Shown one piece after another: positions 1 to 64,000 of a DNA stretch of 64,000 nt. The notes beneath the pieces were generated by a model that did not search any database, was not told the origin of the DNA, and worked only from the letters and a program-made list of their open reading frames with translations. The stretch is from Nanobdellota archaeon (lineage in GTDB: Archaea > Nanobdellota > Nanobdellia > Woesearchaeales > JAGLGH01): contig JAYEPB010000078.1 in the NCBI GenBank assembly GCA_034723595.1, positions 9,592 through 73,591 of the forward strand. The letters are read 5' to 3'. The first letter of the stretch is position 1. The number at the start of each line of letters is the position of its first letter. The translations under genes were made by a program, and so were the position numbers.

Positions 1-41
1 TAGCTGCCTGCTAAAATATTCTCTTTATCAGAGGGTGTCAT
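1..41 (-). CDS. 5' end of a minus-strand gene continuing off the window (begins MTPSDKENILAGS)
   Basis: Reverse complement of 1-41 starts with ATG and stays open to the window edge. No homology signal. Confidence 0.2.
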   Translation of the reverse strand, partial: MTPSDKENILAGS

Positions 42-166
42 ATTGGTTTCCATTTTTCTTTCTTATCATTCAAATTTCTCCTAAACTGGGTAGTGTCATC
101 AAATACTATATAATAACTTTGATTTAAGCGATAAATTTATATACATAAAATTTTTATAAGATATAT

Positions 167-436
167 ATGGCACGACAGGAATCTCTCAAAAGCAAAAAAG
201 CTTCAAAAAATAAATATACTTGTCAGATTGCGGTTCTTATTTTTGTTGTGATTATCCTGGCAGGAGGCATATATCTTGGATTTGGAATGCCTTCAATAAC
301 AGGGCAGGTTACACTAAACGAGCAGGAGTTCAATATATTGACACCATTTGGATTCAATTTTGGGATGCTGATAATTGGAGTAATTGGAGTAATATATGTC
401 ATATTGTTAATATCAAAGGAGAGTGTTGAAAGATAG
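167..436 (+). CDS. small membrane protein (89 aa, two predicted TM segments)
   Basis: ORF with hydrophobic stretches IAVLIFVVIILAGGIYLGF and MLIIGVIGVIYVILLI. No recognisable family. Confidence 0.3.
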   Translation: MARQESLKSKKASKNKYTCQIAVLIFVVIILAGGIYLGFGMPSITGQVTLNEQEFNILTPFGFNFGMLIIGVIGVIYVILLISKESVER

Positions 437-516
437 CAAAGCGCCTCATATCAGGATTTAGGGGATATGTAATCTCTGGTATTATTTTTATCTTATTATT
501 TGCCAGTCTTGCAAGT

Positions 517-750
517 TTGGGATTCTCTAATATGCCTGGTTTATCCAAATTCATGTCAGTTGTTTCTGAAGAGGGGTTCAGCGGAGCTGGTATCACTGGA
601 GCTGTGGTGGCTATTGGTGAAGAGCCGGCTGCAGAAGAAGCAAAACCACCTAATTTAATAAATGTTGCAATACTTCTTATTGGGTTTTCATTTGTGGTAT
701 CGCTCCTTGCGGTAAGGACAATAAATAAGCAAAGCAAATACCGAACTTGA
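517..750 (+). CDS. small membrane protein (77 aa), Gly/Ala-rich then a C-terminal TM helix
   Basis: ORF ends with PPNLINVAILLIGFSFVVSLLAV plus basic residues. The opposite-strand ORF 399-761 looks like a low-complexity shadow. Confidence 0.25.
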   Translation: MGFSNMPGLSKFMSVVSEEGFSGAGITGAVVAIGEEPAAEEAKPPNLINVAILLIGFSFVVSLLAVRTINKQSKYRT

Positions 751-896
751 AAATAAAACACTTTTCTCCAGTAGAAGACTAGAAAAAAGTTTTTTACAGT
801 AGTATCTAAAATATAGAACTCTTATTTCGCAGCACCTTGGCTCATGAGATTCGATACCAATTAAAAAAGGATTTGCATAGCAAATCTTTTTTATAA

Positions 897-1622
897 TTAT
901 CCCAATATCTCATGGAATGGTGCTTTTGTAGGGAATACATGCAGTCCGTCGTCTCTTATTTGCATTGCAACAACTTTTGGAGAATGCTTTCTTCCTCTCA
1001 TCTTTATTATGGCAACTGCTCTCTCAAACAGATTCTCAAATGGCATCCTGTATAAGCATATTACGCCATCTACTACAAATTCCTCAAAGCCATACCAGCT
1101 GATATCTCTTTTTCCTTCTTTAACTTCGCATGTCATCACAGTTGTGCAGTTTAGTTTTTCAAGAGCAGAAGTGAGTTCAGCCATCGCATGCCTTCTCTCG
1201 CTATCAGTATCAAAAAGCATGAGGAAAAGATTCAACGAATCAATGACAATTCTCTTAGCATTTGATTCCAGAACAACTTCTTTGATCTCTCCTGCTATAT
1301 CTCTTGCATTTGCCTTTGTCTTATCCTTAAAGAATCTGACATTTCCAATAGGGCCGCCAATGACCTTTAGCTTCCCTGCTTTTTCCATCATCTCAAAATC
1401 AATGCCCAACGCTTTCAAGTCCTCAACAAGCTTATGTTTGCCCTCTTCAAATGTCACATAGACAGAGCTCTCTCCTGATGCAAATCCTTTACTTACGAAA
1501 TGCGCAGCGAATATGCTTTTCCCAGTGCCACAGCTTCCAGATATAAGTATTGTCCTGCCCTTTGGGATTCCCCCTGCAAGAAGGGCATCAACCCCTTTTA
1601 TTCCTGATTCAATAAAACTCAT
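897..1622 (-). CDS. KaiC-like / RecA-superfamily ATPase (single KaiC domain)
   Basis: Walker A GSCGTGKS, Walker B-like hydrophobic stretch followed by D (RIVIDS). Overall KaiC/RadA-paralog pattern of about 240 aa. Confidence 0.75.
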   Translation of the reverse strand: MSFIESGIKGVDALLAGGIPKGRTILISGSCGTGKSIFAAHFVSKGFASGESSVYVTFEEGKHKLVEDLKALGIDFEMMEKAGKLKVIGGPIGNVRFFKDKTKANARDIAGEIKEVVLESNAKRIVIDSLNLFLMLFDTDSERRHAMAELTSALEKLNCTTVMTCEVKEGKRDISWYGFEEFVVDGVICLYRMPFENLFERAVAIIKMRGRKHSPKVVAMQIRDDGLHVFPTKAPFHEILG

Positions 1623-1637
1623 TTTTATTACCTCCTT

Positions 1638-2219
1638 TTAACCTGCATATGCAAGTACTTTCTTCTTTATAATAATTTTCTTTGTTGTAATTATGAATAC
1701 CATACCAAATACAAATCCCAGCAGATGAAATATTGTCGATTTAATGACTGCTATATCGAAGCTGGAAGCTAGTGGTTCAATAATAAGTGAAACTGCAAAT
1801 AAAGGTATAATAATGCTTTTTGGAATAAAATTTGAGCCTTTTATTGCAACTGCTCCCATGATTGCGTAGATTCCCATTGAAAGGCCTGCAATGGTCATAT
1901 GCGAAACAATAAGACCAGTCACTAATGCAATGAATATTGATACTGTGAAGAAAGAGCCAAGATATGCCCTGGCTCCAAGATCCACTTCATATGCAAGAAA
2001 TGTTATGACTAAAATTGCAACAATATTCTGGGTAAGATGGCTAAGGCTGATATGGATAAAAGGAAATGTCAACACACGCCAAAATTGGATTGAATGATAG
2101 AATAAATCTCCTGAGAATACCATTATCTCTAATGCATTAGATACTAGAAAGAATGCTAAGCAGCTTATCAAAATAATCGACAAGCAATAAAGCGTAAGCC
2201 TGATTGAAGATATCTTCAC
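1638..2219 (-). CDS. rhomboid-family intramembrane serine protease
   Basis: Six TM segments. TM2 H-x3-N (SHLTQN), TM4 GxSxG (AGLSMG) and TM6 H-x4-G-x3-G (FHLLGFVFG) match the rhomboid catalytic core. Sits 16 bp downstream of the KaiC-like gene on the same strand. Confidence 0.6.
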   Translation of the reverse strand: MKISSIRLTLYCLSIILISCLAFFLVSNALEIMVFSGDLFYHSIQFWRVLTFPFIHISLSHLTQNIVAILVITFLAYEVDLGARAYLGSFFTVSIFIALVTGLIVSHMTIAGLSMGIYAIMGAVAIKGSNFIPKSIIIPLFAVSLIIEPLASSFDIAVIKSTIFHLLGFVFGMVFIITTKKIIIKKKVLAYAG

Positions 2220-2364
2220 AACATCTCCTCCTTGAAATATTTCTCTATCTTTTCGCCCCTCAGGACAAATCTCTTTATCCTGGTTTTAAGCCTGCGAAGA
2301 TACCATAAAACTCCTGCTCCAATAACTGATGCTGAGATTATGCCTAATATGATTATTTCCATAG

Positions 2365-2679
2365 CTAAACACCACCTTTTTCTTTTGCTTTCTTTTTCTT
2401 AGACGAGAATACAATGATTATCCCAGATATTGTAATTACAAGAAGCAATGCTATATCAAAACCCAGAGGGGTAATTCCTATTTTAATCTCACTGTCTGCC
2501 TTAGTCATATCTTCTGCATAAGAACTGCTAAAAGAGATAAATATCACCATACCTGCAGCCAGCGTAAGAAGAAATCCCAATAAAAAGCTGATTCTCAGAG
2601 TGCAACATAATTGGGAAGGAAGTATTTCAGATGAGTTTTTCCCCTGCTTATTAACAAGAGAAGATTTCTTATTTTTCAT
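2365..2679 (-). CDS. small two-TM membrane protein with a Lys-rich C-terminus
   Basis: ORF with two hydrophobic helices. Its stop overlaps the upstream gene (2679) by 1 nt, so the two are likely co-transcribed. Confidence 0.4.
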   Translation of the reverse strand: MKNKKSSLVNKQGKNSSEILPSQLCCTLRISFLLGFLLTLAAGMVIFISFSSSYAEDMTKADSEIKIGITPLGFDIALLLVITISGIIIVFSSKKKKAKEKGGV

Positions 2680-3875
2680 TATTTAGAACCTCTCTGCCAA
2701 TCTCTTTTGCCTGCCGAATATCTTATTGCTACGACAATAAGTATCATTATCATAATAAAAATAATTGGATAGATAGTAAAAGCTAAAGGTTGAATCTTCA
2801 TGCTTTCAGGCAGGATTTGTAATGCAAAAGCTGTGCTTGAGGTCTTATTATTTCCATAATATATTACATTATCTATAAGATATTCTCCTTCTTCATATAT
2901 AGCAAAATCTAATTGAATTTCTCTGCTCTTTCCCTGCGAGACATATAACCTTTTGCTCTCAATAGTTTCAATCACACTGCTGCCTTTGATAATCTGCGTT
3001 TTTAATATAGCATAAGCTGCTGAATCTCCTGTATTCTTCACATAAGAATTAAGATGAACCATGTCTGCTTCATATGCTATCTTTGGAGCTTCAATCTTGA
3101 GGATTTCAAAATCTGGGTATGATTGACCTCCTGTTTCAATAAGCAACTGATAATTATTTGCTGAAATAAGGTCTCCAGATTGCACTACTTCAATAACTAT
3201 ATTGTGTTTACCCTGAGCTATATCAGAAGAATCTAGATTCAGTATCTTTTCAATATTCTGCATTGGATTTATCTTTATGACAAAAGGGAATACATTCCTG
3301 CCTATATAAGCATTAATTACAATATCTTCTGCAGTATTTCCCTTGTTTGTCAGGTTTACAGCTATATCAATTAACGAGCCTTGCTCTGCTCCATATACTT
3401 CTACATTTTCTATTGCTATATCAGATATAGTCTTTTTTACAGCGCCAATAACAATCTCTATACTTTCTGTTCTCTTATTTTTTAATATAGAGGGAATAAT
3501 ATTAGTGAATTCCATATTTATGGTTGTATAATATAATCCCTCAGCAATATTCTCTGGAAGTTTTATCATTATCTTCAATGCAAGAGGGGATGTTTTGCTT
3601 ATTTCCATGCGATTAGGGTTGAGGGTAATCCATTCTTTTGCCTGCCCATCTGGTAAGAAAGTAACCAAAAATCCCTCATCACTATCTGTGTGGATATTGA
3701 CGAGGATTTCTCTGTATCCCCCAATTAGGATATTCTCTGCTTGTATAGAGTCAGGAATGATATCTATAGAACGCTCTTCTGCAATTGCAATTGAGCAAAA
3801 AGAGAGAAATACTACTACTATTATTATTTGTCTTAGTGTTGTCCATATAATTTCACGCATCATATATCCCCCCAT
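2679..3875 (-). CDS. cell-surface protein with an N-terminal signal/TM segment and a C-terminal TM anchor
   Basis: N-terminus IIIVVVFLSFCSIAIA, C-terminal TM IYPIIFIMIMILIVVAI followed by basic residues. Beta-rich repetitive middle region. No enzymatic motif seen. Confidence 0.45.
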   Translation of the reverse strand: MGGYMMREIIWTTLRQIIIVVVFLSFCSIAIAEERSIDIIPDSIQAENILIGGYREILVNIHTDSDEGFLVTFLPDGQAKEWITLNPNRMEISKTSPLALKIMIKLPENIAEGLYYTTINMEFTNIIPSILKNKRTESIEIVIGAVKKTISDIAIENVEVYGAEQGSLIDIAVNLTNKGNTAEDIVINAYIGRNVFPFVIKINPMQNIEKILNLDSSDIAQGKHNIVIEVVQSGDLISANNYQLLIETGGQSYPDFEILKIEAPKIAYEADMVHLNSYVKNTGDSAAYAILKTQIIKGSSVIETIESKRLYVSQGKSREIQLDFAIYEEGEYLIDNVIYYGNNKTSSTAFALQILPESMKIQPLAFTIYPIIFIMIMILIVVAIRYSAGKRDWQRGSK

Positions 3876-4035
3876 GTTTCAATGATTTTAATACTTTGCA
3901 TTCTATCTAAATTAATAATTCCTTTCAGTGATTATAAAAAGATTCGGTTGTAGGATTAAATGCAGATATATATTCTTGTTTGTTTATGAAACTACACTCT
4001 CTGGATTTACGCAAATCTTGCAAAAGTTCTCTATT

Positions 4036-4854
4036 CTAAAAATTCCTTATGATTGTTCCGTTGCTTCCTAATTCTTTATTCTCATTCTGTACAAGATAAT
4101 TGCATTTCTGGTAATAGAGTGTTCTTTTGTCAAGCACTTTTCCAAAATTGCTCTTTAGCAGATCATGCCTGCTTATTTCAGGAATTATTTTCTGCTTATC
4201 TGTGTTAAAAGCAGAATATATCCCATCAACGTCCTTTAGATATATTACTTTTCTGACTGCCCTGTCAAAAAATCCAATTAATGCTGCAACAAGGTCAGAT
4301 GCATTCTTCCCAAGAAGAACTTTTTCACCATTAGTGTTCTCTGCGCCAAATCCACTTATAACCACGACCTTGTTTTTAGGCATGTTATTATTGAATCTTT
4401 GCATTGAGTTGATATTATCAATAGATGCATAAAGATAGCTGCTGTTTGCAATTATTGGAAATTCTGATCCCTGAAGCAATAGGGCTGCATCAATGCCCTC
4501 CTCTTTTAATTTAGATGACAGCCTTTTTGCTGAATTAATCTCTCCCTGGAGAAGATAAGATGCAATAAAAGGATCATCATATACTTCATTGAATTCAGGT
4601 CTGGTAACTTCATTATTAAGAATATCATCAATATATTTTCTCTCTTCTTGGCATATCAAAAGGTTATTAATTAATTGATCTGTTCTTCCTTTTCTTGCAG
4701 AGACTACAACATAGAGACTCTGAAAACTATTGGTTTTAACATAAGTCTTTATCTTTTTAGCAATTTGGGTATAGTGTCCATATGTTTTTAACACACTGCC
4801 TCCTATTTTGATGACTTCATTGTAGCTTTCGCTTATGTTTTTTTCTAGTCTCAT
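4036..4854 (-). CDS. amino-acid kinase family protein (aspartokinase-like catalytic domain without ACT domains)
   Basis: N-terminal KIGGSVL glycine loop and the VVVSARKGRTDQL motif typical of aspartate/uridylate kinase folds. 272 aa. Confidence 0.5.
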   Translation of the reverse strand: MRLEKNISESYNEVIKIGGSVLKTYGHYTQIAKKIKTYVKTNSFQSLYVVVSARKGRTDQLINNLLICQEERKYIDDILNNEVTRPEFNEVYDDPFIASYLLQGEINSAKRLSSKLKEEGIDAALLLQGSEFPIIANSSYLYASIDNINSMQRFNNNMPKNKVVVISGFGAENTNGEKVLLGKNASDLVAALIGFFDRAVRKVIYLKDVDGIYSAFNTDKQKIIPEISRHDLLKSNFGKVLDKRTLYYQKCNYLVQNENKELGSNGTIIRNF

Positions 4855-5162
4855 TTTTTAGTACCTCCAGAATTGAATTTGTTAAGATTAGGAACTTAAA
4901 ACAATGAGACAGCATATGCCATCTTAGTTGTTTTAGTATATTTGGTTTTATAACTAGTAAAATAAGAAGTTTCTATTATACCAGGACCAGTGAAATCTTC
5001 CATAATCAGTTGAATTTAACTTCTTATATAAAAGGTTTTCCCTGAAGAAAAGGTTTGATTCTATCCAAATTTAGTTAAATATATAAACCCCCTCTGTTTA
5101 TTTGATTTATATTGTGACCATCTATACTATAAACATGTAATATTAGTTGAATATTTTAACTA

Positions 5163-5780
5163 ATGCAGGGGGGGGATTTCATGCAACAACCAATAAAATT
5201 GACAAAAAATGAAAAACTTGCTTTAAAATTTCTGATAAAAGACGGACGTATATCTGACGTAGATATATCAAAAAAATTGAGGATAACAACACAGGCTGTA
5301 GGAAAAATCAGGCGAAAGCTTGAAACCATCGGCATAATAAGAGGTTATTCTACAAACATAGATTATGGAAGGATTGGAGTTAATACATTTGCTCTTGTTG
5401 TGATGAGACTGACACTTAAGAGCTGGGAAGAATTAGGAGAACTTGGTATTGAGAAATTAGTGCTCAAGAACCCGCACATCGTCAATATCTATAGAATTCC
5501 AGAAGGTTCTGCAACACATGTGGGATTATATGGATTTAGGGATCTTGATGAACTGGACAGATTTTTTCATATTATGCAGACATCTTCTGCATATAATCAG
5601 TATGTTGAACTCAAGAAGATTTATGTCTTTTCCAACCATTCATTAATAAAAGATTCCCCTGCTCAACTTATATGCAAAGTTATTGATGAGATGGGTAAAG
5701 AAAGAATAAATGCCAAGCCCCTACCTTTTGTAGAGATTGACAGATTTGGAAATAAGGTTTCAGGAAAGAATAGCTTTTAA
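5163..5780 (+). CDS. Lrp/AsnC-family transcriptional regulator
   Basis: HTH region LIKDGRISDVDISKKLRITTQAVGKIRRKLE followed by a ligand-binding (RAM-like) domain. True start is probably the ATG at 5181 (MQQPIKL), preceded by a G8 tract acting as the SD. Confidence 0.6.
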   Translation: MQGGDFMQQPIKLTKNEKLALKFLIKDGRISDVDISKKLRITTQAVGKIRRKLETIGIIRGYSTNIDYGRIGVNTFALVVMRLTLKSWEELGELGIEKLVLKNPHIVNIYRIPEGSATHVGLYGFRDLDELDRFFHIMQTSSAYNQYVELKKIYVFSNHSLIKDSPAQLICKVIDEMGKERINAKPLPFVEIDRFGNKVSGKNSF

Positions 5781-5801
5781 ATATAGGAAACTTCGTAACT
5801 C

Positions 5802-6275
5802 ATGGCAAAGAAAAAAAAGAATATAGTTATGTACTTCTCAATGTTTGGCAAGAATGAGAAGATAGCAGATATCATTTCAATAGAGTTTGATGCGCTGAAG
5901 ATAAAGATTGCTACTTCTGGCTGGGGGCTGCTGAAGATACCAATGCATATGCTTAGAGGACTTTTGGAAAGAGATGTTGTGATGATTCCTAACACAAATC
6001 TGCAGGATTATAATATGATTTATATTGGCGGTCCAGTCTGGGCAGGCAAGCCATGCCCTGCACTTATGGACTTGATTAGGAAGATCCATATTAAAGGCAA
6101 GAATGTTGTGCTGTTCCTTACTGCTAAAGATGATTTTGGAAATGCTGAAGAACTGCTGAGAGAAGCTGTGAAGAAAAAAGGCGCAGAAGTGAAGGCATTG
6201 TTCAGGTTCCTGACAAGCGAGAATGAGGAAAAGATTAAAAAAAGATTCAAAGAGAAAGGATTAAGTTTTGACTGA
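5802..6275 (+). CDS. flavodoxin-like fold protein
   Basis: Alternating beta-alpha pattern and a segment IYIGGPVWAGKPCPALMDLI resembling flavodoxin/WrbA-type FMN-binding proteins. Weak call. Confidence 0.3.
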   Translation: MAKKKKNIVMYFSMFGKNEKIADIISIEFDALKIKIATSGWGLLKIPMHMLRGLLERDVVMIPNTNLQDYNMIYIGGPVWAGKPCPALMDLIRKIHIKGKNVVLFLTAKDDFGNAEELLREAVKKKGAEVKALFRFLTSENEEKIKKRFKEKGLSFD

Positions 6276-8315
6276 TGATGCTGGTGCTCCTTGAATAGTA
6301 GATTTGTTACTTACTTTTTTACCATAAATGTAAATATACTTCCAGGCAAATCCCTGTTTTCTTTCTATCTTTACATCAAATCCACACTGGCTAAATAGAT
6401 CTTTGATTGCTTTATTATCAGAAAGCCAATCTATGTTAGGAATTATATCAAAAAATTTGTTATACTCAACAAAACATATCTTTGCGCCTTTCTTAAGCAG
6501 TTTGTTCATGTGTGTCAGCACCTTGACAGGATTCTGAACATAACCGAGCATGCCTACAGATACGATGACATGCACATTAGGGACATCAGGATGCACTCTT
6601 TTATGATGAAGAGGGTCATGTAGTAAAGTAATATGCTTATGGCCTCTTTTCTCCATCCTCTTTTTGGTTATTGAAATATCTCGTTCACAGATATCTGTTG
6701 CATAGATTCTTCCTTTCTTCCCTACTTCTTCAGCAAGATGCATTGTGAGTGTCCCGACAGAACACCCAAATTCAAGAACTGTTTTTCCATGTATATTACC
6801 TATTAGCTTTATGACCTCTTTCCTCACTTTCACAGGCAGCATCAGGCGTTCAGTAAAGAGTGCTACATAGGCCAGCACATTATTGGTCTTCCTGACAGCC
6901 TTTGGATTATAATACATCTCAAGAAGGAAGTATATCGGCAGACCTACAAAAATCAGCGAGGCACCTAATCTCAGAATGTGCGTAGCGCCAGCTGTTTCTT
7001 TTATCCACATCCCTAATAAAAATATATTAAAGAGAATCACAATAAGAGGTCCAACCCTTGCAAAAGGAACCCGGTAGTATCTTTTGAGATTAGGTTTCTT
7101 ATCCCTTAATAAAGTCAGGCTGAATAAGACAGCAGAATACATTATCAATACTATTGGCACCAGAAGGTGCAGCAGAGTCAGGTAAGATCCTGCAGCGATA
7201 AAGACCAGAATAGAACTGATGATAGTCTGCAGTATTATGGCTTTGTGAGGTGTATAATATTTTGGATGTATCTTTGCAAATTGAGGAAGGAAAAGCTTGT
7301 CTTTTGCCATGGCAAGTATCAGGCGCGGTGCTGCAATGATCCATCCTGCAACTGATCCAATAATAGCCAGATAAACAAGCAATGTAAATATCGTTGAACC
7401 AATTGCCCCAAAGTGGACTGCTGCAAGGTCTGAAAGCGGCGCAGAGGACTCGCCAAATGTCTGCCAGGGAATCGCACTCATGGATGTTATAACAAATAAT
7501 AAGGAGATGACTGCTATTATAATGGTTCCATAAATTAATGCTTTAGGCATGACTCTTGCTCCATCTTTAGTCTCAGCAGCAAGAAAAGTGGAAGTCTCCC
7601 ATCCAAAAAATGTTTCTGCGACCAAAAATATTGTAACCATTATAGAAGATATAGGAAATACAAAAAAAGGGCTGAGGGTTGATGTCTTAAATGATGCTAA
7701 TCCTGGAATAATCAGCGCAAGCAGAGTGCCTATAGTGATGAAAGCAAAAGTCACGAGCATTACTGAACTTGTTTTCATTCCATGATATGCGATAAAGTTA
7801 AATATGAATATGAATGTAAGTGAGAAAAGTATCTGGGCCCAGACTATTTGCCCCGGAATAAGATATTGTATTGCTCCTACAACAAGCATAGCGATTGTGA
7901 TATTCCCAGCTATCAGTGTGCCCCAGCCGATTATGAAACTCCCGAACCTGCCATAAGCCTGCTTGCAGAATTCATATATCCCTCCTTCTTTTGGAAACAT
8001 GCTTGTTAACTCAGCAAAGCACATCGCGATATATATAGCAATGATTGAAAGTATGGCCCATGAAATCAATGAAGCAGGGCCTGCATGCTTGGCTCCTAAA
8101 GCAGGAAGGAAAAATATTCCAGTTCCCATTATAGAATTGATTGTGATTAGAAGGATTACTTTGAAGCTAAGTACTTTCTTCAGTTCTGTCATGGTGTGGA
8201 TATGGTGTTGAATGTATATAAAATGTTCGTTTTTAAAAATTTTGTTTTGTAACATTTTTAATGCTTGAATTGGAAAGAAAGAATATTTAAAAGAAAAAAT
8301 ATTTTTGGCTTGCAA
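6261..8315 (-). CDS. APC-family amino-acid permease fused to a C-terminal class I SAM-dependent methyltransferase domain
   Basis: About 460 aa with roughly 12 TM helices typical of amino acid/polyamine permeases. C-terminal domain carries MTase motif I VLEFGCSVG, post-I acidic IYATDI and motif II HVIVSVGMLGYV. Confidence 0.6.
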   Translation of the reverse strand: MQAKNIFSFKYSFFPIQALKMLQNKIFKNEHFIYIQHHIHTMTELKKVLSFKVILLITINSIMGTGIFFLPALGAKHAGPASLISWAILSIIAIYIAMCFAELTSMFPKEGGIYEFCKQAYGRFGSFIIGWGTLIAGNITIAMLVVGAIQYLIPGQIVWAQILFSLTFIFIFNFIAYHGMKTSSVMLVTFAFITIGTLLALIIPGLASFKTSTLSPFFVFPISSIMVTIFLVAETFFGWETSTFLAAETKDGARVMPKALIYGTIIIAVISLLFVITSMSAIPWQTFGESSAPLSDLAAVHFGAIGSTIFTLLVYLAIIGSVAGWIIAAPRLILAMAKDKLFLPQFAKIHPKYYTPHKAIILQTIISSILVFIAAGSYLTLLHLLVPIVLIMYSAVLFSLTLLRDKKPNLKRYYRVPFARVGPLIVILFNIFLLGMWIKETAGATHILRLGASLIFVGLPIYFLLEMYYNPKAVRKTNNVLAYVALFTERLMLPVKVRKEVIKLIGNIHGKTVLEFGCSVGTLTMHLAEEVGKKGRIYATDICERDISITKKRMEKRGHKHITLLHDPLHHKRVHPDVPNVHVIVSVGMLGYVQNPVKVLTHMNKLLKKGAKICFVEYNKFFDIIPNIDWLSDNKAIKDLFSQCGFDVKIERKQGFAWKYIYIYGKKVSNKSTIQGAPASSVKT

Positions 8316-8402
8316 AAGTTATTTTCAATCATTGATTATATCCTAATTTCCTTCTAAGATATCTTTCAGGAATACTCAGCTGGAATACTCAGGGATTTTC
8401 TA

Positions 8403-8633
8403 TTACTTATTAATGTTTTCTCCTGATCTATTTCCGTAAGTCTTAAAATTATCATAGAGTCGATTTTCCACAGCTAAATCAAGCTTATATTGTTCATTTA
8501 TTCGCTTAAGCTTATAGTTATGCTGGATGCCTTCTATTGTCACAGCTGTTTGATATCTTTCATTAATGTTTCGTATCTTTTTTGTGTGGCTTATATTTGC
8601 CCTAATTTTTTCTGATAATATTTTTTGTGTCAT
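8403..8633 (-). CDS. hypothetical small basic protein (76 aa)
   Basis: ORF only. Divergent from the conserved leader at 8676-8817. Confidence 0.25.
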   Translation of the reverse strand: MTQKILSEKIRANISHTKKIRNINERYQTAVTIEGIQHNYKLKRINEQYKLDLAVENRLYDNFKTYGNRSGENINK

Positions 8634-8675
8634 GGTAGTGCTTAGGAATGATTTATTATTAATAAGTTTTGTCTA

Positions 8676-8817
8676 ACTTTTTTCGCAAATGTTCCGAATC
8701 CAAAGTTCTTCCGATATCATCGGAAAATATAGTGTTTTTTTACCGTAATCCATTTTAAAGGCAACAGATTTTGGATGATTAATAAAAATTCCAACAAAAG
8801 TTGGGGAGGAAAATAAA
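8676..8817 (+). promoter_or_regulatory. conserved leader / divergent promoter region, copy 1 of 2, with palindrome TTCCGAT-ATC-ATCGGAA at 8709-8725 and a GGGGAGG SD
   Basis: About 140 bp that is about 85% identical to 10068-10211 (seen directly). Contains a 7-bp inverted repeat and a strong Shine-Dalgarno 8 nt before the ATG. Confidence 0.55.
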
Positions 8818-9306
8818 ATGGGAGAGCCATTACCACTTATTGTTAAATTACAAGAATATACAGATAAATACGAGGGATTAATGAAAAGAATAGATGAATC
8901 CTATCTGAATGAGAATTTTGGAACATTGCTAGGTTATATCCTTAGTGCGACCCCAGACCAATTGAATCCAGGAGGATACACTAATGATGAAAAAGAATTC
9001 GCACAAATGTTGGGAGATTATTATAATATAAATAAAAAGGCAGAGGATTATTTAGAAAACTTGAGAAATAAAAACGGAAAAGATTATCCAATAGACTTAA
9101 GAGCCCTAGCTTCTAGAAAAGAGATAAGAATGGGTGATGAGATAATGCTAAATGCAATAGATAAAAACAAAAGTTTAATCGAATGCCCGTTAGATGATAT
9201 AATAAATGAGTATAGTGAAAGAATTATTAAAGTAGAAAATATAGAAGATACGGATTATAAATATAGATTCATAGATCTCATTATCTCAAGATATTGCTGG
9301 GATTAA
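8818..9306 (+). CDS. hypothetical protein, paralog A of the 10212 gene (shared DESYLNENFGTLL.YIL N-terminal block)
   Basis: ORF. The first ~40 codons and the leader are near-identical to those of 10212-10637 at nucleotide level; the rest is diverged. Ends RYCWD, with no Gly-Gly. Confidence 0.5.
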   Translation: MGEPLPLIVKLQEYTDKYEGLMKRIDESYLNENFGTLLGYILSATPDQLNPGGYTNDEKEFAQMLGDYYNINKKAEDYLENLRNKNGKDYPIDLRALASRKEIRMGDEIMLNAIDKNKSLIECPLDDIINEYSERIIKVENIEDTDYKYRFIDLIISRYCWD

Positions 9307-9331
9307 TGTATCTAAAACTGAATTGATTTTT

Positions 9332-10027
9332 TTATTTTTTTAAAAATTTTATTCCAATCTGTTCTTCAATCTTTTTCCAGTTATAAATCAAAGCATCCTC
9401 ACACATATTGCATAACTTCAAAGTATCAGGATAATAATTAAATACACAACTATGTGTTACATTATAGGCTTTAGCAAGCTTCTTAGAACCATTTATTGCA
9501 TCCCCATGATGTTCTCCCAGTCCTAAAAGATGAACTGCTTCGTGTTTTGCAATTTTCTTTATAAAATCTCTTGCAGATTGTCTCTCTTTTGGAAGGTACA
9601 TATAAATAATTCCACTTCCAAATGCACCAAATCCCCAATCATAGTTATTATATGGGGCTTTTTGATCAATTATAATAACAGATGCATGAAAGTTACTGGT
9701 TCTGTTTTTATTCATATAAACTTCATCAGCAGAATAACTAATAGATTCAAAAAGATTACCCCCACATCTTAAATTATTTACAGCAGTTTCAACAGAATTA
9801 TCTACATAAGAATTCTTTACTTTAAAATCCATATTGAGTTCGTGAATTAATTCAAATAAGCCTTGTTTAACTGGTTCAACACAATAATCTGGAACATTTG
9901 AATAATTAAAGATTCCAATCTCCTTGCTCATAATCCAAGCAGGAAGTCTACTAAGTCTAATGTCAAGATAATTCATATACCTCCATTTCTGTTTGTAGAT
10001 TTCAGATTCATCCTTGTTATTTATCAT
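9332..10027 (-). CDS. HExxH zinc metallopeptidase, archaemetzincin-like
   Basis: HEAVHLLGLGEHH zincin motif followed by a Cys cluster (SCVFN...CNMC), reminiscent of the archaemetzincin HExxHxxGxxxH plus CxxC arrangement. The spacing is off by one residue, so the family call is tentative. Confidence 0.45.
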   Translation of the reverse strand: MINNKDESEIYKQKWRYMNYLDIRLSRLPAWIMSKEIGIFNYSNVPDYCVEPVKQGLFELIHELNMDFKVKNSYVDNSVETAVNNLRCGGNLFESISYSADEVYMNKNRTSNFHASVIIIDQKAPYNNYDWGFGAFGSGIIYMYLPKERQSARDFIKKIAKHEAVHLLGLGEHHGDAINGSKKLAKAYNVTHSCVFNYYPDTLKLCNMCEDALIYNWKKIEEQIGIKFLKK

Positions 10028-10067
10028 TTTAAAAATTATAAATCAGTTCCTTTTAATATATTTACCT

Positions 10068-10211
10068 CAAATTTTCTCGCAAATTTTCCGAATCCAAAGT
10101 TCTTCCGATATCGTCGGAAAATCGAGTGTTTTTTTACCGTAATCTATTTTAAAGGAAGTAGGTTTTGGATGATTAACAAAAATCCCAACAAAAGTTGGGG
10201 AGGAAAATAAA
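10068..10211 (+). promoter_or_regulatory. conserved leader / divergent promoter region, copy 2, with palindrome TTCCGA-TATCG-TCGGAA at 10103-10119 and a GGGGAGG SD
   Basis: Direct nucleotide similarity to 8676-8817. Confidence 0.55.
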
Positions 10212-10637
10212 ATGACAAAACCATTTGTAGCAATGTTGGGTGATGACTCAAATAGAAATAAAGATATGAGACTTGTAAAAACAGTAGATGAATCTTATCT
10301 AAATGAAAATTTTGGAACATTATTGGATTATATTCTTAATCCAGGAGTTGATGAATTAAATTCAGGATATAATGATGATGAGACAAATTTTGCACAAACC
10401 TGGAAAGATCTTTATGATCAGAGCAAAAGCGAACCTAAAATTGAGATTGGTCTCTGCGCAATAGATAGAAATAAGCAATTTGTTCCATGTCCACTTCATA
10501 AGGTTCTTGGAGATTATAGTGATAGGTTTATAAAACCGATGAATGAGATTGGTGAAGATGGAAATGAATATAAGTATAATGGAATTGAATTGATTATAGC
10601 TGATCTTAGTGAAGGAGGATCAATGAGGTATTTGTAA
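10212..10637 (+). CDS. hypothetical 141-aa protein, paralog B. Gly-Gly lies 5 residues from the C-terminus (...ADLSEGG-SMRYL). First gene of the E1/JAB operon.
   Basis: ORF. Its stop overlaps the start of the next gene (TAATG). Shares the DESYLNENFGTLL block with 8818. Confidence 0.5.
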   Translation: MTKPFVAMLGDDSNRNKDMRLVKTVDESYLNENFGTLLDYILNPGVDELNSGYNDDETNFAQTWKDLYDQSKSEPKIEIGLCAIDRNKQFVPCPLHKVLGDYSDRFIKPMNEIGEDGNEYKYNGIELIIADLSEGGSMRYL

Positions 10638-12103
10638 TGATATCTCAAATTCCTAAAGTATTTCTTGAAAATTTTAGAGAAAGTGATGAGTCATTCCTTA
10701 TACATCAAGGAATGATTTACACTTTACATTGTCCAACCAGTCAAAATAGTCTAAATAAATTATTCTATGCAAATAGAGATTTTAATCTATTCCAATCTGA
10801 AGATATTGACACATTACAGGAAGAATATCTTAATCATAGTAGGGATTCTATTGAGAACTTAGTAAGTGATTATATTCAGCATAATTATATTGAAAAACTT
10901 GAAAGATTAAAAATCAACATAGATTCTCAAAAGAATCTATTCCAAGAAACACAAAACAATTCAATTGAAAAATTAATTGTATTAGATATCTTTGATAAAT
11001 TTTGTAATCTCTGTAATGTCTCTAATTCTAATGGAAATAAGAATAACAAATCCAAAACTGTAGCTTCAAATTTAAAATTATCTGCAATCAATAAAACAAT
11101 GGGATTATCATCGTCATTAGATTATGCTGCTTTTGGGAAAACACCTTTTGCCAGATACCTAAATTCTATTTCTATGATGGTTCTTGGTCAAAGGGCTTAT
11201 TCCCTAAGGAAAGAAAATTCTATAACAAATAATTATGTCCAAATAAAAAATCATAAATATAAGATTTGTGAGTCCCAAACATTTGATAGATTTATTTTAG
11301 ATTACAAAAAGATTATCTCAAAGAGCATAACATCTGTGATTCAAAAGGAATCTAGTAACTATATAAATCAATTAAGCGAATTTAAAAAAGCGAAAACTGA
11401 ACTTGATATACTAATTAATCAAGAAAATCAGTTTAATGAATTAAAAGAAAGGGAAAGACGAGCAGAGATGTTCAATTGCACAATTGGGTTTAAGGCTCGA
11501 GGGAAAAATAATTCTCAGGATATATATGATATTTATATTAAATTAGATCCATATATCATGAAGAAAGATGATAATTATTATCAGTTTGATACTGTTAAGA
11601 TAGGTACTTCTCTAGCAGTATCTAGGAATCAAATTAAAATTACTAATAAACCAGAAGTTCTTACAAAAGAATATCACCACCCTTTTGTATGGGATTGGTT
11701 GAAAATTTGTGATAAGGGTTATAAAAAAGATAGATATGAAAGAGAGGGTGTTAATTTTGAAAATTTTAATGTTGATTATCTGGATGGTTTTGCGAGAAAT
11801 GTCGCAGTAGCTTTGAATGTTGCAAAAAAGATAATTGAGTATGGGTATAATGGGTCAAGAGTTTCTCCCGTCAAAAAGCTTAGTCCTTCAAAATTCCCAG
11901 AAGAATACATAAGGGGAGGTAAATCAGCAGCTTTGTCTACAGGTATAAGGATTGTTGATAATGATCTTTGGAAGGAAAATATTAACCCAAAAAAAAGCAA
12001 TATCAGATCAATTACGAGGATTAATACAGATAATCTTGAGAGTTATATGGTAAACTATCTCCAAAACAATCAGAATAATCTAATCTATTCTGAGGGGATG
12101 TGA
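10637..12103 (+). CDS. hypothetical 488-aa protein with a possible degenerate E2 (UBC)-like motif HPFVWDWLKIC
   Basis: Translationally coupled on both sides. The segment EYHHPFVWDWLKICDKG has the H-P-x...C spacing of the UBC HPN-x7-C active-site loop, but no other E2 landmarks could be verified. Confidence 0.45.
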   Translation: MISQIPKVFLENFRESDESFLIHQGMIYTLHCPTSQNSLNKLFYANRDFNLFQSEDIDTLQEEYLNHSRDSIENLVSDYIQHNYIEKLERLKINIDSQKNLFQETQNNSIEKLIVLDIFDKFCNLCNVSNSNGNKNNKSKTVASNLKLSAINKTMGLSSSLDYAAFGKTPFARYLNSISMMVLGQRAYSLRKENSITNNYVQIKNHKYKICESQTFDRFILDYKKIISKSITSVIQKESSNYINQLSEFKKAKTELDILINQENQFNELKERERRAEMFNCTIGFKARGKNNSQDIYDIYIKLDPYIMKKDDNYYQFDTVKIGTSLAVSRNQIKITNKPEVLTKEYHHPFVWDWLKICDKGYKKDRYEREGVNFENFNVDYLDGFARNVAVALNVAKKIIEYGYNGSRVSPVKKLSPSKFPEEYIRGGKSAALSTGIRIVDNDLWKENINPKKSNIRSITRINTDNLESYMVNYLQNNQNNLIYSEGM

Positions 12104-13581
12104 AAAAAATGATTTCATATATTCAGGATGATAGGCAAGTAAGAATTGATGGGTGGGGGCAAGATGGTCAGGAAAAAATAAGAAAAAGTAAACCATTAGT
12201 TCTAGGGTCAGATGTTCTTTCCCAAATGTTGTTAGTAAATTTGGCAGGACTTGGAGTAGGCAATATTATGCTTATGGATAATCAGAGAATAGGCAGAGAA
12301 GATAGATCTAACTTTCTTTATAAAAAAGAATATCAAAATGACATTTTTATAGGAAATAAGCGTGGAAAACAAATAAAAAAGATAGTAGAAAAAATAAATG
12401 ATAATATATCATTAATGTATAGACATTCTAAATTTCGGGAAGCATGGTTATATGATTTCAAGCCTTCAATAATATTTGATACTACAAATAATGTTATATC
12501 AAAAAGAGAAGCATTGTCATATAGCCTAAAATATGATATTCCCTTTATCAATATATGCGCTGATGAAAATAAAGCAATAATTACTGAATTTAATCCAAAA
12601 GATAGATGCAAAAAAGATAATGACCTTTTAGAATCTATAATCCTCAAGGAATTCTGCGATACAGAACAAGGACCAATTCCTTGCGGGGTTATAGCAGGTC
12701 TTGCAGCAGAAGAATTAAGAAAGCATGCAATAAATCTGAATAATAAAGAATCTGATAATCCTCTTAAATCTGGAGAAAGAATAATATATAATTTATATTC
12801 AGATTCTAGAGTTTCATTAGATTCAGAAGTTAATTCAAATCCATTCAGCTATCCTAGAGATGTTAAAGCTCTTTTGATTGGGGCAGGTGCTATCGGTAAT
12901 TATGTTGCATTAAATCTCTCACTTATTGGCGTAGGGAAGATTGATGTTCTTGATGGAGATGTAATTAAAGATCATAATCTAAATAGGCAGTTTGCATTCT
13001 ATGATAGAATAAAAAAAGATAAGGCAAAAGTGTTGAGTGAAAGAATAAAAGAATTCAACCCAGCTATCAAATCAGATTATTTTATAAAGATGCTTGATTC
13101 AGGGGATGGCGATATTTTTTCAAAGAACAATCCTGATGAAAAATACGATTTAGTATTTGGTTGTGTAGATAATCTTGAAGCAAGGAAACTTATTAATCAA
13201 TTTTGCGTGCGAAATTCCATTCCTTTAGTTGATGGAGCAACAGATGCTTTAAAAGGTCAAATAGCTGTTTATGACCCCAGAAAAAAAAGATGCTTGGATT
13301 GTCAATTTGATTATGATTATCGGATTGAACAGCGTAATGAAAGAAGGAAGAATTGGATTCAACAAAATGGCAATAGTTGTATTGACACAACAAACCCCAG
13401 TGTAGTTATCCCTAATATAATTATAGGAAGTGCTATGGTTGGAGAGGGATTGAGAGTTCTTTATGATAAATATAAACAAAAACCTCTAGAAGGATATTTT
13501 AAATATAATTCTAATGGGGGCGAGCGTATATCAAAAACAATGTTTAGAGGATATTTAAAAAATTGCGAGGCAGAAAAATGA
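12100..13581 (+). CDS. E1-like (ThiF/MoeB/Uba-type) activating enzyme with a tandem degenerate N-terminal and intact C-terminal adenylation domain
   Basis: N-domain RQVRIDGWGQDGQEKIRKSKPLVLGSDVLSQ...GVGNIMLMD mimics the E1 N-terminus, but the GxGxxG loop and the NLNRQ motif are lost. C-domain KALLIGAGAIGNYVALNLSLIGVGKIDVLDGDVIKDHNLNRQFAF, then GCVDNLEAR...VDGATDALKGQI, CxxC (RCLDC) and a candidate catalytic Cys in NSCIDTTNP. Confidence 0.7.
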   Translation: MKKMISYIQDDRQVRIDGWGQDGQEKIRKSKPLVLGSDVLSQMLLVNLAGLGVGNIMLMDNQRIGREDRSNFLYKKEYQNDIFIGNKRGKQIKKIVEKINDNISLMYRHSKFREAWLYDFKPSIIFDTTNNVISKREALSYSLKYDIPFINICADENKAIITEFNPKDRCKKDNDLLESIILKEFCDTEQGPIPCGVIAGLAAEELRKHAINLNNKESDNPLKSGERIIYNLYSDSRVSLDSEVNSNPFSYPRDVKALLIGAGAIGNYVALNLSLIGVGKIDVLDGDVIKDHNLNRQFAFYDRIKKDKAKVLSERIKEFNPAIKSDYFIKMLDSGDGDIFSKNNPDEKYDLVFGCVDNLEARKLINQFCVRNSIPLVDGATDALKGQIAVYDPRKKRCLDCQFDYDYRIEQRNERRKNWIQQNGNSCIDTTNPSVVIPNIIIGSAMVGEGLRVLYDKYKQKPLEGYFKYNSNGGERISKTMFRGYLKNCEAEK

Positions 13582-14741
13582 TTTCAGAAAAATTCAAACA
13601 GTTTGTCGAAAATTTCGATGTAGAAGGATATATTAGAAGATTTGAAGAAAGTGATTATTATAAAGAAAAATTTGTGCCAAAGATAAATAATATGATCAAA
13701 TCTCATTATCAAAGAGAAATAAAAAAAAGAGTAGAAAACTATGAAGGGAATAATTATGTTTATCCTGAATTCAGTAAAGTTAAGATAACGCAAAAAGCTT
13801 TAGATAAAGGGAAGTATATATCAAAAAGAGTTTGTGAATTTGCGGATTCAGATTATGAAATATATATGTATATGATTGGTGATAACTCCAATAAAGAACC
13901 TATCGTAGATGATTTTTATATAGGCATTGATCAAACTGTAGAACCTGATTATTGTAAAATCAGCCCATTCGGTAAAATTCGTACTTCGTATGATATAACA
14001 GATAATTTAGAAAAAAGAATTTTGGGGTGGAGTCATTCTCATGGTTCAATAGACACATTCCATTCTCGTAAAGATAGAAAAAACCTTCAAAAATTTGTCG
14101 CATCATATGGACTTTCTAAAAAGATTGATCTTTTAGACGATGAAGAAGGCGATGACCAATTATTGCATGATGTTTATTATACACCTAGTTTGGTATTTAA
14201 CAAATATATGTGGGAAACTAATATTCTGCCTTTTGCAGGAGTAGCTTTAGATTATACAAAATTTGGTAATAAAAAAAATACGAAATTCCATCTTAATGAT
14301 GATGTGGAGATTGAAGTAATTAAGAGTGATCCATTAACTAAAAAAGAGATGGAAGATATAGATGAAATGATTCTGGATAGAGTTAATCTTAAAGGTTTAG
14401 GTAAACTTAGAGATATTTATGAAAAAAGAACACTTGAGCAAAACTCTCCTATGGATAATGATATATCCTCTATTTTAGAAGAGCATAGTCCTGATTATAA
14501 TTCTTTAGATAAAAGTAGTCTTATAGGTCTGATTAGGAAACAAGAATCAAAATATAAGAGTCTTTTTGAAAAGTATGGAACAATTGTTAAAGATTATAAC
14601 TATTTACAGGATAAATATCATGATTTAAAAAATAAAAATAGTTCATTGAGATCAATTGTTATGAAATGTAAAAAATATATCAAGAATCAGGTCAAACTAA
14701 AAGGAGTTAAGCACCAACGAGAAAATGTCAAAAATAATTGA
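13578..14741 (+). CDS. JAB/MPN+ (JAMM) metallopeptidase, deubiquitinase-like
   Basis: JAMM motif H-x-H-x7-S-x2-D present as HSHGSIDTFHSRKD, with an upstream Glu candidate. ATG at 13578 overlaps the E1 stop (ATGA). The ORF track starts earlier, at a TTG at 13563. Confidence 0.65.
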   Translation: MISEKFKQFVENFDVEGYIRRFEESDYYKEKFVPKINNMIKSHYQREIKKRVENYEGNNYVYPEFSKVKITQKALDKGKYISKRVCEFADSDYEIYMYMIGDNSNKEPIVDDFYIGIDQTVEPDYCKISPFGKIRTSYDITDNLEKRILGWSHSHGSIDTFHSRKDRKNLQKFVASYGLSKKIDLLDDEEGDDQLLHDVYYTPSLVFNKYMWETNILPFAGVALDYTKFGNKKNTKFHLNDDVEIEVIKSDPLTKKEMEDIDEMILDRVNLKGLGKLRDIYEKRTLEQNSPMDNDISSILEEHSPDYNSLDKSSLIGLIRKQESKYKSLFEKYGTIVKDYNYLQDKYHDLKNKNSSLRSIVMKCKKYIKNQVKLKGVKHQRENVKNN

Positions 14742-14790
14742 TCTTGATGAGAGGGTATTGATGTTTTTTAATTAAAATGGGCAGTCCCTT

Positions 14791-16824
14791 ATGATAAGAA
14801 GAAAAATAGAACAAATATTAGCGAATGAAAATAAAAGAATTAATGTAAATAATGTTAATCAAAATAGTCTATCGAATAATCTTCTTGCAGTGTATTTTTT
14901 AGATAATATTCCTGATAAAAATCTTGCTATTGATGATTTGATTATTAATGATTTTTTGTATAAATTTATATCTTCTGAAGAGAAGAATAAGATTTATAAT
15001 CTTAATGAGGTAATCTCAAAATTATCAAAAGTAGATGAGAATCAAGTGAATAAATCAAAGAGTAAGAAAATCTTAATGATCCCTAAAATAAATATCCAAA
15101 TGACCTTAGCGATAGATTCTTATCTTGATTTGATTAAAAATGAAGAATCTTTGGAAATTATAACTGGATTAAAGTCAAAAGATGATTTAAAGGCATTACT
15201 GTTGATTGATAGAATTTCTGGTACTCAGAAGTATAGTGATTTAGAGTTTGTTATTGATAAAAAAGATTGCGTTGAGAAAAATGCGATTATAGCTGCAAAG
15301 TATTCAACAGAACTATCAGCCCTCTCAAAATCAGATTCTAACCTAAAATCTTCATATCAGATATTAAATAATCTTCCATCTGATTTTACTCTGACTGCTA
15401 TAAAACAAATCAAGAAGATAAATCAGGAAGTCACAGATTCCAGTATTGATTATAAAATAATATCAAAGAATCCAAAACTAATAAAAAAGATAAATGCCGT
15501 AAAAGGCAGGTATAATAATTTAAAGAGACGTACAAGCAGCTGGTTGGATAAAGAATTAAATATATACCTTGAAAAGGAATATAAAAAGATTAATTTCAAT
15601 ATATCCAGAATGACAGACCTGGATTTGGCTATTGAAAAGACAGATAATGCTTCCAGGCAGTTGAATAAGATTAAAAATAAATATAAAGCAGCAGGCATAA
15701 CTCCTGCTAAATTTAATAAGAAATATTCTCAGCTTTCTGCCCAGCAAAATAAGCTTAAAAGTTATAATGTATTAAAAAAGGGATTTGTGAAGAATTGCGC
15801 AATAATCAAAAGAGAAAGGCAGCTGATAGAAGATAAAGGGGTAGATGATATTGCTGATTTAGTATCATTAATAAATAAAGAAAAAAACATATTGAATAAT
15901 GCAGATATATCAGAAACAAAGTTTAGTGATTTAGATACTGCTAAGCAGGATTATATCAATGAATCAAAAAGGTTTAAAGATGCAGTAAATCTGGAGATCA
16001 GTTCAATCAAGCAATATTTGAATCATAGCTGTGATATATTGATTGAGAAGGCTGGTAAATATACTGGTCTATCTGGACTTTTTGGTGAGAGAGATAAAGA
16101 ATCATTGGTAGGGTTGAAAGATGAGGCAAAAAGCTTAGCTGATCAGATTTTATTGGTGAAAAAAGAGTTTGGGATACCTGATTATGTGATTCAGAAAAGC
16201 AATGAGCTTAGTAATTTAGTCGATAAACTTATTAAGAAAAATAAGTATACAATTTCTCAAAAGCTAAAGAGAGGTCTTAGTTATAAATATGCAGAAGCTG
16301 GATTGTTGGTTTCTAATTATCTCCCTTCAAAAGAGATTATTGGCGCAAGTGTTTTTTCTAGTTATCTAGAGAATGATAAATATAATATAATTCAAAAAGG
16401 CAATAAGACTATGAGTTTTGAGCAAAATTTGTCAAATCTTCCTCCTATAAATGATTTCAGCAGTGATTATATGGGTAGTTTAAAACAAAGTGACAATAAG
16501 ACTGCAAGAAAAACTTATGGTCTTGCATCAAGTCGCAAAGGGAAGAGACTAATCAATATCTTTGCCGCGGGATTAATATTCTCAATAACTTCTCTTGGGA
16601 TTTATGGGATTGTTAATCCTCAATCAACTTATGTATTGCAAAAGGAAGTAGAAACTATTGAAAAAACTGAAGATTATTCTAGCATCCATAAACCAGAACA
16701 TACAATATATGATTCTACAATTAGGGATATAGATAAGATTGTTGATAAAACGCAAAGAACATATGAATCAACAATAAGAGATTTAAAAAAGATGTTCAAT
16801 GGGAATCTTATAACACCAGATTAA
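14791..16824 (+). CDS. large Lys/Asn-rich coiled-coil protein with a C-terminal TM anchor; last gene of the E1/JAB operon
   Basis: 677 aa of low-complexity helical sequence with one hydrophobic helix near the C-terminus (LINIFAAGLIFSITSLGIYGIV). 50 bp downstream of the JAB gene, same strand. Confidence 0.45.
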   Translation: MIRRKIEQILANENKRINVNNVNQNSLSNNLLAVYFLDNIPDKNLAIDDLIINDFLYKFISSEEKNKIYNLNEVISKLSKVDENQVNKSKSKKILMIPKINIQMTLAIDSYLDLIKNEESLEIITGLKSKDDLKALLLIDRISGTQKYSDLEFVIDKKDCVEKNAIIAAKYSTELSALSKSDSNLKSSYQILNNLPSDFTLTAIKQIKKINQEVTDSSIDYKIISKNPKLIKKINAVKGRYNNLKRRTSSWLDKELNIYLEKEYKKINFNISRMTDLDLAIEKTDNASRQLNKIKNKYKAAGITPAKFNKKYSQLSAQQNKLKSYNVLKKGFVKNCAIIKRERQLIEDKGVDDIADLVSLINKEKNILNNADISETKFSDLDTAKQDYINESKRFKDAVNLEISSIKQYLNHSCDILIEKAGKYTGLSGLFGERDKESLVGLKDEAKSLADQILLVKKEFGIPDYVIQKSNELSNLVDKLIKKNKYTISQKLKRGLSYKYAEAGLLVSNYLPSKEIIGASVFSSYLENDKYNIIQKGNKTMSFEQNLSNLPPINDFSSDYMGSLKQSDNKTARKTYGLASSRKGKRLINIFAAGLIFSITSLGIYGIVNPQSTYVLQKEVETIEKTEDYSSIHKPEHTIYDSTIRDIDKIVDKTQRTYESTIRDLKKMFNGNLITPD

Positions 16825-17863
16825 TAGCCCAAACCAAGTATGCAGCATACAATCCAATCAGGAAATAGCCAGCTCTTCTGCCGATTTTCCATTTATGGGC
16901 AAGCAATAGGAAAAAGATTACAAAAACAGTAGCAAAAAGAAGTATTACTGAGCTGAAGATATTTGCAGTGCTCACAGGGATAGAAGATTTTGAGAGGGAT
17001 AATATCAAAACCCATGGCACGCCAAGACATATTAGAATATCAAAGATATTAGAGCCTATTGCATTGCTTATTGCCATGCCTCCTCTACCTTGCTTTGCAA
17101 CAATTACTGATGAGATTAGATCAGGGATAGAAGTGCCAGCAGCAAGGATTGTCAAGGCAATGATAACTTCTGGAATGCCAAGGATATGGGATATGTTAAT
17201 TGCGCTTTCAACTAATATCCAACTAAGACCTGCAATAACTGCAATTGATATGAGAAATACAAAATAATAATGTTTGGATGATGGGAAAAGTTTGTCTAAA
17301 AGAAGATCCAATGGTTTGGCAATCTTTTTCCATCTTTTGCCTTTACTCTCTTTTATCTTATTTTCTACTTTCTGGATTATATCATTATTTTTATATGGGA
17401 ATAGTTTTTTCCAGTTTATGACTGCAATAATATAGGTTATGTAGATGATTATGAATATCATAGCTTCGTTTAGGACTATCTGTCCATCTCTAAAAACAAA
17501 TAAGAGGATTATTATGGAAATTGAATAAAATAATGTATCTCTAATCACTGGCTGCCATGATAATACAGCTTTTCGAACAATAGCAGCAGCACCTATGATT
17601 ACCAGAATATTAAATAGAGCTGATCCAACAATCGTGCCTATGCCTATAGCTGCATGATCTCCAGGCTTAAGCAAAGCAAGAATTGCAACGAACAACTCAG
17701 GCGCGCTTGAACCTATTGCCATCAATGTAGCTCCAGCAGCATCAGATGATAGCTTAAGCTTTTTTGCTATCTTATCTAATGATCCAATAAAGTAGTTGTC
17801 GTATACTCTTGCAAGTAGGTAGAAAGAGATTAGTAGAGCAAAGATGAAGAGGATTATAGATAT
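16808..17863 (-). CDS. Na+/Ca2+ exchanger family (CaCA, YrbG/NCX_Mj-like) cation antiporter
   Basis: Two alpha-repeat signatures (GSSAPELF ... GTSIPDL) and about 10 TM helices. The in-frame region upstream of the first ATG/TTG (17725) encodes the expected TM1 and loop (IILFIFALLISFYLLARVYDNYFIGSLDKIAKKLKLSSDAAGATLMAIGSS). That stretch is open back to the stop at 17888-17890 and contains no ATG/GTG/TTG, so the exact start is unresolved. Confidence 0.65.
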   Translation of the reverse strand: MSIILFIFALLISFYLLARVYDNYFIGSLDKIAKKLKLSSDAAGATLMAIGSSAPELFVAILALLKPGDHAAIGIGTIVGSALFNILVIIGAAAIVRKAVLSWQPVIRDTLFYSISIIILLFVFRDGQIVLNEAMIFIIIYITYIIAVINWKKLFPYKNNDIIQKVENKIKESKGKRWKKIAKPLDLLLDKLFPSSKHYYFVFLISIAVIAGLSWILVESAINISHILGIPEVIIALTILAAGTSIPDLISSVIVAKQGRGGMAISNAIGSNIFDILICLGVPWVLILSLSKSSIPVSTANIFSSVILLFATVFVIFFLLLAHKWKIGRRAGYFLIGLYAAYLVWAINLVL

Positions 17864-17912
17864 TTTAATGGGATTGTAAATAAAGATTTAAAAAACTTTG
17901 TAATATCTTAGA

Positions 17913-18380
17913 TTAATCTGTGAATGTAAAATCTTGAATATTATTTGATAAAAAATCTTCTCTTTTCATTTCTTCAATTATGTAAAATGTCTGCTTTTCT
18001 ATGATATCAAATCTTTCTTCCAATGCTTCTATAAACTCTTCAATCTCTTTTATATTAGTGAATACTGCTTCAATTAAGTAATCATAGCCACTGTTAATTT
18101 TAAACAATGAATTGATATTTGGGCATTTATTTAGATATTCCCCACATTCCTTTTTATTTTCCTTAGCAACTTTAAGTATGATTTTTGCTTGTGTATTGTA
18201 GCCAATCTTATTAAAATCTATTAGGCAGGTGTGCTTTACTATCAAATCATTCTCAAAACCCTTTAATTTATCAAATAATGTTGACACAGGCACCCCTGTT
18301 TTCCTTGACATTTTTGTCAAAGATTCCCTTGCGTTGTTTCTTAATCTTGATACGATTTCTATGTCTTTGTTTTTAACCAT
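17913..18380 (-). CDS. Lrp/AsnC-family transcriptional regulator
   Basis: N-terminal HTH (ESLTKMSRKTGVPVSTLFDKLKGFE) and a C-terminal RAM-like domain. 155 aa. Confidence 0.6.
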   Translation of the reverse strand: MVKNKDIEIVSRLRNNARESLTKMSRKTGVPVSTLFDKLKGFENDLIVKHTCLIDFNKIGYNTQAKIILKVAKENKKECGEYLNKCPNINSLFKINSGYDYLIEAVFTNIKEIEEFIEALEERFDIIEKQTFYIIEEMKREDFLSNNIQDFTFTD

Positions 18381-18512
18381 TTTTTGTGCCTCACTTAATT
18401 ATTTTCGTTTTATTCGGAAATAAGTATACTTAGTTCTAGCCTACCATATATACTTTGTTAACACATTGTGTATATTAGTACATATATCCACATATTTTAG
18501 AAAAGTTTATAT

Positions 18513-19448
18513 ATGCGCAAGGAATTACACCCTTTTATGAAGCGAAAAGTAGTACGACACGGCTCAGCAACATTGACAATAAGCCTACCTTCAAAATGGG
18601 CAAAAAAGTTTGACATAAAGCAAGGGGATGAACTTGAGATTGAGGAGGAGGGAAGTTCATTAGCTATCTCAACTGAAAAATATTTAAAATTAAATGAATG
18701 TGAATTTGTTATTGATCCTGGAACAATTTCATACATTAGGAGTATTATTAGCAATTCCTATAAGAAAGGATATGATGTAATTAATTTAAAATTTGAAGAA
18801 CCAAATGTAATTGTAACAATTCAAAAAGTTGTTGATGGATTATTAGGATATGAGATAGTTGAACAAGGTCAAGGCTATTGTATTATTAAAAATGTTGCGT
18901 CAGGGCTAGAAACAGAATTTGAGTCTATGTTAAAGAAATCATTCTTTATGACTTTAACAATGGGAGAAATATGTCTTGAGGATATTAATAATAAAAAATT
19001 AAAAAACTATGAAGAAATTCGACAAATGAAAGATAATATAACAAAATTTACGAATTTCTGCAAAAGATTAACTAATAAGGCAAAAAAGAATCTTGACTCA
19101 AATTCATTTGCTTATCTTATTCTCTGGAGTTTAGAAAAGATTGCTAATGAATATAAATATATCTATCGTTATTTGTCTAAACATACAACAAATCAATTAT
19201 CAAAAAAAACATTGGATTATTTTAAGAATACAAATCAATTATTAAGGTTATATTTTGATGGATTTTATAAGAAAGATAATAAGATGATTAAAAATATTAC
19301 AACACTTAAAGATCAATATTTATATAAAGATTTATATGATGTATTAAAACAAACAAAACACCTAGATTCTGTTGTAATCCACCATCTTGCTAATATTATT
19401 AGAAGAGTATATGATATGACTGGTCCTTATTTTGGCATTTATCTCTAA
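18513..19448 (+). CDS. putative regulator with an N-terminal AbrB/SpoVT-type swapped-hairpin domain
   Basis: VVRHGSATLTISLPSKWAKKFDIKQGDELEI resembles AbrB/MazE-like DNA-binding barrels. The rest is helical and unassigned. Confidence 0.35.
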   Translation: MRKELHPFMKRKVVRHGSATLTISLPSKWAKKFDIKQGDELEIEEEGSSLAISTEKYLKLNECEFVIDPGTISYIRSIISNSYKKGYDVINLKFEEPNVIVTIQKVVDGLLGYEIVEQGQGYCIIKNVASGLETEFESMLKKSFFMTLTMGEICLEDINNKKLKNYEEIRQMKDNITKFTNFCKRLTNKAKKNLDSNSFAYLILWSLEKIANEYKYIYRYLSKHTTNQLSKKTLDYFKNTNQLLRLYFDGFYKKDNKMIKNITTLKDQYLYKDLYDVLKQTKHLDSVVIHHLANIIRRVYDMTGPYFGIYL

Positions 19449-22297
19449 ATCTTGTTTTTCAAAGCAACTAATTCATCTTCAACCTGCTGCATAGAATCAT
19501 ATCTTTTTTTAGGATTATATTCCAGGCATTTCATAATAACGCTTGCTAAATGAGGATTTATCTCTGGTTTTATATCCTGAAGACTCTTAGCTCTTAATTC
19601 TCCTTCATAAACCCCCTCTGCGAATTTAGTCTTATCTCCTTGTATATCCTGATAACTAATGGGTTTTTGTCCAGTCAAAGATTCATAAAGTAACACGCCA
19701 AAGCTATACTGGTCTGCTTTCTTGGTAGGAGATTCTCCACCAAGAATCCTTTCCGGAGCAGTATATTCTCTTACTCCTTTGATAGTACTTTGAGATTCTT
19801 TAAATCTTGAAAATGCTAAGTCCAAAAGAAATACCAACCCATTTCTGGCAACAATAACATTATCTTTTTTAATATCATTATGTGTAAATCCTTTTGTATG
19901 GATATAATTTAAAGAATATGCAGTTTTGGCAAAAACTTCAATTATTTCTTCTTCTGGTCGTTCTTGAGTGAAATATTGTTCAAATGTTTTTCCTTCAATA
20001 TATTCAGATATTAAACCAAGTGATTCTTTATCATTTAATTTCATTCTTTGGCTGCCTAAAAATTGTGGTAATGGTCTATATTGATAATTCTTAAAGTCAT
20101 CTCTAGACCTTGAAATTGTTTTGCTGTTTATTCTTTTTTCTTCCTTACTAATTTCATTAAGAGCTTTATCGATAGAGCCATATTTCTTAATTATTTTATC
20201 AACATTATCATTATCTAAATTTTTTGAAGGTAACTTTAAAATTTTAATAAAATCATCTTCAGTTTCATCCTGATCTCTTATTAAATAAATATTACTCCAC
20301 CCTCCATTTGTGAACTTATGAAGGATATCATAATCATCAATTTCAATCAGTGAACATTCTTTGAGTTCTTCAGATGATATACATTTATTTTCTTTTAAAA
20401 TTTGATTTAAATTTTTATAGTTCACATGTTTATTATGGACCAATTCTGTCAATTCAGAGATGATTTGCTCTTCAGTTTTATTCTGGGAGTATTTAGAATC
20501 AAGATAACTTTTAATAAATTCATATCCTTCATCTTCGATTGGTTTTATTTCAGGGGTGTTGACTGTTTCGGCAAGGTATCTTATTGATTTTGCAATTTCA
20601 CGAATAGAATGCATAGCATTAATTTTTTTTCTAAATGAATCTTTCTTATAAGACTGGATTCCTTTGTTATATAGTTCTAAAAACAAAGTTGGATTAATAT
20701 ATGCTAATTTGCCAAAACATTGATTAAATTTACTCTTATCAGGTTCCATAACTTCATCCCCCATCAATTCCCAATAATATTTATTTGCAGTTATAGAATC
20801 TTGCTCATAAAGATTAGGCAAATAATTAATCATATTCTGTTTTATCTTAGCATTTCCATTACCCCATAATTTTTTAAATAACTTCTTTGCAAACTTTTTA
20901 TTGGCTTGGAATAATTGTGGAAATACTTCTAAAACACTTAAGTTAACATCTTCCTCAGGATCTTTAATAGCTTTATAAAATAATTTTGATGCTAATATAG
21001 GATTTATTTCAAATAACTTGCCTAATGAATTAGCAGTGCCTCTTCTAACACTAGAATCATTATTGGCCATTCCTGCCAAATATAATTGTTCTAATTCATT
21101 ATTAGTCTGAAAATTAAGATAATCTATTTTAGTACTAATTAAATATCTTATGTGCTTCTGAAAACAACTTTCGCCTTCAGATATATCTTCAATTCCATTT
21201 TTATAATACTCAAAAGCCTTTCCAGGGCAGATATTAGAAATAGCAGAGAAGGAACTAAGAGTGTCCTTTTCCATACCAAAATTCCCTGTTAAACCATCTT
21301 CAAAATAAGTAACTGCAGTTTTAGGATTTACTTTAATTAAAGCATCAAGATGACCATAAAATGAAGATTTTATATCCTCATCAATAGTTTTCCCACCATT
21401 TTTCATTACATTCTCAAATAAAGTCTCTAAATATGTGGGTTGATACTTAGCTAATCTATTCAGAATTTCTCCTAATTCTCTTTCACTTAATTTATTCTTT
21501 GAAAATGTTTTCGTATAAATAATTGTCTTATCAATAACTTGTTTAGCTAATTCGAAATCTTTTGGAATCAAAGATTTAACTACTTCATGTAAATTATTTT
21601 CATAATCTAAGTAATCTTCATGAGATATTGCCATAGAGATTAAATCTTTTGTCAATTTAGGATTTGAAGCATAAGTATCTTTCAGGGATTTAATTAAATA
21701 CTGCCTTCCAGGCACTACATCTCCTGTTAAATCAGGGTCTGAAAAAAGCATATTAAATATTTTTTTAGATATCTTATGCCTATATTTTTTATCCAACATA
21801 GATTCATTTTTAATAAAATATCTATGAGCACCACATAAAAAAGGGCTAAGAGACCTCACAAATAAATTATTTTTATCCTTTATGTTTGGCTTATCTGCCA
21901 ATACCATTAATTTATTGTACATATATGATAAGGATTCATCATCACATTTCAAGAGAGAAGAGACTGCATATTCATTGATACCAGAAAGATATTGTTCTTT
22001 AGAAGAACCAACATAAAAACCCAAAGCTAATTTGGGATTAAATTTTATGAGCGCATCTAAGGATTCTACAAGCATTTCTTGTATATTCTTATTTTTAGTT
22101 TGCCAACCCTCTATATACAATTGACTAACTATTCGTTTTCTCCGTTCCCTTTCAATTTTATCTAATATTCTAGATTTTTGCTTAGAGTTCAAGCTAGAAT
22201 AAGATTCTTCAACACTAGACTCTAAAGATGCATGATTTTGACTCATATCCCATAGGAAGTGATAAAGAGTATTTAAATGTTTCTGTTTAGTTATCAC
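19445..22297 (-). CDS. eukaryote-like Ser/Thr protein kinase with a long N-terminal HEAT/ARM-type repeat region
   Basis: C-terminal about 300 aa with a Gly loop NGGWSNIY, Lys in IKILK, catalytic loop HNDIKKDN, DLA (DFG-like), APE and DQYSFGVLLYE. The N-terminal 600 aa has recurring repeats of the form (I/V)NP..A..(L/F)(Y/F)..(G/A)(I/L). Confidence 0.7.
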   Translation of the reverse strand: MITKQKHLNTLYHFLWDMSQNHASLESSVEESYSSLNSKQKSRILDKIERERRKRIVSQLYIEGWQTKNKNIQEMLVESLDALIKFNPKLALGFYVGSSKEQYLSGINEYAVSSLLKCDDESLSYMYNKLMVLADKPNIKDKNNLFVRSLSPFLCGAHRYFIKNESMLDKKYRHKISKKIFNMLFSDPDLTGDVVPGRQYLIKSLKDTYASNPKLTKDLISMAISHEDYLDYENNLHEVVKSLIPKDFELAKQVIDKTIIYTKTFSKNKLSERELGEILNRLAKYQPTYLETLFENVMKNGGKTIDEDIKSSFYGHLDALIKVNPKTAVTYFEDGLTGNFGMEKDTLSSFSAISNICPGKAFEYYKNGIEDISEGESCFQKHIRYLISTKIDYLNFQTNNELEQLYLAGMANNDSSVRRGTANSLGKLFEINPILASKLFYKAIKDPEEDVNLSVLEVFPQLFQANKKFAKKLFKKLWGNGNAKIKQNMINYLPNLYEQDSITANKYYWELMGDEVMEPDKSKFNQCFGKLAYINPTLFLELYNKGIQSYKKDSFRKKINAMHSIREIAKSIRYLAETVNTPEIKPIEDEGYEFIKSYLDSKYSQNKTEEQIISELTELVHNKHVNYKNLNQILKENKCISSEELKECSLIEIDDYDILHKFTNGGWSNIYLIRDQDETEDDFIKILKLPSKNLDNDNVDKIIKKYGSIDKALNEISKEEKRINSKTISRSRDDFKNYQYRPLPQFLGSQRMKLNDKESLGLISEYIEGKTFEQYFTQERPEEEIIEVFAKTAYSLNYIHTKGFTHNDIKKDNVIVARNGLVFLLDLAFSRFKESQSTIKGVREYTAPERILGGESPTKKADQYSFGVLLYESLTGQKPISYQDIQGDKTKFAEGVYEGELRAKSLQDIKPEINPHLASVIMKCLEYNPKKRYDSMQQVEDELVALKNKI

Positions 22298-22504
22298 TGC
22301 CCAGGGGCAATATTTGATTTTTTGTTAAAATCATAGTATTAACACTAAAAAAATTATTGTAAACATAAAATAATGGTTTGGTACTTTTTCTTAGTTATTT
22401 TTTCTCAACATTTTTTTGTACCACTTTTTTCGTTGATATAATCTAAATTTTTATGGTTCAGGTGCTAAAATTGAGTAGAAGTTTAAAAAAATAAAGAATA
22501 ATAT

Positions 22505-22960
22505 TTATTCTTCGCTTGTTGCTAGTGCTGACGTAAGGGATGCTACATTTCTTAATGTATCATCAATCTTTTTTAAAGCTTCAGCATGTTTTAATTCGAG
22601 AAATTTAGTCATTTCCGTAGGTGCTTTCAAGTTTTTTAATTTCTTTTCTTCTCTTTCCATTAATATAAGAGATTCTTTTAGCAAATGCGCATCATAAATC
22701 ATATCAACTAAAACCAAACCTAAAGATTCTAATGCATTGTCCATCACGTTGACTAATTCTTTTTCGTCTTTTTCTACATCTCTTGAGTTTCCTGCTTCTA
22801 TTGCTTTATCAAGATCTTTAAGATATTTTTTTACATTAGCGATATTTTTTTCAAGATCCCTTACTTTTTGGAATTCCTGTCTTCTCCTCATAAAATCTCC
22901 AATAAGCTTTTTCTTTGTCTCTAAAGCTATTAATCTTGCTTTATCTGCTACATCTGCCAT
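22505..22960 (-). CDS. coiled-coil protein (151 aa), function unknown
   Basis: Heptad-rich charged sequence. No enzymatic motif. Confidence 0.35.
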   Translation of the reverse strand: MADVADKARLIALETKKKLIGDFMRRRQEFQKVRDLEKNIANVKKYLKDLDKAIEAGNSRDVEKDEKELVNVMDNALESLGLVLVDMIYDAHLLKESLILMEREEKKLKNLKAPTEMTKFLELKHAEALKKIDDTLRNVASLTSALATSEE

Positions 22961-22966
22961 TTTTAT

Positions 22967-23113
22967 TCATCCTCCGATAAAAGGTATCTTCCAATTGCCT
23001 GACATTATCATATATGTCAGAAATCCACCTAATATTAATCCTATAATAATTCCTATAACAAATCCGAATCCTATTGGGCTTGTTATCACTCCTTTTTTTG
23101 AATTGAACATCAT
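22967..23113 (-). CDS. small single-pass membrane protein (48 aa, MMFNSKKGVITSPIGFGFVIGIIIGLILGGFLTYMIMSGNWKIPFIGG)
   Basis: Manually translated; not in the ORF track because it is under 60 aa. ATG at 23113. Ends 6 nt before the coiled-coil gene start. Confidence 0.35.
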   Translation of the reverse strand: MMFNSKKGVITSPIGFGFVIGIIIGLILGGFLTYMIMSGNWKIPFIGG

Positions 23114-23114
23114 T

Positions 23115-23249
23115 TTAACAGCTAATATAAGGAACTTTTAATATTCCTTTCATTATAATATACATTAATATCATGCCAAGTATAAATGCAAACACAATCC
23201 ATGTAAATGGATGAAGGATAATTCCTTTTTTTTGTTTGAATAACTTCAT
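23115..23249 (-). CDS. small single-pass membrane protein (44 aa, MKLFKQKKGIILHPFTWIVFAFILGMILMYIIMKGILKVPYISC), paralog of the 48-aa gene
   Basis: Manually translated. Shares the KKG(I/V)I...P and K(I/V)P(Y/F)I pattern with the neighbour. Its stop is 1 nt from the next ATG. Confidence 0.35.
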   Translation of the reverse strand: MKLFKQKKGIILHPFTWIVFAFILGMILMYIIMKGILKVPYISC

Positions 23250-23358
23250 GAATATCACCTCTTATTTTTATCTTTTAAGTAAGAAGTATTTAAACCTTAT
23301 TATTTTGTGATTTGATTTTTTCAAAATCAAATCAATAAGTAATGCGAAATGTTTATAT

Positions 23359-23835
23359 ATGTGTGATTTTATTTTGTATGTTATTATGATATCAGCAACC
23401 AAATCAAATCCTGGAGAGATGATCTCTAAACTAGGAGCAGCAGCCAATTCTATGAAAGAAAAGATGAAGAATCGTCAGGCAGGCGATACAAATGCAGATA
23501 AAGAGATTCTGGAGGTAATCTTCAGCGCAGATGATAATATAAAGAAACTTGCATATAGCTTTCTTCTCATGCTTGAACAAGACGGCAGGCTGAATGCAGC
23601 AAATATCCCTGTTCTTGAAGCGATTGAAAAGATGGATGATAAGATGAGGAAGCATGCGAAGCATGGCATAAAAGAGGATGATTATATCAGAAGAGTGGCA
23701 GCTCATTTTGAAGCAATGACAGAAATAAAACTCAAAAAAGCGGCAAAACTTGCAAAACATATGGGACTTGCAAAAAGATACGAAGAGATGGCAAAAGAGC
23801 ATGAGAGGATTGCTCAGGCAGAATCAAAGCCGTAA
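23359..23835 (+). CDS. hypothetical alpha-helical protein (158 aa)
   Basis: ORF only. Confidence 0.35.
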   Translation: MCDFILYVIMISATKSNPGEMISKLGAAANSMKEKMKNRQAGDTNADKEILEVIFSADDNIKKLAYSFLLMLEQDGRLNAANIPVLEAIEKMDDKMRKHAKHGIKEDDYIRRVAAHFEAMTEIKLKKAAKLAKHMGLAKRYEEMAKEHERIAQAESKP

Positions 23836-23878
23836 TATTTATATAGTCTTAATATAAATTGTATATCATGGTGACCTT

Positions 23879-25564
23879 ATGAGAAAGAAGCAGTTGTTAA
23901 TATTCCCTATTGTATTTAGTATATTATCTTCTATTGTATTTGCTGCGCAAAAGAACTGGCTAAAAGTCTTGCTTGAACCATTCTTTGGCTGGAATATCGC
24001 AGCAACATATCAGCAGGCTGCTTCATTTATTGATTTCGTATTATACATATTCATTTTTCTATACATTACAAGATACGCTATATCAAAACGATTTGAAGGA
24101 GCGACTGCAAAAAGTCTTAGTGTTGTTATAGCAATTGTGCTTGCCGTAGGTATGTCTGTTTTTGAAAGGATGTTTGATTTTAACCTTGGGAAGCTTGCCC
24201 CTCTTGCTGGCCTTATATTATTCGCGGTCATCGCAATGATAGCGTTCAATGTCATCAAGGGATTTGGAGCAGGAAGTGCAAGTGCAGGAGCATGGGCTTA
24301 TCTTCTGCTTTATGGGATTCTGAGCGCAACTGCATCAAAATATCTTACCTGGTTGTATGATAAAGTTCCATTCTTTGAAGGCATTCTTTATATTGGCGTG
24401 ATTATTTCTATATTTGGCATACTTAAAGGTCTTTGGTCTATTGTGCCTATCACAGGAGGTCAGACAACTGGAGCAGGCAAAAAATTGTGGGATATTACTA
24501 AGAAAGGCGCCTCAGGAGTCAAAGGCACACTTGATTCATGGAAGGAAAAGAGGCGGCAGAAGATTGCAGCTAAAGAACAAGAGATAAGAAACACCAAAGC
24601 AGCAATAAGCAGAATAGAAACTGATATAAATAATCTAGGAGATATTAGTGATAAGTTATGGGAAAAAGATGAATATCTTCAGAAAGAGAAACAGGAAAGA
24701 TTGAGATTATTAAGTAATGAATATAATCGTATACGATCAATTAATCAAGAGATTAACAGAATAAATAATTCAATCCAAACCTTCCGTGAGATGGATAGAT
24801 TTGGAAATGATAAAAGAGTAGCAGAAGCAGAACAGAAACTGACTGATTATAATCAAAAAGTTCAACAGTATTTGACAGAATTATCACATATCATTATAGA
24901 ATTAACTTCTTTTATCGATGAAGAGAAAAATAATCTAAGAAATCAAATTAGAGAATCAAATGAAACAAATGCAAGATTAAATGAAAAGATTAATCAGTCT
25001 AAAATGCTAATAACAGAACTTAAAAATGAATTAAAAGATATTTCAAGATTACTTCAAACTGAGAAAGATAAAAATAAAAAATCTGAATTAGAAAATAAAT
25101 CAAAAGTTATTCAAAAGAATATTAAAGAAGTGAAAGATGAAGAGAAAAAGGTCGTTAAAACCTTAAAGATAGAAACAGAAAAAAAGAAAAATATGGAAAA
25201 AGCAATTGACAAAGCAGTTGAAGAGACAAATAAATTCAAAGAGCTTGAAGAATTAGTAAAAGAAATTGATGGTATAATCAAAGGAAAAAAATACAAAAAA
25301 AGAGTTCTGAAGTTGCCCCAAACAGCCTCTGCTCAAAAAAAAGTGCTTAAAGCAGAGATTCAGAAATTGCATGAGACATATAAGACAAAACAAGATATTT
25401 TTTTCGAAAAGATGAATAAACTATACAAAATAGACAAACAATATAATGGTTTCCATAATAAAATCAGAGACTTAAATAAAGAGTTAAAGGTATTAGAGAA
25501 GGCAGGATCACCGGATGACGAAGAGAAGATAAAAATATTCCAAAAGTCATTTCCTAAAAAATAA
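23879..25564 (+). CDS. membrane-anchored coiled-coil protein, paralog 1 (multi-TM N-domain plus a long K/E-rich coiled coil)
   Basis: N-terminal about 190 aa with 4-5 TM helices and a conserved LLEPFFGWNIAATYQQAASFIDFVLY block, followed by about 350 aa of heptad-rich charged sequence. Confidence 0.55.
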   Translation: MRKKQLLIFPIVFSILSSIVFAAQKNWLKVLLEPFFGWNIAATYQQAASFIDFVLYIFIFLYITRYAISKRFEGATAKSLSVVIAIVLAVGMSVFERMFDFNLGKLAPLAGLILFAVIAMIAFNVIKGFGAGSASAGAWAYLLLYGILSATASKYLTWLYDKVPFFEGILYIGVIISIFGILKGLWSIVPITGGQTTGAGKKLWDITKKGASGVKGTLDSWKEKRRQKIAAKEQEIRNTKAAISRIETDINNLGDISDKLWEKDEYLQKEKQERLRLLSNEYNRIRSINQEINRINNSIQTFREMDRFGNDKRVAEAEQKLTDYNQKVQQYLTELSHIIIELTSFIDEEKNNLRNQIRESNETNARLNEKINQSKMLITELKNELKDISRLLQTEKDKNKKSELENKSKVIQKNIKEVKDEEKKVVKTLKIETEKKKNMEKAIDKAVEETNKFKELEELVKEIDGIIKGKKYKKRVLKLPQTASAQKKVLKAEIQKLHETYKTKQDIFFEKMNKLYKIDKQYNGFHNKIRDLNKELKVLEKAGSPDDEEKIKIFQKSFPKK

Positions 25565-26893
25565 TTGGCTAAAACTATGGCGTTTGCATCTAACATATTG
25601 GACAGATTATTAGAGCCTTTTTTTGGCTGGAATATAGCAGGAACATATCAGAGTGCTTCACAATTCATAGATTTTGTCCTTTATCTTATTTTCTTCATAT
25701 CAGTTACGCGTTTTGCGTTAGCAAAAAGATTTGATGCAAAGACGCAGAGACCCATTACTATCATGTTAGGCATTGCTCTTGCGATAGGGATGTCATTCTT
25801 TGGAATGAGATGGGGATTTAGCATAGGTGATTTAGCGCCTTTGGCAGGATTATTATTTTTGTTTGTGCTTGGCATGATGTTCTTTAAACTTATCAAAGAC
25901 ATGGGTGATAGCGCCCCAGGAGCAGGAGCATTTGCATTCCTTCTTATCTTCTTTTCAATGACTGCAATAGTGCCAAGCTTCTACAGCTGGATAATTCAAA
26001 AAGTCCCATTTCTAGAGGCTCTGCTTTCTATAGGTGTAATTTTGGCAGTGTTTATAGCTGTGAAAGAGATGTTTGGGCTTATAACTGGTGGAGGAGGGGC
26101 AAAAGCAGATGGGGATATGGGTTTGAGTGATAGCCAAGAATATCTGAAGAAGAAAGAAAAGAAAAAAAGAGAAATTGTTGAAAAAGGAGTTGAAAGATTA
26201 AGGCAAGAAGCTGATGAAGTAAGAGAAAAGGCCGCAGTTGCAAAGACTCCAGAGGAGAAAAAAGCATATAAAAAAAAAGCAGATGATAATAGGGCAAAGG
26301 CTGATGAGAAGTTGGAAGATGAACTAACTTCAAGAGGTTCTATTGGAGGTATTCCAGTTAGATCAAGGTTATCTAGTGCAGAACTAATAAAAAGAAGAAA
26401 AGAATACCTCAAAAGGTTAGAAGACCTTGAAAAAGAGAAATTGGAAGAAATAGAAACAATTAAAAAAGAATTAATAGAATTTCAAGAAAAATTAGAACAA
26501 ATGAACCTACGGAATTATGAAGATTTATCAGATGGAAATAAGGAAATCTACATAGATATAGGAAGGAATATTCAAAATAAATTATTAAAATTAGTAAATA
26601 CTTTGTTTAAACTTGAAAAATGTGAAATTAAAGACTTAGAATTTCTGAAAAAATTAAGATATAATGTTGATACTAGGCAAATATCAAGATTTTATTTAAA
26701 CATAATCGGCAATGAAGAGATGATAAAGAAGGAATATAATTTAGTTATGCTTGTAAAAAGATTTTCAGAGAAGATAGTTAAAATTATGGAAGAACAAAAT
26801 AAGATTCCTCATCTCCCTGGATTAATTTCAAGAATAATACAAGTAGTTGATAAATTAAAAGAAATCAATGAAGAGTCATTAAGTAGATTATGA
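25565..26893 (+). CDS. membrane-anchored coiled-coil protein, paralog 2
   Basis: Same architecture and the same LLEPFFGWNIAGTYQSASQFIDFVLY block. Likely true start is the ATG at 25577 (MAFASNIL). Confidence 0.55.
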   Translation: MAKTMAFASNILDRLLEPFFGWNIAGTYQSASQFIDFVLYLIFFISVTRFALAKRFDAKTQRPITIMLGIALAIGMSFFGMRWGFSIGDLAPLAGLLFLFVLGMMFFKLIKDMGDSAPGAGAFAFLLIFFSMTAIVPSFYSWIIQKVPFLEALLSIGVILAVFIAVKEMFGLITGGGGAKADGDMGLSDSQEYLKKKEKKKREIVEKGVERLRQEADEVREKAAVAKTPEEKKAYKKKADDNRAKADEKLEDELTSRGSIGGIPVRSRLSSAELIKRRKEYLKRLEDLEKEKLEEIETIKKELIEFQEKLEQMNLRNYEDLSDGNKEIYIDIGRNIQNKLLKLVNTLFKLEKCEIKDLEFLKKLRYNVDTRQISRFYLNIIGNEEMIKKEYNLVMLVKRFSEKIVKIMEEQNKIPHLPGLISRIIQVVDKLKEINEESLSRL

Positions 26894-27940
26894 TTGATTT
26901 AAATCTATATTTTTATAATTCACTTTTTCCCCATCCACAATCAATAGACCTGCTTTATTATCACTAGCGCATCCTGGATTATAGAATAATGTTGATGTAT
27001 TAGTATTCTCTGCTATAAGATTTTCTTCAATATCATGCGCATTATGGCTAGCATAAGGTATGTGGTTGCTTATGACCTTATTGATATTATATTTATTATA
27101 CCATTCTTTTAGGAACTTGCTTCCACAATTTTCTTTTGATTCAATAGCAAAAAGAGAACAGTTGTCATTCCTAAATAAATCAGCTGCTTTTTGCAACTGC
27201 GCATTAAGATTATCCTCTTCCTCTGAATTGTCAATAATTTTAAAACCATTATTTTTCACTTCTTCTTTATGGTTTAATGGTACTGTTCCTATTTGTAGAT
27301 TACTTAGATTGCCTTGCTCATCTGGTTGAAGGAGTATTAGTTTATAGAAATGCGAATAATCAACACTGGTATTTTTATCAAATTTGCTGGGAACATGATT
27401 AAATGCAATAGTATTACTCTGATTTTTATCTTTTAACATTTCATCCAGTGAATTAGGATTTGTTACATAAACAAGATCATTTTCAAGACCTCCAAATTCT
27501 CTGATTTTCTCAATATCAGAAGGTGAAATTTCTACATATTCATCGCCAAGAAAAACATATAATCCACTTTCAGCAGTATCAGTTTCAATAAATTGCTTCC
27601 CCTTATTAGTCCCTGGTAAAAATAATAAGTCGTGATCCTCTTTTGTAAATATTTGGTCATCACTAGTTACAATATCTACAATATTTTGATATTCTTTCTT
27701 AATTTCAGTTAATGCATCAAAATAATCAAGTACAGTCTCATGACTGCCTGGCTGTACATAAACAGGCTTTTGAGTTTCCCCCATTCTTTTAAGAGTATTA
27801 TATATAATCTGTTTGTTATCACCTATATCTCCATTAAGAATCCATGCATCTACACCGTCATTAGTTATTTTATCAATTAACTCATCAAGTGGTGTGTCTG
27901 TTCCATGAATATCTCCTATGACTCCGTATTTTGTTACCAT
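26888..27940 (-). CDS. calcineurin-like metallophosphoesterase
   Basis: Motifs GDIHG, NGDIGDN (the GDxxDRG position) and PGSHE (the GNHE position). Confidence 0.6.
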   Translation of the reverse strand: MVTKYGVIGDIHGTDTPLDELIDKITNDGVDAWILNGDIGDNKQIIYNTLKRMGETQKPVYVQPGSHETVLDYFDALTEIKKEYQNIVDIVTSDDQIFTKEDHDLLFLPGTNKGKQFIETDTAESGLYVFLGDEYVEISPSDIEKIREFGGLENDLVYVTNPNSLDEMLKDKNQSNTIAFNHVPSKFDKNTSVDYSHFYKLILLQPDEQGNLSNLQIGTVPLNHKEEVKNNGFKIIDNSEEEDNLNAQLQKAADLFRNDNCSLFAIESKENCGSKFLKEWYNKYNINKVISNHIPYASHNAHDIEENLIAENTNTSTLFYNPGCASDNKAGLLIVDGEKVNYKNIDLNQS

Positions 27941-28101
27941 CTTAAATGAGTATTGGATAACTTATATTTAAATGTTTGGTTTTTGTTACTCTCGCCAAGT
28001 AACAAATATGCCTTCAAAGAAATATCAATACTACTCACCATATAAACCTTGCACAATTAAAGAACAATCTGATTATATTTAAATCAAAAACTTCTTAGCT
28101 C

Positions 28102-28650
28102 TCAGCTAATCTTAGCCTTAACTTTCTCAAATCCAAAAGCAAGAATTCCTCCGGATATCACAGTTATCCATTGCATAATGCCCATTGCGCTAAGGAATAT
28201 AACTGGCAGAAATCCGAATTTAAACATTACAAAAGCTGCTATGAATAAGAATATTGATTTAACAGCAGCCCCAATAATTAAAGCAGAAAAATAATCCCAT
28301 TTCTTATGTATATTCAAGAACTTGAATGCACCCACTAACAGGCTGTTTCCAATCCAAATAAAAGCAATCATATAAATCAAGAATGGGGTAAAACTTCCAA
28401 AAATCAATCCAGCAGCCAATACACCAAGTGAGGGGAGCATAATTACAGGCAGTAATTTGTAGCCTTTGACGCTCATGGCAGCACTTATAAGCATAGCATT
28501 TACAATAGTTCCAACAAGCCATTGCGGATGCGCCAGCATGAAAGGCAGGAAGAAACCTGCTAAGGAATATAGCACAACTTCTATTGCCTCATGTCTTATG
28601 CTCCATTTGTATCTCTGAAGGTTTGCAAGTTTGTTAATATTGATATACAT
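28102..28650 (-). CDS. polytopic integral membrane protein (about 6 TM), family unassigned
   Basis: Hydrophobic throughout; could be an ECF/S-component-like transporter subunit, but no motif was verified. Confidence 0.4.
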   Translation of the reverse strand: MYININKLANLQRYKWSIRHEAIEVVLYSLAGFFLPFMLAHPQWLVGTIVNAMLISAAMSVKGYKLLPVIMLPSLGVLAAGLIFGSFTPFLIYMIAFIWIGNSLLVGAFKFLNIHKKWDYFSALIIGAAVKSIFLFIAAFVMFKFGFLPVIFLSAMGIMQWITVISGGILAFGFEKVKAKIS

Positions 28651-28738
28651 ATATGTTAATATTAAATGAACTTATATTTAAAAACTTCGTTTTGCTTTTT
28701 TAGAAAATTATTTAAATGCCGCTATTCTGTAGGCACTT

Positions 28739-29179
28739 ATGCCTGATAAACTTGATAAAATAATTGAGAATAAGAAACTGCTGCTTCCAATCCTGACTGA
28801 AATTCAGGACAAATACGGCTATATCTCTGAATCTGTTGTCAGGCAGCTCAGTAAAAAGATAAATATACCTATGGCTGAGATATATGGTGTTGCTACATTT
28901 TATTCATTCCTTTCTACAAAGCCACAGGGCAAGAACATAATTCACATCTGCAATAGTCCATCATGCTATCTTAATGGTTCGCTTGATATAATCAGATTCC
29001 TTGAAAAAGAACTAGGTATAAAATCTGGTGAAACAACTGATGACAAGCTGTTTTCGCTGCATATAGGCTCATGCATTGGATGCTGTGATAAGGCTCCTGC
29101 TATGCTTGTCAATGGAAAATTGTATTCAGATCTAACAAAAAGAAAGATGAGGGTAATCATACAAAAATGCAGATCCTAG
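28739..29179 (+). CDS. NuoE/HoxE/HndA-like [2Fe-2S] thioredoxin-like subunit of an NAD(P)H-dependent hydrogenase
   Basis: Cys pattern CNSPSC ... SCIGCC typical of the 24-kDa subunit family. Immediately upstream of, and overlapping, the NuoF-like gene. Confidence 0.8.
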   Translation: MPDKLDKIIENKKLLLPILTEIQDKYGYISESVVRQLSKKINIPMAEIYGVATFYSFLSTKPQGKNIIHICNSPSCYLNGSLDIIRFLEKELGIKSGETTDDKLFSLHIGSCIGCCDKAPAMLVNGKLYSDLTKRKMRVIIQKCRS

Positions 29180-30288
29180 AGAAATCAGAACTTAAAGCCT
29201 GGGAAAAGGCAAATGCTATGAAGCCAGAAGAAGTAATTGCATTGCTTAATGATAAGGGTCTGACTGGTCGTGGTGGAGCATGCTTTCCTGCAGGAAAGAA
29301 ATGGGGATTTGCATTGGATGCTGAAGGAGATGAGAAATTTGTCATATGCAATGCTGATGAAGGTGAGCCAGGAACATTCAAGGACAGATTTATAATCGAA
29401 AATAATCCTGAAACTCTTATTGAAGGTATATTGATAGCATGTAATACAGTAGGGGCAAAGCAGGCATATATCTATTTAAGAAGAGAATACAGGTATCTTG
29501 AATTTGACCTTAACAAAATCATAAAAAAAGTTATAAAACAAGCAGATACAGACATCAGCATAGAAATTGTTCTTGGGGCTGGAGCTTATATCTGCGGTGA
29601 AGAGACAGCAATAATAAATTCAATTGAAGGGAAAAGAGGCCAGCCATATTACAAGCCGCCTTTTCCTGCTGTCAAGGGTCTGTTCGGGAAGCCTACTGTA
29701 ATCAATAATGTAGAGACTCTTGCAAATGTTCCTCTTGCAATAATCAAAAAAGATTGGGATTCAAGCCTTAGGCTTTTTTCTCTTTCAGGGAATCTGAAAA
29801 AGCCAGGAGTATATGAACTGTCATTAGGGACATCTTTTAATGCAATTGCGCAGTTTGGCAAACCTGAAAAAAAGCTAAAAGCAATTTATTTCGGCTGTGC
29901 AGGGGGATGTATTCCTTTTAATCAGAAACATAAGATAGATACTGAGGTAATTAATTCAACTGGATGCATGCTTGGTTCATGCACAATGATTGTTGTTGAT
30001 GAAAGCCAAAGCATAGTTGATGTTGCAGTAAACATAGCAAAATTCTTTGAATATGAATCATGCGGCAAATGCACACCATGCAGAGAAGGCAATATGAGGG
30101 TTCTTGCGCTGCTGGAGAAGATATCGCTGGGATATGCCAATATGGAAGATATTGCACTTCTTGAGGAGTTGTGCTGTGTGATAAAGGACAGCTCATTGTG
30201 CGGGCTTGGGCAAAGCTCAACAATTCATCTATTAACTGCATTGAAACATTTTAGGGAGGAATTTGAAGAAAAATGCAAATCACGCTGA
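29167..30288 (+). CDS. NuoF/HoxF/HndC-like flavoprotein subunit (NAD(P)H and FMN binding, 4Fe-4S)
   Basis: GRGGACFPAGKKWG NADH-binding glycine motif, FMN-binding region and an ESCGKCTPCREG 4Fe-4S motif. Confidence 0.85.
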   Translation: MQILEKSELKAWEKANAMKPEEVIALLNDKGLTGRGGACFPAGKKWGFALDAEGDEKFVICNADEGEPGTFKDRFIIENNPETLIEGILIACNTVGAKQAYIYLRREYRYLEFDLNKIIKKVIKQADTDISIEIVLGAGAYICGEETAIINSIEGKRGQPYYKPPFPAVKGLFGKPTVINNVETLANVPLAIIKKDWDSSLRLFSLSGNLKKPGVYELSLGTSFNAIAQFGKPEKKLKAIYFGCAGGCIPFNQKHKIDTEVINSTGCMLGSCTMIVVDESQSIVDVAVNIAKFFEYESCGKCTPCREGNMRVLALLEKISLGYANMEDIALLEELCCVIKDSSLCGLGQSSTIHLLTALKHFREEFEEKCKSR

Positions 30289-31946
30289 ACAAAAAAAAGA
30301 TAGAGTGTGAAAAAGGAAAGACAATCCTTGATATCGCAAAAGAAAAAGGAATAAGAATCCCTACATTATGCTATCAGGAAGATTTCCATCCTGAAGCAAG
30401 ATGCAGGATATGTCTTGTTGAAGTAAATGGGAAACTTATGCCAGCTTGTTCTACCCATGTATGGGAAGGGATGGTTATTGAGACAGATACTGAAAAAGTG
30501 AAAAAAACAAGGCGCATGAACCTTGAGCTGATGATGGCAGACCATCAGAAAGCATGTTTTATTGAAAGCAGGACGCATGAGTTGTGCAGGATTGTTGCAG
30601 AAGAAGAAATAGGTAACATCAGATTCGAGCCTGTAAAAAAACATACTCCAGACATAAAAGGAAGGGCTGTAGTAAGGGATCCAAATAAGTGCATCAGCTG
30701 CGGCAGATGTGTCCAGGCATGCAGAGATACGCAGAATATTACTGCAATAGATTTCGCCCATAGAGGTCATAGGGAGAAAGTCACACCTTATTTTGGAAAG
30801 AGCCTGAATGAGGTATATTGCATAAAGTGCGGGCAATGTATACTCAGCTGTCCAGTAGAAGCTATTGTGGAACAGAGCCATATTGATATTGTAGTCCAGC
30901 ATCTTGCTGATCTTAAGAAACATGTTGTTGTCCAGACAGCTCCTGCGATAAGGGCATCATTAGGAGAAGAATTTGGCTATAAGCCTGGCATGCTTGTAAA
31001 AGGCAAGATGGTGGCAGCTGCAAAAGCTTTGGGATTTGATAAAGTATTTGACACAAACACAGGCGCAGACCTTACAATAATTGAAGAGGCAAATGAACTG
31101 CTTGAAAGAGTCAAAAACAATAAGCCTCTGCCTATGTTTACATCATGCTGTCCAGCCTGGGTTAAGTATATCGAGCACTTCAGGCATGATCTTATACCTC
31201 ATCTTTCAACATGCAAGAGTCCTCATGAGATGCTTGGAGCAGTAGTCAAGACATATTATGCAGAAAAGGCAGGCATAAACGCAGATGATATTGTCATGGT
31301 CAGCATTATGCCATGCACTGCAAAGAAGTTTGAGGCATCAAGAGAAAAGCTGAAAGGTAATGTAGATTATGTTCTTACAACAAGGGAATTCGCTAAGCTT
31401 ATCAAGATGAAGAATATTGATTTTGGTAAGCTTGGTGACGAGACATTTGATGATCCATTAGGCATATCTACTGGAGCAGGAGCAATTTTCGGAGCAACAG
31501 GCGGAGTGATGGAAGCTGCGCTAAGGACAGCTTATGAGACAGCTACAGGCAAAAGCCTGACAAAGATAGAATTTGATCAGGTAAGGGGTGTAGCTGGAAT
31601 AAAGAAAGGGTCTATATTTCTGAATGACCTTGAAGTTAAATTTGCAGTGGCGCATGGCATGATGAATGCATGCAATCTTATTGAGTCATACAAAGATTTT
31701 CATTTTATTGAGGTTATGGCATGTCCTGGCGGATGCATAGGCGGAGGAGGTCAGCCAATCCCAACAACATGGGATATCAGGCAAAAAAGGATAAATGCAA
31801 TCTATGAAGAGGATAGGAACCTGCCTCTCAGGAAATCGCATGAAAACCCTGCTTTGAAAAAAGTATATGAGGAATTCTTAGGAGATGCAGGCGGGCATAA
31901 GGCTCATGAATTGCTGCATACTGGGTATGTTAAGAGGGGGTTGTGA
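30273..31946 (+). CDS. hydA: [FeFe]-hydrogenase catalytic subunit HydA (N-terminal 2Fe-2S and 4Fe-4S ferredoxin domains plus the H-cluster domain)
   Basis: H-cluster signatures L1 TSCCPAW, L2 MPCTAKKFE and L3 EVMACPGGCIGGGGQP are all present. N-terminal plant-type ferredoxin Cys pattern and two CxxCxxCxxxCP motifs. Confidence 0.85.
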   Translation: MQITLNKKKIECEKGKTILDIAKEKGIRIPTLCYQEDFHPEARCRICLVEVNGKLMPACSTHVWEGMVIETDTEKVKKTRRMNLELMMADHQKACFIESRTHELCRIVAEEEIGNIRFEPVKKHTPDIKGRAVVRDPNKCISCGRCVQACRDTQNITAIDFAHRGHREKVTPYFGKSLNEVYCIKCGQCILSCPVEAIVEQSHIDIVVQHLADLKKHVVVQTAPAIRASLGEEFGYKPGMLVKGKMVAAAKALGFDKVFDTNTGADLTIIEEANELLERVKNNKPLPMFTSCCPAWVKYIEHFRHDLIPHLSTCKSPHEMLGAVVKTYYAEKAGINADDIVMVSIMPCTAKKFEASREKLKGNVDYVLTTREFAKLIKMKNIDFGKLGDETFDDPLGISTGAGAIFGATGGVMEAALRTAYETATGKSLTKIEFDQVRGVAGIKKGSIFLNDLEVKFAVAHGMMNACNLIESYKDFHFIEVMACPGGCIGGGGQPIPTTWDIRQKRINAIYEEDRNLPLRKSHENPALKKVYEEFLGDAGGHKAHELLHTGYVKRGL

Positions 31947-32515
31947 GATGAAATGTTAGTGAGTTAATCTTTTGTAGTTGAATTGATATCTGAATGTCCA
32001 GACCAATACTGTTTTGGATTCTTTTCTGAATCAAGATATTTCTAATTTTATTTTTCCAATCTCTCTTATTTGAGCCCAAGTTTGACAGTTAAATAATTAA
32101 GAGTCCTTAGAATTGTTTGGTTTACCATGACACAAACAAAACTAAGGACAAATACTATAAAATCAAACAACAATATATCTTTTCCGGTTGGAACTGCTTT
32201 AGCAGTCAAAAAATATAGCGAAAAACTGCATTTTGAGCATATTTTTTCTAAATTCAAGCAACGAGGAATTTCGCTTAAAGCCTATCTTTGACAATTTTGG
32301 CAAATCCCTCAACTTTTTGATTATTGCATCCAATGAGCTTGAAAAATCTCAATGCCCCACTTTCATTAACTCTATGAAATGTAAACGGAGAAGTTGCGTC
32401 TAATATTTCTTTTTCAATATCTTTGTTGAAACCGACTAATGCTTTTTCAAAATCTTTTTCTTTATTCATCCTAATCTGCAAGGTATATTTTTATGACCAA
32501 AAACCCAATGTAAGA

Positions 32516-33655
32516 TTATACTCTGCTGTTTGGGTTTTTGATTTTAATATATATATCTTTTAAAGAAGTATTTCTTTGATATCTTTGTTTTTTTAGATAA
32601 TTGTAAATTCTTGAATTATTGAGTATGATTGTCATTTGACTGAGATATTTTCTTGAATCTTTATCAAAACTTTCTTTTAGCGCTTTTTTTGCAATCTTTT
32701 GGCCTAATCTTCTGGTCATATACATAGGTAAGTCAAATGATTGTGTTTTTTTCAGAACTTCATATATCTTTAATTTATCTTTGCTTTTTAGTTCTTTATT
32801 TAAATAATCTTCAAGTTCTGGTTTTTGTTGAATTGCAGAGTAAACTGATGCTGTGATTAACCCATTTTCTATATCTGAAAACTGATCCTGATAAGGTCGT
32901 TCTATTGATGCTGCTTTTTTTGCAGGAATATTATCTGCAACATCATTTACTATTTGTATTCCTGTTCCTAATGCGATTCCAAATTCTGTTAAAGATTTAA
33001 TCTTTTTTTCACTTGCTTTAGCTAAATAACCTCCAATTCTGGCAACAAAACCTAAGAAATAACCGCATTTTCTTCTGCAAGCTTTCTCATACAAGGGCAG
33101 GTAATCTTCTATAGGCAATTTATGCGCTTTATTTCTTAGATTTAATGTATCAATATCATCTCCTTGTCCAAGATAAATCTTATTATTTACTTCTTCTAAT
33201 TCAATTATGATCTTTTCTTTAATAGAGGATTCAACTGAAGTTTTCCTAATCATTTTTTTTGATTTATCATAAAGTTTCATACCTTCAATAACTACTCTTT
33301 GTTCATCAGCTCTGTCATTAACTTCTCCTTTTTTGTCAAGAAACCAATTAATCAAATACGTAGATAAATTATAGACTTCTATTGCAGAGCCTATCTTATA
33401 AATATCTTCTACTATTTGATTATCATTTTTAGAAGCAATATATGCTTGCTCAATAATAAACTCTCTTAATCTTGGAGAATTTTCTCTTTTTTTATGAATT
33501 GCATTTACAAGATATTTGCTTCTCTCACTTCTATCTGAATCATTGACTATTTCTTCTAATGCTGAAGATACATATTTGGTAACTTTGCCTGAACATGTTT
33601 TCATCAATAGATGATATTGGTCTAGGCAATTTTCTCTGAATTGTATTTCATTCAT
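32516..33655 (-). CDS. hypothetical protein, possibly with an isoprenoid-synthase-like fold (degenerate Asp-rich motifs)
   Basis: GQGDDIDTL and GIQIVNDVADN loosely resemble the first and second aspartate-rich motifs of trans-prenyl/terpene synthases. Weak. Confidence 0.25.
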   Translation of the reverse strand: MNEIQFRENCLDQYHLLMKTCSGKVTKYVSSALEEIVNDSDRSERSKYLVNAIHKKRENSPRLREFIIEQAYIASKNDNQIVEDIYKIGSAIEVYNLSTYLINWFLDKKGEVNDRADEQRVVIEGMKLYDKSKKMIRKTSVESSIKEKIIIELEEVNNKIYLGQGDDIDTLNLRNKAHKLPIEDYLPLYEKACRRKCGYFLGFVARIGGYLAKASEKKIKSLTEFGIALGTGIQIVNDVADNIPAKKAASIERPYQDQFSDIENGLITASVYSAIQQKPELEDYLNKELKSKDKLKIYEVLKKTQSFDLPMYMTRRLGQKIAKKALKESFDKDSRKYLSQMTIILNNSRIYNYLKKQRYQRNTSLKDIYIKIKNPNSRV

Positions 33656-33767
33656 TGTGCATCCTCCTTTATTACTTGGAAGTGATGTAGGGAGTACAAT
33701 TAAAGATTGCTCTCTGGTTTTCGCATTTTTAGTAACATTTATAAAGAATAATGCAAATGATTCAAAA

Positions 33768-34706
33768 ATGGATGCAAAAGATAAAAGGATATTGCATGAA
33801 TTATCTAAAAATGCACGTATTCCTATAAAACATCTAGCTAAAATAATTCGAATGAGTGAAAGTTCTACTATTTATAGATTGGAAAGACTTGAGAAAAAAG
33901 GAATTCTTCTTGGAACGCACGCTATAATTAATAGCTATAAGCTTGGATATTTGGGATTTAGAGCTTATCTTTTTTTACAAGGGACAACTAGAAATAAAGA
34001 AGATGAAATTTTAAATTGGCTAACTAGTAGAACTGAAACTTCAGTTATTGGAATAACTCAACACAATGAAGAAATAATAATTATGTCCTGGGTTAAATCT
34101 ATAGATATTTTTAACAATTTTATTAAGCAGTTTAAAGAAAATTATGGTGAGTTTATCAAGGATTTCCAGATTTTTTCATATGTTGGAACTATATACTATC
34201 CTAGAAATTATCTCAATCCTAAAAATAAAGGAAAAGAAATAATAGTAAGAACATCAGTTCCAGTCGATTATGATTCATTAGATTTATCCATCCTAAAACA
34301 ATTATCTGTTAATGGGAGGAAAACAGCATTAAAAATCTCAAAAGAATTAAACAAACCAGTAAAAACTATAATCAACAGGATGAAACTTCTAATAAAGAAA
34401 GAGATAATTATAGGGTATAGCGCAAATATTGATCTTAATAAAATAGGTTATGAGTATTATAAAATAAACTTGATATTTAGTAAAAATATAAATTATAATA
34501 CATTACTGTCTTTTGCAAGAGAATTAGATAATAGCATTTATGTTGATGAAGCAATAAGTAAGTATGACTTTGAACTAAATATCGAAGTTGAAAATAAAGA
34601 AGAATTAAATGCCATAATAAATAATATAAAACAACTAACAGGAGGAATTAAACATATTGAAATTAAACAGATAAGTAAATATCTTAAATTGAGTTTTCTG
34701 AATTGA
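33768..34706 (+). CDS. tandem-domain Lrp/AsnC-like transcriptional regulator (two HTH-RAM units in one chain)
   Basis: Two repeats, each with an HTH (KRILHELSKNARIPIKHLAKIIRMSESSTIYRLERLEKKGIL and LSILKQLSVNGRKTALKISKELNKPVKTIINRMKLL) followed by a ligand-binding-like domain. The ORF track start at 33657 probably over-extends; the ATG at 33768 (MDAKDKRIL) is preferred. Confidence 0.55.
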   Translation: MDAKDKRILHELSKNARIPIKHLAKIIRMSESSTIYRLERLEKKGILLGTHAIINSYKLGYLGFRAYLFLQGTTRNKEDEILNWLTSRTETSVIGITQHNEEIIIMSWVKSIDIFNNFIKQFKENYGEFIKDFQIFSYVGTIYYPRNYLNPKNKGKEIIVRTSVPVDYDSLDLSILKQLSVNGRKTALKISKELNKPVKTIINRMKLLIKKEIIIGYSANIDLNKIGYEYYKINLIFSKNINYNTLLSFARELDNSIYVDEAISKYDFELNIEVENKEELNAIINNIKQLTGGIKHIEIKQISKYLKLSFLN

Positions 34707-34914
34707 TAAATCAAAATTTACTTTGCAAATTTTGGTGGGTTATATTTCTTATACGCAGAAGAGACAATACTCAGATCGATACCCAACATTTATGTTTGGG
34801 AGGAGTTCATTTTAAGGAGATTGGGCATTAGCTTATAAATTGAGTCGTTTTTATTACTAATTGATCGTTAATATTAGCTCTGGCATTGAATATCTATAAA
34901 CGAATCAGAAAAAT

Positions 34915-35262
34915 TTACCACTTATCTATTTTTTCTTCAACCTTATCAGTCCAGTTTTGAATAATTTCTTTAATAATCTTCCTGATATTTGATCTTGAAT
35001 TGCATTCATAGGTATAAATATAACCTCCATTATCTAAATTCCTTTGATGCCTAATAATTATACCTTTCTCAGACAATTTTTTAACAGCTTTTTGTATTGT
35101 TGTAAGATTAAGATTTAATTTTTTTGATATAGAATTTGTTGTGCATTCTTTATTTGTATATTCTAGAAAATATTTCATTATCTTTAATTCTGTTCTGGTT
35201 AAACCTAATCCACATTTAATAATGTCATCCAGGTTGAATTGTTTACATGCGAAATCTATCAT
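34915..35262 (-). CDS. winged-helix transcriptional regulator (MarR/TrmB-like, 115 aa)
   Basis: HTH NSISKKLNLNLTTIQKAVKKLSEKGII. Overlaps the upstream CDF gene stop by 4 nt, suggesting a regulator-transporter operon. Confidence 0.5.
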   Translation of the reverse strand: MIDFACKQFNLDDIIKCGLGLTRTELKIMKYFLEYTNKECTTNSISKKLNLNLTTIQKAVKKLSEKGIIIRHQRNLDNGGYIYTYECNSRSNIRKIIKEIIQNWTDKVEEKIDKW

Positions 35263-36329
35263 TTTCTAATCATTGAAATGTGACACTTTGGACATTTCAT
35301 TTTTAAGCAAGGGGTTTCTCTATTATGTTTTATTGTATATCCGCATTTTGGACAAATACAATAACCACCTGGTCCTTTCCCTTGAGCACCAAAATGTTCT
35401 CTTTTAAATTTACCTTTTTTTAACCATCCAAAACCTTTTCCAAAAATAATTTTTGAAACAACATCTTTAGATTGAAAATATGAATCTGTAACATCATAAC
35501 TTTTTATTTGAATTGCTACATATTCAAGAACATCAATCTCTTTTATTAAGTCTTTTTTTATCTTTTCAGATATTTTTGTTGCTTTTTCTACATTTAAATC
35601 TGGAGGTAATTCAATTTCTATATTCGCTGAAATTACTGGACCTCTTTTCTGGGTTTTTAAATTCCCTAGTGTAATTTCATTCTCTTTTAAAATATTTTTA
35701 ATTTTATCTTCTATCTCATCATCTGCTTTTTTATCCAGTAAAGAATCTGTCGCTTCTTTTCCCAATTCAATAGATTCTTTAATAATATAAATTCCAATCA
35801 AGGCTGATAAAATTGAATCAATATATGCCCAATAAGGCATTATAAATAATCCTATTAAAACTGCTATTGAAGTATAAACATCAACCCTATCGTGGACACC
35901 ATCTGAGAGTAAACTTATTGAATTTTCCTTTTTCCCATAATGGATCTTAAGTCTAGCTACTATTTCATTAGCAATAGCAGAAATTATCATAATCCCTACA
36001 GCTAAGTAACTTAATGAAATAATCTCAGGTTTAATAAATCCTTTATATGATTTATATAAAATCCATAATCCTGTTAAAAATAACATTAAAGTTATAATTG
36101 TTCCAGATAAAACTTCATATTTATAATAACCATAAGGATGTTTTTTATCTTCTGGTCTTCTTGAAATTTTAATCCCAATAAAACTAATTCCAGATGAAAA
36201 TACATCCATCCCTGAATGAATCCCTTCTGCTAAAACAGAAACAGAACCAGTAAGAAATCCAATAATTAGTTTACCTACTGCTAAAAAAAGATTTACAAAG
36301 ATTGATACTAAAGCAATTCCTTCTTTCAT
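35259..36329 (-). CDS. cation diffusion facilitator (CDF) metal efflux transporter with a C-terminal zinc ribbon
   Basis: Six TM helices and the CDF signature region (H/D-rich TM2/TM5), a cytoplasmic C-domain, then CPKCG...CPKC. Start set at MKEGIALV (36329). The longer ORF-track N-terminus (to 36461) runs into the IS200 left end and is probably spurious. Confidence 0.65.
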   Translation of the reverse strand: MKEGIALVSIFVNLFLAVGKLIIGFLTGSVSVLAEGIHSGMDVFSSGISFIGIKISRRPEDKKHPYGYYKYEVLSGTIITLMLFLTGLWILYKSYKGFIKPEIISLSYLAVGIMIISAIANEIVARLKIHYGKKENSISLLSDGVHDRVDVYTSIAVLIGLFIMPYWAYIDSILSALIGIYIIKESIELGKEATDSLLDKKADDEIEDKIKNILKENEITLGNLKTQKRGPVISANIEIELPPDLNVEKATKISEKIKKDLIKEIDVLEYVAIQIKSYDVTDSYFQSKDVVSKIIFGKGFGWLKKGKFKREHFGAQGKGPGGYCICPKCGYTIKHNRETPCLKMKCPKCHISMIRK

Positions 36330-36339
36330 TGTCTTGAGC

Positions 36340-37030
36340 AAGGATACTACACACTTTAGTGTGTATAGGAATTGCGTAGCACAATCCTTGCGTTTCCTCC
36401 GTAAAGTTTTTCTAACATTGTGATTATAATAAGAGTGCGCAACGAAATTTGGCGCGTGCACTCAAATTTTTTGCAATTTGATGAGCGTGAGCTGTAAAAA
36501 TTTTTCGTCGCGCGGAGGCGAACGAAAGTGGAATTTGTGAATGTTGAATTAAAACATTATAACCATAAGGTTGGAATAAATTATTGGCATCTTGAGTTTA
36601 CGACCAAATATCGTTATAAGATGTTTGGTAAGTTCAAGTATAAAAGCCTTATTGAAGCTTGTATACGTAAAGTTGCTCATAGACATAACATTGAAATCCA
36701 TGTAATTAATGTTATGCCTGAACACATTCATATACTTGTTACTTTGCCAAAGGGTGTGGATGATGAAAAAGCTTTTCAACTTCTTAAAGGCGCTTCATCA
36801 TACTATTTCTTTAACAACCATCCTAAAGCTCGTTTAAGATATCCTCAAGGACATCTCTGGAGCAGAGGTGGTTGCGCTGTAACAGTTGGTTATAATCAAT
36901 TCAGCGAAACTGAACAATATATTCTGCAACAAGCAGAGCACCATGGTCTTGCTTGCTAGGCCAACTTAGTGACCTTTATGGGATACTGTGGACTTTAGTC
37001 CACAGAGGAGGTCATTTTATGCTATTCATT
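36340..37030 (+). mobile_element. IS200/IS605-family insertion sequence (tnpA only) with GC-rich imperfect subterminal hairpins
   Basis: GC-rich hairpin-forming left end 36390-36520 (GAGTGCGC..GCGCGTGCACTC and TTCGTCGCGC..GCGAACGAA). tnpA ORF. Right-end hairpin GTGGACTTTAGTCCAC at 36990-37005. Boundaries are approximate. Confidence 0.55.
36528..36959 (+). CDS. tnpA: IS200-type Y1 (HUH) transposase TnpA
   Basis: HUH motif MPEHIHILV and the conserved GHLWSRGGCAVTVG block characteristic of IS200/IS605 TnpA. About 140 aa. Confidence 0.8.
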   Translation: MEFVNVELKHYNHKVGINYWHLEFTTKYRYKMFGKFKYKSLIEACIRKVAHRHNIEIHVINVMPEHIHILVTLPKGVDDEKAFQLLKGASSYYFFNNHPKARLRYPQGHLWSRGGCAVTVGYNQFSETEQYILQQAEHHGLAC

Positions 37031-37032
37031 CT

Positions 37033-37365
37033 TTATTCTAGGCTCTTCATGATTTCATCAATTTTCTGTTTTAAAATCTCCTTTTGCGCAAAGCCAGTTA
37101 TTCTATCAATCTCCTTGCCTTCTTTTGTGATGACTAAACAAGGTATTCCTTGTATCTGAAATTGATTTGCAAGTTCTGGGTCATCTTCTGTGCTTATCTT
37201 AGCAAATTTTAATTTACCTTCATAGTCATTACTTAATTCTTCAAATACTGGGCCCATCATCTGGCAAGGACCGCACCAAGATGCCCAGAAGTCAATTATC
37301 ACTGGAATCTGTGAATTAGTTATTTCTTCCTGAAAATTGTTTTTATCTATCTTTTTAATTGCCAT
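37033..37365 (-). CDS. trxA: thioredoxin
   Basis: WCGPC active site and thioredoxin-fold length (110 aa). Confidence 0.85.
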
Positions 37366-37503
37366 TTTGATTTTCCTCCTTTTGGTCTTTATTAGCAGTA
37401 CTGATAGAAATCTGAAGTACTATTTAAATGTTTTTGAGTACTTATCAAATCCTTGCAAAAATAGAGATACTCTTCCTAAACATAGGAGATGGATACTCTG
37501 AAA

Positions 37504-38313
37504 TCATGGTTTTGCAACCAACCACATACTCTCAAAAAAACTCCAAAAAGATTCAGCTATTTGTTTACTCTGGATTAAAACTGCTCTTGATTCTTCACTA
37601 TAAGTTATAATCAATATTTTTTCTTTTGATATTACAATAGTTGAGGGTGTAATTGTTTCAATAAATCTTAATTTTGTATGAGGAATGCCTTTGAATATAT
37701 CTGAGATACTCCTATATTTGTTATTATAAACTAATCTGGTTCTAATTTCTTTTTTAGCTTTTTTCATATAAAACCGCCTAACCATTAATTCATATTTTTT
37801 CCCAAATGGACCTTTGGCTCCAAAAACCAGATATTCATCGCCTTTTGTTAGATTATCAATAAAATCCAGCATTGCTGTTTCAATACCTTTGTATCCCTGA
37901 TACATAGTTGTTTCCTGAATTTCACTTACTATTTCCTTTTTCAAACTAAGTTCAGGAATAATTTTCTTAATCTCTTCAGTTTCTTTTTCCAGTTCTTTCT
38001 TCTTCTCATCCATGTAATCTAAGAGCCTTTTTGGATCAGTGGCTTGAAAATACTTAACATTATTTTTGATAATATGCGAAACTAATCCTTTTTGCTCTAA
38101 TCTTTCCAGAATTACATATACTTTAGAACTTGTTATATGTGATTTGTCAATAATTTTGCCTACAGAACTAACTCCTAAATCTAATAGTGCCATATAAACC
38201 CTAACTTCTCCTCCAGTCATCCCTATTTTTTCCAGTAATTTAGTATCAATCTCCATGTTACTTCTCTCTAAGGGGGAGATAATATTTAAATATTCCGGTT
38301 TCTTCCTAATCAT
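37504..38313 (-). CDS. TrmB-family transcriptional regulator
   Basis: N-terminal wHTH (GGEVRVYMALLDLGVSSVGKIIDKSHITSSKVYVILERLEQKGLV) and a C-terminal effector-domain length typical of archaeal TrmB. Confidence 0.6.
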   Translation of the reverse strand: MIRKKPEYLNIISPLERSNMEIDTKLLEKIGMTGGEVRVYMALLDLGVSSVGKIIDKSHITSSKVYVILERLEQKGLVSHIIKNNVKYFQATDPKRLLDYMDEKKKELEKETEEIKKIIPELSLKKEIVSEIQETTMYQGYKGIETAMLDFIDNLTKGDEYLVFGAKGPFGKKYELMVRRFYMKKAKKEIRTRLVYNNKYRSISDIFKGIPHTKLRFIETITPSTIVISKEKILIITYSEESRAVLIQSKQIAESFWSFFESMWLVAKP

Positions 38314-38327
38314 CAGAGGATTATATT

Positions 38328-39071
38328 ATGTCAGAACAGGATTTCACAAAGATTGGAAGAGAATATGATCAGATTTATAGGGCAAAGATGAGTGATTTAG
38401 AAGCAATCACATTAGATGTGCTTGAGACTTTGAAACCAGATAAAAAAGTTAAAGTATGCGATGTTGGCGCAGGTACAGGGTTAGTTGCAGACTTATTAAA
38501 ACAAGCAGGGTGGAATTTTGATTATTTAGGTATAGAACCATCTGCGCTTTATGAGCAGCTTAAAGATAGAGTTGGAATTGAAAAATCATTAAGAGATACT
38601 TCTGATTTACTAAAATCATTTAATGGATCATTTGATGCAGTTATTTACTCAAAATCGCTTCATGAAATATTAATCAGCAAATTACTTGCCCATTATAAGT
38701 TGGAATCTAATAAAGATTTGCATGATTTATACTTGCAAGAATCAGATAGTTATCAATCAAGAAAACAATTAGCACTAAGAGAGGTTTTGGAAGATTCATT
38801 TAATTCTCTAAGACCCACTGGATTTGTAGTTGTTTCAGATATGGAATATCCAGATTATTTAAGCAAAATAACAATCTCTGAAAGTGTCAAATATGTTTAT
38901 CAAACATTCAAACATCTTAATTATAGGGAACAAACATTGCCAATAATTGAAATTGAAACAGCAATAGAAACTACTCCCTGGAGAATTATTGATAGAAGAG
39001 AGACTGCTAAAAGAAAAGATCCAAATATCAAAACTAAAGTTTATAGTCTGGCAATTCAGAAAGTGATGTAA
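38328..39071 (+). CDS. class I SAM-dependent methyltransferase
   Basis: Motif I VCDVGAGTGLVADLL and a downstream acidic residue. Confidence 0.55.
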   Translation: MSEQDFTKIGREYDQIYRAKMSDLEAITLDVLETLKPDKKVKVCDVGAGTGLVADLLKQAGWNFDYLGIEPSALYEQLKDRVGIEKSLRDTSDLLKSFNGSFDAVIYSKSLHEILISKLLAHYKLESNKDLHDLYLQESDSYQSRKQLALREVLEDSFNSLRPTGFVVVSDMEYPDYLSKITISESVKYVYQTFKHLNYREQTLPIIEIETAIETTPWRIIDRRETAKRKDPNIKTKVYSLAIQKVM

Positions 39072-39072
39072 A

Positions 39073-39684
39073 ATGCTTCAAGATCATCTGGCTAAAAAAC
39101 AACTTGAAGTTATTGATGAGAAATTTGTTGAATGGACTGCTGGCGTAAGTAAAACTGATGCAAGAATTAATATTTTTAATAATCTATTAAATATTCCTTA
39201 TGGAATCAATCTTAATATACATGATGTCAGGAATTGCAGCAGAATTTTTGATGAGAAGATGGCTCATTGTATTCCAAAACATTTTATCTTAGCTCACATG
39301 TTTCAAAAACTGGGTCTAGAAGTTAAGCTAATAAGTATCCCATTTAACTGGAATTCTTTTTCAGAATATCTTCCTAAACAGATAAGAAAAAAGGCAGAGA
39401 ATTTGCCAGACTCTTTGCACTTGGCCTGTGAATGTAAAATCAATAATAGATGGATTTTAGTAGATTGTTCATTGGATTCAAAACTAAAAGCATTAGGATT
39501 TCATATTAATGATAATTGGGATGGATACTCTAATACAATCCCTGCTGTAGTGCCAAATCAGATTTTGAGACACAATACTGTAGATGAAAGACTGGAGTTG
39601 GAAAAGAGATTTTCTGCAAAAAATTGCAATAAAATACAATTCTTTAATCTTTTAAACAGATATCTGGCTCAGTTAAGACTTTAA
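39073..39684 (+). CDS. transglutaminase-like (papain-fold) domain protein, tentative
   Basis: AHCIPKHFILAHMFQKLGLEV resembles the TGase-like Cys motif (C..FA.L...LLR..G). A downstream W..VD element is present, but the His position is not clear. Confidence 0.3.
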   Translation: MLQDHLAKKQLEVIDEKFVEWTAGVSKTDARINIFNNLLNIPYGINLNIHDVRNCSRIFDEKMAHCIPKHFILAHMFQKLGLEVKLISIPFNWNSFSEYLPKQIRKKAENLPDSLHLACECKINNRWILVDCSLDSKLKALGFHINDNWDGYSNTIPAVVPNQILRHNTVDERLELEKRFSAKNCNKIQFFNLLNRYLAQLRL

Positions 39685-39756
39685 TGTTATTAGCAATATT
39701 ACTCAGAGCCAAATCTAATAGATAAATTTATATAAAAACTGAATCTAATTATAATT

Positions 39757-40077
39757 ATGATTATCAAAGGAAAAGATGCAAATCAAAAAAAAGCAGGAGT
39801 CATGAATATTAATGAATATAAAATAAATTCAGATTTTAGTGGGTCTCTTATTGAAATCAATGGAGATCATGGAGCATTAAAATGCTTAAAAGAAGATAGG
39901 ATTTATTTTATAATTGAAGGTAATGGAAAATTTGTCATTAACAATCAAGAAAGTGCTGTTTCTGCTAATGATTTAATATTCATTTCAAAGAACACTTCTT
40001 ATAATATTATAGGAAAAATGAGATATTTTTTGATTTGCTCACCTGAATTTAATCCTGATGATGATGTATTTTTTTAA
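39757..40077 (+). CDS. hypothetical protein (106 aa, beta-rich, possibly cupin-like)
   Basis: ORF only. Confidence 0.3.
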   Translation: MIIKGKDANQKKAGVMNINEYKINSDFSGSLIEINGDHGALKCLKEDRIYFIIEGNGKFVINNQESAVSANDLIFISKNTSYNIIGKMRYFLICSPEFNPDDDVFF

Positions 40078-40084
40078 TATATTT

Positions 40085-40200
40085 TATACCACCAGTCTGT
40101 GACTGGTGTAATCAAGTAGTATTAAATATGCTCAATAGGGAGTGACCCTCGGCGAAGCCGAGCATGCCACCAGTCACGGACTTTTGACAGCTTTGTTATT
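40085..40200 (+). ncRNA. GC-rich structured intergenic element (nested hairpins). Terminator and/or small structured RNA candidate.
   Basis: Seen directly: ACCAGTC-TGTG-GACTGGT hairpin right after the 40077 stop. Then GTGAC...CTCGGC-GAA-GCCGAG...CCACCAGTCAC nested helices, in a segment far more GC-rich than its surroundings. No tRNA cloverleaf could be drawn. Confidence 0.25.
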
Positions 40201-40264
40201 GCTTCACAATATTTTTTAATATTAAAATCCTTAAATTTAATAATCCCAAAAGTTTATAAATAAA

Positions 40265-40639
40265 GTGTGGTTTCCAATTAATATGGCAATTGAAAAATAC
40301 TTAGTAAAACGTGAAGTAACATTTCCTGACCATAATAATCCAACGTTTTTTGAAGCACTAATTGTAAATTCAGATAAGTCAATATTAGATTTAGGAGGTC
40401 AAGTACAGTGTGAAGTCTATTCTTCTAATACTCCTTATGAATTAGGGAAGAAGGTGGGTTCAAAAGATAAGAATCAATATCTGGGTGCATATTTTGATGA
40501 TAGGTTACCTCCTGAGTTAAAAACAGTAATGATATTTAAGGATAGGCATATTGTCAGATATTCTCCACTTGGTAATGATGTTAAACACACAGAACAATTT
40601 GATCAAGGGGTTATTGATGCATTGACTTCAGATAAATAA
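40265..40639 (+). CDS. hypothetical protein (124 aa)
   Basis: ORF only. Confidence 0.3.
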   Translation: MWFPINMAIEKYLVKREVTFPDHNNPTFFEALIVNSDKSILDLGGQVQCEVYSSNTPYELGKKVGSKDKNQYLGAYFDDRLPPELKTVMIFKDRHIVRYSPLGNDVKHTEQFDQGVIDALTSDK

Positions 40640-40837
40640 TGGTTTCTCGTATTGAAAACTTTGAAAATCTATAGGGTTTTTCAAAGACTATCTCTCTTGG
40701 GAAAATAGGAATGCAATCGATAATGAAGATGAAGAATATTTTAAGCATAGTTTATTTCCTAAATTCATGAAAGAATCTTATGGTTTAAATATTATAGAAT
40801 AGAAAAGCATTTAAAGAATGTTATTAAATCAAATTCT

Positions 40838-41815
40838 ATGGTAAATTATGAAAAACAACTTGCAAAAACAGCGCTTGACATATCAGCAGTAAAGCTTGAT
40901 CCAAATAATCCTTTCAAGTGGGCATCAGAATATTTTATGCCAATATATAATGACAACAGGATTCTTCTCGGAAGTTTTGAGAACAGAAAACTTGCTTCAG
41001 AGGCTTTGAAGGATATTGTGAAGCGCAAGAATATTGAATATGATATGGTTGCCGGAACACCGACTGCAGGCATAGCTCCAGCAGTAGGGCTTGCTTCTTT
41101 GCTTGATTGTCCGGTTGTTATTCCTGAGAATGGTAGGGTATTTTGTTTTGATGATGAGGTCAATAATTATCTTCTTGGAAGGATTGGGGATTTAGGGGAT
41201 AATTTTGATATGATAGCGAGCACATCTCCCTATGGCATTGTTCCAGGGGTCATGCTTGCAAATAAAATGGAGCTTCCTTTTATCTATGTAAGACCTAAGA
41301 AAAAAGAGCATGGCATGGGCAAGCAGATTGAAGGTGTATCCCCAAAAGACAAGAGGGTATTTCTTGTTGATTATCATATAGGCAATAATTATTTACTTCC
41401 TGCAGTAAGGGCTATACTTAAGGAAAATGGGGGATTGCATGATGTTGTAGGTATAAATGAAAATATTTCTGATATTCTCAAGCCAGTTTCTTTGAAAAAT
41501 AAGTCTGTAATAGCTGTTGAGGATGTTGTCAGTACAGGCGGAAGCTGTGTAAAGGAGATAAATAATTACAGGAAGCTTGGAGCAGATGTAAAGCATTGCT
41601 TGACTCTTTATGGTTATGGTATGAAGAAAGCTTTTGACTTATTTGAGGAAAATGGTGTTGCTTTGGATTCTGCTTATTCGTATGATGCAGTAGTTAGGGA
41701 AGCGGAAGATACAGGATATATCTCAAAGCAGGATGTGAAGCTTCTTAAGGAATGGATCAAAGACCCTTTTGGCTGGGGAGAGAAGCTTGGTTTTAAGAGG
41801 GTTGTTAAGAAATAA
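40838..41815 (+). CDS. phosphoribosyltransferase (type I PRTase, PyrE-like core) with an extra N-terminal PRTase-like half
   Basis: PRPP-binding motif VIAVEDVVSTGGS in the C-terminal half. The N-terminal half also looks PRTase-like (VFLVDYHIGNN) but is degenerate. Confidence 0.5.
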   Translation: MVNYEKQLAKTALDISAVKLDPNNPFKWASEYFMPIYNDNRILLGSFENRKLASEALKDIVKRKNIEYDMVAGTPTAGIAPAVGLASLLDCPVVIPENGRVFCFDDEVNNYLLGRIGDLGDNFDMIASTSPYGIVPGVMLANKMELPFIYVRPKKKEHGMGKQIEGVSPKDKRVFLVDYHIGNNYLLPAVRAILKENGGLHDVVGINENISDILKPVSLKNKSVIAVEDVVSTGGSCVKEINNYRKLGADVKHCLTLYGYGMKKAFDLFEENGVALDSAYSYDAVVREAEDTGYISKQDVKLLKEWIKDPFGWGEKLGFKRVVKK

Positions 41816-41904
41816 GATTGTTTTCTTTTTCTTCTTTTCTTGCGAAATATTTATATACTTCAACGCATTTGCGTATATTAACGCACAATAAAGAGGTATC
41901 AAAC

Positions 41905-42060
41905 ATGAAAAGATTTACTGTATCTATACCAAAAGAGCTTAAATACAAGTTAGATAAATTACCAGATGTTAACTGGCCAATGGTCATTAGGGATGCAATA
42001 AAGGAAAAAGTAGAAAAACTTGAAAAATTCGAAGCATTAGAAAGAAAGGGTGAATTGTAA
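41905..42060 (+). CDS. small DNA-binding antitoxin-like protein (RHH/CopG-like), antitoxin candidate 1
   Basis: MKRFTVSIPKELKYKLDKLPDVNWPMVIRDAIKEKV resembles a ribbon-helix-helix beta-strand plus helix start. The ORF track starts at an upstream TTG; the ATG at 41905 is preferred. Confidence 0.35.
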   Translation: MKRFTVSIPKELKYKLDKLPDVNWPMVIRDAIKEKVEKLEKFEALERKGEL

Positions 42061-42363
42061 ATGGTGAGCATTACTGTTCCTTTGGATGACAAGCTTTTTG
42101 TAAAATTAAAGCAATTTTCATGGGTAAACTGGTCTGAGGTTGCAAGGGAGAAATTGATGAAGCGCGAAATCTTTGATAAGTATATAAAAACAAAAAAAAT
42201 ATCTAAAGAGGATGAGAGATTTTGCGAAGAGATTGATTGGCATCCTGTTGATGAACTTCCTTTGAAAAAAGAATTTATCGAAAGACTCAAGAAGGCGCAG
42301 TCTAGACCAGATGGGAAATCAATGACTCCAGAGGAATTTAACAAGTGGTGTGAAGAGTTATGA
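42061..42363 (+). CDS. antitoxin-like protein, paralogous N-terminus to the 41905 gene
   Basis: ITVPLDDKLFVKLKQFSWVNWSEVAREKL parallels the N-terminus of the preceding gene. Overlaps the toxin gene start by 4 nt. Confidence 0.35.
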   Translation: MVSITVPLDDKLFVKLKQFSWVNWSEVAREKLMKREIFDKYIKTKKISKEDERFCEEIDWHPVDELPLKKEFIERLKKAQSRPDGKSMTPEEFNKWCEEL

Positions 42364-42623
42364 TGCTTGATATTTCAAGGCTTCGGAAGAATTTAGGAAG
42401 ACTCAAAAGCAAAAATCCATCTTTATTCAAAGCTGTTCAGAAGAAGATTAATCAAATCGCTTTTTGTGATGAAATATCTATTGAGCATTTTAAGAATCTT
42501 AAGGGGAACATAAGCGGTCTTAAGCGTGTTCATATTGGCAGCTTTGTCCTTACCTTTCAAGTCAAGAACGGAATGGTAATCTTCTATAATTTTGACCATC
42601 ATGATAGAATATATAACAAATAA
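42360..42623 (+). CDS. RelE/ParE-family type II toxin
   Basis: C-terminal KRVHIGSFVLTFQVKNGMVIFYNFDHHDRIY matches the RelE/ParE core (basic residue, hydrophobic beta-sheet, HHD). Confidence 0.5.
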   Translation: MMLDISRLRKNLGRLKSKNPSLFKAVQKKINQIAFCDEISIEHFKNLKGNISGLKRVHIGSFVLTFQVKNGMVIFYNFDHHDRIYNK

Positions 42624-42666
42624 AATCAAAAATAATCTCTAAATTAATTAAGAAAAAAATAAGAAA

Positions 42667-44196
42667 TCATTTCTTTTTTCTGATGATGAACAATCCACCC
42701 AATACAGCAATCAATCCCAATCCTAAAGTTATTGTACTGAATTCAGGGATATCAGTAGGAGATACAATCTTTGTATCATTTGCTTCCAATGTCACAAAGT
42801 TTGCTGATGAGCAGGTAACATTATATTCATGTGTTCCAGCTGCTGCAAATGATTTTGTGTAGTTATAATCAGGACTATTAAAATCCATTGTGTACCATGT
42901 TCCTTCGTCATCAAATGTGATATTGCATTCACCAGAGATAGGAGTTCCATCAGTTGAATTAATGTATTCTGCTGTGAATTCAATTGAGTCTAATGCATAT
43001 TTGATTCCTGCTTCTGCTTCTATTGTAAGGTTAGCATCTGCACCTGCTGCAAATCCTGTAAAATGAGCAACATCAACTGTTAATGTGCTTCCTTCGCATT
43101 GGATGTTTGTGCATAATGACTCTGGGCAGCGCTGATTTTCGCTAAGGATTGATGCAAATGTGCTTGCAGTCTTTGAATAGAACACATAAGGCTTATTGCA
43201 GTCAACATTATAGAATGTGAGTGTTGCTGAGTCATTGAAGGATGAGTGCAAAGCTGAGGAATTTACAAAGATAACCTTGTCTTCTATTTTTATATGCGCG
43301 TCATAATCTTCGCCATCTGAATTGATTCCATGATCCTCTGCAAACTGGATTTTGCCTTTCCCTGTTTTTGCAAGAGTCAGGTTTGTTACGTTTGTCACAT
43401 CAACTGCTGAGAAGTTGGTTGTTTCTGTGGATGTGAAGTTTGTGTAGGTTGGCTCATTTGAAGCAGCTGCTGCGCTGTAAGGAATATTTGGCGGCGTGAA
43501 GCCATCACCTTCAGGATCATACATAAGATCATTCGAATCTTCTGTTCTAGCTATACCTTTTGAAATTCTTACCTCATCAAGGTATGCTGCATGATATCTT
43601 AATAATGTTATGTATTCATTAGATGATGTCAGACTATAATCAAATATATCAGACCTCTCTTCTATGCCATCAATATACGCTTTAAGCACGCTGCTTGCTC
43701 TAACAAAAGCAACATGATGCCAGTTACCATCATTAACTCCTGGTGGTAAATTAAACTCTGTCGTATGCTCAGAACCAGCAATATAAGACCTGAATCTCAC
43801 TAGGCCATTTGAGAATGTAATACCCCAATAATCATCACCACCACCAGAATATATTATTTCTGCAAAATTTGAAGCTAGTGTGTTAATCCAAAAATCAATC
43901 GTAAAATCATCTGCCCCAAGAACATTAACACCACTCACATATCTAATCTGAATAGAATTAGCATTCAGGGCACTAGCAGTTAAAGAACTTTGGCCAAATT
44001 TAGATTTCGTAGTTGAATGTCGTGCATCTCCAGTTCCATATATGTTGATTGCAGTCTCACTAGCATCTTCAATGTTAGTGCTTCCATCTTGATGATCTGA
44101 ATGGACAAGGAGTATAGTAAACTCGTCATTACCGCCAGCCAATACAAAACTTCCCAAAAGAAGCCCCATAGCAATCATCAATATTATCTTTTTCAT
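42667..44196 (-). CDS. secreted surface glycoprotein with a LamG/ConA-like lectin head, a shared stalk module and a PEF-CTERM archaeosortase anchor
   Basis: N-terminal signal peptide. LamG-like block (IDFWINTLASNF...GNWHHVAFVRASSVLKAYIDG). Many N-x-S/T sequons. C-terminus DIPEFSTITLGLGLIAVLGGLFIIRKKK. Confidence 0.6.
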   Translation of the reverse strand: MKKIILMIAMGLLLGSFVLAGGNDEFTILLVHSDHQDGSTNIEDASETAINIYGTGDARHSTTKSKFGQSSLTASALNANSIQIRYVSGVNVLGADDFTIDFWINTLASNFAEIIYSGGGDDYWGITFSNGLVRFRSYIAGSEHTTEFNLPPGVNDGNWHHVAFVRASSVLKAYIDGIEERSDIFDYSLTSSNEYITLLRYHAAYLDEVRISKGIARTEDSNDLMYDPEGDGFTPPNIPYSAAAASNEPTYTNFTSTETTNFSAVDVTNVTNLTLAKTGKGKIQFAEDHGINSDGEDYDAHIKIEDKVIFVNSSALHSSFNDSATLTFYNVDCNKPYVFYSKTASTFASILSENQRCPESLCTNIQCEGSTLTVDVAHFTGFAAGADANLTIEAEAGIKYALDSIEFTAEYINSTDGTPISGECNITFDDEGTWYTMDFNSPDYNYTKSFAAAGTHEYNVTCSSANFVTLEANDTKIVSPTDIPEFSTITLGLGLIAVLGGLFIIRKKK

Positions 44197-45851
44197 TTCA
44201 TATCACCTTTTTTCCTTATTATGAGTAATCCAGCCAGCACAGCAACCAATCCTAATCCAAGTGTCAAAACACTAAACTCAGGAATATCAACACTGCTGAC
44301 CAGCTTTGTATCATTCGCTTCAAGAGTTACAAAGCTTGCAGATGAGCATGTTACATTGTATTCATGTGTTCCAGCTGCTGTGAATCCTGATGATTTTGTG
44401 TAATTGTATTGCGAGCCGTTGTAATCCATTGGATACTCAGCAGTCCAATTATCATCAAAGCTGATGTTGCACTCGCCTGATATTGGAGTTCCATCTGTGC
44501 TGTTGATGTACCATGCATAGAAATCAATAGGGTCGAGAGGATAGAATACTCCTGCCTCTGCTTCGATTGTGAGATTTGCATCTGTTCCTGCTGCGAATCC
44601 TGTAAAGTGCTCAACATCAACTGTCAATGTGCTATCAGTGCATTGGATGTTTGTGCATAAAGGAGCAAGACAGCGCTGATTCTCATTAAGAATTGCTGCA
44701 AATGTGCTCGCAGTCTCTGAATAGAATACATAAGGCTTATTGCAGTCAACATTATAGAATGTTAGTGTTGCAGAATTATTGAAGGTTGAATCCAAAGCTG
44801 CGCTGTTCACATATATCATTGCATTTTCTATCTTTACATTTGTGTCATAATCTTCACCCTCTGCATTGATATTATGGTCAGATGGGAATGCTATTTTTCC
44901 TTTGTCATCAATTGCTAAAGTTAGGTTTGGTACGCTGGATAGAGTGGCTGCTGAGAAGTTTGTTGTTTCTTGGGATGTGAATTCTGTGTATGTTGGATCT
45001 GAAATTGTCACAGCTTGTACGCAGCGAAAGCCGATCTTCCTGTCCGATGCCGAAGGCGCGTCGCTCAGGAGCAGAGCGAAAGCCCCGGCGTTGGCACCGG
45101 CGTCCGAGCCGCCACCCCGGAGGAAAGCATGAACATTCCCAGTTGGATTAGCAGCATTATCATCTGTATATAATCTGCCTACACCATAATCTGCATTCCA
45201 ATTGCTGTTAGATGGCCTAATCTCATCATAAGACAATAAACCATAAGTATTAATAGCTGTAAACTCTATCCATTCGCTGTCAGGGTTGCTGTCATAAGGC
45301 ATTTCTTCAGTTGTGCAGCTTGCGCCAGCGCAAACAATAGTATCATCTGTCCATTCCCAAACATTTCCTGACAAATCCCAGATAGTTCCTCCATTCGAAA
45401 GCGCAAGTTCTGCTTTTGTATCTCTACCTGTGCCAGATTCTGGATCATCCCCATCATAACCTACACTGTCAAGATTCCCCACGTTGCCCCGATATAAACC
45501 GCCGCTGCCAACTGTACTGCCAATAACTCCATCTGCCCAGTTAGCAGTTTGCTGTTCTATATTCCTTGCAATAGTCATCCATTCTGCATTAGTAATCAAA
45601 TGATAGCCAGCTCCAAGGCTTGCGCATTCAGCAATCGCATTAGTTTGCGTGATGCTCGCCCAGGGGGTGCCGTCTGCCTGTGATGTTGCATTTCCGCCAA
45701 CATTCTTTGCCTCATATTTCATAACGCAAAAGTCAGACGTACTATAAGTGGCACTGCCTGGAACTAATACCCAGTTTGCAGGGCATGAGCCTGCTGAAGC
45801 AAATGTTGAAGCCAAAACAATTGCAAATAAAATCAATATAATCTTCTTCAT
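44193..45851 (-). CDS. secreted surface glycoprotein with an FGE-sulfatase (SUMF1/DUF323)-like head, the shared stalk module and a PEF-CTERM anchor
   Basis: Signal peptide. GNVWEWT and RGGS...GFRCV motifs of the formylglycine-generating-enzyme fold. The C-terminal 270 aa are highly similar to the downstream paralog and end in DIPEFSVLTLGLGLVAVLAGLLIIRKKG. Confidence 0.6.
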   Translation of the reverse strand: MKKIILILFAIVLASTFASAGSCPANWVLVPGSATYSTSDFCVMKYEAKNVGGNATSQADGTPWASITQTNAIAECASLGAGYHLITNAEWMTIARNIEQQTANWADGVIGSTVGSGGLYRGNVGNLDSVGYDGDDPESGTGRDTKAELALSNGGTIWDLSGNVWEWTDDTIVCAGASCTTEEMPYDSNPDSEWIEFTAINTYGLLSYDEIRPSNSNWNADYGVGRLYTDDNAANPTGNVHAFLRGGGSDAGANAGAFALLLSDAPSASDRKIGFRCVQAVTISDPTYTEFTSQETTNFSAATLSSVPNLTLAIDDKGKIAFPSDHNINAEGEDYDTNVKIENAMIYVNSAALDSTFNNSATLTFYNVDCNKPYVFYSETASTFAAILNENQRCLAPLCTNIQCTDSTLTVDVEHFTGFAAGTDANLTIEAEAGVFYPLDPIDFYAWYINSTDGTPISGECNISFDDNWTAEYPMDYNGSQYNYTKSSGFTAAGTHEYNVTCSSASFVTLEANDTKLVSSVDIPEFSVLTLGLGLVAVLAGLLIIRKKGDMK

Positions 45852-45930
45852 TTTAAATCACCTTTTTTCCAATAAATAATCATAATAACTATATTCTCTA
45901 TATCAATCATATAAAAATCTTCCTAAAAAA

Positions 45931-48453
45931 TCAAATATCCAGCAAACTCTTCTGCACAAAAGTATCGATTTTTTCCTTAATCTTTTTTTCATCTTTTGGC
46001 TCAGGTCTTTTCTTAGTCTTCAATTCTGCATGGATTTTTTCGCCGATTTCATCTTCCATCTCAAGTCGAGTCATTATGATTTTGCTCCTGTCTATAACTC
46101 CAACAGGCACGCCAGCAAGTTTTGCTACCTGTATCCCATAGCTCTTGTCAGTGCTGCCTTCGATGATTTTTCTTAAGAAGATAATCTTATCATCTTTCTC
46201 CTTGACAGCGATGTTGTAGTTCCTTATTCCCTGAAGCTTTTCAGCGAGCTTGTTCATCTGATGGTAATGGGTGGCAAAGAGAGTTTTTGCTTTTATATTG
46301 TCATGTATATATTCTGCGATTGCCCATGCAAGCGAAACTCCGTCATATGTGGAAGTTCCCCTGCCAATCTCATCCAGCACGATGAAAGATCTTGCTGTGG
46401 CATTGTTCAGGATATTTGCAGTTTCAGTCATCTCTACCATAAATGTGGATTGTCCCATAGTAAGATCATCATAAGCGCCAACTCTTGTGAAGATGCGGTC
46501 AACTGTGCAGATTGAGGCTTTTGCTGCAGGAATAAATGAGCCAATCTGTGCCATTATGATAATTAGAGCTGCCTGCCTCATATATGATGATTTGCCAGCC
46601 ATGTTAGGACCTGTTATTATCTGGATGTAATTGCCTGTGTCAATTGAGATGTCATTAGGTATGTAGATATCTTCAAGAGTCTCAAGCACTGGATGCCTGC
46701 TGTCAATTATGTGGATATTGCCTTCTTCATTTATAAATGGCTTTGTATAATTGTTGTCAGCAGCAATTTTTGCAAGATTCGCAATGACATCAAGTTCTGC
46801 AATAGACTGCGCAGTCTGCTGTATCTTGCTTGTCTGCTCTGCTATCTGCTTTATTATAGCCTGGAATATGTTGTATTCAAGGGTATTCAGCTTTTCTTCT
46901 GCGCCAAGAATAAGCTCTTCCTGCTTTTTCAACTCGTCTGTGATATATCTTTCACAATTTACCTGTGTTTGCTTTCTTATGTATTCCTGCGGTACAAGAT
47001 GCAGGTTTGATTTAGTTATTTCTATGAAATATCCGAATACCCTGTTATATTTTATCTTTAGGGATTTTATGCCAGTCTTTTCCTGCTCTTTCTGTTCAAG
47101 ACCTGCAATGTAGTTTTTTCCGTTTTTGGTTATATCCTTTAGTTTTTTAAGCTCTTCATCATATTCTGCTTTTATCAGGTTGCCTTCACGCAGGGATAAT
47201 GGAGGATCATCTTCGATTGCTTTGTTTATGATATCATGGATGTTATCCAGTCCATCCATATCTGCAATATTTTTAAGAATATCAGAATCTGATTCTGCTA
47301 TGATTGTTTTTATCTTGGGTATGAATGACAATGATCTCCTGAGCGCATTGAGGTCTCTTGCGTTTGCTGATCCGTAGCTAATCCTGCTTATCAGCCTTTC
47401 AATATCCAGGATATGCTTGAGATTATCTCTTATGTCTTCCCTTTTTATCATGTCGCTGAATAATTCTTCAACAGCTTCCTGCCTTTTTTTGATGTCTTTT
47501 GTCTCTATAAGCGGTCTGAGAAGCCATTTCTTCATCAGCCTGGATCCCATTGGAGTCTTTGTCTTATCCAGGATGCTTATCAGAGTTCCTCTTAAACTGT
47601 TTTCTCTTATGTTGCTTATCAGCTCAAGGTTGCGCTGTGTGCTTGCGTCAAGCACCATGAATTCAGAATCATTGAACTTTTTTATCTTATTGATATGGGA
47701 TAATGATGTCTTTTGCGTCTCTATGAGGTAGCTTATCAATGCTCCAGATGCAGATATCATCTCTTCTTCATTTGTTATGTCAAATCCCTCAAGATTGATT
47801 ACATTGAAATGCTCTTTAATTGTTTCTTTGCTTTTTTCATCCCAGTAATGCCTGTCATCATAGCCTGAGATTATGGTCCCAAGCTGGCTTATGCTCTTAG
47901 CCCAGTCTGAATCTTCCTGTGATAAGGGTATTATGCATTCGCTGGGTTTGAACCTGTTGAGTTCAGATATAACTTTGTCCATGCTTTCTGCTTTTGAAGT
48001 GAGAAATTCGCCTGTGGAGATGTCAGCTATTGCAATGCCGAATATGTCTTTATCCTTGATTATAGAAAAAATATAGTTGTTGTTTTTCTCGTCAAGCAAG
48101 CAATCTTCTATAATTGTTCCCGGGGTGACAATCCTTACAAGCCCTCTCTTTACAAGGCCTTTTGCTTTTTTAGGATCTTCGAGCTGCTCAACTATCGCTA
48201 CCTTGTAGCCTTTTCTAATCAGTTTTGCAAGGTACTGCTCAAGAGCATGATATGGTATGCCTGCAAGTGGTGCTTTTGTCTCACCCTTTCCTCTTGCTGT
48301 CAGCACTATGTTAAGCTCTCTTGCGACAATCTTTGCATCTTCATAGAATGTTTCATAGAAGTCGCCCATCCTGAATAAGCAGAGGGCATCAGGATTTTGG
48401 TTCTTTATTTCCATATACTGGCGCATGCCTGGTGTAAGCTTCATATTATCCAC
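45931..48453 (-). CDS. mutS: DNA mismatch repair protein MutS (bacterial MutS1 type)
   Basis: Walker A GPNMAGKSSYMRQ, Walker B DEIGRGTSTYDG and the MutS domain order across 840 aa. Confidence 0.85.
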   Translation of the reverse strand: MDNMKLTPGMRQYMEIKNQNPDALCLFRMGDFYETFYEDAKIVARELNIVLTARGKGETKAPLAGIPYHALEQYLAKLIRKGYKVAIVEQLEDPKKAKGLVKRGLVRIVTPGTIIEDCLLDEKNNNYIFSIIKDKDIFGIAIADISTGEFLTSKAESMDKVISELNRFKPSECIIPLSQEDSDWAKSISQLGTIISGYDDRHYWDEKSKETIKEHFNVINLEGFDITNEEEMISASGALISYLIETQKTSLSHINKIKKFNDSEFMVLDASTQRNLELISNIRENSLRGTLISILDKTKTPMGSRLMKKWLLRPLIETKDIKKRQEAVEELFSDMIKREDIRDNLKHILDIERLISRISYGSANARDLNALRRSLSFIPKIKTIIAESDSDILKNIADMDGLDNIHDIINKAIEDDPPLSLREGNLIKAEYDEELKKLKDITKNGKNYIAGLEQKEQEKTGIKSLKIKYNRVFGYFIEITKSNLHLVPQEYIRKQTQVNCERYITDELKKQEELILGAEEKLNTLEYNIFQAIIKQIAEQTSKIQQTAQSIAELDVIANLAKIAADNNYTKPFINEEGNIHIIDSRHPVLETLEDIYIPNDISIDTGNYIQIITGPNMAGKSSYMRQAALIIIMAQIGSFIPAAKASICTVDRIFTRVGAYDDLTMGQSTFMVEMTETANILNNATARSFIVLDEIGRGTSTYDGVSLAWAIAEYIHDNIKAKTLFATHYHQMNKLAEKLQGIRNYNIAVKEKDDKIIFLRKIIEGSTDKSYGIQVAKLAGVPVGVIDRSKIIMTRLEMEDEIGEKIHAELKTKKRPEPKDEKKIKEKIDTFVQKSLLDI

Positions 48454-48638
48454 ATTTGATGAATATGGAGATTATTTAAATATGTTGCTAAAAATTTGGG
48501 TTGGAGAATTTTTAAGGGGTATAAGGTGATGGTTTGCTATGGTTTGGGAAATATGTATGACTTCGTTGAATAATTATAAAAAATCATAGAAGTCTAGTTT
48601 AAGAAAGTTATTTAAATCACCATTCAATTCCATAATCC

Positions 48639-49220
48639 ATGATAATAGGAGTTGATCTTGATGATACGCTTGCGTCTTGTATAAAATATTTTCTTGATTT
48701 CTATAATGATAAGCATAGCACAGAATTTATAATTGATGATGTGAAGGCTTATGGTCTTTGGGAAATATTTGGCTGTTCAAAAGAGAGTGTGATGGATGAT
48801 ATAGCTGAATTCTATGCTCATCCTGATTTTGATAATATGACTCCAATTGAAGGTTCGGTTCAGGCAATACAAAGGCTTGCGGAAGAGCATGATATTTATG
48901 TAATTACAGCAAGGCCTTCTTATCTGGAAGATAAAATTAGAAATAGGATTGAATCTAATTATGGGTCATGCTTTAGGGATATTATTCTTACTAATCAGGT
49001 GTTTGAGAAAGACGATGCAAGAAAAAAATCAGACATCTGTAATGATCTTGGCGCAAAGTTGATGATTGAGGATAGTGTAAGTCATGCATATGATTGCGTG
49101 TCTGAAGGTATAGATGTCTTTTTGATGGATATGCCCTGGAATCAAAGCTATAACGCAGATGATAAAATAACCAGGGTGTATTCCTGGAAAGATATTGAAA
49201 AAGAAATAAATTTGGGTTAA
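48639..49220 (+). CDS. HAD-superfamily 5'(3')-deoxyribonucleotidase-like hydrolase
   Basis: Motif I IGVDLDDTLA (DxDxT), the characteristic small cap, length 193 aa. Confidence 0.55.
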   Translation: MIIGVDLDDTLASCIKYFLDFYNDKHSTEFIIDDVKAYGLWEIFGCSKESVMDDIAEFYAHPDFDNMTPIEGSVQAIQRLAEEHDIYVITARPSYLEDKIRNRIESNYGSCFRDIILTNQVFEKDDARKKSDICNDLGAKLMIEDSVSHAYDCVSEGIDVFLMDMPWNQSYNADDKITRVYSWKDIEKEINLG

Positions 49221-49222
49221 AT

Positions 49223-49456
49223 CTAAATCCCTAATGCGTTTTTTATGGCTTCTTTGTTAAATCCGATGATGGCTTCTTCATCTATAAGGATTACAGGAAC
49301 TCCCATCTGGCCTGATTTCTCAAGCATCTCGTTCCTTGCTTCTGTGTCTTCTGAAACATCATATTCTTTGAATTCTATATTATTTTCTTTTAAGAAGTCT
49401 TTTGCCATATTGCAGTATGGGCATGTTGGTGTGCTATAAACTTTTACTTCAACCAT
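49223..49456 (-). CDS. glutaredoxin/NrdH-like small redox protein
   Basis: CPYC active site in a 77-aa thioredoxin fold. Confidence 0.7.
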   Translation of the reverse strand: MVEVKVYSTPTCPYCNMAKDFLKENNIEFKEYDVSEDTEARNEMLEKSGQMGVPVILIDEEAIIGFNKEAIKNALGI

Positions 49457-49508
49457 GATATCACCTCATACTTGATTCATTAAATGATGGAGTATTTAAT
49501 ATTTTGTT

Positions 49509-49892
49509 TTAGCAGCAATATAGTTCCTTCGGCACTTTTCCTTTCTCCACTTTGCCGAATGGATTGCCGTACTTGCGGACATTTTCTATCATCCGCTTGT
49601 TCGCTTCTGTCTCTTTCCCTGATTTGACCAGTTTTTCCCTCTCACCTATAACAGGTATTGCGACATTTGCTGCGCATCTTGCCCTGCAGGCACCGCATAG
49701 TGTACAGTCATAGAAAGTTAAGTCTGGTTCTTCATGCTGATTTATTATGAAAGCCTTGCCTCGAGGGCTGTATTTCTCGTTTTTCAATTGTTCGAATACA
49801 GGGCATGCAGTTCTGCACATCCCGCATTGCACACATCTGTCAACTTTATTGGGTTCTTGGTTCATTTTGATTATCCTTATTGTTGCTGTCAA
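49509..49892 (-). CDS. 2x[4Fe-4S] ferredoxin-domain protein (GlcF/HdrC-like N-terminal module)
   Basis: CVQCGMCRTACP and CTLCGACRARC motifs. Overlaps the upstream FAD-oxidase gene end in a different frame. The internal ATG at 49865 is a possible start. Confidence 0.6.
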   Translation of the reverse strand: MTATIRIIKMNQEPNKVDRCVQCGMCRTACPVFEQLKNEKYSPRGKAFIINQHEEPDLTFYDCTLCGACRARCAANVAIPVIGEREKLVKSGKETEANKRMIENVRKYGNPFGKVEKGKVPKELYCC

Positions 49893-51054
49893 TTAGCTTA
49901 TTTTTATTGAGTATTGCTTCTGGGTCATATTTCTTCTTCAGCATGTGCATTGTCTGCCTGAAATCTTCTTTAACATAGTCCTTTTTTTTCAGGCCAATTC
50001 CATGCTCTCCGCTGACTTCTCCGCCAAGCTCTTCAACAAGCCTGTACATTTCTGGAAGAAGGTCGCCTGTCTTGAAACGAGGGTGCAGAATACCTATGCC
50101 CAGATGGCCAAATGAAGGTATGTCATGCTGTTCAAGCCAGCTTATAAATTGAGGTATGTCTTTTAGAGGTATCTTTGGGTCTTCTTTTATTCCATATCCT
50201 TCTGAAGACAGGACAATGCCTACATTTTCTCTCATCTTCCATGATTCATCTATATCTTTTTCGTCAAATATCTCACCAGTGTCATCGTTGTATTCAACAA
50301 ACAGGTAATAGTATAATGATTTTAGCCCTGCAATCCTAGCAGCAATCTTGTCAATAAATTCAATAGCATTTAGCTTTTCAGGATCAAGCGATTTCACAAC
50401 ATCCATCAGCTCTGGCATTGTTTCAAGCTTGAAGATGTCAAGAGACCGTATTTTTGTAAGTTCAGCAAGATTAAGTTTTGCTTTTATTATTATGCCAGTT
50501 GTGCCTTCCCTTCCGCAGAAATGTTTTATGTTTTTGTCATTTGCTGTCATCACTCTGCCCATGCCGTCAATGATTTCTAAACCCTTTATCCACTCCATAG
50601 TCTTGCCATATCTTATTGCGCGCATCCCTGCAGCATTTGTAGATATCATACCCCCTATTGTGCAAACCTTATGTGATGCAGGTATGACTGGGAAAAAAAG
50701 ATTGTGTTTTGCAAGCTCTTTATTGAGATTGTCAAGGATAACACCTGGCTCTACGATTACTGTTTTTGATTTTGGGTCAATTTTTATTATTTTGTCCATC
50801 TTTGAGAAATCAACAACAATTGAATCCTGCGGCACTGCTGCTCCTGCAAGCCCTGTGCCTGCGCCTCTGGGGGTAATTGTAGAGTCTGTCCTGTGGGCAT
50901 ATCTGATAACTTTATATACATCTTCTTTGCTGGCAGGCCATATGACTGCTGATGCCTTGCCTTCAATCTGTGAGGCATCTACGCTGTAAACTAAAAGATT
51001 AAGTTTCTCATCAGAGGCATTTTTTCCAAATTGTTTATTCAGGAAACTGGTCAT
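49846..51054 (-). CDS. FAD-linked oxidase (GlcD / D-lactate dehydrogenase family)
   Basis: PCMH-type FAD-binding signature RGAGTGLAGAAVP and FAD-oxidase C-terminal domain length (402 aa). Confidence 0.7.
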   Translation of the reverse strand: MTSFLNKQFGKNASDEKLNLLVYSVDASQIEGKASAVIWPASKEDVYKVIRYAHRTDSTITPRGAGTGLAGAAVPQDSIVVDFSKMDKIIKIDPKSKTVIVEPGVILDNLNKELAKHNLFFPVIPASHKVCTIGGMISTNAAGMRAIRYGKTMEWIKGLEIIDGMGRVMTANDKNIKHFCGREGTTGIIIKAKLNLAELTKIRSLDIFKLETMPELMDVVKSLDPEKLNAIEFIDKIAARIAGLKSLYYYLFVEYNDDTGEIFDEKDIDESWKMRENVGIVLSSEGYGIKEDPKIPLKDIPQFISWLEQHDIPSFGHLGIGILHPRFKTGDLLPEMYRLVEELGGEVSGEHGIGLKKKDYVKEDFRQTMHMLKKKYDPEAILNKNKLIDSNNKDNQNEPRTQ

Positions 51055-51815
51055 TCTATTTCTTTGCCTCCTTCATTGGGGGTTTGGCTCTGGATTGCAT
51101 ATTTTCCAATTAAGAGCTGGCTGAATTCAAGCACTTCAATTCCCCTATCTTTTGCATGCTCTTTGAAGTGCGAGTAGCACATAGGGCATGGTGTGACAAG
51201 AGATACTGTCTTGCAAAGTTTCAGCCTTGCCTTTGCTATCTTGTTTGCTAAGTCCGGATTGTGATTCTTCAGCCCTCCTCCTGCGCCGCAGCATAGAGAA
51301 TCATTGTGATTGCATGGAAGTTCTAGTAATTTGAGATTAAGATTTTTTATTATCTTTCTAGGTTCATCAAATATCCTTCCTTTTCTTCCAAGATGGCAGG
51401 GATCATGATATGTTATTTTATTCCCTTCAACATCCTTTGCAAATTTAGGGTCAATCTTGTGGATGTTTTTCACAATAGTCTCAGTGATATGTTCTACATC
51501 AAGCCCGTAATTGTCTTTTAGTATAAGATAGCATGCAGGGCAGCTTGTTATTATTTTTTTAATTCCGTATTTACTGAGAAATATTCTGTTTGATTCCTGT
51601 AGATCTTCAAAATCGCTTTTGTATCCAGCATTAAGCACTGGGCTGCCGCAGCAATTGAATTCAGGTATGAAAATGAAATCTATTTCCATCATCTTTAGAA
51701 GATTCTTATAATTTTCCTCTATATCAGGATAGACAAAATGGGTCAGGCAGCCTGGATAGTATAAGATATTGCCGCCGCTGATAAGCTTTTTAAGTTTTCC
51801 AAATAGTTTTTTCAT
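51051..51815 (-). CDS. CCG (cysteine-rich) domain protein, HdrD/GlcF/LldE-like
   Basis: Two CCG domains (C..C...CCGSPV and C...CCGAGGG). Its 4-nt overlap with the FAD-oxidase gene suggests a complex. Confidence 0.65.
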   Translation of the reverse strand: MKKLFGKLKKLISGGNILYYPGCLTHFVYPDIEENYKNLLKMMEIDFIFIPEFNCCGSPVLNAGYKSDFEDLQESNRIFLSKYGIKKIITSCPACYLILKDNYGLDVEHITETIVKNIHKIDPKFAKDVEGNKITYHDPCHLGRKGRIFDEPRKIIKNLNLKLLELPCNHNDSLCCGAGGGLKNHNPDLANKIAKARLKLCKTVSLVTPCPMCYSHFKEHAKDRGIEVLEFSQLLIGKYAIQSQTPNEGGKEIE

Positions 51816-52006
51816 CTTAAGAAATTTGGTAAAATTGGAAATATAAAAAGGTTTCTAAAGTGGTCTGATTTTTATCATGTGGGGTAGGGTTTGTTTGGGA
51901 TTTTGATTCTGGGTTTGGTGGAAAATCAAGCCATTGATGAAAAACTTTAATAATAAGATCATTTTATATGCTTTAATGTAAAAAACATTCAAGGGGGATT
52001 AGTAAA

Positions 52007-52393
52007 ATGAGAAACTATAAAATAAGTAAAGGGGCAGCAATTGATTTGCAGGAGTGGGCATTAGAATTTTCAAGTGTAAAAAATGTACTAAAATCATTAC
52101 CTCAAATACCTGATGGTTCTAATAATAAGATTGAAGAAGGATTATATGTTGATTATAGTATAGATGAAGAAGAATTGGATGGGGGGGCAGATTGGCCTGA
52201 TATAGGAGTTGTCACAATCTATGCTGTATTAAATGATCAGAAGATTTATTTTGGTGAGATTAGGGCATATAATCAGGAAATGATCTGGCTTTCAACAAGA
52301 GAAGATGAAGAAGTTGATACTGTAGAAAACTGGTTTGAGTTAATAAAAGAGGATTATGAGGCATTAGTTCAGTCAAAAAATGAAGATAAATGA
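52007..52393 (+). CDS. hypothetical acidic protein (128 aa)
   Basis: ORF only. Confidence 0.3.
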   Translation: MRNYKISKGAAIDLQEWALEFSSVKNVLKSLPQIPDGSNNKIEEGLYVDYSIDEEELDGGADWPDIGVVTIYAVLNDQKIYFGEIRAYNQEMIWLSTREDEEVDTVENWFELIKEDYEALVQSKNEDK

Positions 52394-52404
52394 AAAAATT
52401 AGAA

Positions 52405-52545
52405 AATCAATTAACAGCTAACTACCTTGAGAATCTCTTCTCCATATTTCATTATCTTTGCTGGTCCAAGACCATGCACATCTTCTAGTTCTGCTAATGT
52501 CATAGGCATCTTCTGGGCGATATCAAGAAGGGTTCTGTCATGAGA
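52405..52545 (-). pseudogene. duplicated 3'-terminal fragment (last ~43 codons plus stop) of the UvrD-like helicase gene found at 54114-56246
   Basis: About 137 bp with 2 mismatches to 54108-54245 (seen directly). Encodes ...HDRTLLDIAQKMPMTLAELEDVHGLGPAKIMKYGEEILKVVSC* with no upstream coding continuation. Confidence 0.6.
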
Positions 52546-52637
52546 TTCATTAGCAGAAACAGAATAAATCAGTATTTCATACTATTATTGTATATATATA
52601 TACAAAAATAGTAACATTTATATAGTTTGCAGTATTC

Positions 52638-53264
52638 TTGATAACTATGCCATACAATAAAAAAGAAATTAACGCTGAAGTGCTATTTGAATTTATTCAA
52701 TCAATCTCTGGATTTTTTGAAGAGGAAATAGAGATGTATGCACTTGGTGGCACTGCTTTAACAATACTTCATATTAAGCCCTCAACTTTAGATATAGATA
52801 TTAATATTGATAAAATGGAAGAATATAGATATACCTGCAAAATCTTTGAACAGATAGGTTTTGAAAAAAAAGGAGTCTTTCGTTGGCTTAGCCAGGAAGG
52901 TATGGCATTCGATCTATTTTATGGATCTAATATATTAGGTACAGATTTGCTTCCAGATTGCCTTGATAAATCTAAATATATAAGATCTTTTGGTAAGATT
53001 AAACTTTATACCCTTTCAATATATGATATTATCATAAGCAAATTAGCAAGAGGTGACATGAGGGATTTTGATGATCTCAAAAGAGTATTTGAAAAGAAAG
53101 AAATAGACTTGCAAATGCTTATTCAGAGATATAAGGAAACAATGGATATTTCCATAGTTGCAGATTATAAACAAAAATTACTTGATTTGATTGAAATTAA
53201 GTTCAAAGAATGGAAATTTAGTCTTAATAGGGGCATTATAGAGGAGGTTAAGAAATGGGATTAA
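52638..53264 (+). CDS. minimal nucleotidyltransferase (MNT/pol-beta fold) domain protein
   Basis: GG-x12-DIDI pattern (LGGTALTILHIKPSTLDIDINI) matching the G[GS]...DxD nucleotidyltransferase signature. Confidence 0.45.
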   Translation: MITMPYNKKEINAEVLFEFIQSISGFFEEEIEMYALGGTALTILHIKPSTLDIDINIDKMEEYRYTCKIFEQIGFEKKGVFRWLSQEGMAFDLFYGSNILGTDLLPDCLDKSKYIRSFGKIKLYTLSIYDIIISKLARGDMRDFDDLKRVFEKKEIDLQMLIQRYKETMDISIVADYKQKLLDLIEIKFKEWKFSLNRGIIEEVKKWD

Positions 53265-54091
53265 ATATAGAAAATCAACTTGCAGATGCAGGATACAAGA
53301 TGTTGGGAGCAGATGAAAAAAATGAGAAGCTAATCTTATCTATTTTAAATACTTCAAATATTCGTTATCTGAAAGCAATTCCTTTCTTGATATATAATCA
53401 GAATCCTAATTTGAATCATATATATAAAAGAACAAAAAGTAAGAAATTGTTCTGCGCAATCATAAGTATTACCCACAAGATTTTCTCTGAATTTAAAATT
53501 CCAACAATTATACCTATATCTATATTGAGCAGATCTATGTCTCAGGCAGATTATGAACTGAAATTCAAATTGAATTATTCTGAATTTAGAGATGAATTTG
53601 AGATGCAATTGCGAAATGAGCAAAAACCAGAACTTTTGATAAATAAGCAAAAAATATATGCTGAAAGAAATCTGCAGATGTATCTTTCTCAAATATTTAC
53701 TAAAAAAGAAAAGCAGATAATTAAAAGGATATTGGAAGAGAAACCAATAAGCAGAACTGATTATGAGTATTATTCACGCAAAACAAAGAAAAAATTTCAG
53801 AGTATAATTAGTTTGCAAGAATTTGCTCAAACACTCTATGCTTTGGCTCCTAAATATGATGAAAGTCTGTTTAACCTAAAGAAGATGATTGAAAAGTGGC
53901 TTGAAAGCTATCGAAAAACTAAAGATATATCCATAGATAAATATCATATCTTTGATAGTGATAGCTTATTTATTATGTTTAAAGAAGGGAGTTCTCAGCG
54001 ATTGATTAATACTATTGTTAAACTAAAAGAGATTAAGGATAAGGAGATATTAAGACTTCTTGATGTGTATCGAGAGTGTGATTTTAGATGA
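53255..54091 (+). CDS. hypothetical protein co-transcribed with the nucleotidyltransferase (10-nt overlap)
   Basis: ORF. Helical and Lys-rich, with no recognisable motif. Could be the cognate partner, either HEPN-like or an unrelated effector. Confidence 0.35.
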   Translation: MGLNIENQLADAGYKMLGADEKNEKLILSILNTSNIRYLKAIPFLIYNQNPNLNHIYKRTKSKKLFCAIISITHKIFSEFKIPTIIPISILSRSMSQADYELKFKLNYSEFRDEFEMQLRNEQKPELLINKQKIYAERNLQMYLSQIFTKKEKQIIKRILEEKPISRTDYEYYSRKTKKKFQSIISLQEFAQTLYALAPKYDESLFNLKKMIEKWLESYRKTKDISIDKYHIFDSDSLFIMFKEGSSQRLINTIVKLKEIKDKEILRLLDVYRECDFR

Positions 54092-54113
54092 TTGAATGAA
54101 AGTTCCATATCAA

Positions 54114-56246
54114 TTAACAACTAACTACCTTGAGAATCTCTTCTCCATATTTCATTATCTTTGCTGGTCCAAGACCATGCACCTCTTCTAGTTCTGCTAA
54201 TGTCATAGGCATCTTCTGGGCGATATCAAGAAGGGTTCTGTCATGCATTATTATATAAGCAGGAGTGCCCATCTCTCTGCTGATTGCGCTTCGCCATTCT
54301 TTGAGCCTTGTTATGACATCACTTGATTTTCCTGAATTTATTTTTCCCAGGTTTGTTTTTGTGTTTGTTGTTGGTTGAACCTTTATCTCTTTCTCTTCAA
54401 TTATTTCCAGCATTGCATCAGTTATAAAATATGTATGTTTGCTGCCAGAATATGTCAGGTATAAGTTGTTTCTTGCCCTGCTCATCGCAACATAAAATAG
54501 TCTCCTTTCCTCTTCTTCCTTGTCGTATTCCTCTGCCTTGACCATGTCTATTACTGGATGCTCGCTGCCTTTGCAGGGAAAATTGATTCCATGACAGCCG
54601 ATTACAAAGACCATTTCTGCTTCCAGTCCTTTAATTGCATGTATTGTTGCAAGAGTTACATCATTTTCTCCAGCCATAATTGTTCTTTTAATCTCATCGC
54701 TTCTGACCACATGCTTTATCCCCCTCAGTTTCATCATCTGCGACAGCTCGTTCAGCTGCCTGTTGGTTCTTGCAAGCACAAATATCTCTTTCCTGGGAAT
54801 ATCTGATGCAATTATGCTCTGTATCACAAATTCAGATTCAGTATCTTCAGAATTAAATTTCAAAAGCTTGATATCCTTATTTCCCTCAAGCGATGATTCA
54901 AGGTCTGCCAGTCCCATGTTTTTTATTGATCTGTTTATCAGCCCAACTATGTGCTTTGTTGACCTGTAATTTTTTGTCAGAGTGATTATGTCGCAGCTAG
55001 GGTATTTTTCTTCAAAGTTCAGTATGTATTTTAGGTCTGAGCCTCTCCAGCCGTATATTGACTGCCTTGGGTCTCCTACGCAGAATAAGTTATCAGGAGA
55101 AAAAATATCTATGAGCTTTATCTGTGTTGAATTGACATCCTGATATTCATCTATAAGTACATGATCAAATTTCTGCACAAGATCTTTGCGTTTTTCAAAA
55201 AGAGATATTGTGTCTATCAGTTGGTCTGCAAAATCTCTAAGCCCATGCTTTTTCATGTATGCTTCAATATAATTGCAGATTCCAAAAACAAGATTTGCGC
55301 TTTTTTCATGTTCAAAGTCAATATCAAAGGATGATGCTTCAATCTTCTGATTCTTGAACTTGAAGTAGTCCCTGATAAAAAAGCAGTCATTCATAAATAT
55401 GTTTGCGAGCTGATCATAAGTTTTGCCGCGTTTCTGGGCATAGTTGAAATAAGTATCAACTGCATTGTTGATATTAATGTTAAGTTTAAACAGAGCTTTG
55501 TTTATCAATTTAATCTTATCTCGATAATTGATGACTCTTACCTGCTTGTCATATACAAGGTCATTATGCTGCCTAAGAATCTTTTCGCAGAATGAATTGA
55601 ATGTCTCAATCATTACATTATCAAGATTTCCTTTTTTTGCTATTCTTTGCATCATTTCCTGTCTTGCTTTTCTTGTGAATGTTATTGCGAGAATCTTCTT
55701 TGGGTCTGCTGACCTGTATTTTACAAGGAATTCAACCCGTTTTGTCAGCACTGTTGTCTTGCCAGAACCTGCTCCTGCTATGCATAATATGTGCTTTTTA
55801 CTGCTGAGGATTGATTTTTTCTGTTCATCATTGAATCTTGACAAAGCATCTCCAAATGCTTCAAACATCTTTTTGTCTTGTTCTGTTATTTCAGTCTTTG
55901 TTTCTTTGAAGTTAAATGATAGTTTTCTTTTGTATAATGAGGGGTTTTCGATTTCAGCTTTGCCTTTTGCGCTAAGTTCCATGACTTTCCAGAATTTGTT
56001 ACTGCTTAAAGAAACCAGTTTTATCATATCATTGAGTCTGAGATTGTCTATCATGTTACCTATTTCTTCTTTATTATAAGCAAGGCTTCCAAAGGTTTCC
56101 AGAAGATGCAACCTGTTCCTGATTATTGATTCATGGCTGTTTTTGCCTTGCAGAAATTCAATCAACAGTTTTTTTCCTACGCCAAAGGGAATTTCTTCTA
56201 ATGCTTTCAATATAAACAGATAATCCAGTTGATTGCTGTCATCCAT
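54114..56246 (-). CDS. UvrD/Rep/PcrA-family superfamily-1 DNA helicase with a C-terminal HRDC-like tail
   Basis: Walker A CIAGAGSGKTTVLTKR, helicase motifs across 710 aa, and a C-terminal helix-hairpin-helix-like segment. Confidence 0.75.
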   Translation of the reverse strand: MDDSNQLDYLFILKALEEIPFGVGKKLLIEFLQGKNSHESIIRNRLHLLETFGSLAYNKEEIGNMIDNLRLNDMIKLVSLSSNKFWKVMELSAKGKAEIENPSLYKRKLSFNFKETKTEITEQDKKMFEAFGDALSRFNDEQKKSILSSKKHILCIAGAGSGKTTVLTKRVEFLVKYRSADPKKILAITFTRKARQEMMQRIAKKGNLDNVMIETFNSFCEKILRQHNDLVYDKQVRVINYRDKIKLINKALFKLNININNAVDTYFNYAQKRGKTYDQLANIFMNDCFFIRDYFKFKNQKIEASSFDIDFEHEKSANLVFGICNYIEAYMKKHGLRDFADQLIDTISLFEKRKDLVQKFDHVLIDEYQDVNSTQIKLIDIFSPDNLFCVGDPRQSIYGWRGSDLKYILNFEEKYPSCDIITLTKNYRSTKHIVGLINRSIKNMGLADLESSLEGNKDIKLLKFNSEDTESEFVIQSIIASDIPRKEIFVLARTNRQLNELSQMMKLRGIKHVVRSDEIKRTIMAGENDVTLATIHAIKGLEAEMVFVIGCHGINFPCKGSEHPVIDMVKAEEYDKEEEERRLFYVAMSRARNNLYLTYSGSKHTYFITDAMLEIIEEKEIKVQPTTNTKTNLGKINSGKSSDVITRLKEWRSAISREMGTPAYIIMHDRTLLDIAQKMPMTLAELEEVHGLGPAKIMKYGEEILKVVSC

Positions 56247-56309
56247 AGGAAAAAGGAGAGAGGGATTATTTAAGAATGTTGTGATTTGATTTATGGGTTC
56301 AAAAGATTC

Positions 56310-57293
56310 TTATGGAATTTTTTGAAGGGCTATAATTTTAGTTTTATACTCCTCTGGGACTGTTTGTATCTGTGATAAGTATTCATTCATAAGGTTAGTT
56401 GCGAAGTTTCTTTGTTTAAATGAAAGCTTACTATACTTGATATAAAATACATGTAAATCATTCATTTTTCTAACATGATAATTAACTTTTAATGTTTTCA
56501 CTTCTTCAGAACTCACTGCTGATCTTACTAATTTATGAAACTCATTGAATTCACTTAAACTTTCAACAGTCATTTGCGTGTAAACTGGCTCTCGATTCGA
56601 TGCTATATCTTGAATAAGAAATTTTTCAACGAAAAAATATGCCTTTGCATTAGCTAATTCTATATCTTTGACAAAGTCAGGTAATTTTTTTTGTCTGAAT
56701 TGAGAATTATAAGTCATCATTTTTGGATGTGTTTTTAAGATTATTTTTGCTAAATTATTCTCTCTTTCTGGCTTTATTCTTTTACATTTTTCAGAAGTGC
56801 TGTTAAAATCTCTTCTTCTTGAATAGTATATAGTATTTTTTTCAGATTCACTTAGACTTTGCCATGTTTCTTCTGAAAAAGAATCGTAGATAAAATCTAG
56901 CATTTGATTCATTCTTACAGCTGAATCGTCTTCTATATAATTTTTTAATTCGCCTTTTAATTCAAATAATTCTTCTTTTGTCAAAGCTAGAAGGTCATAT
57001 GTATCACTTGTTTGTAATTTAATAAAACCCATTGCAGTTTTAATTCTTTCCTCAATCTCTTTGTTATTTCTTTTTTCTAATTTATAACGAAGCAATGGCA
57101 TTGGGTTTACTCTGATTGAAGGCAGTATTAATTCAACAGTCTTACTTAGTCTTTTGTACTTTTTATTAATTACCATTATTATCCTCTTAATGAATCTGTA
57201 ATCTGTGTAAATATAATTTATTATATAAATCTTGCCCTTTTGTAACTCTTTCAGAGTAATCACAGAATCAGAGATTATTGTGGAGGTCTGCAA
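56310..57293 (-). CDS. hypothetical protein (327 aa)
   Basis: ORF only; the start may be internal (MVINKKYKRL). Confidence 0.35.
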   Translation of the reverse strand: MQTSTIISDSVITLKELQKGKIYIINYIYTDYRFIKRIIMVINKKYKRLSKTVELILPSIRVNPMPLLRYKLEKRNNKEIEERIKTAMGFIKLQTSDTYDLLALTKEELFELKGELKNYIEDDSAVRMNQMLDFIYDSFSEETWQSLSESEKNTIYYSRRRDFNSTSEKCKRIKPERENNLAKIILKTHPKMMTYNSQFRQKKLPDFVKDIELANAKAYFFVEKFLIQDIASNREPVYTQMTVESLSEFNEFHKLVRSAVSSEEVKTLKVNYHVRKMNDLHVFYIKYSKLSFKQRNFATNLMNEYLSQIQTVPEEYKTKIIALQKIP

Positions 57294-57604
57294 TGTTTGC
57301 TACCAAGATGTATGAATATAGTGTATAGTGCAGGAACATTGTCAGTTGATGTTCTTCATTTTTCTGATTATGCAGTAAATGGAAACTCTAATTAGAAATA
57401 TTTAAATATTAACTATGTTTTCCATAAGTTATGAATAGCAAAATTAGGATAGGTATTGAAATAAGTTTGCTAGCTCTGCTTCTGTTATTATAGATTAGCT
57501 CTCATTGCTGATCTGGCCAATATCAACTATTAGTTTATGGAGGACAAAAATGAAAAACAAAACGCAAAAAACAATAAACAAAAAACAATTCTGGGGAAAC
57601 AAAA

Positions 57605-59110
57605 ATGGGTAGAGTAATCATATTTGATACTACTTTAAGAGATGGGGAACAGGCATCAGGATTTCATTTATATCCTGAAGAAAAACTTGCGATAGCAAAA
57701 CAATTAGCAAGATTAAGAGTTGATGTTATTGAAGCAGGCTTTGCAGCTTCATCTGATGGCGATCTTAAAGCGATATATAATATTGCAGAAGAAGTTGGTG
57801 GAAAAGATGGACCTGTAATATGTTCCCTTGCTAGGGCAAATGAAGGAGATATAGAATTAGCTGCAAGGGCATTAAGTCCAGCCTACAATAGCAGAATACA
57901 TACTTTTATTGCGACAAGTGACATACATGTTGGCAACAAGTATCACAAAAATAAAGATTGGATAATAGAACAAACAGTTAAGGCAGTTGAAAAAGCAAGA
58001 AACTATACAGATGATGTAGAGTTCTCATGTGAGGACTTTGGAAGATCTGATAAAGATTATATAGTGCAAGTTGTATCTGAAGCAATAAATGCTGGAGCAA
58101 CAACAATAAATCTTCCTGATACCATAGGATGGCTAATGCCAGATGATTGTTGTGAGAAAGTAGATTATGTAATAACTGCAGTGAGGGAAAAAGGTCTTGA
58201 TGCGATTTTTTCTGTGCATAATCATAATGATCAGGGCATGGCAACAGCAGTAACAATCGCAGGAATAAAAGCAGGAGCAAGACAGGCAGAGGTAACTATT
58301 AATGGGATTGGCGAAAGGGCAGGCAATACTGCATTAGAAGAGATTGTTGCAATACTTAAAACAAGAAAAATAGCTTATTGCAATATTGATTCAAAACTGA
58401 TTGGTCCCACAAGCAGGTTGGTAAGCAAGTATACAGGGGTAGAGCCCCAGCCTAATAAAGCAATAGTAGGGAGTAATGCATTTGCTCATGAGGCAGGAAT
58501 ACATCAGGATGGGATGGAAAAAGATGCAAGGACTTATGAGATAATGGATCCGTGTGACTATGGTGTTGAAAGTATCATAACATTTGGTCCCAGGTCTGGA
58601 AGGCGAGCTCTGAAAGCAAAGCATGAGGAATTGGGCATAAAATTAAGTGATAATGATTTTCAGATAGCTGCGCAAAGGTTTACAGATATAGCAGATAAAT
58701 TAAAATATTCAGATGATGCAGATGTAGTGAGGGCAATAAAGGGTGAAGAGATTCCTAAGTATTATGAACTTGTAAGCTATACTCCTGCAGTTAGCAAGGG
58801 TTATTCTATGGATCTTAGATTAAAGATTGGCAATGGGGTTGAAACAGTGTGTTCTGCAGGCAATGGACAGATAGATGCAGGTATCAACGCTATCATGGAA
58901 TCAGTAAACCTTGATTGCGAATTTAAATATTTTGAAGCAAACTCAAAAGGGTCTGGATCAGATGCAATAGGTCATACTAAATTAGAGCTTACTAAAAATG
59001 GCTGGAGCGTAATAGGAAAAAGTGAAAATACAGATATGGTCACAAGCACACTTCAGGCATTTGTTGACGGGTGTAATCGGATTAAGTATATGGAGGATTA
59101 TTTTGATTAA
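57605..59110 (+). CDS. leuA: 2-isopropylmalate synthase / (R)-citramalate synthase family (LeuA/CimA) with a C-terminal regulatory domain
   Basis: N-terminal IIFDTTLRDGEQASGF, the HxH metal site region and the LeuA-dimer-type C-terminal domain. 501 aa. Confidence 0.8.
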   Translation: MGRVIIFDTTLRDGEQASGFHLYPEEKLAIAKQLARLRVDVIEAGFAASSDGDLKAIYNIAEEVGGKDGPVICSLARANEGDIELAARALSPAYNSRIHTFIATSDIHVGNKYHKNKDWIIEQTVKAVEKARNYTDDVEFSCEDFGRSDKDYIVQVVSEAINAGATTINLPDTIGWLMPDDCCEKVDYVITAVREKGLDAIFSVHNHNDQGMATAVTIAGIKAGARQAEVTINGIGERAGNTALEEIVAILKTRKIAYCNIDSKLIGPTSRLVSKYTGVEPQPNKAIVGSNAFAHEAGIHQDGMEKDARTYEIMDPCDYGVESIITFGPRSGRRALKAKHEELGIKLSDNDFQIAAQRFTDIADKLKYSDDADVVRAIKGEEIPKYYELVSYTPAVSKGYSMDLRLKIGNGVETVCSAGNGQIDAGINAIMESVNLDCEFKYFEANSKGSGSDAIGHTKLELTKNGWSVIGKSENTDMVTSTLQAFVDGCNRIKYMEDYFD

Positions 59111-59154
59111 AAGTCTGCGTAGCCAACTACCTGGGGAACGAAGGTTTCCAAGTT

Positions 59155-60231
59155 TTATATTTTTGATTTAAGATTACTTTTTTTCAGTTCATCTTCAACA
59201 TTTTTATAAAATCCTTTTGGTATTGTCTTTCCCCTCTTAGGAGGGCAACCATAATTATATACCCCTCCATATTTCCTGCGATTAGTTGAGTTTTCCCAAA
59301 GGTTTTTTATTGATTGTTTTTTTAAATCTCCTATTATTGTTTTATCATCTCCTTCACATCTCAATGCCAGGCCAGTAGATGTCAAATAAAATCCATTTGA
59401 AAGCAAAGTGCATATATGGGTGCCTGGATATGATGAGATTCCATCATAAATAATTCCTTTTTCTTTATTATATTTATAAATCTTTGAGACTAATTCTATT
59501 TTTTCTTTTTCAGAAACATCATCCTTGATTGAACCATCAGGGAGAAGTGACCTCCCAGCGCAGGCAAGAAAAGGAATTAATGGATATATATTACGCTCTC
59601 GAAAAAAAGTATAGATCTCAAACAGTCCACTAATAGTATATTTTGTTATTGGTGCGACAATTGCAAGATGGGTAGGATTATGATTCACAAATCCTTCTTT
59701 TATGAGAATTTCTAAAGCCAGATCTTTTTTTGCCTTTAAATTTTTACGACCTGTTGATTGTTCAACAATCTCTTCATAAAATGAATCATATCTAATCATC
59801 AAGCTAGTGTTGGTTTTTTTAAGTTTAGTTGCATTTAATCTATTTATTGTGTGACCCTGTGTAAAAACTACTGATTTTATTCCTTCATCCTGCAGCCAGT
59901 AAAGAAAATTAAATATGCCTTTATTTTCAAATGGTTCGCCTGCACCAAGCACTCTTACACTTTTCAGGCCCAATGGTTTAGCTTCTGAAACAACTTTCTT
60001 TATCTTATTTAAATCTAAATAAGTTTGAAATTTATCCAAAGCACCATCTTTTCTAAAACACATAGGACAGTTTAAGCTACAATCAGTTCCAAAATCTATA
60101 TCTAAATGAAGTAGGCGTCCTTTAGACCTTTTTACTTCATCCCTGGATAATGACCATCCATCAAGGTCATTAATAAAATCAAAAGGCACTTTGTTTGGAA
60201 ATTTTACAGGTAAATCTGGATATTGTTTCAT
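59155..60231 (-). CDS. radical SAM enzyme
   Basis: CxxxCxxC motif CSLNCPMCF near the N-terminus; 358 aa. Confidence 0.65.
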   Translation of the reverse strand: MKQYPDLPVKFPNKVPFDFINDLDGWSLSRDEVKRSKGRLLHLDIDFGTDCSLNCPMCFRKDGALDKFQTYLDLNKIKKVVSEAKPLGLKSVRVLGAGEPFENKGIFNFLYWLQDEGIKSVVFTQGHTINRLNATKLKKTNTSLMIRYDSFYEEIVEQSTGRKNLKAKKDLALEILIKEGFVNHNPTHLAIVAPITKYTISGLFEIYTFFRERNIYPLIPFLACAGRSLLPDGSIKDDVSEKEKIELVSKIYKYNKEKGIIYDGISSYPGTHICTLLSNGFYLTSTGLALRCEGDDKTIIGDLKKQSIKNLWENSTNRRKYGGVYNYGCPPKRGKTIPKGFYKNVEDELKKSNLKSKI

Positions 60232-60902
60232 ATTTTTCCCCCCTCAATAGCAAGCCATAAATCCCCAATTTCTACTAATTGATTATTTGTCAATCCAACT
60301 TTATTGTAAGTTTCTTTTAATTCTTCTCCTCCAAATCTATAGAATGTTCCTTTGTTAGTGACTGTTCTATTATTGCCAATATCATAAATTGTTATACCGA
60401 TTGTTGGATAGTATTTCTGGAGAAATTCTGTGGTATAATTTTCTTTATTCCAAGTAATTGTTCTGATTTGAGATCCTGGTTTAGTAATTCTTTTCGTTTC
60501 TTTTAGCAAGGATATTCTTTCATCTAATCCTATACTACCTATTAGATTAAATGTCGAATATGTAAGACTGAAATAATCGTCTGGAAATTTTGTATTCAAT
60601 GCATCTGCGTATTTGATATTAATATTCATGAACTCTGATGTTCTCTTTAATGCTTCTGTAAGCATTTTAGAGTCATCTTCAATACCAAAAAATTGAACTG
60701 ATGGAAATTTTCCTGCAAGATGATACAAAGGTCTTCCAATACCGCAGCCAATATCAATTACATTTGTGCATTCTCCATTTGCGCATTTTCCAATATTCTG
60801 TAATGCTTTTATTAAATAGTCTTTTTCTGCATCAAATGTTCTTTTTAGTTCAGGCAAAGGGTTTTGGATAGCTTCCATATAATTTTGGAAATAATTCTTC
60901 AT
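60228..60902 (-). CDS. class I SAM-dependent methyltransferase
   Basis: Motif I VIDIGCGIGRPL. 4-nt overlap with the radical SAM gene. Confidence 0.6.
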   Translation of the reverse strand: MKNYFQNYMEAIQNPLPELKRTFDAEKDYLIKALQNIGKCANGECTNVIDIGCGIGRPLYHLAGKFPSVQFFGIEDDSKMLTEALKRTSEFMNINIKYADALNTKFPDDYFSLTYSTFNLIGSIGLDERISLLKETKRITKPGSQIRTITWNKENYTTEFLQKYYPTIGITIYDIGNNRTVTNKGTFYRFGGEELKETYNKVGLTNNQLVEIGDLWLAIEGGKI

Positions 60903-60999
60903 GTGAAAGGGGTAATCTAATCAATTATGTTAAAATTTTTAATGAATTTTTGCACAAAATGGTAACATTTATATATCTCAAGAGATTTTTGTAACATAT

Positions 61000-61962
61000 A
61001 TGGCTCTGCTGGATGTTAAAGATAGAAAAATACTGTATGAACTTGACTTCAATTCAAGAAAAACATATTCTGAAATTGCAAAAAAGATCAGAATGAGCAA
61101 AAGAGGAGTAGAATATAAAATTAAAAATCTTGAGAAAAAACAAATAATTTTAGGTTATGCACCAATAATAAATATTTCAAAATTAGGTTATTTATACTGC
61201 AGAATTTTTGTTAAATTTCAGAATATTACAAAAGATAAGTTAAAGGAAATAGAACATTATATTATCACAAATAAAAAAATTGGTTGGTCAATCAAATATT
61301 ATGGAAAATATGACAATGGATTTACAATTTGGGCGAAAAATATCAGCGAATTTAAATCAATCGCAAATGAATTTTATTCCAGATTTAGTACATATATTAA
61401 AGAAAGAACTGAATCAATAGCTACAAATGTTTTCTTTTATAAAAATAGATATTTGTTAAAAGATGATTGTATGGATTATCTTGAGTTAATTGAAACAGAA
61501 GAGAAAAGAAATCTTGATAATCTTGACAAAAACATATTGATAGCTCTTTCAAAGAATCCTCGAATTTCACAAATAGAAATATCAAGAATCTTAAATGTAT
61601 CTATAAAGACAGTTTCAAGCAGATTAAAGAAATTGATAAAGGAAAATATTTTATTAGGTACAAGACCAACAATAAATCATGAACTCTTAGGATACACATA
61701 TTATAAAATTTTTATGAACTTAGTTAATTTTAATCCACAGAGAATAAAACAATTTGAATCATATATTGCTTCAAATCATCGGACAATATATATAATAAAA
61801 GCAATGGGGACCTGTGATTTAGATATAGAGATTATGGTTGAGTCAAATAAAGAATTAGTCCATTTTATTGAAGATTTACAGAATAAATTCCCAACTTTAA
61901 TAAAAGATTATCAAACAATGCTATTAACAGATACAGTAAAAATAACTTATTTGCCTTTTTGA
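61000..61962 (+). CDS. tandem-domain Lrp/AsnC-like transcriptional regulator
   Basis: Two HTH-plus-RAM-like units (DRKILYELDFNSRKTYSEIAKKIRMSKRGVEYKIKNLEKKQIIL and LDKNILIALSKNPRISQIEISRILNVSIKTVSSRLKKLIKENILL). Same architecture as 33768-34706. Confidence 0.55.
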   Translation: MALLDVKDRKILYELDFNSRKTYSEIAKKIRMSKRGVEYKIKNLEKKQIILGYAPIINISKLGYLYCRIFVKFQNITKDKLKEIEHYIITNKKIGWSIKYYGKYDNGFTIWAKNISEFKSIANEFYSRFSTYIKERTESIATNVFFYKNRYLLKDDCMDYLELIETEEKRNLDNLDKNILIALSKNPRISQIEISRILNVSIKTVSSRLKKLIKENILLGTRPTINHELLGYTYYKIFMNLVNFNPQRIKQFESYIASNHRTIYIIKAMGTCDLDIEIMVESNKELVHFIEDLQNKFPTLIKDYQTMLLTDTVKITYLPF

Positions 61963-61992
61963 CAGGATATATTATCAATAATTTGATTTAAA

Positions 61993-63465
61993 ATGGCGTT
62001 ACTAACAAAATCTAAATACATTGCAGGTCTTCAGTGTCCAAAGCTATTATGGTTCTTGATTAATGATAAGGGCAAGGTTCCTGAGCCTTTAAGAGAGGCT
62101 CAATATAGGATGGATGTTGGGACAGAGGTAGGAGTTCTTGCTATAAAATTATTTCCTGGTGGGGTAAGCATTCCAACTAATGATTTTAAGGCAAACTTGA
62201 ATATTACGAAAGAGAATTTATCAAAAAATATGCCTCTTTTTGAGGCTGGAATCTTGGCTAATAATTGTTTTTCAAGAATTGATATACTAAAACCAAACAA
62301 AGATGGTTCTTTTGATATTATTGAGGTTAAATCTGGCACTAAAGTTAAAGAAGAGAATATCCATGATGTATCTTTTCAGAAATATTGTTGTGAGATGGCA
62401 GGATTAAAGATTGCCAGGTGTTCTTTATGTTTTATAAATAATCAGTATGTCAGAGAAAAGGAATTAAATATTAATGAATTATTCACAATTCAGGATATTA
62501 CTGCTGAAGTTGTTCAAGCGCAACAAGGTATTCAAGAACGAATTGATGAGTTCTTTAATATTATTAAATCTCCAAATTTACCTTCAGTTTCAATAGGAAG
62601 ACATTGTAATTCTCCTTATTCTTGTAATTTAATGGATGAATGTTGGGGATTCTTGCCAAAGAATAATGTCTTCACATTATATATGGGGGGAAAGAAAAGC
62701 ATTGAACTATTCAGTAAAGATATTCATAGTATTGCAGATATTCCTGATGATTTTAAACTAACAAATAATCAGGGGATTCAGAGGAAATGTGAACAAACAG
62801 GTGAGGTTCATATACAGCCTTTTGAGATTAAACAATTCCTGAACACTTTAATTTATCCACTTTATCATCTGGATTTTGAAACATTTTCACCTGCTATTCC
62901 AAGATATGATTATTCAAGACCTTATCAAAAAATACCTTTCCAGTTTTCACTGCATATTGAACAAGAAGATGGTTCAACAGAGCACATATCCTTTTTAGCT
63001 GAGGGTAAAGAAGACCCAAGACCTGCATTTTTAGCCAGATTAAAAGAGGTTATGGGAACACAAGGAAGTGTTGTAGTCTATAATCAAGCCTTTGAAAAAT
63101 GGGTGTTAAATACTCTGGCAAGAGACTTTCCAGAATACAAAGGTTGGGTAAATGAAATATTGCTAAGAGTAGCAGATCTTTTAATCCCTTTCAGAAGCTT
63201 TAATTATTATCATCCAAGCCAGCAGGGAAGCGCATCTCTTAAAAAAGTCCTTCCAGCACTTACAGGAGAAAGCTATGAAGGAATGGAAATCGCAGATGGA
63301 GGAGATGCAAGTCTGAGATATGAGGAAATAACCTTTGGTGATATAGCTGAAGAAGAAAGAGCAAAAGTTAGAGAAAATCTTGAGAAATATTGTGAACTTG
63401 ATACTTGGGCAGAAGTGGTTATTATAAGAAAATTAAAGGAAATTGTCGGAAATAGTAACATTTAA
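61993..63465 (+). CDS. PD-(D/E)xK nuclease-superfamily protein (RecB-like, DUF2779-type), tentative
   Basis: RIDILKP...FDIIEVKSG gives a D...D-x-E-x-K arrangement. The family call is from memory of the architecture only. Confidence 0.35.
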   Translation: MALLTKSKYIAGLQCPKLLWFLINDKGKVPEPLREAQYRMDVGTEVGVLAIKLFPGGVSIPTNDFKANLNITKENLSKNMPLFEAGILANNCFSRIDILKPNKDGSFDIIEVKSGTKVKEENIHDVSFQKYCCEMAGLKIARCSLCFINNQYVREKELNINELFTIQDITAEVVQAQQGIQERIDEFFNIIKSPNLPSVSIGRHCNSPYSCNLMDECWGFLPKNNVFTLYMGGKKSIELFSKDIHSIADIPDDFKLTNNQGIQRKCEQTGEVHIQPFEIKQFLNTLIYPLYHLDFETFSPAIPRYDYSRPYQKIPFQFSLHIEQEDGSTEHISFLAEGKEDPRPAFLARLKEVMGTQGSVVVYNQAFEKWVLNTLARDFPEYKGWVNEILLRVADLLIPFRSFNYYHPSQQGSASLKKVLPALTGESYEGMEIADGGDASLRYEEITFGDIAEEERAKVRENLEKYCELDTWAEVVIIRKLKEIVGNSNI

Positions 63466-63773
63466 ATTCTCAGTTCTGATTTCAAATTTAGGATAAATAA
63501 CTTTTGAGGTAAAAAGTTAATCTCTTATTTGCGAATGAAAGTGAGACATAAGTGAGCCATAGGGTTTAATACCCAGACCATTATAGGTTGGGGGAATAGT
63601 TCATTTATTGCAGGGAAAATAACATAATTCCTTATATGGCATCATTTATTCCTGCTGGAAAAACTGCTGCTAGGACAGACAATAAAGTTAGCAGGAAAAT
63701 CTTGTTCTTTGAAGATAGAAAAAGTAGAATCTATTGCAAGAATTGATGTATGGCTATTTTTTTAAAGAAAAAA

Positions 63774-63892
63774 TAGCCCCGCTCGGAAATACGTGTGATG
63801 TCTGAGACTGAGTATTTTGCTCATACAAAACATTTCGAACCGAGGTCCCAGGACCCAAAATCCTAGATGATTGGCCACTACACTACGGGGCT
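63774..63892 (-). tRNA. tRNA-Gln (anticodon UUG) with an insertion (presumed intron) of about 46 nt in the T-loop
   Basis: Manual fold of the reverse complement: acceptor AGCCCCG/CGGGGCT with the A1-U72 pair typical of archaeal tRNA-Gln; discriminator A; no encoded CCA; T6 trailer. D-arm GTGT-AGTGGCCAA-TCAT. Anticodon stem TAGGA/TCCTG with loop TTTTGGG (U33, UUG, G37). Variable loop GGAC. T-stem CTCGG/CCGAG enclosing TTCGAAA plus 46 extra nt. Confidence 0.75.
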
Positions 63893-64000
63893 ATGTAAGT
63901 TAGTAGGAAGAAAGGATTATTTATAAAGTTTTCCAAAACTTAAGAGCTTCTTCTTCAATAAAGTGAAGCTTGGCAGGGATGATTAGGCAGTGTAGAGGTT

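Follow-up and report, generated by a model that had tools for sequence, protein, structure and literature searches.

Three-subunit [FeFe] hydrogenases of the HydABC kind were described in Woesearchaeales by Greening et al. 2024 (Cell; PMC11216029), together with the absence of HydEFG from most archaeal genomes encoding an [FeFe] hydrogenase. These enzymes are classed there as bifurcating group A3, AlphaFold modelling being said to support HydABC-like trimers, and the terms non-bifurcating and NADH-dependent are never used in that paper. The characterised bifurcating HydABC/Bfu enzymes (T. maritima 7P5H, A. woodii 7Q4V, T. kivui 8A6T) are built from homologous A, B and C subunits. [quoted passage not shown] Published discriminators of bifurcation are the extra Fe-S domains of the beta subunit, Ala/Met at the NADH site, a Phe in the FMN loop and a GGPSG motif (PMC7311640, PMC9304861), whereas non-bifurcating beta subunits were defined by Losey 2020 as having T/S and K/S/A as NADH-site residues, a Tyr near the FMN and no GGPSG (PMC7311640). 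The bacterial S. wolfei Hyd1ABC type is an alpha-beta-gamma set of this second kind, and a non-bifurcating complex of NuoE/NuoF and HydA is reported for an anaerobic fungus (PMC13556243); the hydrogenosomal 24/51-kDa and HydA systems of anaerobic eukaryotes were counted among the NuoE/NuoF-type relatives.

The window, which is the whole stretch of 64,000 nucleotides (64 kb) that was analysed, contains a genuine three-subunit [FeFe] hydrogenase operon on its plus strand. The first gene, hydC (28739-29179), encodes a NuoE-like thioredoxin-fold [2Fe-2S] subunit of 146 aa (PF01257, E 7e-47; NF005722, 143 bits for a cutoff of 141) with C71, C76, C112 and C115/C116 as candidate cluster ligands. It is followed by hydB (29167-30288), which encodes a minimal NuoF-like FMN/NADH subunit of 373 aa with PF01512 and PF10589 as its sole Pfam domains, and by hydA (30273-31946), which encodes the catalytic subunit of 557 aa (PF02906, E 8e-95; PF02256; PF13510; two Fer4). 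The genes overlap by 13 nt (hydC/hydB) and 16 nt (hydB/hydA) with their reading frames intact, which places the enzyme among the trimeric NuoE/NuoF-associated [FeFe] hydrogenases (HydDB group A3 sensu lato) by gene neighbourhood. Divergent from hydC lies a gene for a 182-aa six-helix membrane protein, hereafter hyd6TM (28102-28650, minus strand), so that the locus is a four-gene unit, carried by the chromosome of a DPANN archaeon of the Nanoarchaeota/Woesearchaeota type. The hydC-hydB-hydA arrangement is kept in nine other loci (among them L082, L085 and L086).

An earlier note had described these genes as an overlapping NuoE-NuoF-HydA operon, with three H-cluster motifs and N-terminal ferredoxin domains in HydA, and all of this stands. 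Its implied novelty was overtaken by PMC11216029, as an archaeal HydABC operon in Woesearchaeales is not new: the described enzymes and the present one share the Woesearchaeales/Nanoarchaeota lineage, the hydC-hydB-hydA set, an uncharacterised gene for a 4-6-helix membrane protein (hyd6TM) and the lack of HydEFG, and the NCBI relatives of the window HydA include many Woesearchaeota proteins (~60% identity) and, at 95%, Nanoarchaeota fragments.

HydA consists of an N-terminal [2Fe-2S] domain, an altered His/Cys site, two [4Fe-4S] clusters, the H-domain and a small-subunit-like C-terminus. Group A enzymes are recognised by L1 TSCCPxW, L2 MPCxxKxxE and L3 ExMxCxxGCxxGGGQP with the four H-cluster Cys ligands and the proton-relay Cys; the window HydA carries TSCCPAW (31140-31160; aa 290-296), MPCTAKKFE (31308-31334; aa 346-354) and EVMACPGGCIGGGGQP (31710-31757; aa 480-495), all on the plus strand, with every one of these Cys, whose columns are invariant in the clade. 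The ligands of the N-terminal [2Fe-2S], of both [4Fe-4S] clusters and of the H-cluster are conserved throughout. Profile scores were above cutoffs for TIGR02512 (509 bits, cutoff 406) and for NF040763 (789.9 bits, cutoff 765), but the label of the latter ("NADH-dependent, A6") is evidence neither for nor against bifurcation because HydAs with bifurcating-type partners also score with it, at 871-892 bits. The altered accessory-cluster site, H91-x3-C95-x6-H102-x2-C105 (30543-30587, plus strand), takes the place of the canonical (Cys)3His [4Fe-4S] motif, H-x3-C-x2-C-x5-C, from which two residues have been deleted. Of 126 DPANN-clade HydAs, 84 show this HCHC state, C95 and C105 being nearly invariant, whereas all 62 bacterial HydAs have the canonical HCCC; the HCHC site distinguishes the window enzyme from the bacterial non-bifurcating type, whose genes moreover often adjoin hydFGE.

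The features that bear on bifurcation are located in HydB, where a single [4Fe-4S] site (C299, C302, C305, C345) was found. The N-terminal [2Fe-2S] domain is absent, 33 residues without Cys standing ahead of the GRGG motif, and so is the C-terminal 2x[4Fe-4S] domain: the chain ends 76 residues after SCGxCxxC, without Fer4 Pfam match, and no Cys occurs more than 80 residues past this motif, where bifurcating partners have ~154 residues with 10-11 Cys. The alignment of HydB with bifurcating beta subunits of ~600 aa is limited to their core (chain residues ~141-522, starting at ~141-177). On the plus strand, the NADH-site motif EGEPGTFKD (29359-29385; T70, K72) is in the non-bifurcating state (bifurcating, PGAFMD), the FMN-loop motif GAGAYICGEETA (29575-29610) has the Tyr of the NuoF type, GAGAY (bifurcating, GAGAFVCGEETA, GAGAF), and the SLBB-region motif FG-CAGGCIP (29890-29916) faces GGPSGGCIP in the bifurcating type. 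None of the Bfu-family features (N-terminal [2Fe-2S], C-terminal 2x[4Fe-4S], PGAFMD/GAGAF/GGPSG) is therefore present in HydB, and those given by Losey 2020 for non-bifurcating beta subunits are all there. Domain content and flavin-site residues (PGTFKD, GAGAYICGEETA) are the same as in NuoF (Aquifex 6HL2, Thermus Nqo1/2), from which HydB differs by being ~25 residues shorter, through loop deletions, and by belonging to a pair coupled to an H-cluster subunit instead of NuoG and the membrane arm.

Among 72 independent partner HydBs, all bifurcating states were found together in only 6, which are those with the ~154-residue Cys-rich C-terminal extension; the remaining ones, every DPANN-clade HydB included, have the non-bifurcating states, and diagnostic residues and domain architecture co-segregate perfectly. 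The whole clade thus departs at each published position from the bifurcating label given in PMC11216029. The archaeal HydBs form a clade of their own (100/100) at a distance of 1.06 from bacterial bifurcating and 1.07 from bacterial non-bifurcating HydBs in an NJ tree without S. wolfei or Nqo1 references, and this equidistance means that phylogeny gives no placement in the characterised non-bifurcating clade.

Since HydB is devoid of ferredoxin-side clusters and has NuoF-type flavin residues, the enzyme is predicted to be non-bifurcating and NADH-dependent. We consider it probable that it is a soluble heterotrimeric, ferredoxin-independent [FeFe] hydrogenase of the S. wolfei Hyd1ABC type, with which it shares the alpha-beta-gamma set, the lack of extra Fe-S domains and of GGPSG in the beta subunit, T/S and K as NADH-site residues, the FMN-loop Tyr, and presumably the same chemistry, NADH to H2 without ferredoxin; it differs in being archaeal and in its 373-aa HydB, bacterial short HydBs having ~390-410 aa. 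Its diaphorase module is cut down to the NuoE/NuoF minimum. Provided that the conserved ligand sets are loaded as predicted, electrons would pass from NADH to the FMN of HydB, to its single [4Fe-4S] cluster, to the N-terminal [2Fe-2S] of HydA, through two [4Fe-4S] clusters to the H-cluster and finally to H2, and the [2Fe-2S] of HydC would lie off this path, like N1a of complex I. According to PMC7311640, the reaction from NADH to H2 is favourable only at very low H2 partial pressure, of a few to tens of Pa. Such a requirement would suit a fermenting symbiont with H2 consumers as neighbours, and the reaction could be reversed at higher H2.

The main alternative is the one implied by the "bifurcating-type" label and the NAD(P)H- and ferredoxin-linked reading of the earlier note, namely a true electron-bifurcating/confurcating group A3 HydABC that oxidises NADH jointly with reduced ferredoxin. 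Gene order and subunit families are those of HydABC, and group A3 is the published class (PMC11216029). The closest solved HydA structures come from bifurcating enzymes, the first being T. kivui HydA1, which is matched over its full length (590 bits; A. woodii, also proven bifurcating, 548; CpI, 455), and HydB scores slightly better with the bifurcating beta subunit NfnB (318 bits) than with Aquifex NuoF (297). Ferredoxin would have to dock away from the missing HydB domains, for instance on HydA, at its N-terminal [2Fe-2S] or at the altered His/Cys site; an alternative redox-partner site could be supplied by the clade's own H-C-H-C site or by C244 and the downstream C267 of HydB, which are clade-specific and nearly invariant. 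[quoted passage not shown] Joint oxidation of both donors is thus unlikely, although it is the strongest of the alternatives.

A second alternative is that the hydrogenase is catalytically inactive, its H-cluster never being completed without HydEFG, and that the operon survives as a relic or serves a sensory or Fe-S redox role. As had been noticed at first reading, no maturase gene accompanies the operon: HydE, HydF and HydG probes, verified by NCBIfam TIGR03956, TIGR03918 and TIGR03955 (346, 521 and 493 bits), had no match at E <= 1e-3 among ORFs of at least 60 aa in all frames of the 64-kb window, nor in 15 DPANN-clade loci, whereas maturases lie within 10 kb in 16-22 of 74 bacterial loci. 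The sole CX3CX2C motif of the window is in an ORF (59155-60231) for a radical-SAM protein that is neither HydE nor HydG. The scarcity of maturases is general, a complete set being encoded in 5 of the 130 archaeal genomes with an [FeFe] hydrogenase (PMC11216029). Yet active enzyme was obtained from the closed, maturase-free genome of "Ca. F. multitransposorum", and "Ca. P. syntrophicum", also without maturases, is hydrogenogenic (PMC11216029). In the present clade, H-cluster ligands and motifs are invariant over 126 members whose identity has fallen to ~55-60%, a sign that catalysis is under purifying selection, and the operon keeps its intact, overlapping reading frames. The proton-relay Cys of TSCCP, typically altered in sensory hydrogenases, is also retained. 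Inactivity is, on these grounds, very unlikely.

The divergent membrane protein gene fits the hyd6TM of PMC11216029, where this name is mentioned only in figure legends; the correspondence was established by description and context, and not by sequence comparison. The sequence has no Pfam match, and no Pfam family is common to 37 members at E <= 1. The family comprises ~119 clusters, all of ~180 aa, whose named members are all Woesearchaeota/Nanoarchaeota. The gene adjoins hydCBA in five of the nine loci mentioned above (L082, L085 and L086 included) and a minimal HydA in two others (L088 and L089), and a HydA gene lies within 5 kb of it in 11 of 16 well-flanked metagenome loci. It follows HydA through three architectures (short-HydB trimer, long-HydB trimer and minimal HydA of 263-349 aa), travels with the operon into bacteria and is confined to lineages mostly without HydEFG. 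An AF2 model (pLDDT 91.5) was compared with PDB folds by Foldseek, and the best ones were RibU, ThiT, PanT and an unnamed S-component; several S-components were matched with a probability of 0.95-0.99 and TM-scores of 0.50-0.67, at weak E-values (0.07-0.6), and these were the only consistent matches. The protein models as a putative ECF-transporter S-component-like fold. It resembles ECF S-components (RibU 5KBW, ThiT 4MUU/3RLB, PanT 4RFS, BioY 4DVE) by its ~180 aa and six transmembrane helices, and differs from them by having no sequence-level family match and by its genomic link, which is to [FeFe] hydrogenase genes; gene calls in the L082 and L085-L089 flanks included no EcfT/EcfA or ABC gene. 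The tentative fold assignment and the linkage statistics are what is added here to the published mention. From the distribution given above, hyd6TM might be imagined to import or capture an H-cluster precursor or another HydA cofactor from the host or the environment, and so to offer a first handle on the alternative route of maturation, without HydEFG, that has been postulated for the [FeFe] hydrogenases of archaea, but this idea is speculative and improbable as it stands.

The archaeal nature of the genome, proposed earlier, was supported by several comparisons. HydA is 95% identical to a fragment of a MAG labelled Nanoarchaeota, MutS (17 kb away) has a match of the same identity in a Nanoarchaeota MAG, and the named MutS matches among the best 120 are Nanoarchaeota/Woesearchaeota without exception; identities decrease in parallel for the two proteins (MutS, 95/88/74/64/60%; HydA, 95/83/73/62/60%). 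The window is collinear from 12.1 to 31.9 kb with L082, a 96-kb contig with aIF-1A and diphthamide synthase, and it encodes KaiC_arch, TrmB, Lrp/AsnC and AbrB-type regulators. The same operon is found in a 1.0-Mb Woesearchaeota contig (L086), between Spt4/S24e/S27e and RpoN/S9/L13/L7Ae/S28e/L24e. In the HydA phylogeny, the window protein and its matches P0001-P0007 form one clade (30/30 bootstraps), and the best 120 matches together with the DPANN genome loci are monophyletic with respect to 62 bacterial loci (30/30); this well-supported, DPANN-dominated clade is not nested in a bacterial one. Taken together, these comparisons indicate neither a bacterial contig nor a contaminant HydA.

The intergenic region between hyd6TM and hydC (28651-28738, 88 bp) was read directly. 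It contains a TATA-like box TTATTTAAAT (28708-28717), centred ~26 nt ahead of the hydC start codon, and another, TTTAAATA, on the minus strand (28675-28682), ~28 nt ahead of the hyd6TM start codon (both ATG); hydC is not preceded by a Shine-Dalgarno sequence. Sigma-70-like sites are fewer than chance (12 found, 16.4 expected). This layout is of the archaeal leaderless-promoter kind, but the TATA-like boxes are suggestive only, because the region is AT-rich. That the cluster is bacterial DNA, brought in by chimeric mis-assembly or very recent bacterial transfer, is scarcely credible: its GC content (36-42%) exceeds that of its immediate neighbours (26-30%) and clade member L085 has a truly bacterial context (RRF, EF-Ts, LptFG), but the GC3 of the hyd genes (0.31-0.36) matches that of MutS, UvrD, KaiC and the FAD oxidase of the window (0.36-0.41), L082, an independent assembly, has these junctions too (182-aa gene, 561-aa gene, ThiF block), and the parallel divergence of HydA and MutS, the archaeal core genes surrounding the L086 operon and the archaeal type of start-site layout all speak against it.

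By itself, the locus is an ordinary one, being one more Woesearchaeota-type HydABC operon in the class described in 2024. Wider interest could come from the clade and from the neighbouring gene. If hyd6TM, with its putative vitamin-transporter-like fold, were involved in maturation, archaeal H-cluster assembly without HydEFG would become experimentally approachable, and import through it would let HydEFG-less DPANN archaea and small-genome bacteria make active hydrogenase. Better supported than this maturation role is the proposal that bifurcation is absent from the DPANN "A3" clade as a whole; this would alter published metabolic reconstructions, as DPANN metabolic models assume joint reoxidation of ferredoxin and NADH by confurcation. 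If the clade uses NADH only, H2 production from NADH would need very low ambient H2, the ferredoxin reduced by PFOR would need another sink, and these archaea would therefore depend more tightly on H2-consuming partners.

The three overlapping open reading frames that an earlier note had placed at 28739-31946 were recovered exactly there on the forward strand, and were assigned by Pfam and NCBIfam as hydC (28739-29179, 146 aa; NuoE-like thioredoxin-fold [2Fe-2S] family), hydB (29167-30288, 373 aa; NuoF-like FMN and [4Fe-4S] family) and hydA (30273-31946, 557 aa; [FeFe] hydrogenase large-subunit family), with overlaps of 13 nt (hydC/hydB) and 16 nt (hydB/hydA). The same databases resolve HydA into an N-terminal [2Fe-2S] domain, two [4Fe-4S] sites, the large subunit and a small-subunit-like tail. 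Its three H-cluster motifs, also read in the note, lie at residues 290-296, 346-354 and 480-495, and every ligand cysteine is kept (H-cluster, both [4Fe-4S] and N-terminal [2Fe-2S]). Divergent from hydC is a gene for a 182-aa membrane protein, here called hyd6TM (28102-28650, reverse strand), without Pfam match. The hyd6TM-hydCBA locus is a real, intact, archaeal locus and a further member of the published archaeal HydABC type.

No rRNA, tRNA, Rfam RNA or ribosomal-protein genes were found in the 64-kb window, and the taxonomy of the contig was examined using MutS, HydA and synteny, which all point to an archaeon. A HydA fragment with 95% identity is binned in a Nanoarchaeota MAG; MutS, encoded 17 kb from the operon, has a best match of 95% identity, and all named MutS matches among the best 120 are Nanoarchaeota, Woesearchaeota or Nanoarchaeia. 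The identity ladders of the two proteins are parallel (95/88/74/64/60% for MutS, 95/83/73/62/60% for HydA), the pattern to be expected of two genes that diverged along with their genome. The segment at 12.1-31.9 kb is gene-for-gene collinear with an independent 96-kb assembly (L082), where the genes for diphthamide synthase and aIF-1A lie further along. The operon recurs as hydC(136)-hydB(370)-hydA(557) in a Woesearchaeota contig of 1.0 Mb (L086), flanked by Rpb7/Spt4/S24e/S27e on one side and by RpoN/S9/L13/RpoD/S11/S4/S13/EF2/L24e/S28e/L7Ae on the other. The window itself encodes an archaeal-type KaiC, TrmB, several Lrp/AsnC regulators and an AbrB-type regulator. TATA-like boxes were located about 26-28 nt upstream of the hydC and hyd6TM start codons, without Shine-Dalgarno sequences, and GAGGG stands before hydB and GGGAGGA before hydA, the two internal genes; this is the layout usual in archaeal operons, but in such AT-rich DNA it is suggestive only. 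A scan for bacterial sigma-70 promoters returned fewer sites than chance.

The hyd cluster is richer in GC than its surroundings, which was weighed as a signal of recent horizontal transfer; this reading was dropped, since at third codon positions the hyd genes (GC3 0.31-0.36) are level with MutS, UvrD, KaiC and the FAD oxidase, all encoded in this window. GC3 is bimodal over the window, with values of 0.31-0.41 in the genes just named, hyd included, and of 0.17-0.26 in a second group comprising Lrp, polyprenyl synthase, ThiF, kinase and radical-SAM genes.

The HydA phylogeny was produced by neighbour-joining on 188 sequences with 30 bootstrap replicates. The window HydA groups with seven database proteins (P0001-P0007) in 30/30 replicates, and, again in 30/30, a single clade set apart from 62 bacterial loci unites the 120 best HydA database matches with the loci from DPANN genomes (Micrarchaeota, Pacearchaeota, Diapherotrites and a Woesearchaeota-like contig); the nearest bacterial HydAs are just 49-53% identical. 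The scan of genome contigs was seeded with sequence patterns (e.g. WVKYIEHF), so that the bacterial comparison set is skewed to one HydA subfamily. This tree and the archaeal context thus bear out the archaeal origin that the earlier note had called apparent, and neither a bacterial bin nor a recent bacterial contaminant clade, the two outcomes it had named against itself, was found. A few members of the DPANN clade are bacterial. One of them, L085 (193-kb contig, ENA ZHAN22-2_SAMN18200500 scaffold_14, NCBI label Desulfuromonadales), carries a DPANN-clade hydC(136)-hydB(370)-hydA(556) operon with hyd6TM in a truly bacterial context (neighbours RRF, EF-Ts and LptF/LptG), which implies inter-domain transfer of the four-gene unit.

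Two HydAs labelled Methanosarcinales were also encountered: that of L020 (JAIWAR010000015.1, a MAG) clusters with Omnitrophota and Planctomycetes and is adjoined by hydF/G/E, and that of L002 is identical over the aligned columns to P0085, a protein of the Woesearchaeota clade. Mis-binning, or else transfer, seems to lie behind both MAG labels. In 61 of the 62 bacterial HydAs (L004-L080), a set biased by the search patterns, the first motif reads TSCSPGW and not TSCCPxW, with Ser where the [4Fe-4S]H-ligating Cys stands; the DPANN clade and T. kivui HydA1 keep the canonical CC.

The bifurcating-type reading of the earlier note is not upheld by HydB, which aligns solely with the core (chain residues ~141-522) of the ~600-aa bifurcating beta subunits. 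Only 33 residues, free of Cys, precede GRGG and 76 follow SCGxCxxC, so that neither the N-terminal [2Fe-2S] domain nor the C-terminal 2x[4Fe-4S] domain is present. In alignments with NfnB, NiFe-HydB, A. woodii HydB and 9BOV_B, the discriminating residues of Losey et al. (2020) read PGTFKD in the window protein against PGAFMD, GAGAYICGEETA against GAGAFVCGEETA, and FG-CAGGCIP against GGPSGGCIP; PGTFKD and GAGAYICGEETA are states shared with Aquifex NuoF. For position 367 of Losey et al., the discriminating GAGA[Y/F] column of our own alignments served as a stand-in; the alternative column, K[LV][FY]xxSG, is uninformative, with Phe in Aquifex NuoF too. According to Schut et al. (2022), the Bfu family is defined by a ferredoxin-type domain and the B2-B5 clusters, and the Syntrophomonas wolfei enzyme, which has neither, does not interact with ferredoxin. 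As an independent check, HydB was typed beside HydA in 72 loci: six combine a Cys-rich C-terminal extension with all the bifurcating residue states, and the remainder, every DPANN-clade HydB included, show non-bifurcating states with no exception.

A split-off ferredoxin module near the operon was ruled out: no separate ferredoxin-like gene was found there, the only other ferredoxin-type motifs of the window being those of a FAD-oxidase/CCG cluster at 49.5-51.8 kb. The window HydA is closer to the HydA of bifurcating enzymes than to CpI. In a neighbour-joining tree, the archaeal HydBs form a clade of their own, as far from the bifurcating as from the non-bifurcating HydBs of bacteria, and no bacterial sister group was found. 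The NCBIfam name "NADH-dependent [FeFe] hydrogenase, group A6" was dropped as support for non-bifurcation after calibration, since HydAs with bifurcating-type HydB partners score equally well with this model (871-892 bits). Taken on its sequence features, the enzyme is probably non-bifurcating and NADH-dependent, and the label should be changed from "bifurcating" to "probably non-bifurcating and NADH-dependent"; by the same residue and domain comparisons, the published label "bifurcating" would also fail for the clade. In the literature searched, no paper joins DPANN, hydrogenase and non-bifurcating.

Two clade-specific features are reasons against greater confidence in the mechanism. In all 126 DPANN-clade HydAs, a 2-residue deletion at the (Cys)3His [4Fe-4S] motif turns it into H91-x3-C95-x6-H102-x2-C105 (window 30543-30587), a putative 2His/2Cys metal or cluster site; HCHC is found in 84 of the 126, C95 and C105 being nearly invariant, and HCCC is kept by 62/62 bacterial HydAs. 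In HydB, a nearly invariant, clade-specific Cys pair of the SLBB region (C244 and C267, window 29890-29980) stands where bifurcating enzymes carry GGPSG. An extra 4-Cys cluster in this region was considered and dropped, because C248 and C272, unlike this pair, are variable.

Archaeal HydABC and the absence of maturases, both raised in the earlier note, were already published by Greening et al. (2024, Cell, PMC11216029), who report [FeFe] hydrogenases in 130 archaeal genomes, the commonest type being "group A3" with HydB and HydC (n = 44; at least six DPANN phyla), tied explicitly to Woesearchaeales. A full HydEFG set was present in only five of the 130 genomes, for which reason these authors propose an alternative maturation pathway. 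Here, HydF, HydG and HydE probes taken from a bacterial locus (NCBIfam-verified at 521, 493 and 346 bits) gave no match in the window, confirming the note on this point, or in 15 DPANN-clade loci; maturases lie within 10 kb of hydA in 16-22 of 74 bacterial loci, and all three in 14 of the 74. Absence over 64 kb says little on the whole genome, and agrees with the published pattern. A radical-SAM ORF (59155-60231) was ruled out as a hidden HydE or HydG, since its best scores do not exceed 50 bits and the cutoffs start at 151 bits. In L092, a metagenome locus seeded on hyd6TM, a HydG fragment (257 bits; -1..781) was observed at the edge of the contig, which also carries hyd6TM and a hydCBA operon with short HydB; some clade members may thus keep a maturase, and the anticorrelation of hyd6TM and hydEFG may not be strict.

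Elsewhere in the window, a block at 10212-16824 (forward strand), conserved in L082 (1-4170), encodes large unannotated proteins and an E1-like ThiF/MoeB protein (12100-13581, forward) with a duplicated adenylation domain and a weak match to an anti-phage Cap2-like model, followed by a 392-aa protein (13563-14741, forward) without Pfam match, in which a JAB/MPN-like motif is apparent by eye (WSHSHGS...S..D); the block may be an island for ubiquitin-like conjugation or for defence. A 950-aa protein (19445-22297, reverse) carries at its C-terminus a Ser/Thr kinase domain of eukaryotic type (PF00069, E 4e-30), preceded by a long N-terminal region without Pfam match. Tandem paralogues without Pfam match at 23879-25564 and 25565-26893 (forward), of which L082 has one copy, share an N-terminal membrane domain (LLEPFFGWNIA.TYQ...) and, after it, long Lys/Glu-rich segments, coiled-coil-like by eye. 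A second pair (42667-44196 and 44193-45851, reverse) encodes secreted or surface proteins without family match, with GC above that of their neighbours and tails (D/IPEFS...hydrophobic...RKK) resembling archaeal PEF-CTERM sorting signals. The genes at 49509-51815 (reverse) encode a 127-aa 2x[4Fe-4S] ferredoxin-like protein, a FAD-linked oxidase (PF01565/PF02913) and a CCG-domain protein (PF02754); in its make-up this cluster is similar to a glycolate or D-lactate dehydrogenase (GlcD/GlcF-like), and it may supply reducing equivalents.

The ORF divergent from hydC is, by description and genomic context, probably the "hyd6TM" of Greening et al., a name which appears in two figure legends of that paper and is never discussed in its main text. 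Homologues flank hydCBA in L082 (7837-8391), L086 (7857-8399), L003, L010 and the bacterial L085 (11685-12419). The family comprises about 119 clusters, all of about 180 aa, whose named members are all Woesearchaeota or Nanoarchaeota. Members also lie directly upstream of a minimal 349-aa HydA in L088 (6001-6531) and of a 263-aa H-domain protein in L089 (6001-6579), a bacterial contig with L31, S2 and EF-Ts. Linkage was counted in 80 metagenome loci seeded on the protein: among the 16 flanked by 2.5 kb or more on each side, 11 have a HydA gene within 5 kb; no hydrogenase linkage was seen in L087 and five other loci. Partner operons include both long, bifurcating-type HydB and short HydB, and hyd6TM is linked to [FeFe] hydrogenases of three architectures in DPANN archaea and some bacteria. 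The AlphaFold model, which is confident (pLDDT 91.5, pTM 0.87), has six long helices, with invariant polar residues Q43, N51, W99, N102, K131, Q160 and T163; ECF-transporter S-components (RibU, TM 0.64/0.67; ThiT; PanT; 5EDL) are the only structures that it matches consistently, with Foldseek probabilities of 0.95-0.99 but weak E-values. Since hyd6TM tracks HydA and not HydB/HydC, a flavin importer is unlikely as common denominator; speculatively, hyd6TM might supply something that HydA needs. The main value of the locus lies in a corrected mechanistic label for the clade, probably non-bifurcating, and in drawing attention to hyd6TM as a maturation-route candidate.

Follow-up and report, generated by a model that had tools for sequence, protein, structure and literature searches.

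A duplicated helicase gene end brackets a toxin–antitoxin-like nucleotidyltransferase cassette in a DPANN archaeon: a candidate scar of one-ended recombination

MenAT/MenT are nucleotidyltransferase (NTase) toxin–antitoxin (TA) systems, among them that of MenT1 (Rv0078A) from M. tuberculosis (PMC10435456). In a 64,000-nucleotide stretch of DNA from a Nanobdellota archaeon (hereafter the window) we found a module that likewise combines a small polymerase-beta-type NTase with a second gene, and the model of this NTase matches the MenT1 entries 8an4 and 8an5 (Foldseek E 2e-4 to 8e-4, TM about 0.5). However, its identity to MenT1 is only 13–15%, its best fold match is the uncharacterised TM1012, and its partner, a 278-aa helical protein, is unrelated to the MenA antitoxins. 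The module also recalls AbiE (AbiEi/AbiEii, type IV TA/abortive infection), in that the NTase is a member of the DUF6036/DUF2204/AbiEii group with a larger, possibly DNA-binding partner, and in that a palindromic operator suggests autoregulation. Unlike in AbiE, the NTase gene precedes that of the partner, which has no match among AbiEi families, and the NTase is shorter (205 aa) and falls below significance for AbiEii; a PADLOC search gave no match. With HepT-MntA (HEPN-MNT, type VII TA) it shares the two-gene, overlapping, NTase-led layout, and genuine wHTH-MNT + HEPN pairs in three other DPANN loci (L040, L134 and L008) display the same bracket of duplicated gene ends. Nevertheless, the MNT/HEPN identity suggested in an earlier note on this DNA does not stand: the NTase is a DUF6036 protein with a MenT1/TM1012-like fold, and its placement among the PF01909/Polbeta MNTs was rejected as it lies outside that family; the partner displays neither a HEPN match nor an invariant His, a Rx4-6H motif or a HEPN-like fold hit.

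The bracket itself has parallels of another kind. In homology-facilitated illegitimate recombination, reportedly demonstrated experimentally in bacteria by de Vries and Wackernagel in 2002, and in Campbell-type single-crossover integration, as in the integration of suicide plasmids, one homologous anchor is combined with one illegitimate junction, the anchor segment ends up doubled around the insert, and neither a dedicated recombinase nor defined element ends are necessary. These features match the locus in the window, although here the parents of the event are reconstructed; our literature search found no description of one-ended recombination as a recurrent natural signature, be it at TA cassettes or among DPANN archaea. 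Integrative elements, too, create a second copy of the 3′ end of the gene that they target (attL/attR, in tRNA or protein-coding genes), and as with them the insert is bracketed by direct repeats of a gene 3′ end while the target gene is left intact. In contrast to such elements, the window lacks an integrase, the insert measures only 1.57 kb, the copies are near-identical, a relative carries the cassette without att-like repeats and, elsewhere, 5′ ends are duplicated as well (L134 and L008).

The cassette is a compact unit (52579–54091) comprising a palindromic operator/promoter, the DUF6036 NTase gene and the overlapping gene for its partner. Its regulatory region (52579–52646, plus strand) features the palindrome ATACTATTATTGTAT (52579–52593), a putative operator, followed by a second element, TACAAAAATAG (52601–52611), and a TATA-like box, TTTATATA (52617–52624), which lies 22 nt ahead of the ATG. 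This region is kept in all six independent genomic contexts, and exact matches to the palindrome are confined to cassette-bearing loci, with none in ~1.9 Mb of other DPANN loci. The NTase gene (52647–53264, plus strand) codes for a protein that matches DUF6036 in Pfam with 41 bits against a cut-off of 23.6; DUF6036 is likewise matched by all 31 of its relatives, AbiEii (PF08843) by 10 and DUF2204 by eight. The earlier claim of two overlapping genes between the repeat copies, the first with a GG...DxD signature, is borne out: the genes overlap by 10 nt and the GG..DxD residues are invariant, as are a third Asp and a KLARGDxRDFxD motif. The AF2 model (pLDDT 90.7) has TM1012 and the MenT1 toxin as its nearest solved folds, the dN/dS of the gene is 0.22, and a search of viral contigs did not find it.

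The partner gene (53255–54091, plus strand; dN/dS 0.23) encodes a protein modelled as all-helical over residues 1–220, with a small C-terminal beta-beta-beta-alpha-beta domain (AF2 pLDDT 83) and a possible HTH at residues ~150–180. A PDB fold search with this model gave no significant match, so that neither HEPN nor another effector fold, as had been envisaged for 53255–54091, was recovered; PADLOC and TA families likewise yielded no match, and 16 of 39 relatives match DUF7071 weakly. Its homologues form more than 200 clusters, all from DPANN, in which the NTase is always adjacent, and the cassette is widespread in Woesearchaeota/Nanoarchaeota. Thus, from its organization and sequence features, the unit is likely a self-contained, autoregulated, TA-like two-gene cassette, in which the NTase, of the MenT1/AbiEii type, is predicted to be the likely toxin and its translationally coupled partner the likely DNA-binding antitoxin/repressor. 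With an NTase identity of 60–73% over more than 200 clusters, the pair is unusually conserved for a TA system, and it could represent a housekeeping pair, in which case the argument from addiction developed below would fall.

Downstream of the cassette lies the gene for a UvrD/PcrA-like SF1 helicase (54114–56246, minus strand; 710 aa, with a C-terminal HRDC domain) that is conserved across DPANN archaea at 47–92% identity. The direct repeat that had been noticed around the cassette is real: alignment of the copies gives 137 nt with two mismatches (1.5% divergence, 98.5% identical), at 52406–52542 and 54109–54245, with a start-to-start spacing of 1703 nt, the earlier coordinates being 1–3 nt off. 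Both copies comprise the last 43 codons of the helicase, a coding stretch that is conserved among orthologues, together with the stop codon and 5 nt, and their outer edge lies 5 nt beyond that stop codon, where the conserved gene sequence ends. The right copy, on the minus strand, forms the genuine 3′ end of the helicase gene and adjoins the partner gene across a 17-bp spacer (54092–54108) that runs from the stop codon of the latter to the repeat. The left copy, on the same strand, encodes the C-terminus ...ELEDVHGLGPAKIMKYGEEILKVVSC*; stop codons lie in frame shortly before it, a usable start codon is lacking and the only ORF, of 32 codons, begins at an internal Met, which makes it an orphan fragment, as had been proposed. 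Both mismatches fall on third codon positions in the helicase frame: at 52417 G versus 54120 A the Ser codon (AGC/AGT) is unchanged, whereas 52480 A versus 54183 C gives Asp in the orphan and Glu in the gene, so the functional copy carries a synonymous change only and the Glu-to-Asp change is in the orphan. The window holds exactly two occurrences of a 32-nt core of the repeat, where shuffles predict zero. Similarity ends sharply at either side of both copies, and the repeat is therefore not part of a larger segmental duplication.

The orphan is part of a 719-bp block specific to the window (51860–52578), which also holds the gene g52007 (52007–52393, plus strand), adjoined by the left copy, and a 36-bp spacer (52543–52578) between the orphan and the cassette palindrome. 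The 128-aa product of g52007 is a protein of unknown function with no match in Pfam, NCBIfam or PADLOC. Elsewhere its homologues always have directly after them a gene for a 530–554-aa SWIM-finger/DUF6880 protein, in RM/integrase/HNH islands; hence, g52007 appears to be the remnant of a two-gene operon.

In the closest relative (L160/L161, 90–94% nucleotide identity) the same cassette lies between lutA and the 3′ end of the helicase, with neither the repeat nor g52007; the cassette thus occurs without a duplicated fragment, which goes against the earlier view that its insertion duplicated the target. By blastn against the window, homology with the relative reaches 51859 and resumes at 52579, with 75 unrelated bp in place of the 719-bp block. 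It begins exactly at the palindrome and stops exactly at the stop codon of the partner gene (54091), after which, in the relative, 1222 bp holding three small genes (a, b and c) take the place of the 17-bp spacer of the window. The dS of the cassette against the relative (0.29–0.33) is about that of the neighbouring lutA, glcD and helicase genes (0.18–0.38), which points to the cassette as an old resident of the locus. By this measure of divergence the cassette is old and the repeat young, and the event that formed the repeat would be recent and within one species.

Taken together with the recurrence described below, these observations lead us to a tentative but quite possibly correct reading, namely that the cassette is addictive and TA-like and that the repeat is the persisting scar left when two haplotypes of this locus, from the same population, recombined once in a one-ended (homology-facilitated, Campbell-like) manner. 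The first haplotype would have had the cassette immediately next to the 3′ end of the helicase, nearly as in the sister lineage, and the other would have been cassette-free, with g52007 abutting the helicase end. In the direction and by the mechanism that we infer, pairing by homology at one end, combined with an illegitimate join at 52542/52543 at the other, would have produced the order lutA, g52007, orphan helicase end, cassette, helicase end and gene, with helicase intact and cassette in place. The join is put at 52542/52543 since this is the sole junction not native to either parental arrangement; all others look native. The helicase does stay intact beside the cassette, and the relative, with the cassette between lutA and the helicase end and no repeat, represents a donor-like state. 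An insert flanked by repeats would normally be lost by looping out through recombination, and clean replacement by the cassette-free allele would delete it as well; if, however, the cassette is addictive, cells losing it would die and the scar would survive. Such addiction might account both for the survival of the scar and for the strong enrichment of such scars around NTase-type TA cassettes in DPANN, and it would accord with the TA-like features of the unit: gene overlap, invariant catalytic residues, a cassette-specific palindrome and a TM1012/MenT1-nearest fold. The cassette-free haplotype was not found in the databases searched, nor was the equivalent empty site anticipated earlier, with the helicase directly followed by g52007, seen in 158 helicase loci; one parent is thus hypothetical. 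Given the three extra genes (1.2 kb) between partner gene and helicase in the relative, the exact donor arrangement, too, is one that we infer.

Repeat-bracketed cassettes recur in other, independent DPANN genomes, where the duplicated ends measure 50–260 nt and the flanking gene differs from case to case: L165 features a second DUF6036 cassette, with the 3′ end of a 293-aa gene duplicated; in L040, L134 and L008 the wHTH-MNT + HEPN cassettes are flanked by 122–260 nt of the 3′ or 5′ end of a neighbouring gene; and in L110 a helicase 3′ end is duplicated around a pair of an 88-aa protein and a MazE-like protein. In a modest, helicase-centred sample of 1.77 Mb, flank-to-flank repeats bracket seven of 25 NTase cassettes versus two of 266 control gene pairs (Fisher p = 5e-7). 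The p-value is 4e-6 without the window and 0.026 when the window and the four loci first noticed via their repeats are left out; the controls consist largely of core genes, while TA cassettes are found in variable regions, in which scars of any kind are more likely. Four of the six DUF6036 contexts show no clear repeat. This recurring scar of duplicated gene ends offers a hint as to how such modules may move, or withstand removal, in the absence of a transposase.

The strongest competitor, though somewhat unlikely, is that the scar is neutral and unrelated to the cassette, the orphan having been left by chance in a fluid lutA–helicase interval through illegitimate or one-ended recombination, or through import of a block of g52007 and helicase end; the apparent enrichment would then come from the location of TA-like genes in variable regions. 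Consistent with such fluidity, the helicase-to-dph5 block is inverted as a whole relative to L029, gene content on both sides of the helicase varies among relatives of 90–93% identity and the synteny of its neighbourhood is not kept in DPANN. Dispersed direct repeats occur at ~1 per 50 kb and also surround non-TA cargo (a radical SAM gene, a metallophosphatase, an ATPase), and the highly conserved NTase–partner pair is inherited together with its flanks. However, chance would hardly produce a precise bracket in two of the six DUF6036 contexts and in about half of the MNT-HEPN pairs, and the remaining bracketed cargo is mostly of the conflict type (Fic/DOC, AAA_14/DUF4143, a MazE-like protein).

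Tandem duplications are the commonest spontaneous rearrangement, and one that began upstream of the cassette and reached 137 bp into the helicase would give exactly the observed join of the helicase-internal end to the region upstream of the cassette. Its first cassette must then have been lost or replaced by g52007, and this history is improbable: at least two more precise steps would be required, leftovers of a first cassette are missing to the left of the orphan, in the window as in L165, L040 and L134, and the sequence left of the orphan (the g52007 end plus 12 nt) is unrelated to that left of the real copy despite 98.5% identity of the repeats.

The earlier note had instead envisaged insertion into the helicase 3′ end with target duplication. 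A mobile cassette that inserted by a staggered cut or site-specific recombination, creating a long target duplication or bringing its own copy of the gene end, would explain why gene-end direct repeats flank it here and in other genomes, and the cassette is a discrete unit in at least six different contexts. The recurrence of duplicated gene ends at such cassettes thus stands, but an enzyme-made target-site duplication is disfavoured by the want of any integrase or transposase in 42–64 kb, of conserved ends or inverted repeats of the cassette and of element termini common to the window and L165, and by repeat lengths varying from about 42 to 260 nt. Moreover, the relative holds the cassette at the same locus with matching dS and no repeat. 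The cassette GC is 28–30% versus 33% for the window, but the copy of the relative shares this low GC, which therefore characterizes the genes and does not indicate recent import. We therefore accord mobility of this kind little chance.

The junctions were followed in unitigs that had been assembled separately, at k=31, from run SRR26901924; L168 equals 49365–52447 and L001 equals 52513–54150 of the window, both at 100% identity, L001 spanning the 52542/52543 boundary. They end exactly where k=31 unitigs must break: 52447 and 54150 close the last 31-mers with the variant bases (30 nt past 52417 and 54120), and 52513 opens the first 31-mer to include 52543, the unique base that immediately follows the repeat. 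Each junction is thereby confirmed, though not linkage over the full repeat; since the unitigs do not phase the two SNPs across it, a chromosome plus an excised circle, or a mixed population, may be present. An artefact in which the metagenome assembler stitched together two strain variants is very improbable, for although the source is a metagenome-assembled genome, a 137-nt repeat is near typical maximum k-mer sizes and phasing is beyond the unitigs, the junction of helicase-internal end, spacer and cassette is present in unitigs built from reads, the left flank of each copy is linked to its own SNP, and analogous structures, with copies differing by several substitutions, occur in many independent assemblies.

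Integron cassettes are small, often TA-encoding and separated by direct repeats of 60–140 nt, and gene cassettes in attC arrays are said to have been reported in Archaea by Ghaly et al. in 2022. The repeat in the window differs from these in being helicase coding sequence with no hairpin potential (z = -0.30), an Rfam search of the window gave no match, and there is no integron integrase. A separate locus, L052, is closer to this pattern in that it displays array-like repeats of ~70–90 nt between small genes.

We found that a two-gene cassette in the window is directly flanked by a 137-nt direct repeat, with copies at 52406–52542 and 54109–54245 that differ by 2 mismatches and start 1703 nt apart. 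An earlier note had reported this repeat from the sequence, and it holds: the similarity ends sharply at both sides, and there are no further copies in the window (the chance expectation is likewise zero). The downstream copy lies on the minus strand and comprises the last 43 codons of a helicase gene (54114–56246, minus strand), its stop codon and 5 nt beyond. The gene encodes a 710-aa UvrD/PcrA-like SF1 helicase that combines the UvrD N- and C-terminal helicase domains with an HRDC domain at its end (PF00580, 7e-58; PF13361, 2e-28; PF00570, 1e-22). The upstream copy, also on the minus strand, reads …ELEDVHGLGPAKIMKYGEEILKVVSC followed by a stop; since in-frame stops lie just upstream of it and it lacks a usable start, this copy is an orphan fragment, and the downstream copy is the real gene end, just as the note had it. 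One mismatch is a synonymous Ser codon (AGC/AGT), of which the AGC of the orphan is also found in a close relative; the other is an Asp in the orphan versus a Glu in the gene, Glu being the commonest residue there among orthologues. Hence, each copy bears one derived change, which is silent only in the functional copy.

Two k=31 contigs from run SRR26901924 match the window at 100% identity: L168 over 49365–52447 and L001 over 52513–54150. The contig ends 52447 and 54150 correspond to the last 31-mer with the variant base (30 nt past 52417 and 54120, respectively), and the left end of L001 at 52513 to the first 31-mer containing the unique base 52543. Because these are forced break points, all four junctions exist in the reads and the left-hand SNP of each copy is tied to its own left flank; the k=31 contigs cover the junctions, and linkage over the entire repeat is that of the original assembly. 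Integron attC sites are non-coding hairpins, whereas this repeat is conserved helicase coding sequence without hairpin potential (z = -0.30 against shuffles when folded as single-stranded DNA), and we rejected the idea of an attC-like hairpin. An Rfam search of the window gave no match, and a likeness to the left of both copies (about 14 of 23 nt matching) was judged no better than chance in AT-rich DNA.

Between the copies lie two plus-strand genes overlapping by 10 nt. The first (52647–53264) codes for a 205-aa nucleotidyltransferase (NTase) of the DUF6036 family (41.1 bits against a curated cut-off of 23.6). The GG...DxD signature that the earlier note had recognized is genuine and, along with a third Asp and a KLARGDxRDFxD motif, invariant among the relatives of the protein. 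DUF6036 is detected in 31/31 of these relatives, AbiEii (PF08843, best E 3e-5) in 10/31 and DUF2204 in 8/31; the window protein matches DUF6036 only. Its structure was modelled confidently (pLDDT 90.7, pTM 0.87) and has an NTase fold, with the closest matches being the uncharacterized NTase TM1012 (E 4e-5) and the Mycobacterium tuberculosis toxin MenT1 (E 2e-4, TM ~0.54), followed by antibiotic NTases. The second gene (53255–54091) encodes a 278-aa partner without a family, whose model (pLDDT 83) consists of helices and, at the C-terminus, a small beta-beta-beta-alpha-beta domain; a Foldseek search of this model against PDB folds gave no significant match, and a weak match to DUF7071 at residues 151–177 is its sole recurrent signal. 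PADLOC, NCBIfam and PDB sequence searches with the cassette proteins returned nothing. In exact-protein look-ups, the helicase and a 206-aa form of the NTase were unmatched and the 205-aa form was present in the database.

The NTase and the partner are each represented by over 200 homologue clusters, exclusively from Woesearchaeota/Nanoarchaeota, and are adjacent in the same order in every locus examined; the cassette proteins bear NCBI names from a Nanoarchaeota MAG, and the relatives of the helicase place the window among the DPANN archaea. About 65 nt 5′ of the NTase gene are retained in six unrelated genomic contexts. Read on the plus strand, this region contains the palindrome ATACAAnnATTGTAT, followed by TACAAAAATAG and, some 22 nt upstream of the ATG, the TATA-like AnnATTTATATA. 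The exact palindrome is confined to cassette-bearing loci, with no occurrence in ~1.9 Mb of other DPANN DNA. A scan for bacterial-type promoters and terminators was uninformative, with promoter counts equal to those of shuffles and no terminators. Given the overlapping NTase–partner pair, its constant order and the conserved, cassette-specific operator, the segment 52579–54091 reads as a discrete, self-regulated two-gene cassette in the style of toxin–antitoxin (TA) systems. The gene overlap, the putative palindromic operator and the predicted MenT1-like fold lend indirect support to a TA nature. These observations define a DPANN-wide module, consisting of a DUF6036 NTase with a MenT1-like predicted fold, a 278-aa partner and a conserved palindromic operator, that is absent from the libraries and papers searched; in the literature we found no description of DUF6036, or of TA cassettes set between duplicated host-gene ends.

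The earlier note had likened the NTase signature to that of MNT/HEPN toxin–antitoxin or defence modules, but the cassette is not an MNT–HEPN pair. In HepT–MntA systems the NTase is of the MNT type (PF01909/Polbeta) and the partner is a HEPN protein with an Rx4-6H motif; here the NTase is of the DUF6036 family, with no NTP_transf_2 match in the window protein or its 31 relatives, and the partner has neither a HEPN match in Pfam nor one among its Foldseek matches. Further, no His is invariant among 39 aligned homologues of the partner, and hence it has no HEPN Rx4-6H motif. We accordingly excluded membership in the HepT–MntA systems. In AbiE, the AbiEi antitoxin is encoded upstream and has an N-terminal winged helix, whereas the partner here is encoded downstream and lacks an AbiEi match; membership in AbiE is not established. 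By its predicted fold, the NTase would work most like the MenT/AbiEii-type NTase toxins.

The history of the locus is illuminated by its closest relative, represented by two ENA contigs (L160 and L161) that overlap at 99.9% and are 90–94% identical to the window at the nucleotide level. In the relative, lutA is followed by 75 bp, the operator–NTase–partner unit, three small genes a, b and c (1222 bp) and the helicase 3′ end. Its homology to the window runs up to 51859, restarts at the palindrome at 52579, stops at the partner stop codon at 54091 and restarts at the helicase end. Thus, the cassette sits between the same two neighbors, but without the orphan and without g52007, a gene for a 128-aa protein (52007–52393, plus strand) to the left of the orphan in the window. 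Specific to the window is a 719-bp block (51860–52578), comprising g52007 together with the region upstream of that gene, then 12 nt, the orphan and 36 nt; the genes a, b and c are missing from the window. Within the cassette, dS between the window and the relative comes to 0.29 (NTase) and 0.33 (partner), compared with 0.18 for glcD, 0.38 for lutA and 0.26 for the 5′ part of the helicase gene (measured via locus L055); dN/dS is 0.22–0.23 for the cassette and 0.06–0.14 for the neighbors. Since the dS values resemble those of the neighbors, the dN/dS ratios are well below one and the two repeat copies have diverged by just 1.5%, the cassette was co-inherited with its neighborhood under purifying selection and the repeat is far younger. 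Low GC as a sign of recent import was rejected, as the cassette of the relative is equal in GC. Among 158 helicase loci from GTDB genomes and JGI metagenomes, none is more than 76% identical over the full length and none has the cassette or g52007; at tblastn sensitivity none shows a second helicase C-terminus (a 55-nt duplicate in locus L110 surfaced by blastn), and the empty site that the earlier note had anticipated, with the helicase directly beside g52007, occurs in 0 of the 158.

We uncovered comparable arrangements in other DPANN loci. The same NTase–partner cassette lies between the copies of a direct repeat in locus L165 (also seen as L166), with a 52-nt core of 90% identity and a spacing of ~1660 nt: downstream, the copy corresponds to the final 17 codons of a convergent gene for a 293-aa protein (…QGYNNGYADGLLKLEE, then stop), and the upstream copy is an orphan (EGYNNDYADGLLKLEE, then stop) immediately before the operator. 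A self-blastn of 1.88 Mb of DPANN loci, blind to gene content (minimum length 45 nt, minimum identity 80%, copies 0.3–6 kb apart), recovered 41 dispersed direct repeats, or about 1 per 50 kb. Several of these enclose overlapping two-gene cassettes that by Pfam are wHTH-MNT plus HEPN pairs: in L040 the repeat (>260 nt, 96%) covers the final 110 codons of a convergent gene, in L134 (130 nt, 95%) an HsdR-like gene is duplicated at its 5′ end, and in L008 (122 nt, 93%) the repeat is taken from a divergent gene, of which it includes the 5′ end and the region upstream. In L110, whose helicase is 63% identical to that of the window, it is again the helicase 3′ end that is duplicated (3173–3227 and 3947–4001, 55 nt; gene copy KIMKYGSEILDIVGGMK and orphan KIMKYSDEMLDIVGGMK, each followed by a stop); the copies enclose an 88-aa plus 109-aa MazE-like pair, and an MNT–HEPN pair adjoins the orphan. 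The helicase 3′ end may be a place where recombination recurs. Among the other cargos found between such repeats are a Fic/DOC protein, an AAA_14/DUF4143 ATPase, a HATPase_c_4–wHTH protein and a radical SAM enzyme. A 42-nt repeat in L155 is not coding-like and was left ambiguous, and the marginal flank similarity of L162 and L177 (z 2.4–3.5) was set aside as AT-rich operator-like sequence rather than clear repeats.

Two further loci display repeats of other kinds. In L052 (3159–6010), four or five copies of a 60–90-nt direct repeat, one pair of them 100% identical, lie between consecutive small genes, including an NYN-like gene and a wHTH-NTase plus HEPN pair, in a pattern reminiscent of an integron array, with no integrase visible. 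In L162, a 32-nt direct repeat (3834–3865 and 6580–6611, 97%) made of the last 3 partner codons plus 23 nt encloses four minus-strand genes, including one for a DEAD-box helicase, and its second copy is found a short way upstream of another module with the opposite order, a wHTH protein plus a DUF2204/DUF6036 NTase.

The association of such repeats with NTase cassettes was quantified in 126 non-redundant DPANN loci (1.77 Mb), a modest sample centered on helicase loci, in which profile searches identified 25 cassettes (19 MNT-like and 6 DUF6036). Upon alignment of the 500 nt upstream to the 500 nt downstream (score threshold at least 30), flank-to-flank repeats were found at 7/25 cassettes against 2/266 same-strand gene pairs of similar span, these control pairs being mostly core genes. 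The Fisher p is 5e-7 for the full set, 4e-6 without the window and 0.026 without both the window and the four loci first spotted by their repeats; this last value is over-conservative, because those four were found blind to content. The window case by itself is a modest rearrangement scar, and the recurrent signature enriched at TA-like cassettes is the interesting part.

The repeats share a distinctive geometry. Their outer edge coincides with the end of the flanking gene, lying 5 nt past the stop codon in the window, 2 nt past it in L110, at the stop in L040 and 1–2 nt before the ATG in L134. Each copy in the window has a plausible native neighbor, and the only non-native join is the inner edge of the orphan (52542/52543); a single novel junction is likewise seen in L110, L134 and L040. 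Native outer edges with one novel junction constitute, as far as the sequence can tell, the geometry of one-ended homologous recombination, and the repeat indeed resembles the duplications left by single-crossover integration. Such an event could have been homology-facilitated illegitimate recombination or Campbell-type integration of a circularized fragment. One parental haplotype would have carried the cassette next to the gene end, as the relative does, and the other would have been a cassette-free lutA–g52007–helicase haplotype; as the copies diverge by 1.5%, both were probably of one species. The donor-like arrangement is present in the relative, but with three extra genes, and the cassette-free one was not found among the searched helicase loci. 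The incoming DNA may have been either parent; in both cases the product would leave the helicase and the cassette intact.

We propose that the excess of these scars at TA-like cassettes reflects addiction: given the putative toxicity, looping-out between the repeats or a clean swap to the cassette-free allele would kill the cell, and aberrant products that keep the cassette would survive. TA modules have been called mobile mainly from their patchy distribution (e.g., PMC2701414), and how they move or persist in chromosomes without mobility genes of their own is an old open question, for which the recurrent scar around NTase-type cassettes suggests a concrete model combining one-ended homologous recombination with addiction. 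Generalizing this, we tentatively advance the rather speculative idea that in DPANN archaea, and perhaps more widely, TA-like cassettes spread or hold their place without a transposase by means of host homologous recombination, with the end of an adjacent conserved gene as the homology arm; whether cassette-free DNA recombined in or cassette-bearing DNA reached a naive genome, only aberrant one-ended products retaining the addictive cassette would survive, leaving the scar of orphan gene end, cassette and intact gene. If so, the scar would be a genome-readable record of TA addiction opposing allelic replacement, and a general route to new selfish cassettes such as the DUF6036 NTase with its partner; it could serve as a genomic signature for unknown selfish or defence cassettes in uncultured archaea.

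A plausible alternative is that the scars are neutral, with their enrichment explained by the residence of TA genes in variable regions; the window case would then be an ordinary product of genome churn, in a fluid part of a small archaeal genome. Tandem duplication followed by deletions would also yield two helicase ends, but it calls for several further events, each of them precise, and a first cassette copy has left no trace. The earlier note had favored an insertion into the helicase 3′ end with duplication of the target region, which would make the cassette a mobile element, and the repeat does resemble the attL/attR sites of integrative elements. However, tests for an integrase-borne element were negative: no integrase or transposase was found among the genes at 42–64 kb (42.6–63.5 kb scanned with Pfam, NCBIfam and PADLOC), no inverted repeats were found at the cassette, no NTase relatives were found on IMG/VR viral contigs, and the window and L165 have no common sequence either between repeat and operator or after the partner stop. 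As no recombinase, viral carriage, hairpin or shared terminus was thus found, and as repeat length varies from ~42 to 260 nt, an enzyme-made target-site duplication is unlikely; the relative, which has the same cassette but no repeat, is at odds with it too, and the note had itself named such a case as one that would refute its reading. Hence, what the note observed stands, and its interpretation is supported only in part. An assembly artefact is unlikely, given that the junctions occur in unitigs and that there are many independent analogues.

Under the recombination model, g52007 would come from the cassette-free parent. The gene is itself out of place at this locus. Its homologues (~20 clusters, at most 65% identity) are always first in an operon with a gene for a 530–554-aa SWIM-finger/DUF6880 protein (loci L169–L176), and these operons sit in islands with type I restriction–modification genes, an NYN nuclease, an integrase or an HNH nuclease; in the window g52007 stands alone, 12 nt from the orphan. 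This family and its SWIM/DUF6880 partner look like an uncharacterized two-gene system, possibly one involved in defence.

The wider neighborhood is also fluid. A Woesearchaeota MAG locus (L029), with a 76% identical helicase, has the same HAD–glutaredoxin–FeS–GlcD–LutA block. It continues with dph5, an RNA-like spacer and a Fic-like gene, beyond which lies the helicase, oppositely oriented. The window has dph5 and the spacer at 63.7–64.0 kb, on the other strand. The positions of dph5 and the spacer and the orientation of the helicase indicate that the helicase-to-dph5 block (window 54114–64000, L029 5078–9427) is inverted between the lineages, with breakpoints at the helicase 3′ end and between lutA and dph5. 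Where L029 has one Fic-like gene, the window has ~7.4 kb encoding g56310, leuA, a radical SAM protein, a methyltransferase, a double-wHTH AsnC-type regulator and a DUF2779/Cas4-like nuclease. Apart from these features, the helicase neighborhood shows no conserved synteny. The gene g56310 (56310–57293, minus strand; 27% GC, 289–327 aa) has no family match. In L055 (1–1099), with a 93% identical helicase, an unrelated gene for a 264-aa protein lies upstream of the helicase in its place; therefore, the helicase is variable at both flanks.

In L186 (5403–8624), the NTase–partner cassette abuts a convergent radical SAM gene, followed by genes for a methyltransferase and a double AsnC-type regulator. 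Genes of these kinds are also found in the window at 59155–61962, 5 kb from the cassette; as only the regulator is similar (51% over 37 aa), any common ancestry of the two neighborhoods is tentative. Elsewhere in the window (34915–36461, minus strand), a profile search identified a 115-aa MNT-like nucleotidyltransferase ORF beside a 400-aa ORF, with no flanking repeat (score 11). Finally, next to dph5 lies an unannotated tRNA-Gln(UUG) gene (63775–63891, minus strand) with a 43–45-nt intron in the T-loop, which ARAGORN and Rfam miss on the raw sequence and ARAGORN calls after in silico removal of the intron; its counterpart in L029 (6025–6253) is 74% identical.

Follow-up and report, generated by a model that had tools for sequence, protein, structure and literature searches.

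The canonical bulge-helix-bulge (BHB) motif of archaeal tRNA introns consists of a 4-bp helix between two 3-nt bulges, with anticodon nucleotides 34 and 35 lying within the helix (PMC4090602). In the layout of an intron at 37/38, the central helix takes up positions 32–35, the 5' bulge comprises nucleotides 36 and 37 and, beyond the cut, the first intron base (i1), the 3' bulge comprises two intron nucleotides and, beyond the cut, nucleotide 38, and the outer helix is the 5-bp anticodon stem. Introns of the T-loop, D-loop and acceptor stem are also part of general archaeal descriptions (PMC3241643, PMC12397907), and a review of non-canonical insertion sites includes the bond that joins positions 59 and 60 (PMC4090602). 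The non-canonical introns of Crenarchaeota, Thermoproteales and Nanoarchaeota are of the endonuclease type and can be sited wherever a BHB can form, at strict as well as relaxed (hBH, HBh') junctions and sometimes with several introns per gene (Marck and Grosjean 2003; Sugahara 2008; in PMC4090602).

Among DPANN archaea, ARMAN-2 carries a 59/60 intron in pre-tRNA-Cys(GCA), whose relaxed hBH motif is cleaved in vitro by the organism's own epsilon2 EndA, and its tRNA-Pro(GGG) has introns at both 53/54 and 59/60 (PMC3239211). In a survey that included a Woesearchaeota genome, the EndAs of DPANN were found to carry an L3 loop, which was linked to more tRNA gene disruption, and the incomplete tRNA sets predicted for these archaea were read as a sign of disrupted genes that had escaped detection (Kaneta et al., PMC5829648). 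Beyond that paper, our full-text search for literature on tRNA introns specific to DPANN or Woesearchaeota returned nothing on such genes.

Here we describe a locus that, with a probability of roughly 0.88, is a functional DPANN tRNA-Gln(UUG) gene with a 46-nt endonuclease-type intron at 59/60, its nearest relatives being found in metagenome-assembled genomes (MAGs) labelled Woesearchaeota or Nanoarchaeota. The gene lies on the minus strand at positions 63774–63892 of the window, by which we mean the whole 64-kb stretch of DNA that was analysed. It encodes a complete pre-tRNA body of 119 nt without the CCA end, as judged from a manual cloverleaf and from ARAGORN after removal of the intron. 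The 5' exon (63834–63892, minus strand) corresponds to tRNA positions 1–59, with the anticodon UUG at 63858–63856, and BLAST matches to uninterrupted orthologues end at its last nucleotide, 63834. The 3' exon (63774–63787, minus strand) holds positions 60–73, namely U60, the T-stem strand CCGAG, the acceptor strand CGGGGCU and the discriminator A, both by sequence and by comparison with orthologues.

All arms of the cloverleaf are intact. In our manual reading, the acceptor stem pairs AGCCCCG with CGGGGCU, giving A1-U72, and is followed by the discriminator A73. The D stem is GUG/CAU plus a U13·U22 mismatch and encloses a loop of 9 nt; the anticodon stem is UAGGA/UCCUG, with a loop UUUUGGG that places U33 before UUG and G37 after it; and the variable loop, GGAC, has 4 nt. 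The T stem CUCGG/CCGAG is paired at five of five positions and encloses 53 nt (UUCGAA, 46 nt and a U) in the place of the usual 7. A first-pass annotation of the locus had proposed a tRNA-Gln(UUG) with a clean cloverleaf and about 46 extra nucleotides inside its T-loop; both points hold, and the boundaries that it gave are exact.

It had also warned that standard tRNA scans may overlook the gene, and both of those that we ran did so. ARAGORN reported no tRNA anywhere in the 64 kb, whether its option for anticodon-loop introns was on or off; the program models introns of the anticodon loop only, and the option is therefore blind to this gene. With Rfam, no tRNA reached the gathering score in the 64-kb window and none appeared at E≤10 across positions 63600–64000, where the matches were weak snoRNA and sRNA noise only, with E-values from 0.77 to about 10 and scores far under the gathering scores. 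Once the 46 nt were removed from the T-loop, ARAGORN called tRNA-Gln(ttg). The product spliced at 59/60 differs by a single base, in the T stem (A64 vs. G64), from the uninterrupted gene of locus L041, which ARAGORN also calls tRNA-Gln(ttg) and which scores 49.8 bits against Rfam RF00005 (cutoff 29). By both comparisons, the joined exons form a complete canonical tRNA, as expected for a BHB-type tRNA intron. Further tRNAs were sought in the window with a T-arm motif search, whose 2 matches fall below the 3.6 expected by chance, and with a custom finder for genes interrupted at 59/60, which returned no gene besides tRNA-Gln.

Three different excisions would restore a 7-nt T-loop: UUCGAUU with cuts at 58/59, UUCGAAU at 59/60 and UUCGAAA at 60/61. 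ARAGORN takes the three products alike as tRNA-Gln, so that a real intron cut one position away, at 58/59 or 60/61, would look just as acceptable to this program. Moreover, in four homologues with U as the first intron base, excision at 59/60 and at 60/61 yields one and the same mature sequence, and since the products coincide, sequence alone does not separate the two sites in those genes. The uninterrupted genes are what separates them elsewhere. All 34 of the 34 uninterrupted matches read GGTTCRAA-TCC, with U at position 60, and only excision at 59/60 yields their UUCGAAU, whereas a cut at 60/61 would leave A60 in the window gene and in eight other homologues, and a cut at 58/59 would place U59 in the window gene.

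The structure of the junctions leads to the same site. From the canonical geometry, cleavage of a BHB is expected between the second and third nucleotides of each bulge, and 59/60 is favoured because it is the sole choice that places both cuts there, flanking a helix of four positions. With either neighbouring site the four central nucleotides would be left unpaired when aligned by hand, GUUC facing CACG for 58/59 and UCGA facing GUAU for 60/61, and a shift of the register by one position in either direction lowers the fraction of paired cells among the homologues from 83% to 39–45%. A cut at one of these neighbouring bonds is therefore very unlikely. Since the T arm, like the anticodon arm, has a 5-bp stem and a 7-nt loop, the canonical geometry shifted onto it predicts 59/60 exactly; this bond is the positional counterpart in the T arm of 37/38 in the anticodon arm.

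We thus place the intron at 63788–63833 on the minus strand (AUGUUUUGUAUGAGCAAAAUACUCAGUCUCAGACAUCACACGUAUU), a choice that reproduces both the T-loop UUCGAAU of the orthologues and the BHB geometry. Judged by sequence, the 46-nt interruption separates T-loop positions 59 and 60, with the junctions TTCGAA/ATGTTTTG...CGTATT/TCCGAG. The first-pass annotation had named the neighbourhood of 59/60 correctly, but the junctions that it wrote out, TTCGAAA/TGTTTTG...GTATTT/CCGAG, correspond to 60/61 and are off by one base.

At these junctions, a BHB-like structure can be modelled that has all its expected parts on the minus strand. The 5' strand of the central helix is formed by U54, U55, C56 and G57 (63836–63839), and its 3' strand by intron nucleotides 41–44, CGUA (63790–63793), as read from the pairing and from the comparison of 13 genes. 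The 5' splice-site bulge, A58 and A59 followed by the intron base A (63833–63835), has its predicted cut at 63834/63833, by analogy to nucleotides 36 and 37 and i1 of canonical introns (PMC4090602). The 3' splice-site bulge (63787–63789) consists of two intron U residues followed by U60, with a predicted cut at 63788/63787; two intron nucleotides and U60 occupy this place in 13 of 13 homologues. Further in, the inner helix h' pairs UGU (63830–63832), beyond which an imperfect stem extends into the intron, with ACA (63794–63796), as supported by the fold and by covariation.

The central helix of the window gene is formed by three pairs out of four, U54-A, C56-G and G57-C, with a U55·U mismatch. 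Among shuffled introns, whether mono- or dinucleotide frequencies were kept, about 1% reached at least three pairs in the central helix together with at least three in h'. In the unconstrained minimum free energy (MFE) structure, h' is present with a pair probability of 0.54–0.58, while the T-loop and the 3' end of the intron face each other in a 7x7 internal loop; C56-G and G57-C have a pairing probability of about 0.22 in the unconstrained ensemble. Forcing the full BHB gives -31.4 kcal/mol against -34.6 kcal/mol. Nearest-neighbour energies therefore place the open internal loop about 3 kcal/mol lower, a result that we counted against the intron reading, while the presence of h' in the unconstrained MFE structure and the small cost of the full BHB were counted in its favour.

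Both predicted cuts nevertheless fall in bulges, within a series made up of the T stem as outer helix, UU/U60, the central helix with three of four pairs, AA/A and a 3-bp h'. A strict hBHBh' motif, of the kind that alpha4 or alpha'2 EndA without accessory loops takes as substrate, is not formed by the window gene, in which U55·U interrupts the central helix. As modelled, the junctions thus belong to the relaxed BHB class and not to the strict one, given the imperfect U55·U position and the preference of about 3 kcal/mol for the open loop. The first-pass annotation had held that a BHB is required at the junctions and had named the absence of any such structure as what would overturn its proposal; our modelling recovers a BHB-like fold. 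Two other pairings were considered and set aside. A continuous helix over the junction (G57-C61, A58-U60 and onward) is absent from the MFE structure and is not kept by locus L045, and a pairing between the intron core GGUCUC and the exon stretch GGGACC receives no support from the window copy.

Homologous genes were collected by scanning one genome per GTDB species with a pattern that spans the sequence from the anticodon arm to the T-loop. The 42 loci found come from DPANN MAGs labelled Woesearchaeota or Nanoarchaeota in nearly all cases, with some labelled Methanosarcinales, Thermoplasmata or Thermococcus and four from bacteria. Thirty-four of them are uninterrupted and eight, from DPANN bins labelled Woesearchaeota or Nanoarchaeota, are interrupted (L002, L016, L022, L023, L028, L034, L037 and L042), to which metagenome contigs added five more genes interrupted at 59/60 (L044–L048). 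Altogether, 13 distinct tRNA-Gln(UUG) genes, the window gene being counted with the identical L042, are interrupted at one bond, A59/U60, by inserts of 27–53 nt. Orthologues with and without the intron therefore exist at a fixed position (34 vs. 8 plus 5 genes), as expected for a BHB-type intron. Of the 13 interrupted orthologues, ARAGORN missed 12 and mis-modelled the remaining one. Many orthologues have a second interruption in the region of the D-loop or D-arm, a habit of the lineage that agrees with the intron reading.

The BHB-compatible junctions are conserved among these genes. The central helix is complete (4/4 pairs) in eight of them, reaches 3/4 in the window gene, L045 and L048, which share the same U55·U mismatch, and 2/4 in L002 and L034. 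C56-G is found in 13 of 13 genes, and at position 57 twelve genes have G-C and one has A-U; this last is L023, within the set of complete helices, in which A57 faces U (UUCA/UGAA) as the result of a compensatory double change. No gene departs from A58 and A59, and every intron begins with A or U.

The junctions covary as well. We evaluated pairing on an ungapped alignment of the junctions only (A2), which took the place of RNAalifold applied to six full introns aligned by MAFFT, as the consensus of the latter was uninformative because of misalignment of the variable middle. In the proposed register, 83.2% of the cells hold standard pairs, against 32–47% when the partners are slid by one to three columns; cells changed on both sides number 26 against 5–10, and the covariation score is 0.292 against 0.019–0.120. 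In none of 500 shuffles was the paired fraction or the covariation score as high as observed; this shuffle control ignores kinship among the genes, and the slid-register control, which is free of that weakness, agrees with it. In h', double changes occur at seven of seven pair positions, as in UGUAGUA/UACUACA, UGCAG/CUGCA, UUGCA/UGCAA and UGAAGC/GCUUCG. The identical gene in L042, together with 12 other genes interrupted at the same site, excludes a cloverleaf formed by chance.

Upstream of the gene, a TATA-box-like element, TTTATAAATA, occupies -35 to -26 relative to the mature 5' end (63918–63927, minus strand), preceded by the purine-rich AAAAC. The element is kept in L042, although the 24-nt spacer differs at five positions, and an A/T-rich TATA-like element is found at a similar distance in the other interrupted orthologues whose 5' region is simple, which suggests that it would act as the promoter. 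Directly after the discriminator there is an oligo-T run (T6; 63768–63773, minus strand), and a T-run occurs at the same point in most orthologues. From what is generally known of archaeal termination, T6 is the predicted terminator.

These flanks and the L042 gene bear on the possibility that the locus is a dead tRNA gene, in which the 46 nt would be an insertion, or the scar of a mobile element, that is never removed, while another locus supplies tRNA-Gln(UUG). Rejection by the standard scanners and the imperfect central helix would both fit such a relic, and our view is limited to a 64-kb window of the genome. Additionally, the 3' halves of tRNA genes are known attachment sites, and one locus, L018, does have a duplication of the att type, with the tRNA 3' end repeated 73 nt downstream. 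The window gene shows no exon repeat within its 46 nt, unlike L018, and is thus not split in the manner of a tRNA gene with an integrated mobile element; besides, a mobile element would not fit in 46 nt. A scan of viral contigs for interrupted tRNA-Gln genes returned none.

More decisive is the state of the gene itself, which has flawless exons, an intact promoter and an intact terminator. L042, a 3.7-kb contig of a MAG labelled Nanoarchaeota, carries a copy with 0 differences over 119 nt, intron included, while the adjacent spacer between the TATA-like element and +1 is 20% diverged (5/24 differences) and the outer flanks are not alignable. Identity over the whole gene next to a diverged spacer speaks against a decaying pseudogene, as do the 13 distinct genes that share the site and preserve their junction helices by compensatory changes. 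A dead gene is thus highly improbable.

We also considered whether the 46 nt could be another kind of intron, either a self-splicing group I or group II intron or one that carries a box C/D guide RNA, as in tRNA-Trp. The length exceeds the median of 12–25 nt given for archaeal tRNA introns (PMC4090602), and a loop motif is conserved among the homologues, two features that would favour such a reading. However, 46 nt are well under any group I or II intron, whose catalytic core takes hundreds of nucleotides, and Rfam gave no credible match even at E≤10. By manual inspection, the intron has neither a RUGAUGA and CUGA box pair nor a tandem G·A that resembles a k-turn, its stem being Watson-Crick paired apart from one A·G mismatch, and the weak matches to snoRNA families fall outside it. 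An intron of either type is extremely improbable.

For an endonuclease-type intron at 59/60, we infer the following course of transcription, cleavage and ligation. Transcription would start from the TATA-box promoter and end at the T6 run. In the precursor, U54–G57 would pair with intron nucleotides 41–44 (CGUA), so as to stack a short central helix on the T stem, with A58, A59 and the first intron base forming one 3-nt bulge and the last two intron bases and U60 the other, while intron nucleotides 2–4 would pair with nucleotides 38–40 and start the inner stem. EndA would cut each bulge between its second and third nucleotides, and an RtcB-type ligase would join the exons into a 73-nt tRNA with the T-loop UUCGAAU, the CCA end being added later. 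The predicted spliced tRNA reads ...GGUUCGAAUCCGAG... across the junction. As U54, U55 and C56, which make the elbow between T-loop and D-loop, would be sequestered in the precursor, the L-shape could not form until the intron is spliced out.

The enzyme part of this mechanism, including the type of endonuclease, is drawn from the literature, since the scanned ORFs of the window (at least 150 aa; Pfam/NCBIfam) contain no EndA or RtcB domain. We counted this, together with the imperfect central helix of the window gene and the two pairs out of four in L002 and L034, among the points against the functional intron.

Compared with the described systems, the window gene has the local geometry of canonical introns and the insertion point known from ARMAN-2. 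It shares with the 37/38 introns a 5-bp stem, four loop nucleotides that pair with the 3' end of the intron and a 3-nt bulge made of two exon nucleotides and i1, and it differs from them in its location in the T arm and in the sequestering of the elbow nucleotides. ARMAN-2, reported in 2011 (PMC3239211), belongs to the same superphylum, has the same 59/60 site in the T-loop and likewise a relaxed motif, but the DPANN lineage differs and the tRNA is Cys instead of Gln. The relaxation also differs: the Cys intron of ARMAN-2 is of the hBH type, without an inner helix, whereas the window gene has both bulges and the inner helix, its weak point being the U·U in the central helix. The EndA of ARMAN-2 is epsilon2, while for other DPANN lineages alpha4 enzymes that bear the L3 loop have been reported (PMC5829648).

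The resemblance to the non-canonical introns of Crenarchaeota, Thermoproteales and Nanoarchaeota lies in the endonuclease type and in a siting wherever a BHB can form, and their several introns per gene may be compared with the orthologues that have an added D-loop intron. Those lineages, on the other hand, have an (alpha-beta)2 EndA with a Crenarchaea-specific loop, and their introns have a median length of 12–25 nt against 46 nt here. The window gene adds to the known 59/60 introns and brings no new mechanism; it is not a new kind of element, because such introns are documented in ARMAN-2 and in reviews. The first-pass annotation had called T-loop sites of this kind rare and confined to a few archaeal lineages, which is a fair description; 59/60 is, however, a listed, recurrent site (PMC4090602) already known in DPANN (PMC3239211), which makes the find less unusual than that annotation implied. 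An intron of this kind is ordinary for DPANN archaea.

Its value is in part practical, as the gene is of a type that standard tRNA finders miss. Tools such as ARAGORN and Rfam miss such genes, and DPANN bins annotated with them will consequently seem to be without tRNA-Gln(UUG). The window gene is in this sense a concrete and comparatively supported case of the undetected disrupted tRNA genes that were proposed for these archaea (PMC5829648). With its relatives it also forms a family of introns at 59/60, confined to a single tRNA species and spread over a DPANN radiation, with strict and degraded central helices, which offers a natural series for gauging how much relaxation of the BHB is tolerated by DPANN endonucleases.

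A further aspect is the loop motif of the intron, A(A/G)AGUACGCGGUCUCAG, of 14–17 nt, which is identical in L045, L048 and L037 and near-identical in L047 and L022, and whose copy in the window gene and L042 has three substitutions. The intron of L045 differs from that of the window gene at 5 of 46 positions. The motif is retained despite the rewriting of the neighbouring intron stems by compensatory changes and despite flanking DNA that is unalignable. Within the collected loci, the conserved intron core has no additional copies; ten exact 15-mer matches to it in viral contigs, with GC contents of 0.41–0.67 and no tRNA context, were put down to chance. It is conceivable, though doubtful, that the T-loop intron has a sequence-specific role of its own and is more than a passive spacer, a reading that fits the retention of the motif and an intron invariant relative to L042 next to a spacer that is 20% diverged. 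If so, the intron might be bound by a maturation or quality-control factor, persist as a stable and possibly circular RNA after excision, or delay the elbow between T-loop and D-loop until splicing.

The remainder of the window points to a Woesearchaeota-like DPANN archaeon as the host. Its GC content is 28–40%, and its genes include TrmB and Lrp/AsnC regulators, a KaiC-like ATPase, MutS, a LeuA/CimA-like synthase and an [FeFe] hydrogenase. The MutS region is 74% identical at the nucleotide level to L003, a contig of a MAG labelled Woesearchaeota, and an exact protein match was found on a single metagenome assembly contig (Logan run SRR26901924). An archaeal origin, as already read from the sequence in the first-pass annotation, is supported by the TATA box at -35 to -26, by A1-U72, by the oligo-T run and by the orthologues in DPANN MAGs. 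An Lrp-like gene adjoins the tRNA gene in L016 too.

A perfect inverted repeat of 11 bp, GGCTATTTTTT/AAAAAATAGCC, lies at 63752–63778 and covers the last five nucleotides of the tRNA together with T6, their partner being the downstream stretch AAAAAATAGCC. The repeat is unchanged in L042 and altered in a compensatory manner in L045, and analogous hairpins with other sequences are found in L031, L034 and L035.

In the tRNA-Gln(UUG) gene of the window, the intron has a predicted terminal loop (63803-63819, minus strand) that holds a motif, A(A/G)AGUACGCGGUCUCAG, which here takes the form AAAUACUCAGUCUCAG. Among the orthologous loci, this motif is unchanged in three divergent contigs and near-identical in two others (loci L045, L048, L037, L047 and L022), while the stem that adjoins it varies through compensatory substitutions. 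No Rfam match was found, C/D boxes are absent, and the fetched loci contain no further copies of the motif. Matches to viral contigs were also obtained, which we rejected as chance.

Insertions at the 59/60 site are found in another tRNA-Gln gene as well. In the locus from a Nanoarchaeota single-cell genome (L043, 5655-5771), an uninterrupted tRNA-Gln(UUG) is immediately followed by a tRNA-Gln(CUG) with a 44-nt insert at 59/60, and therefore both Gln isoacceptors use this site. Moreover, many of the orthologous tRNA-Gln(UUG) genes have their 5' part interrupted, either in the D-loop/D-arm region or right after position 9 (L002, L005, L006, L007, L011, L014, L019, L021, L022, L025, L034, L039 and L044), and some of these genes (L002, L022, L034 and L044) combine this interruption with the 59/60 intron. 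The D arm of the window tRNA is intact.

At the 3' end of the window tRNA, we found a perfect inverted repeat of 11 bp with a 5-nt loop (GGCTATTTTTT / AAAAAATAGCC; 63752-63778, both strands), which spans the final 5 nt of the tRNA and the predicted T6 terminator and may act as a bidirectional terminator. The same repeat is present with no change in the MAG contig that carries an identical tRNA gene (L042), and a compensatory variant, GGGCTATTTTTC / GAAAAATAGCCC, was found in the metagenome contig L045. Similarly built hairpins of other sequences lie 3' of the orthologous tRNA in L031, L034 and L035; altogether, such a hairpin follows the tRNA in 7 of the 46 genes checked, window included.

Other kinds of repeats were observed downstream of the orthologous genes. 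In L018 (about 1384-1500), the tRNA 3' end, TCCTGGCGGGGCTAT, is directly repeated 73 nt downstream, an arrangement that looks like the att site of an integrated element. In L030 and L041, the tRNA is followed by an inverted partial copy of the 5' half of the T-arm (GGACCTCGGTTCGAA...), which ends at about position 59/60. A GGACTC motif (GAGGACTCTT...) recurs 20-30 nt past tRNA-Gln in the trailers of many orthologues (L007, L009, L010, L013, L025, L033 and L039) and is absent from the window.

The window tRNA adjoins a gene for a DUF2779 protein (61993-63465) with a weak match to Cas4-like (PD-(D/E)XK) nucleases, and an Lrp/AsnC-like gene (61000-61962) lies close to the tRNA, as is also the case in the orthologous locus L016. 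Elsewhere in the window, two series of large ORFs of 151-677 aa (10637-16824 and 22505-28650) are mostly devoid of Pfam or NCBIfam matches, the main exception being the ORF at 12100-13581, which carries a ThiF-family domain, and a 950-aa ORF (19445-22297) has a C-terminal Ser/Thr kinase as its only domain. At 29167-31946, a NuoF-like flavoprotein (Complex1_51K) precedes an [FeFe] hydrogenase that NCBIfam assigns, at 789.9 bits, to the NADH-dependent group A6, notable metabolic genes in a genome whose nearest tRNA/MutS relatives are DPANN-labelled MAGs.
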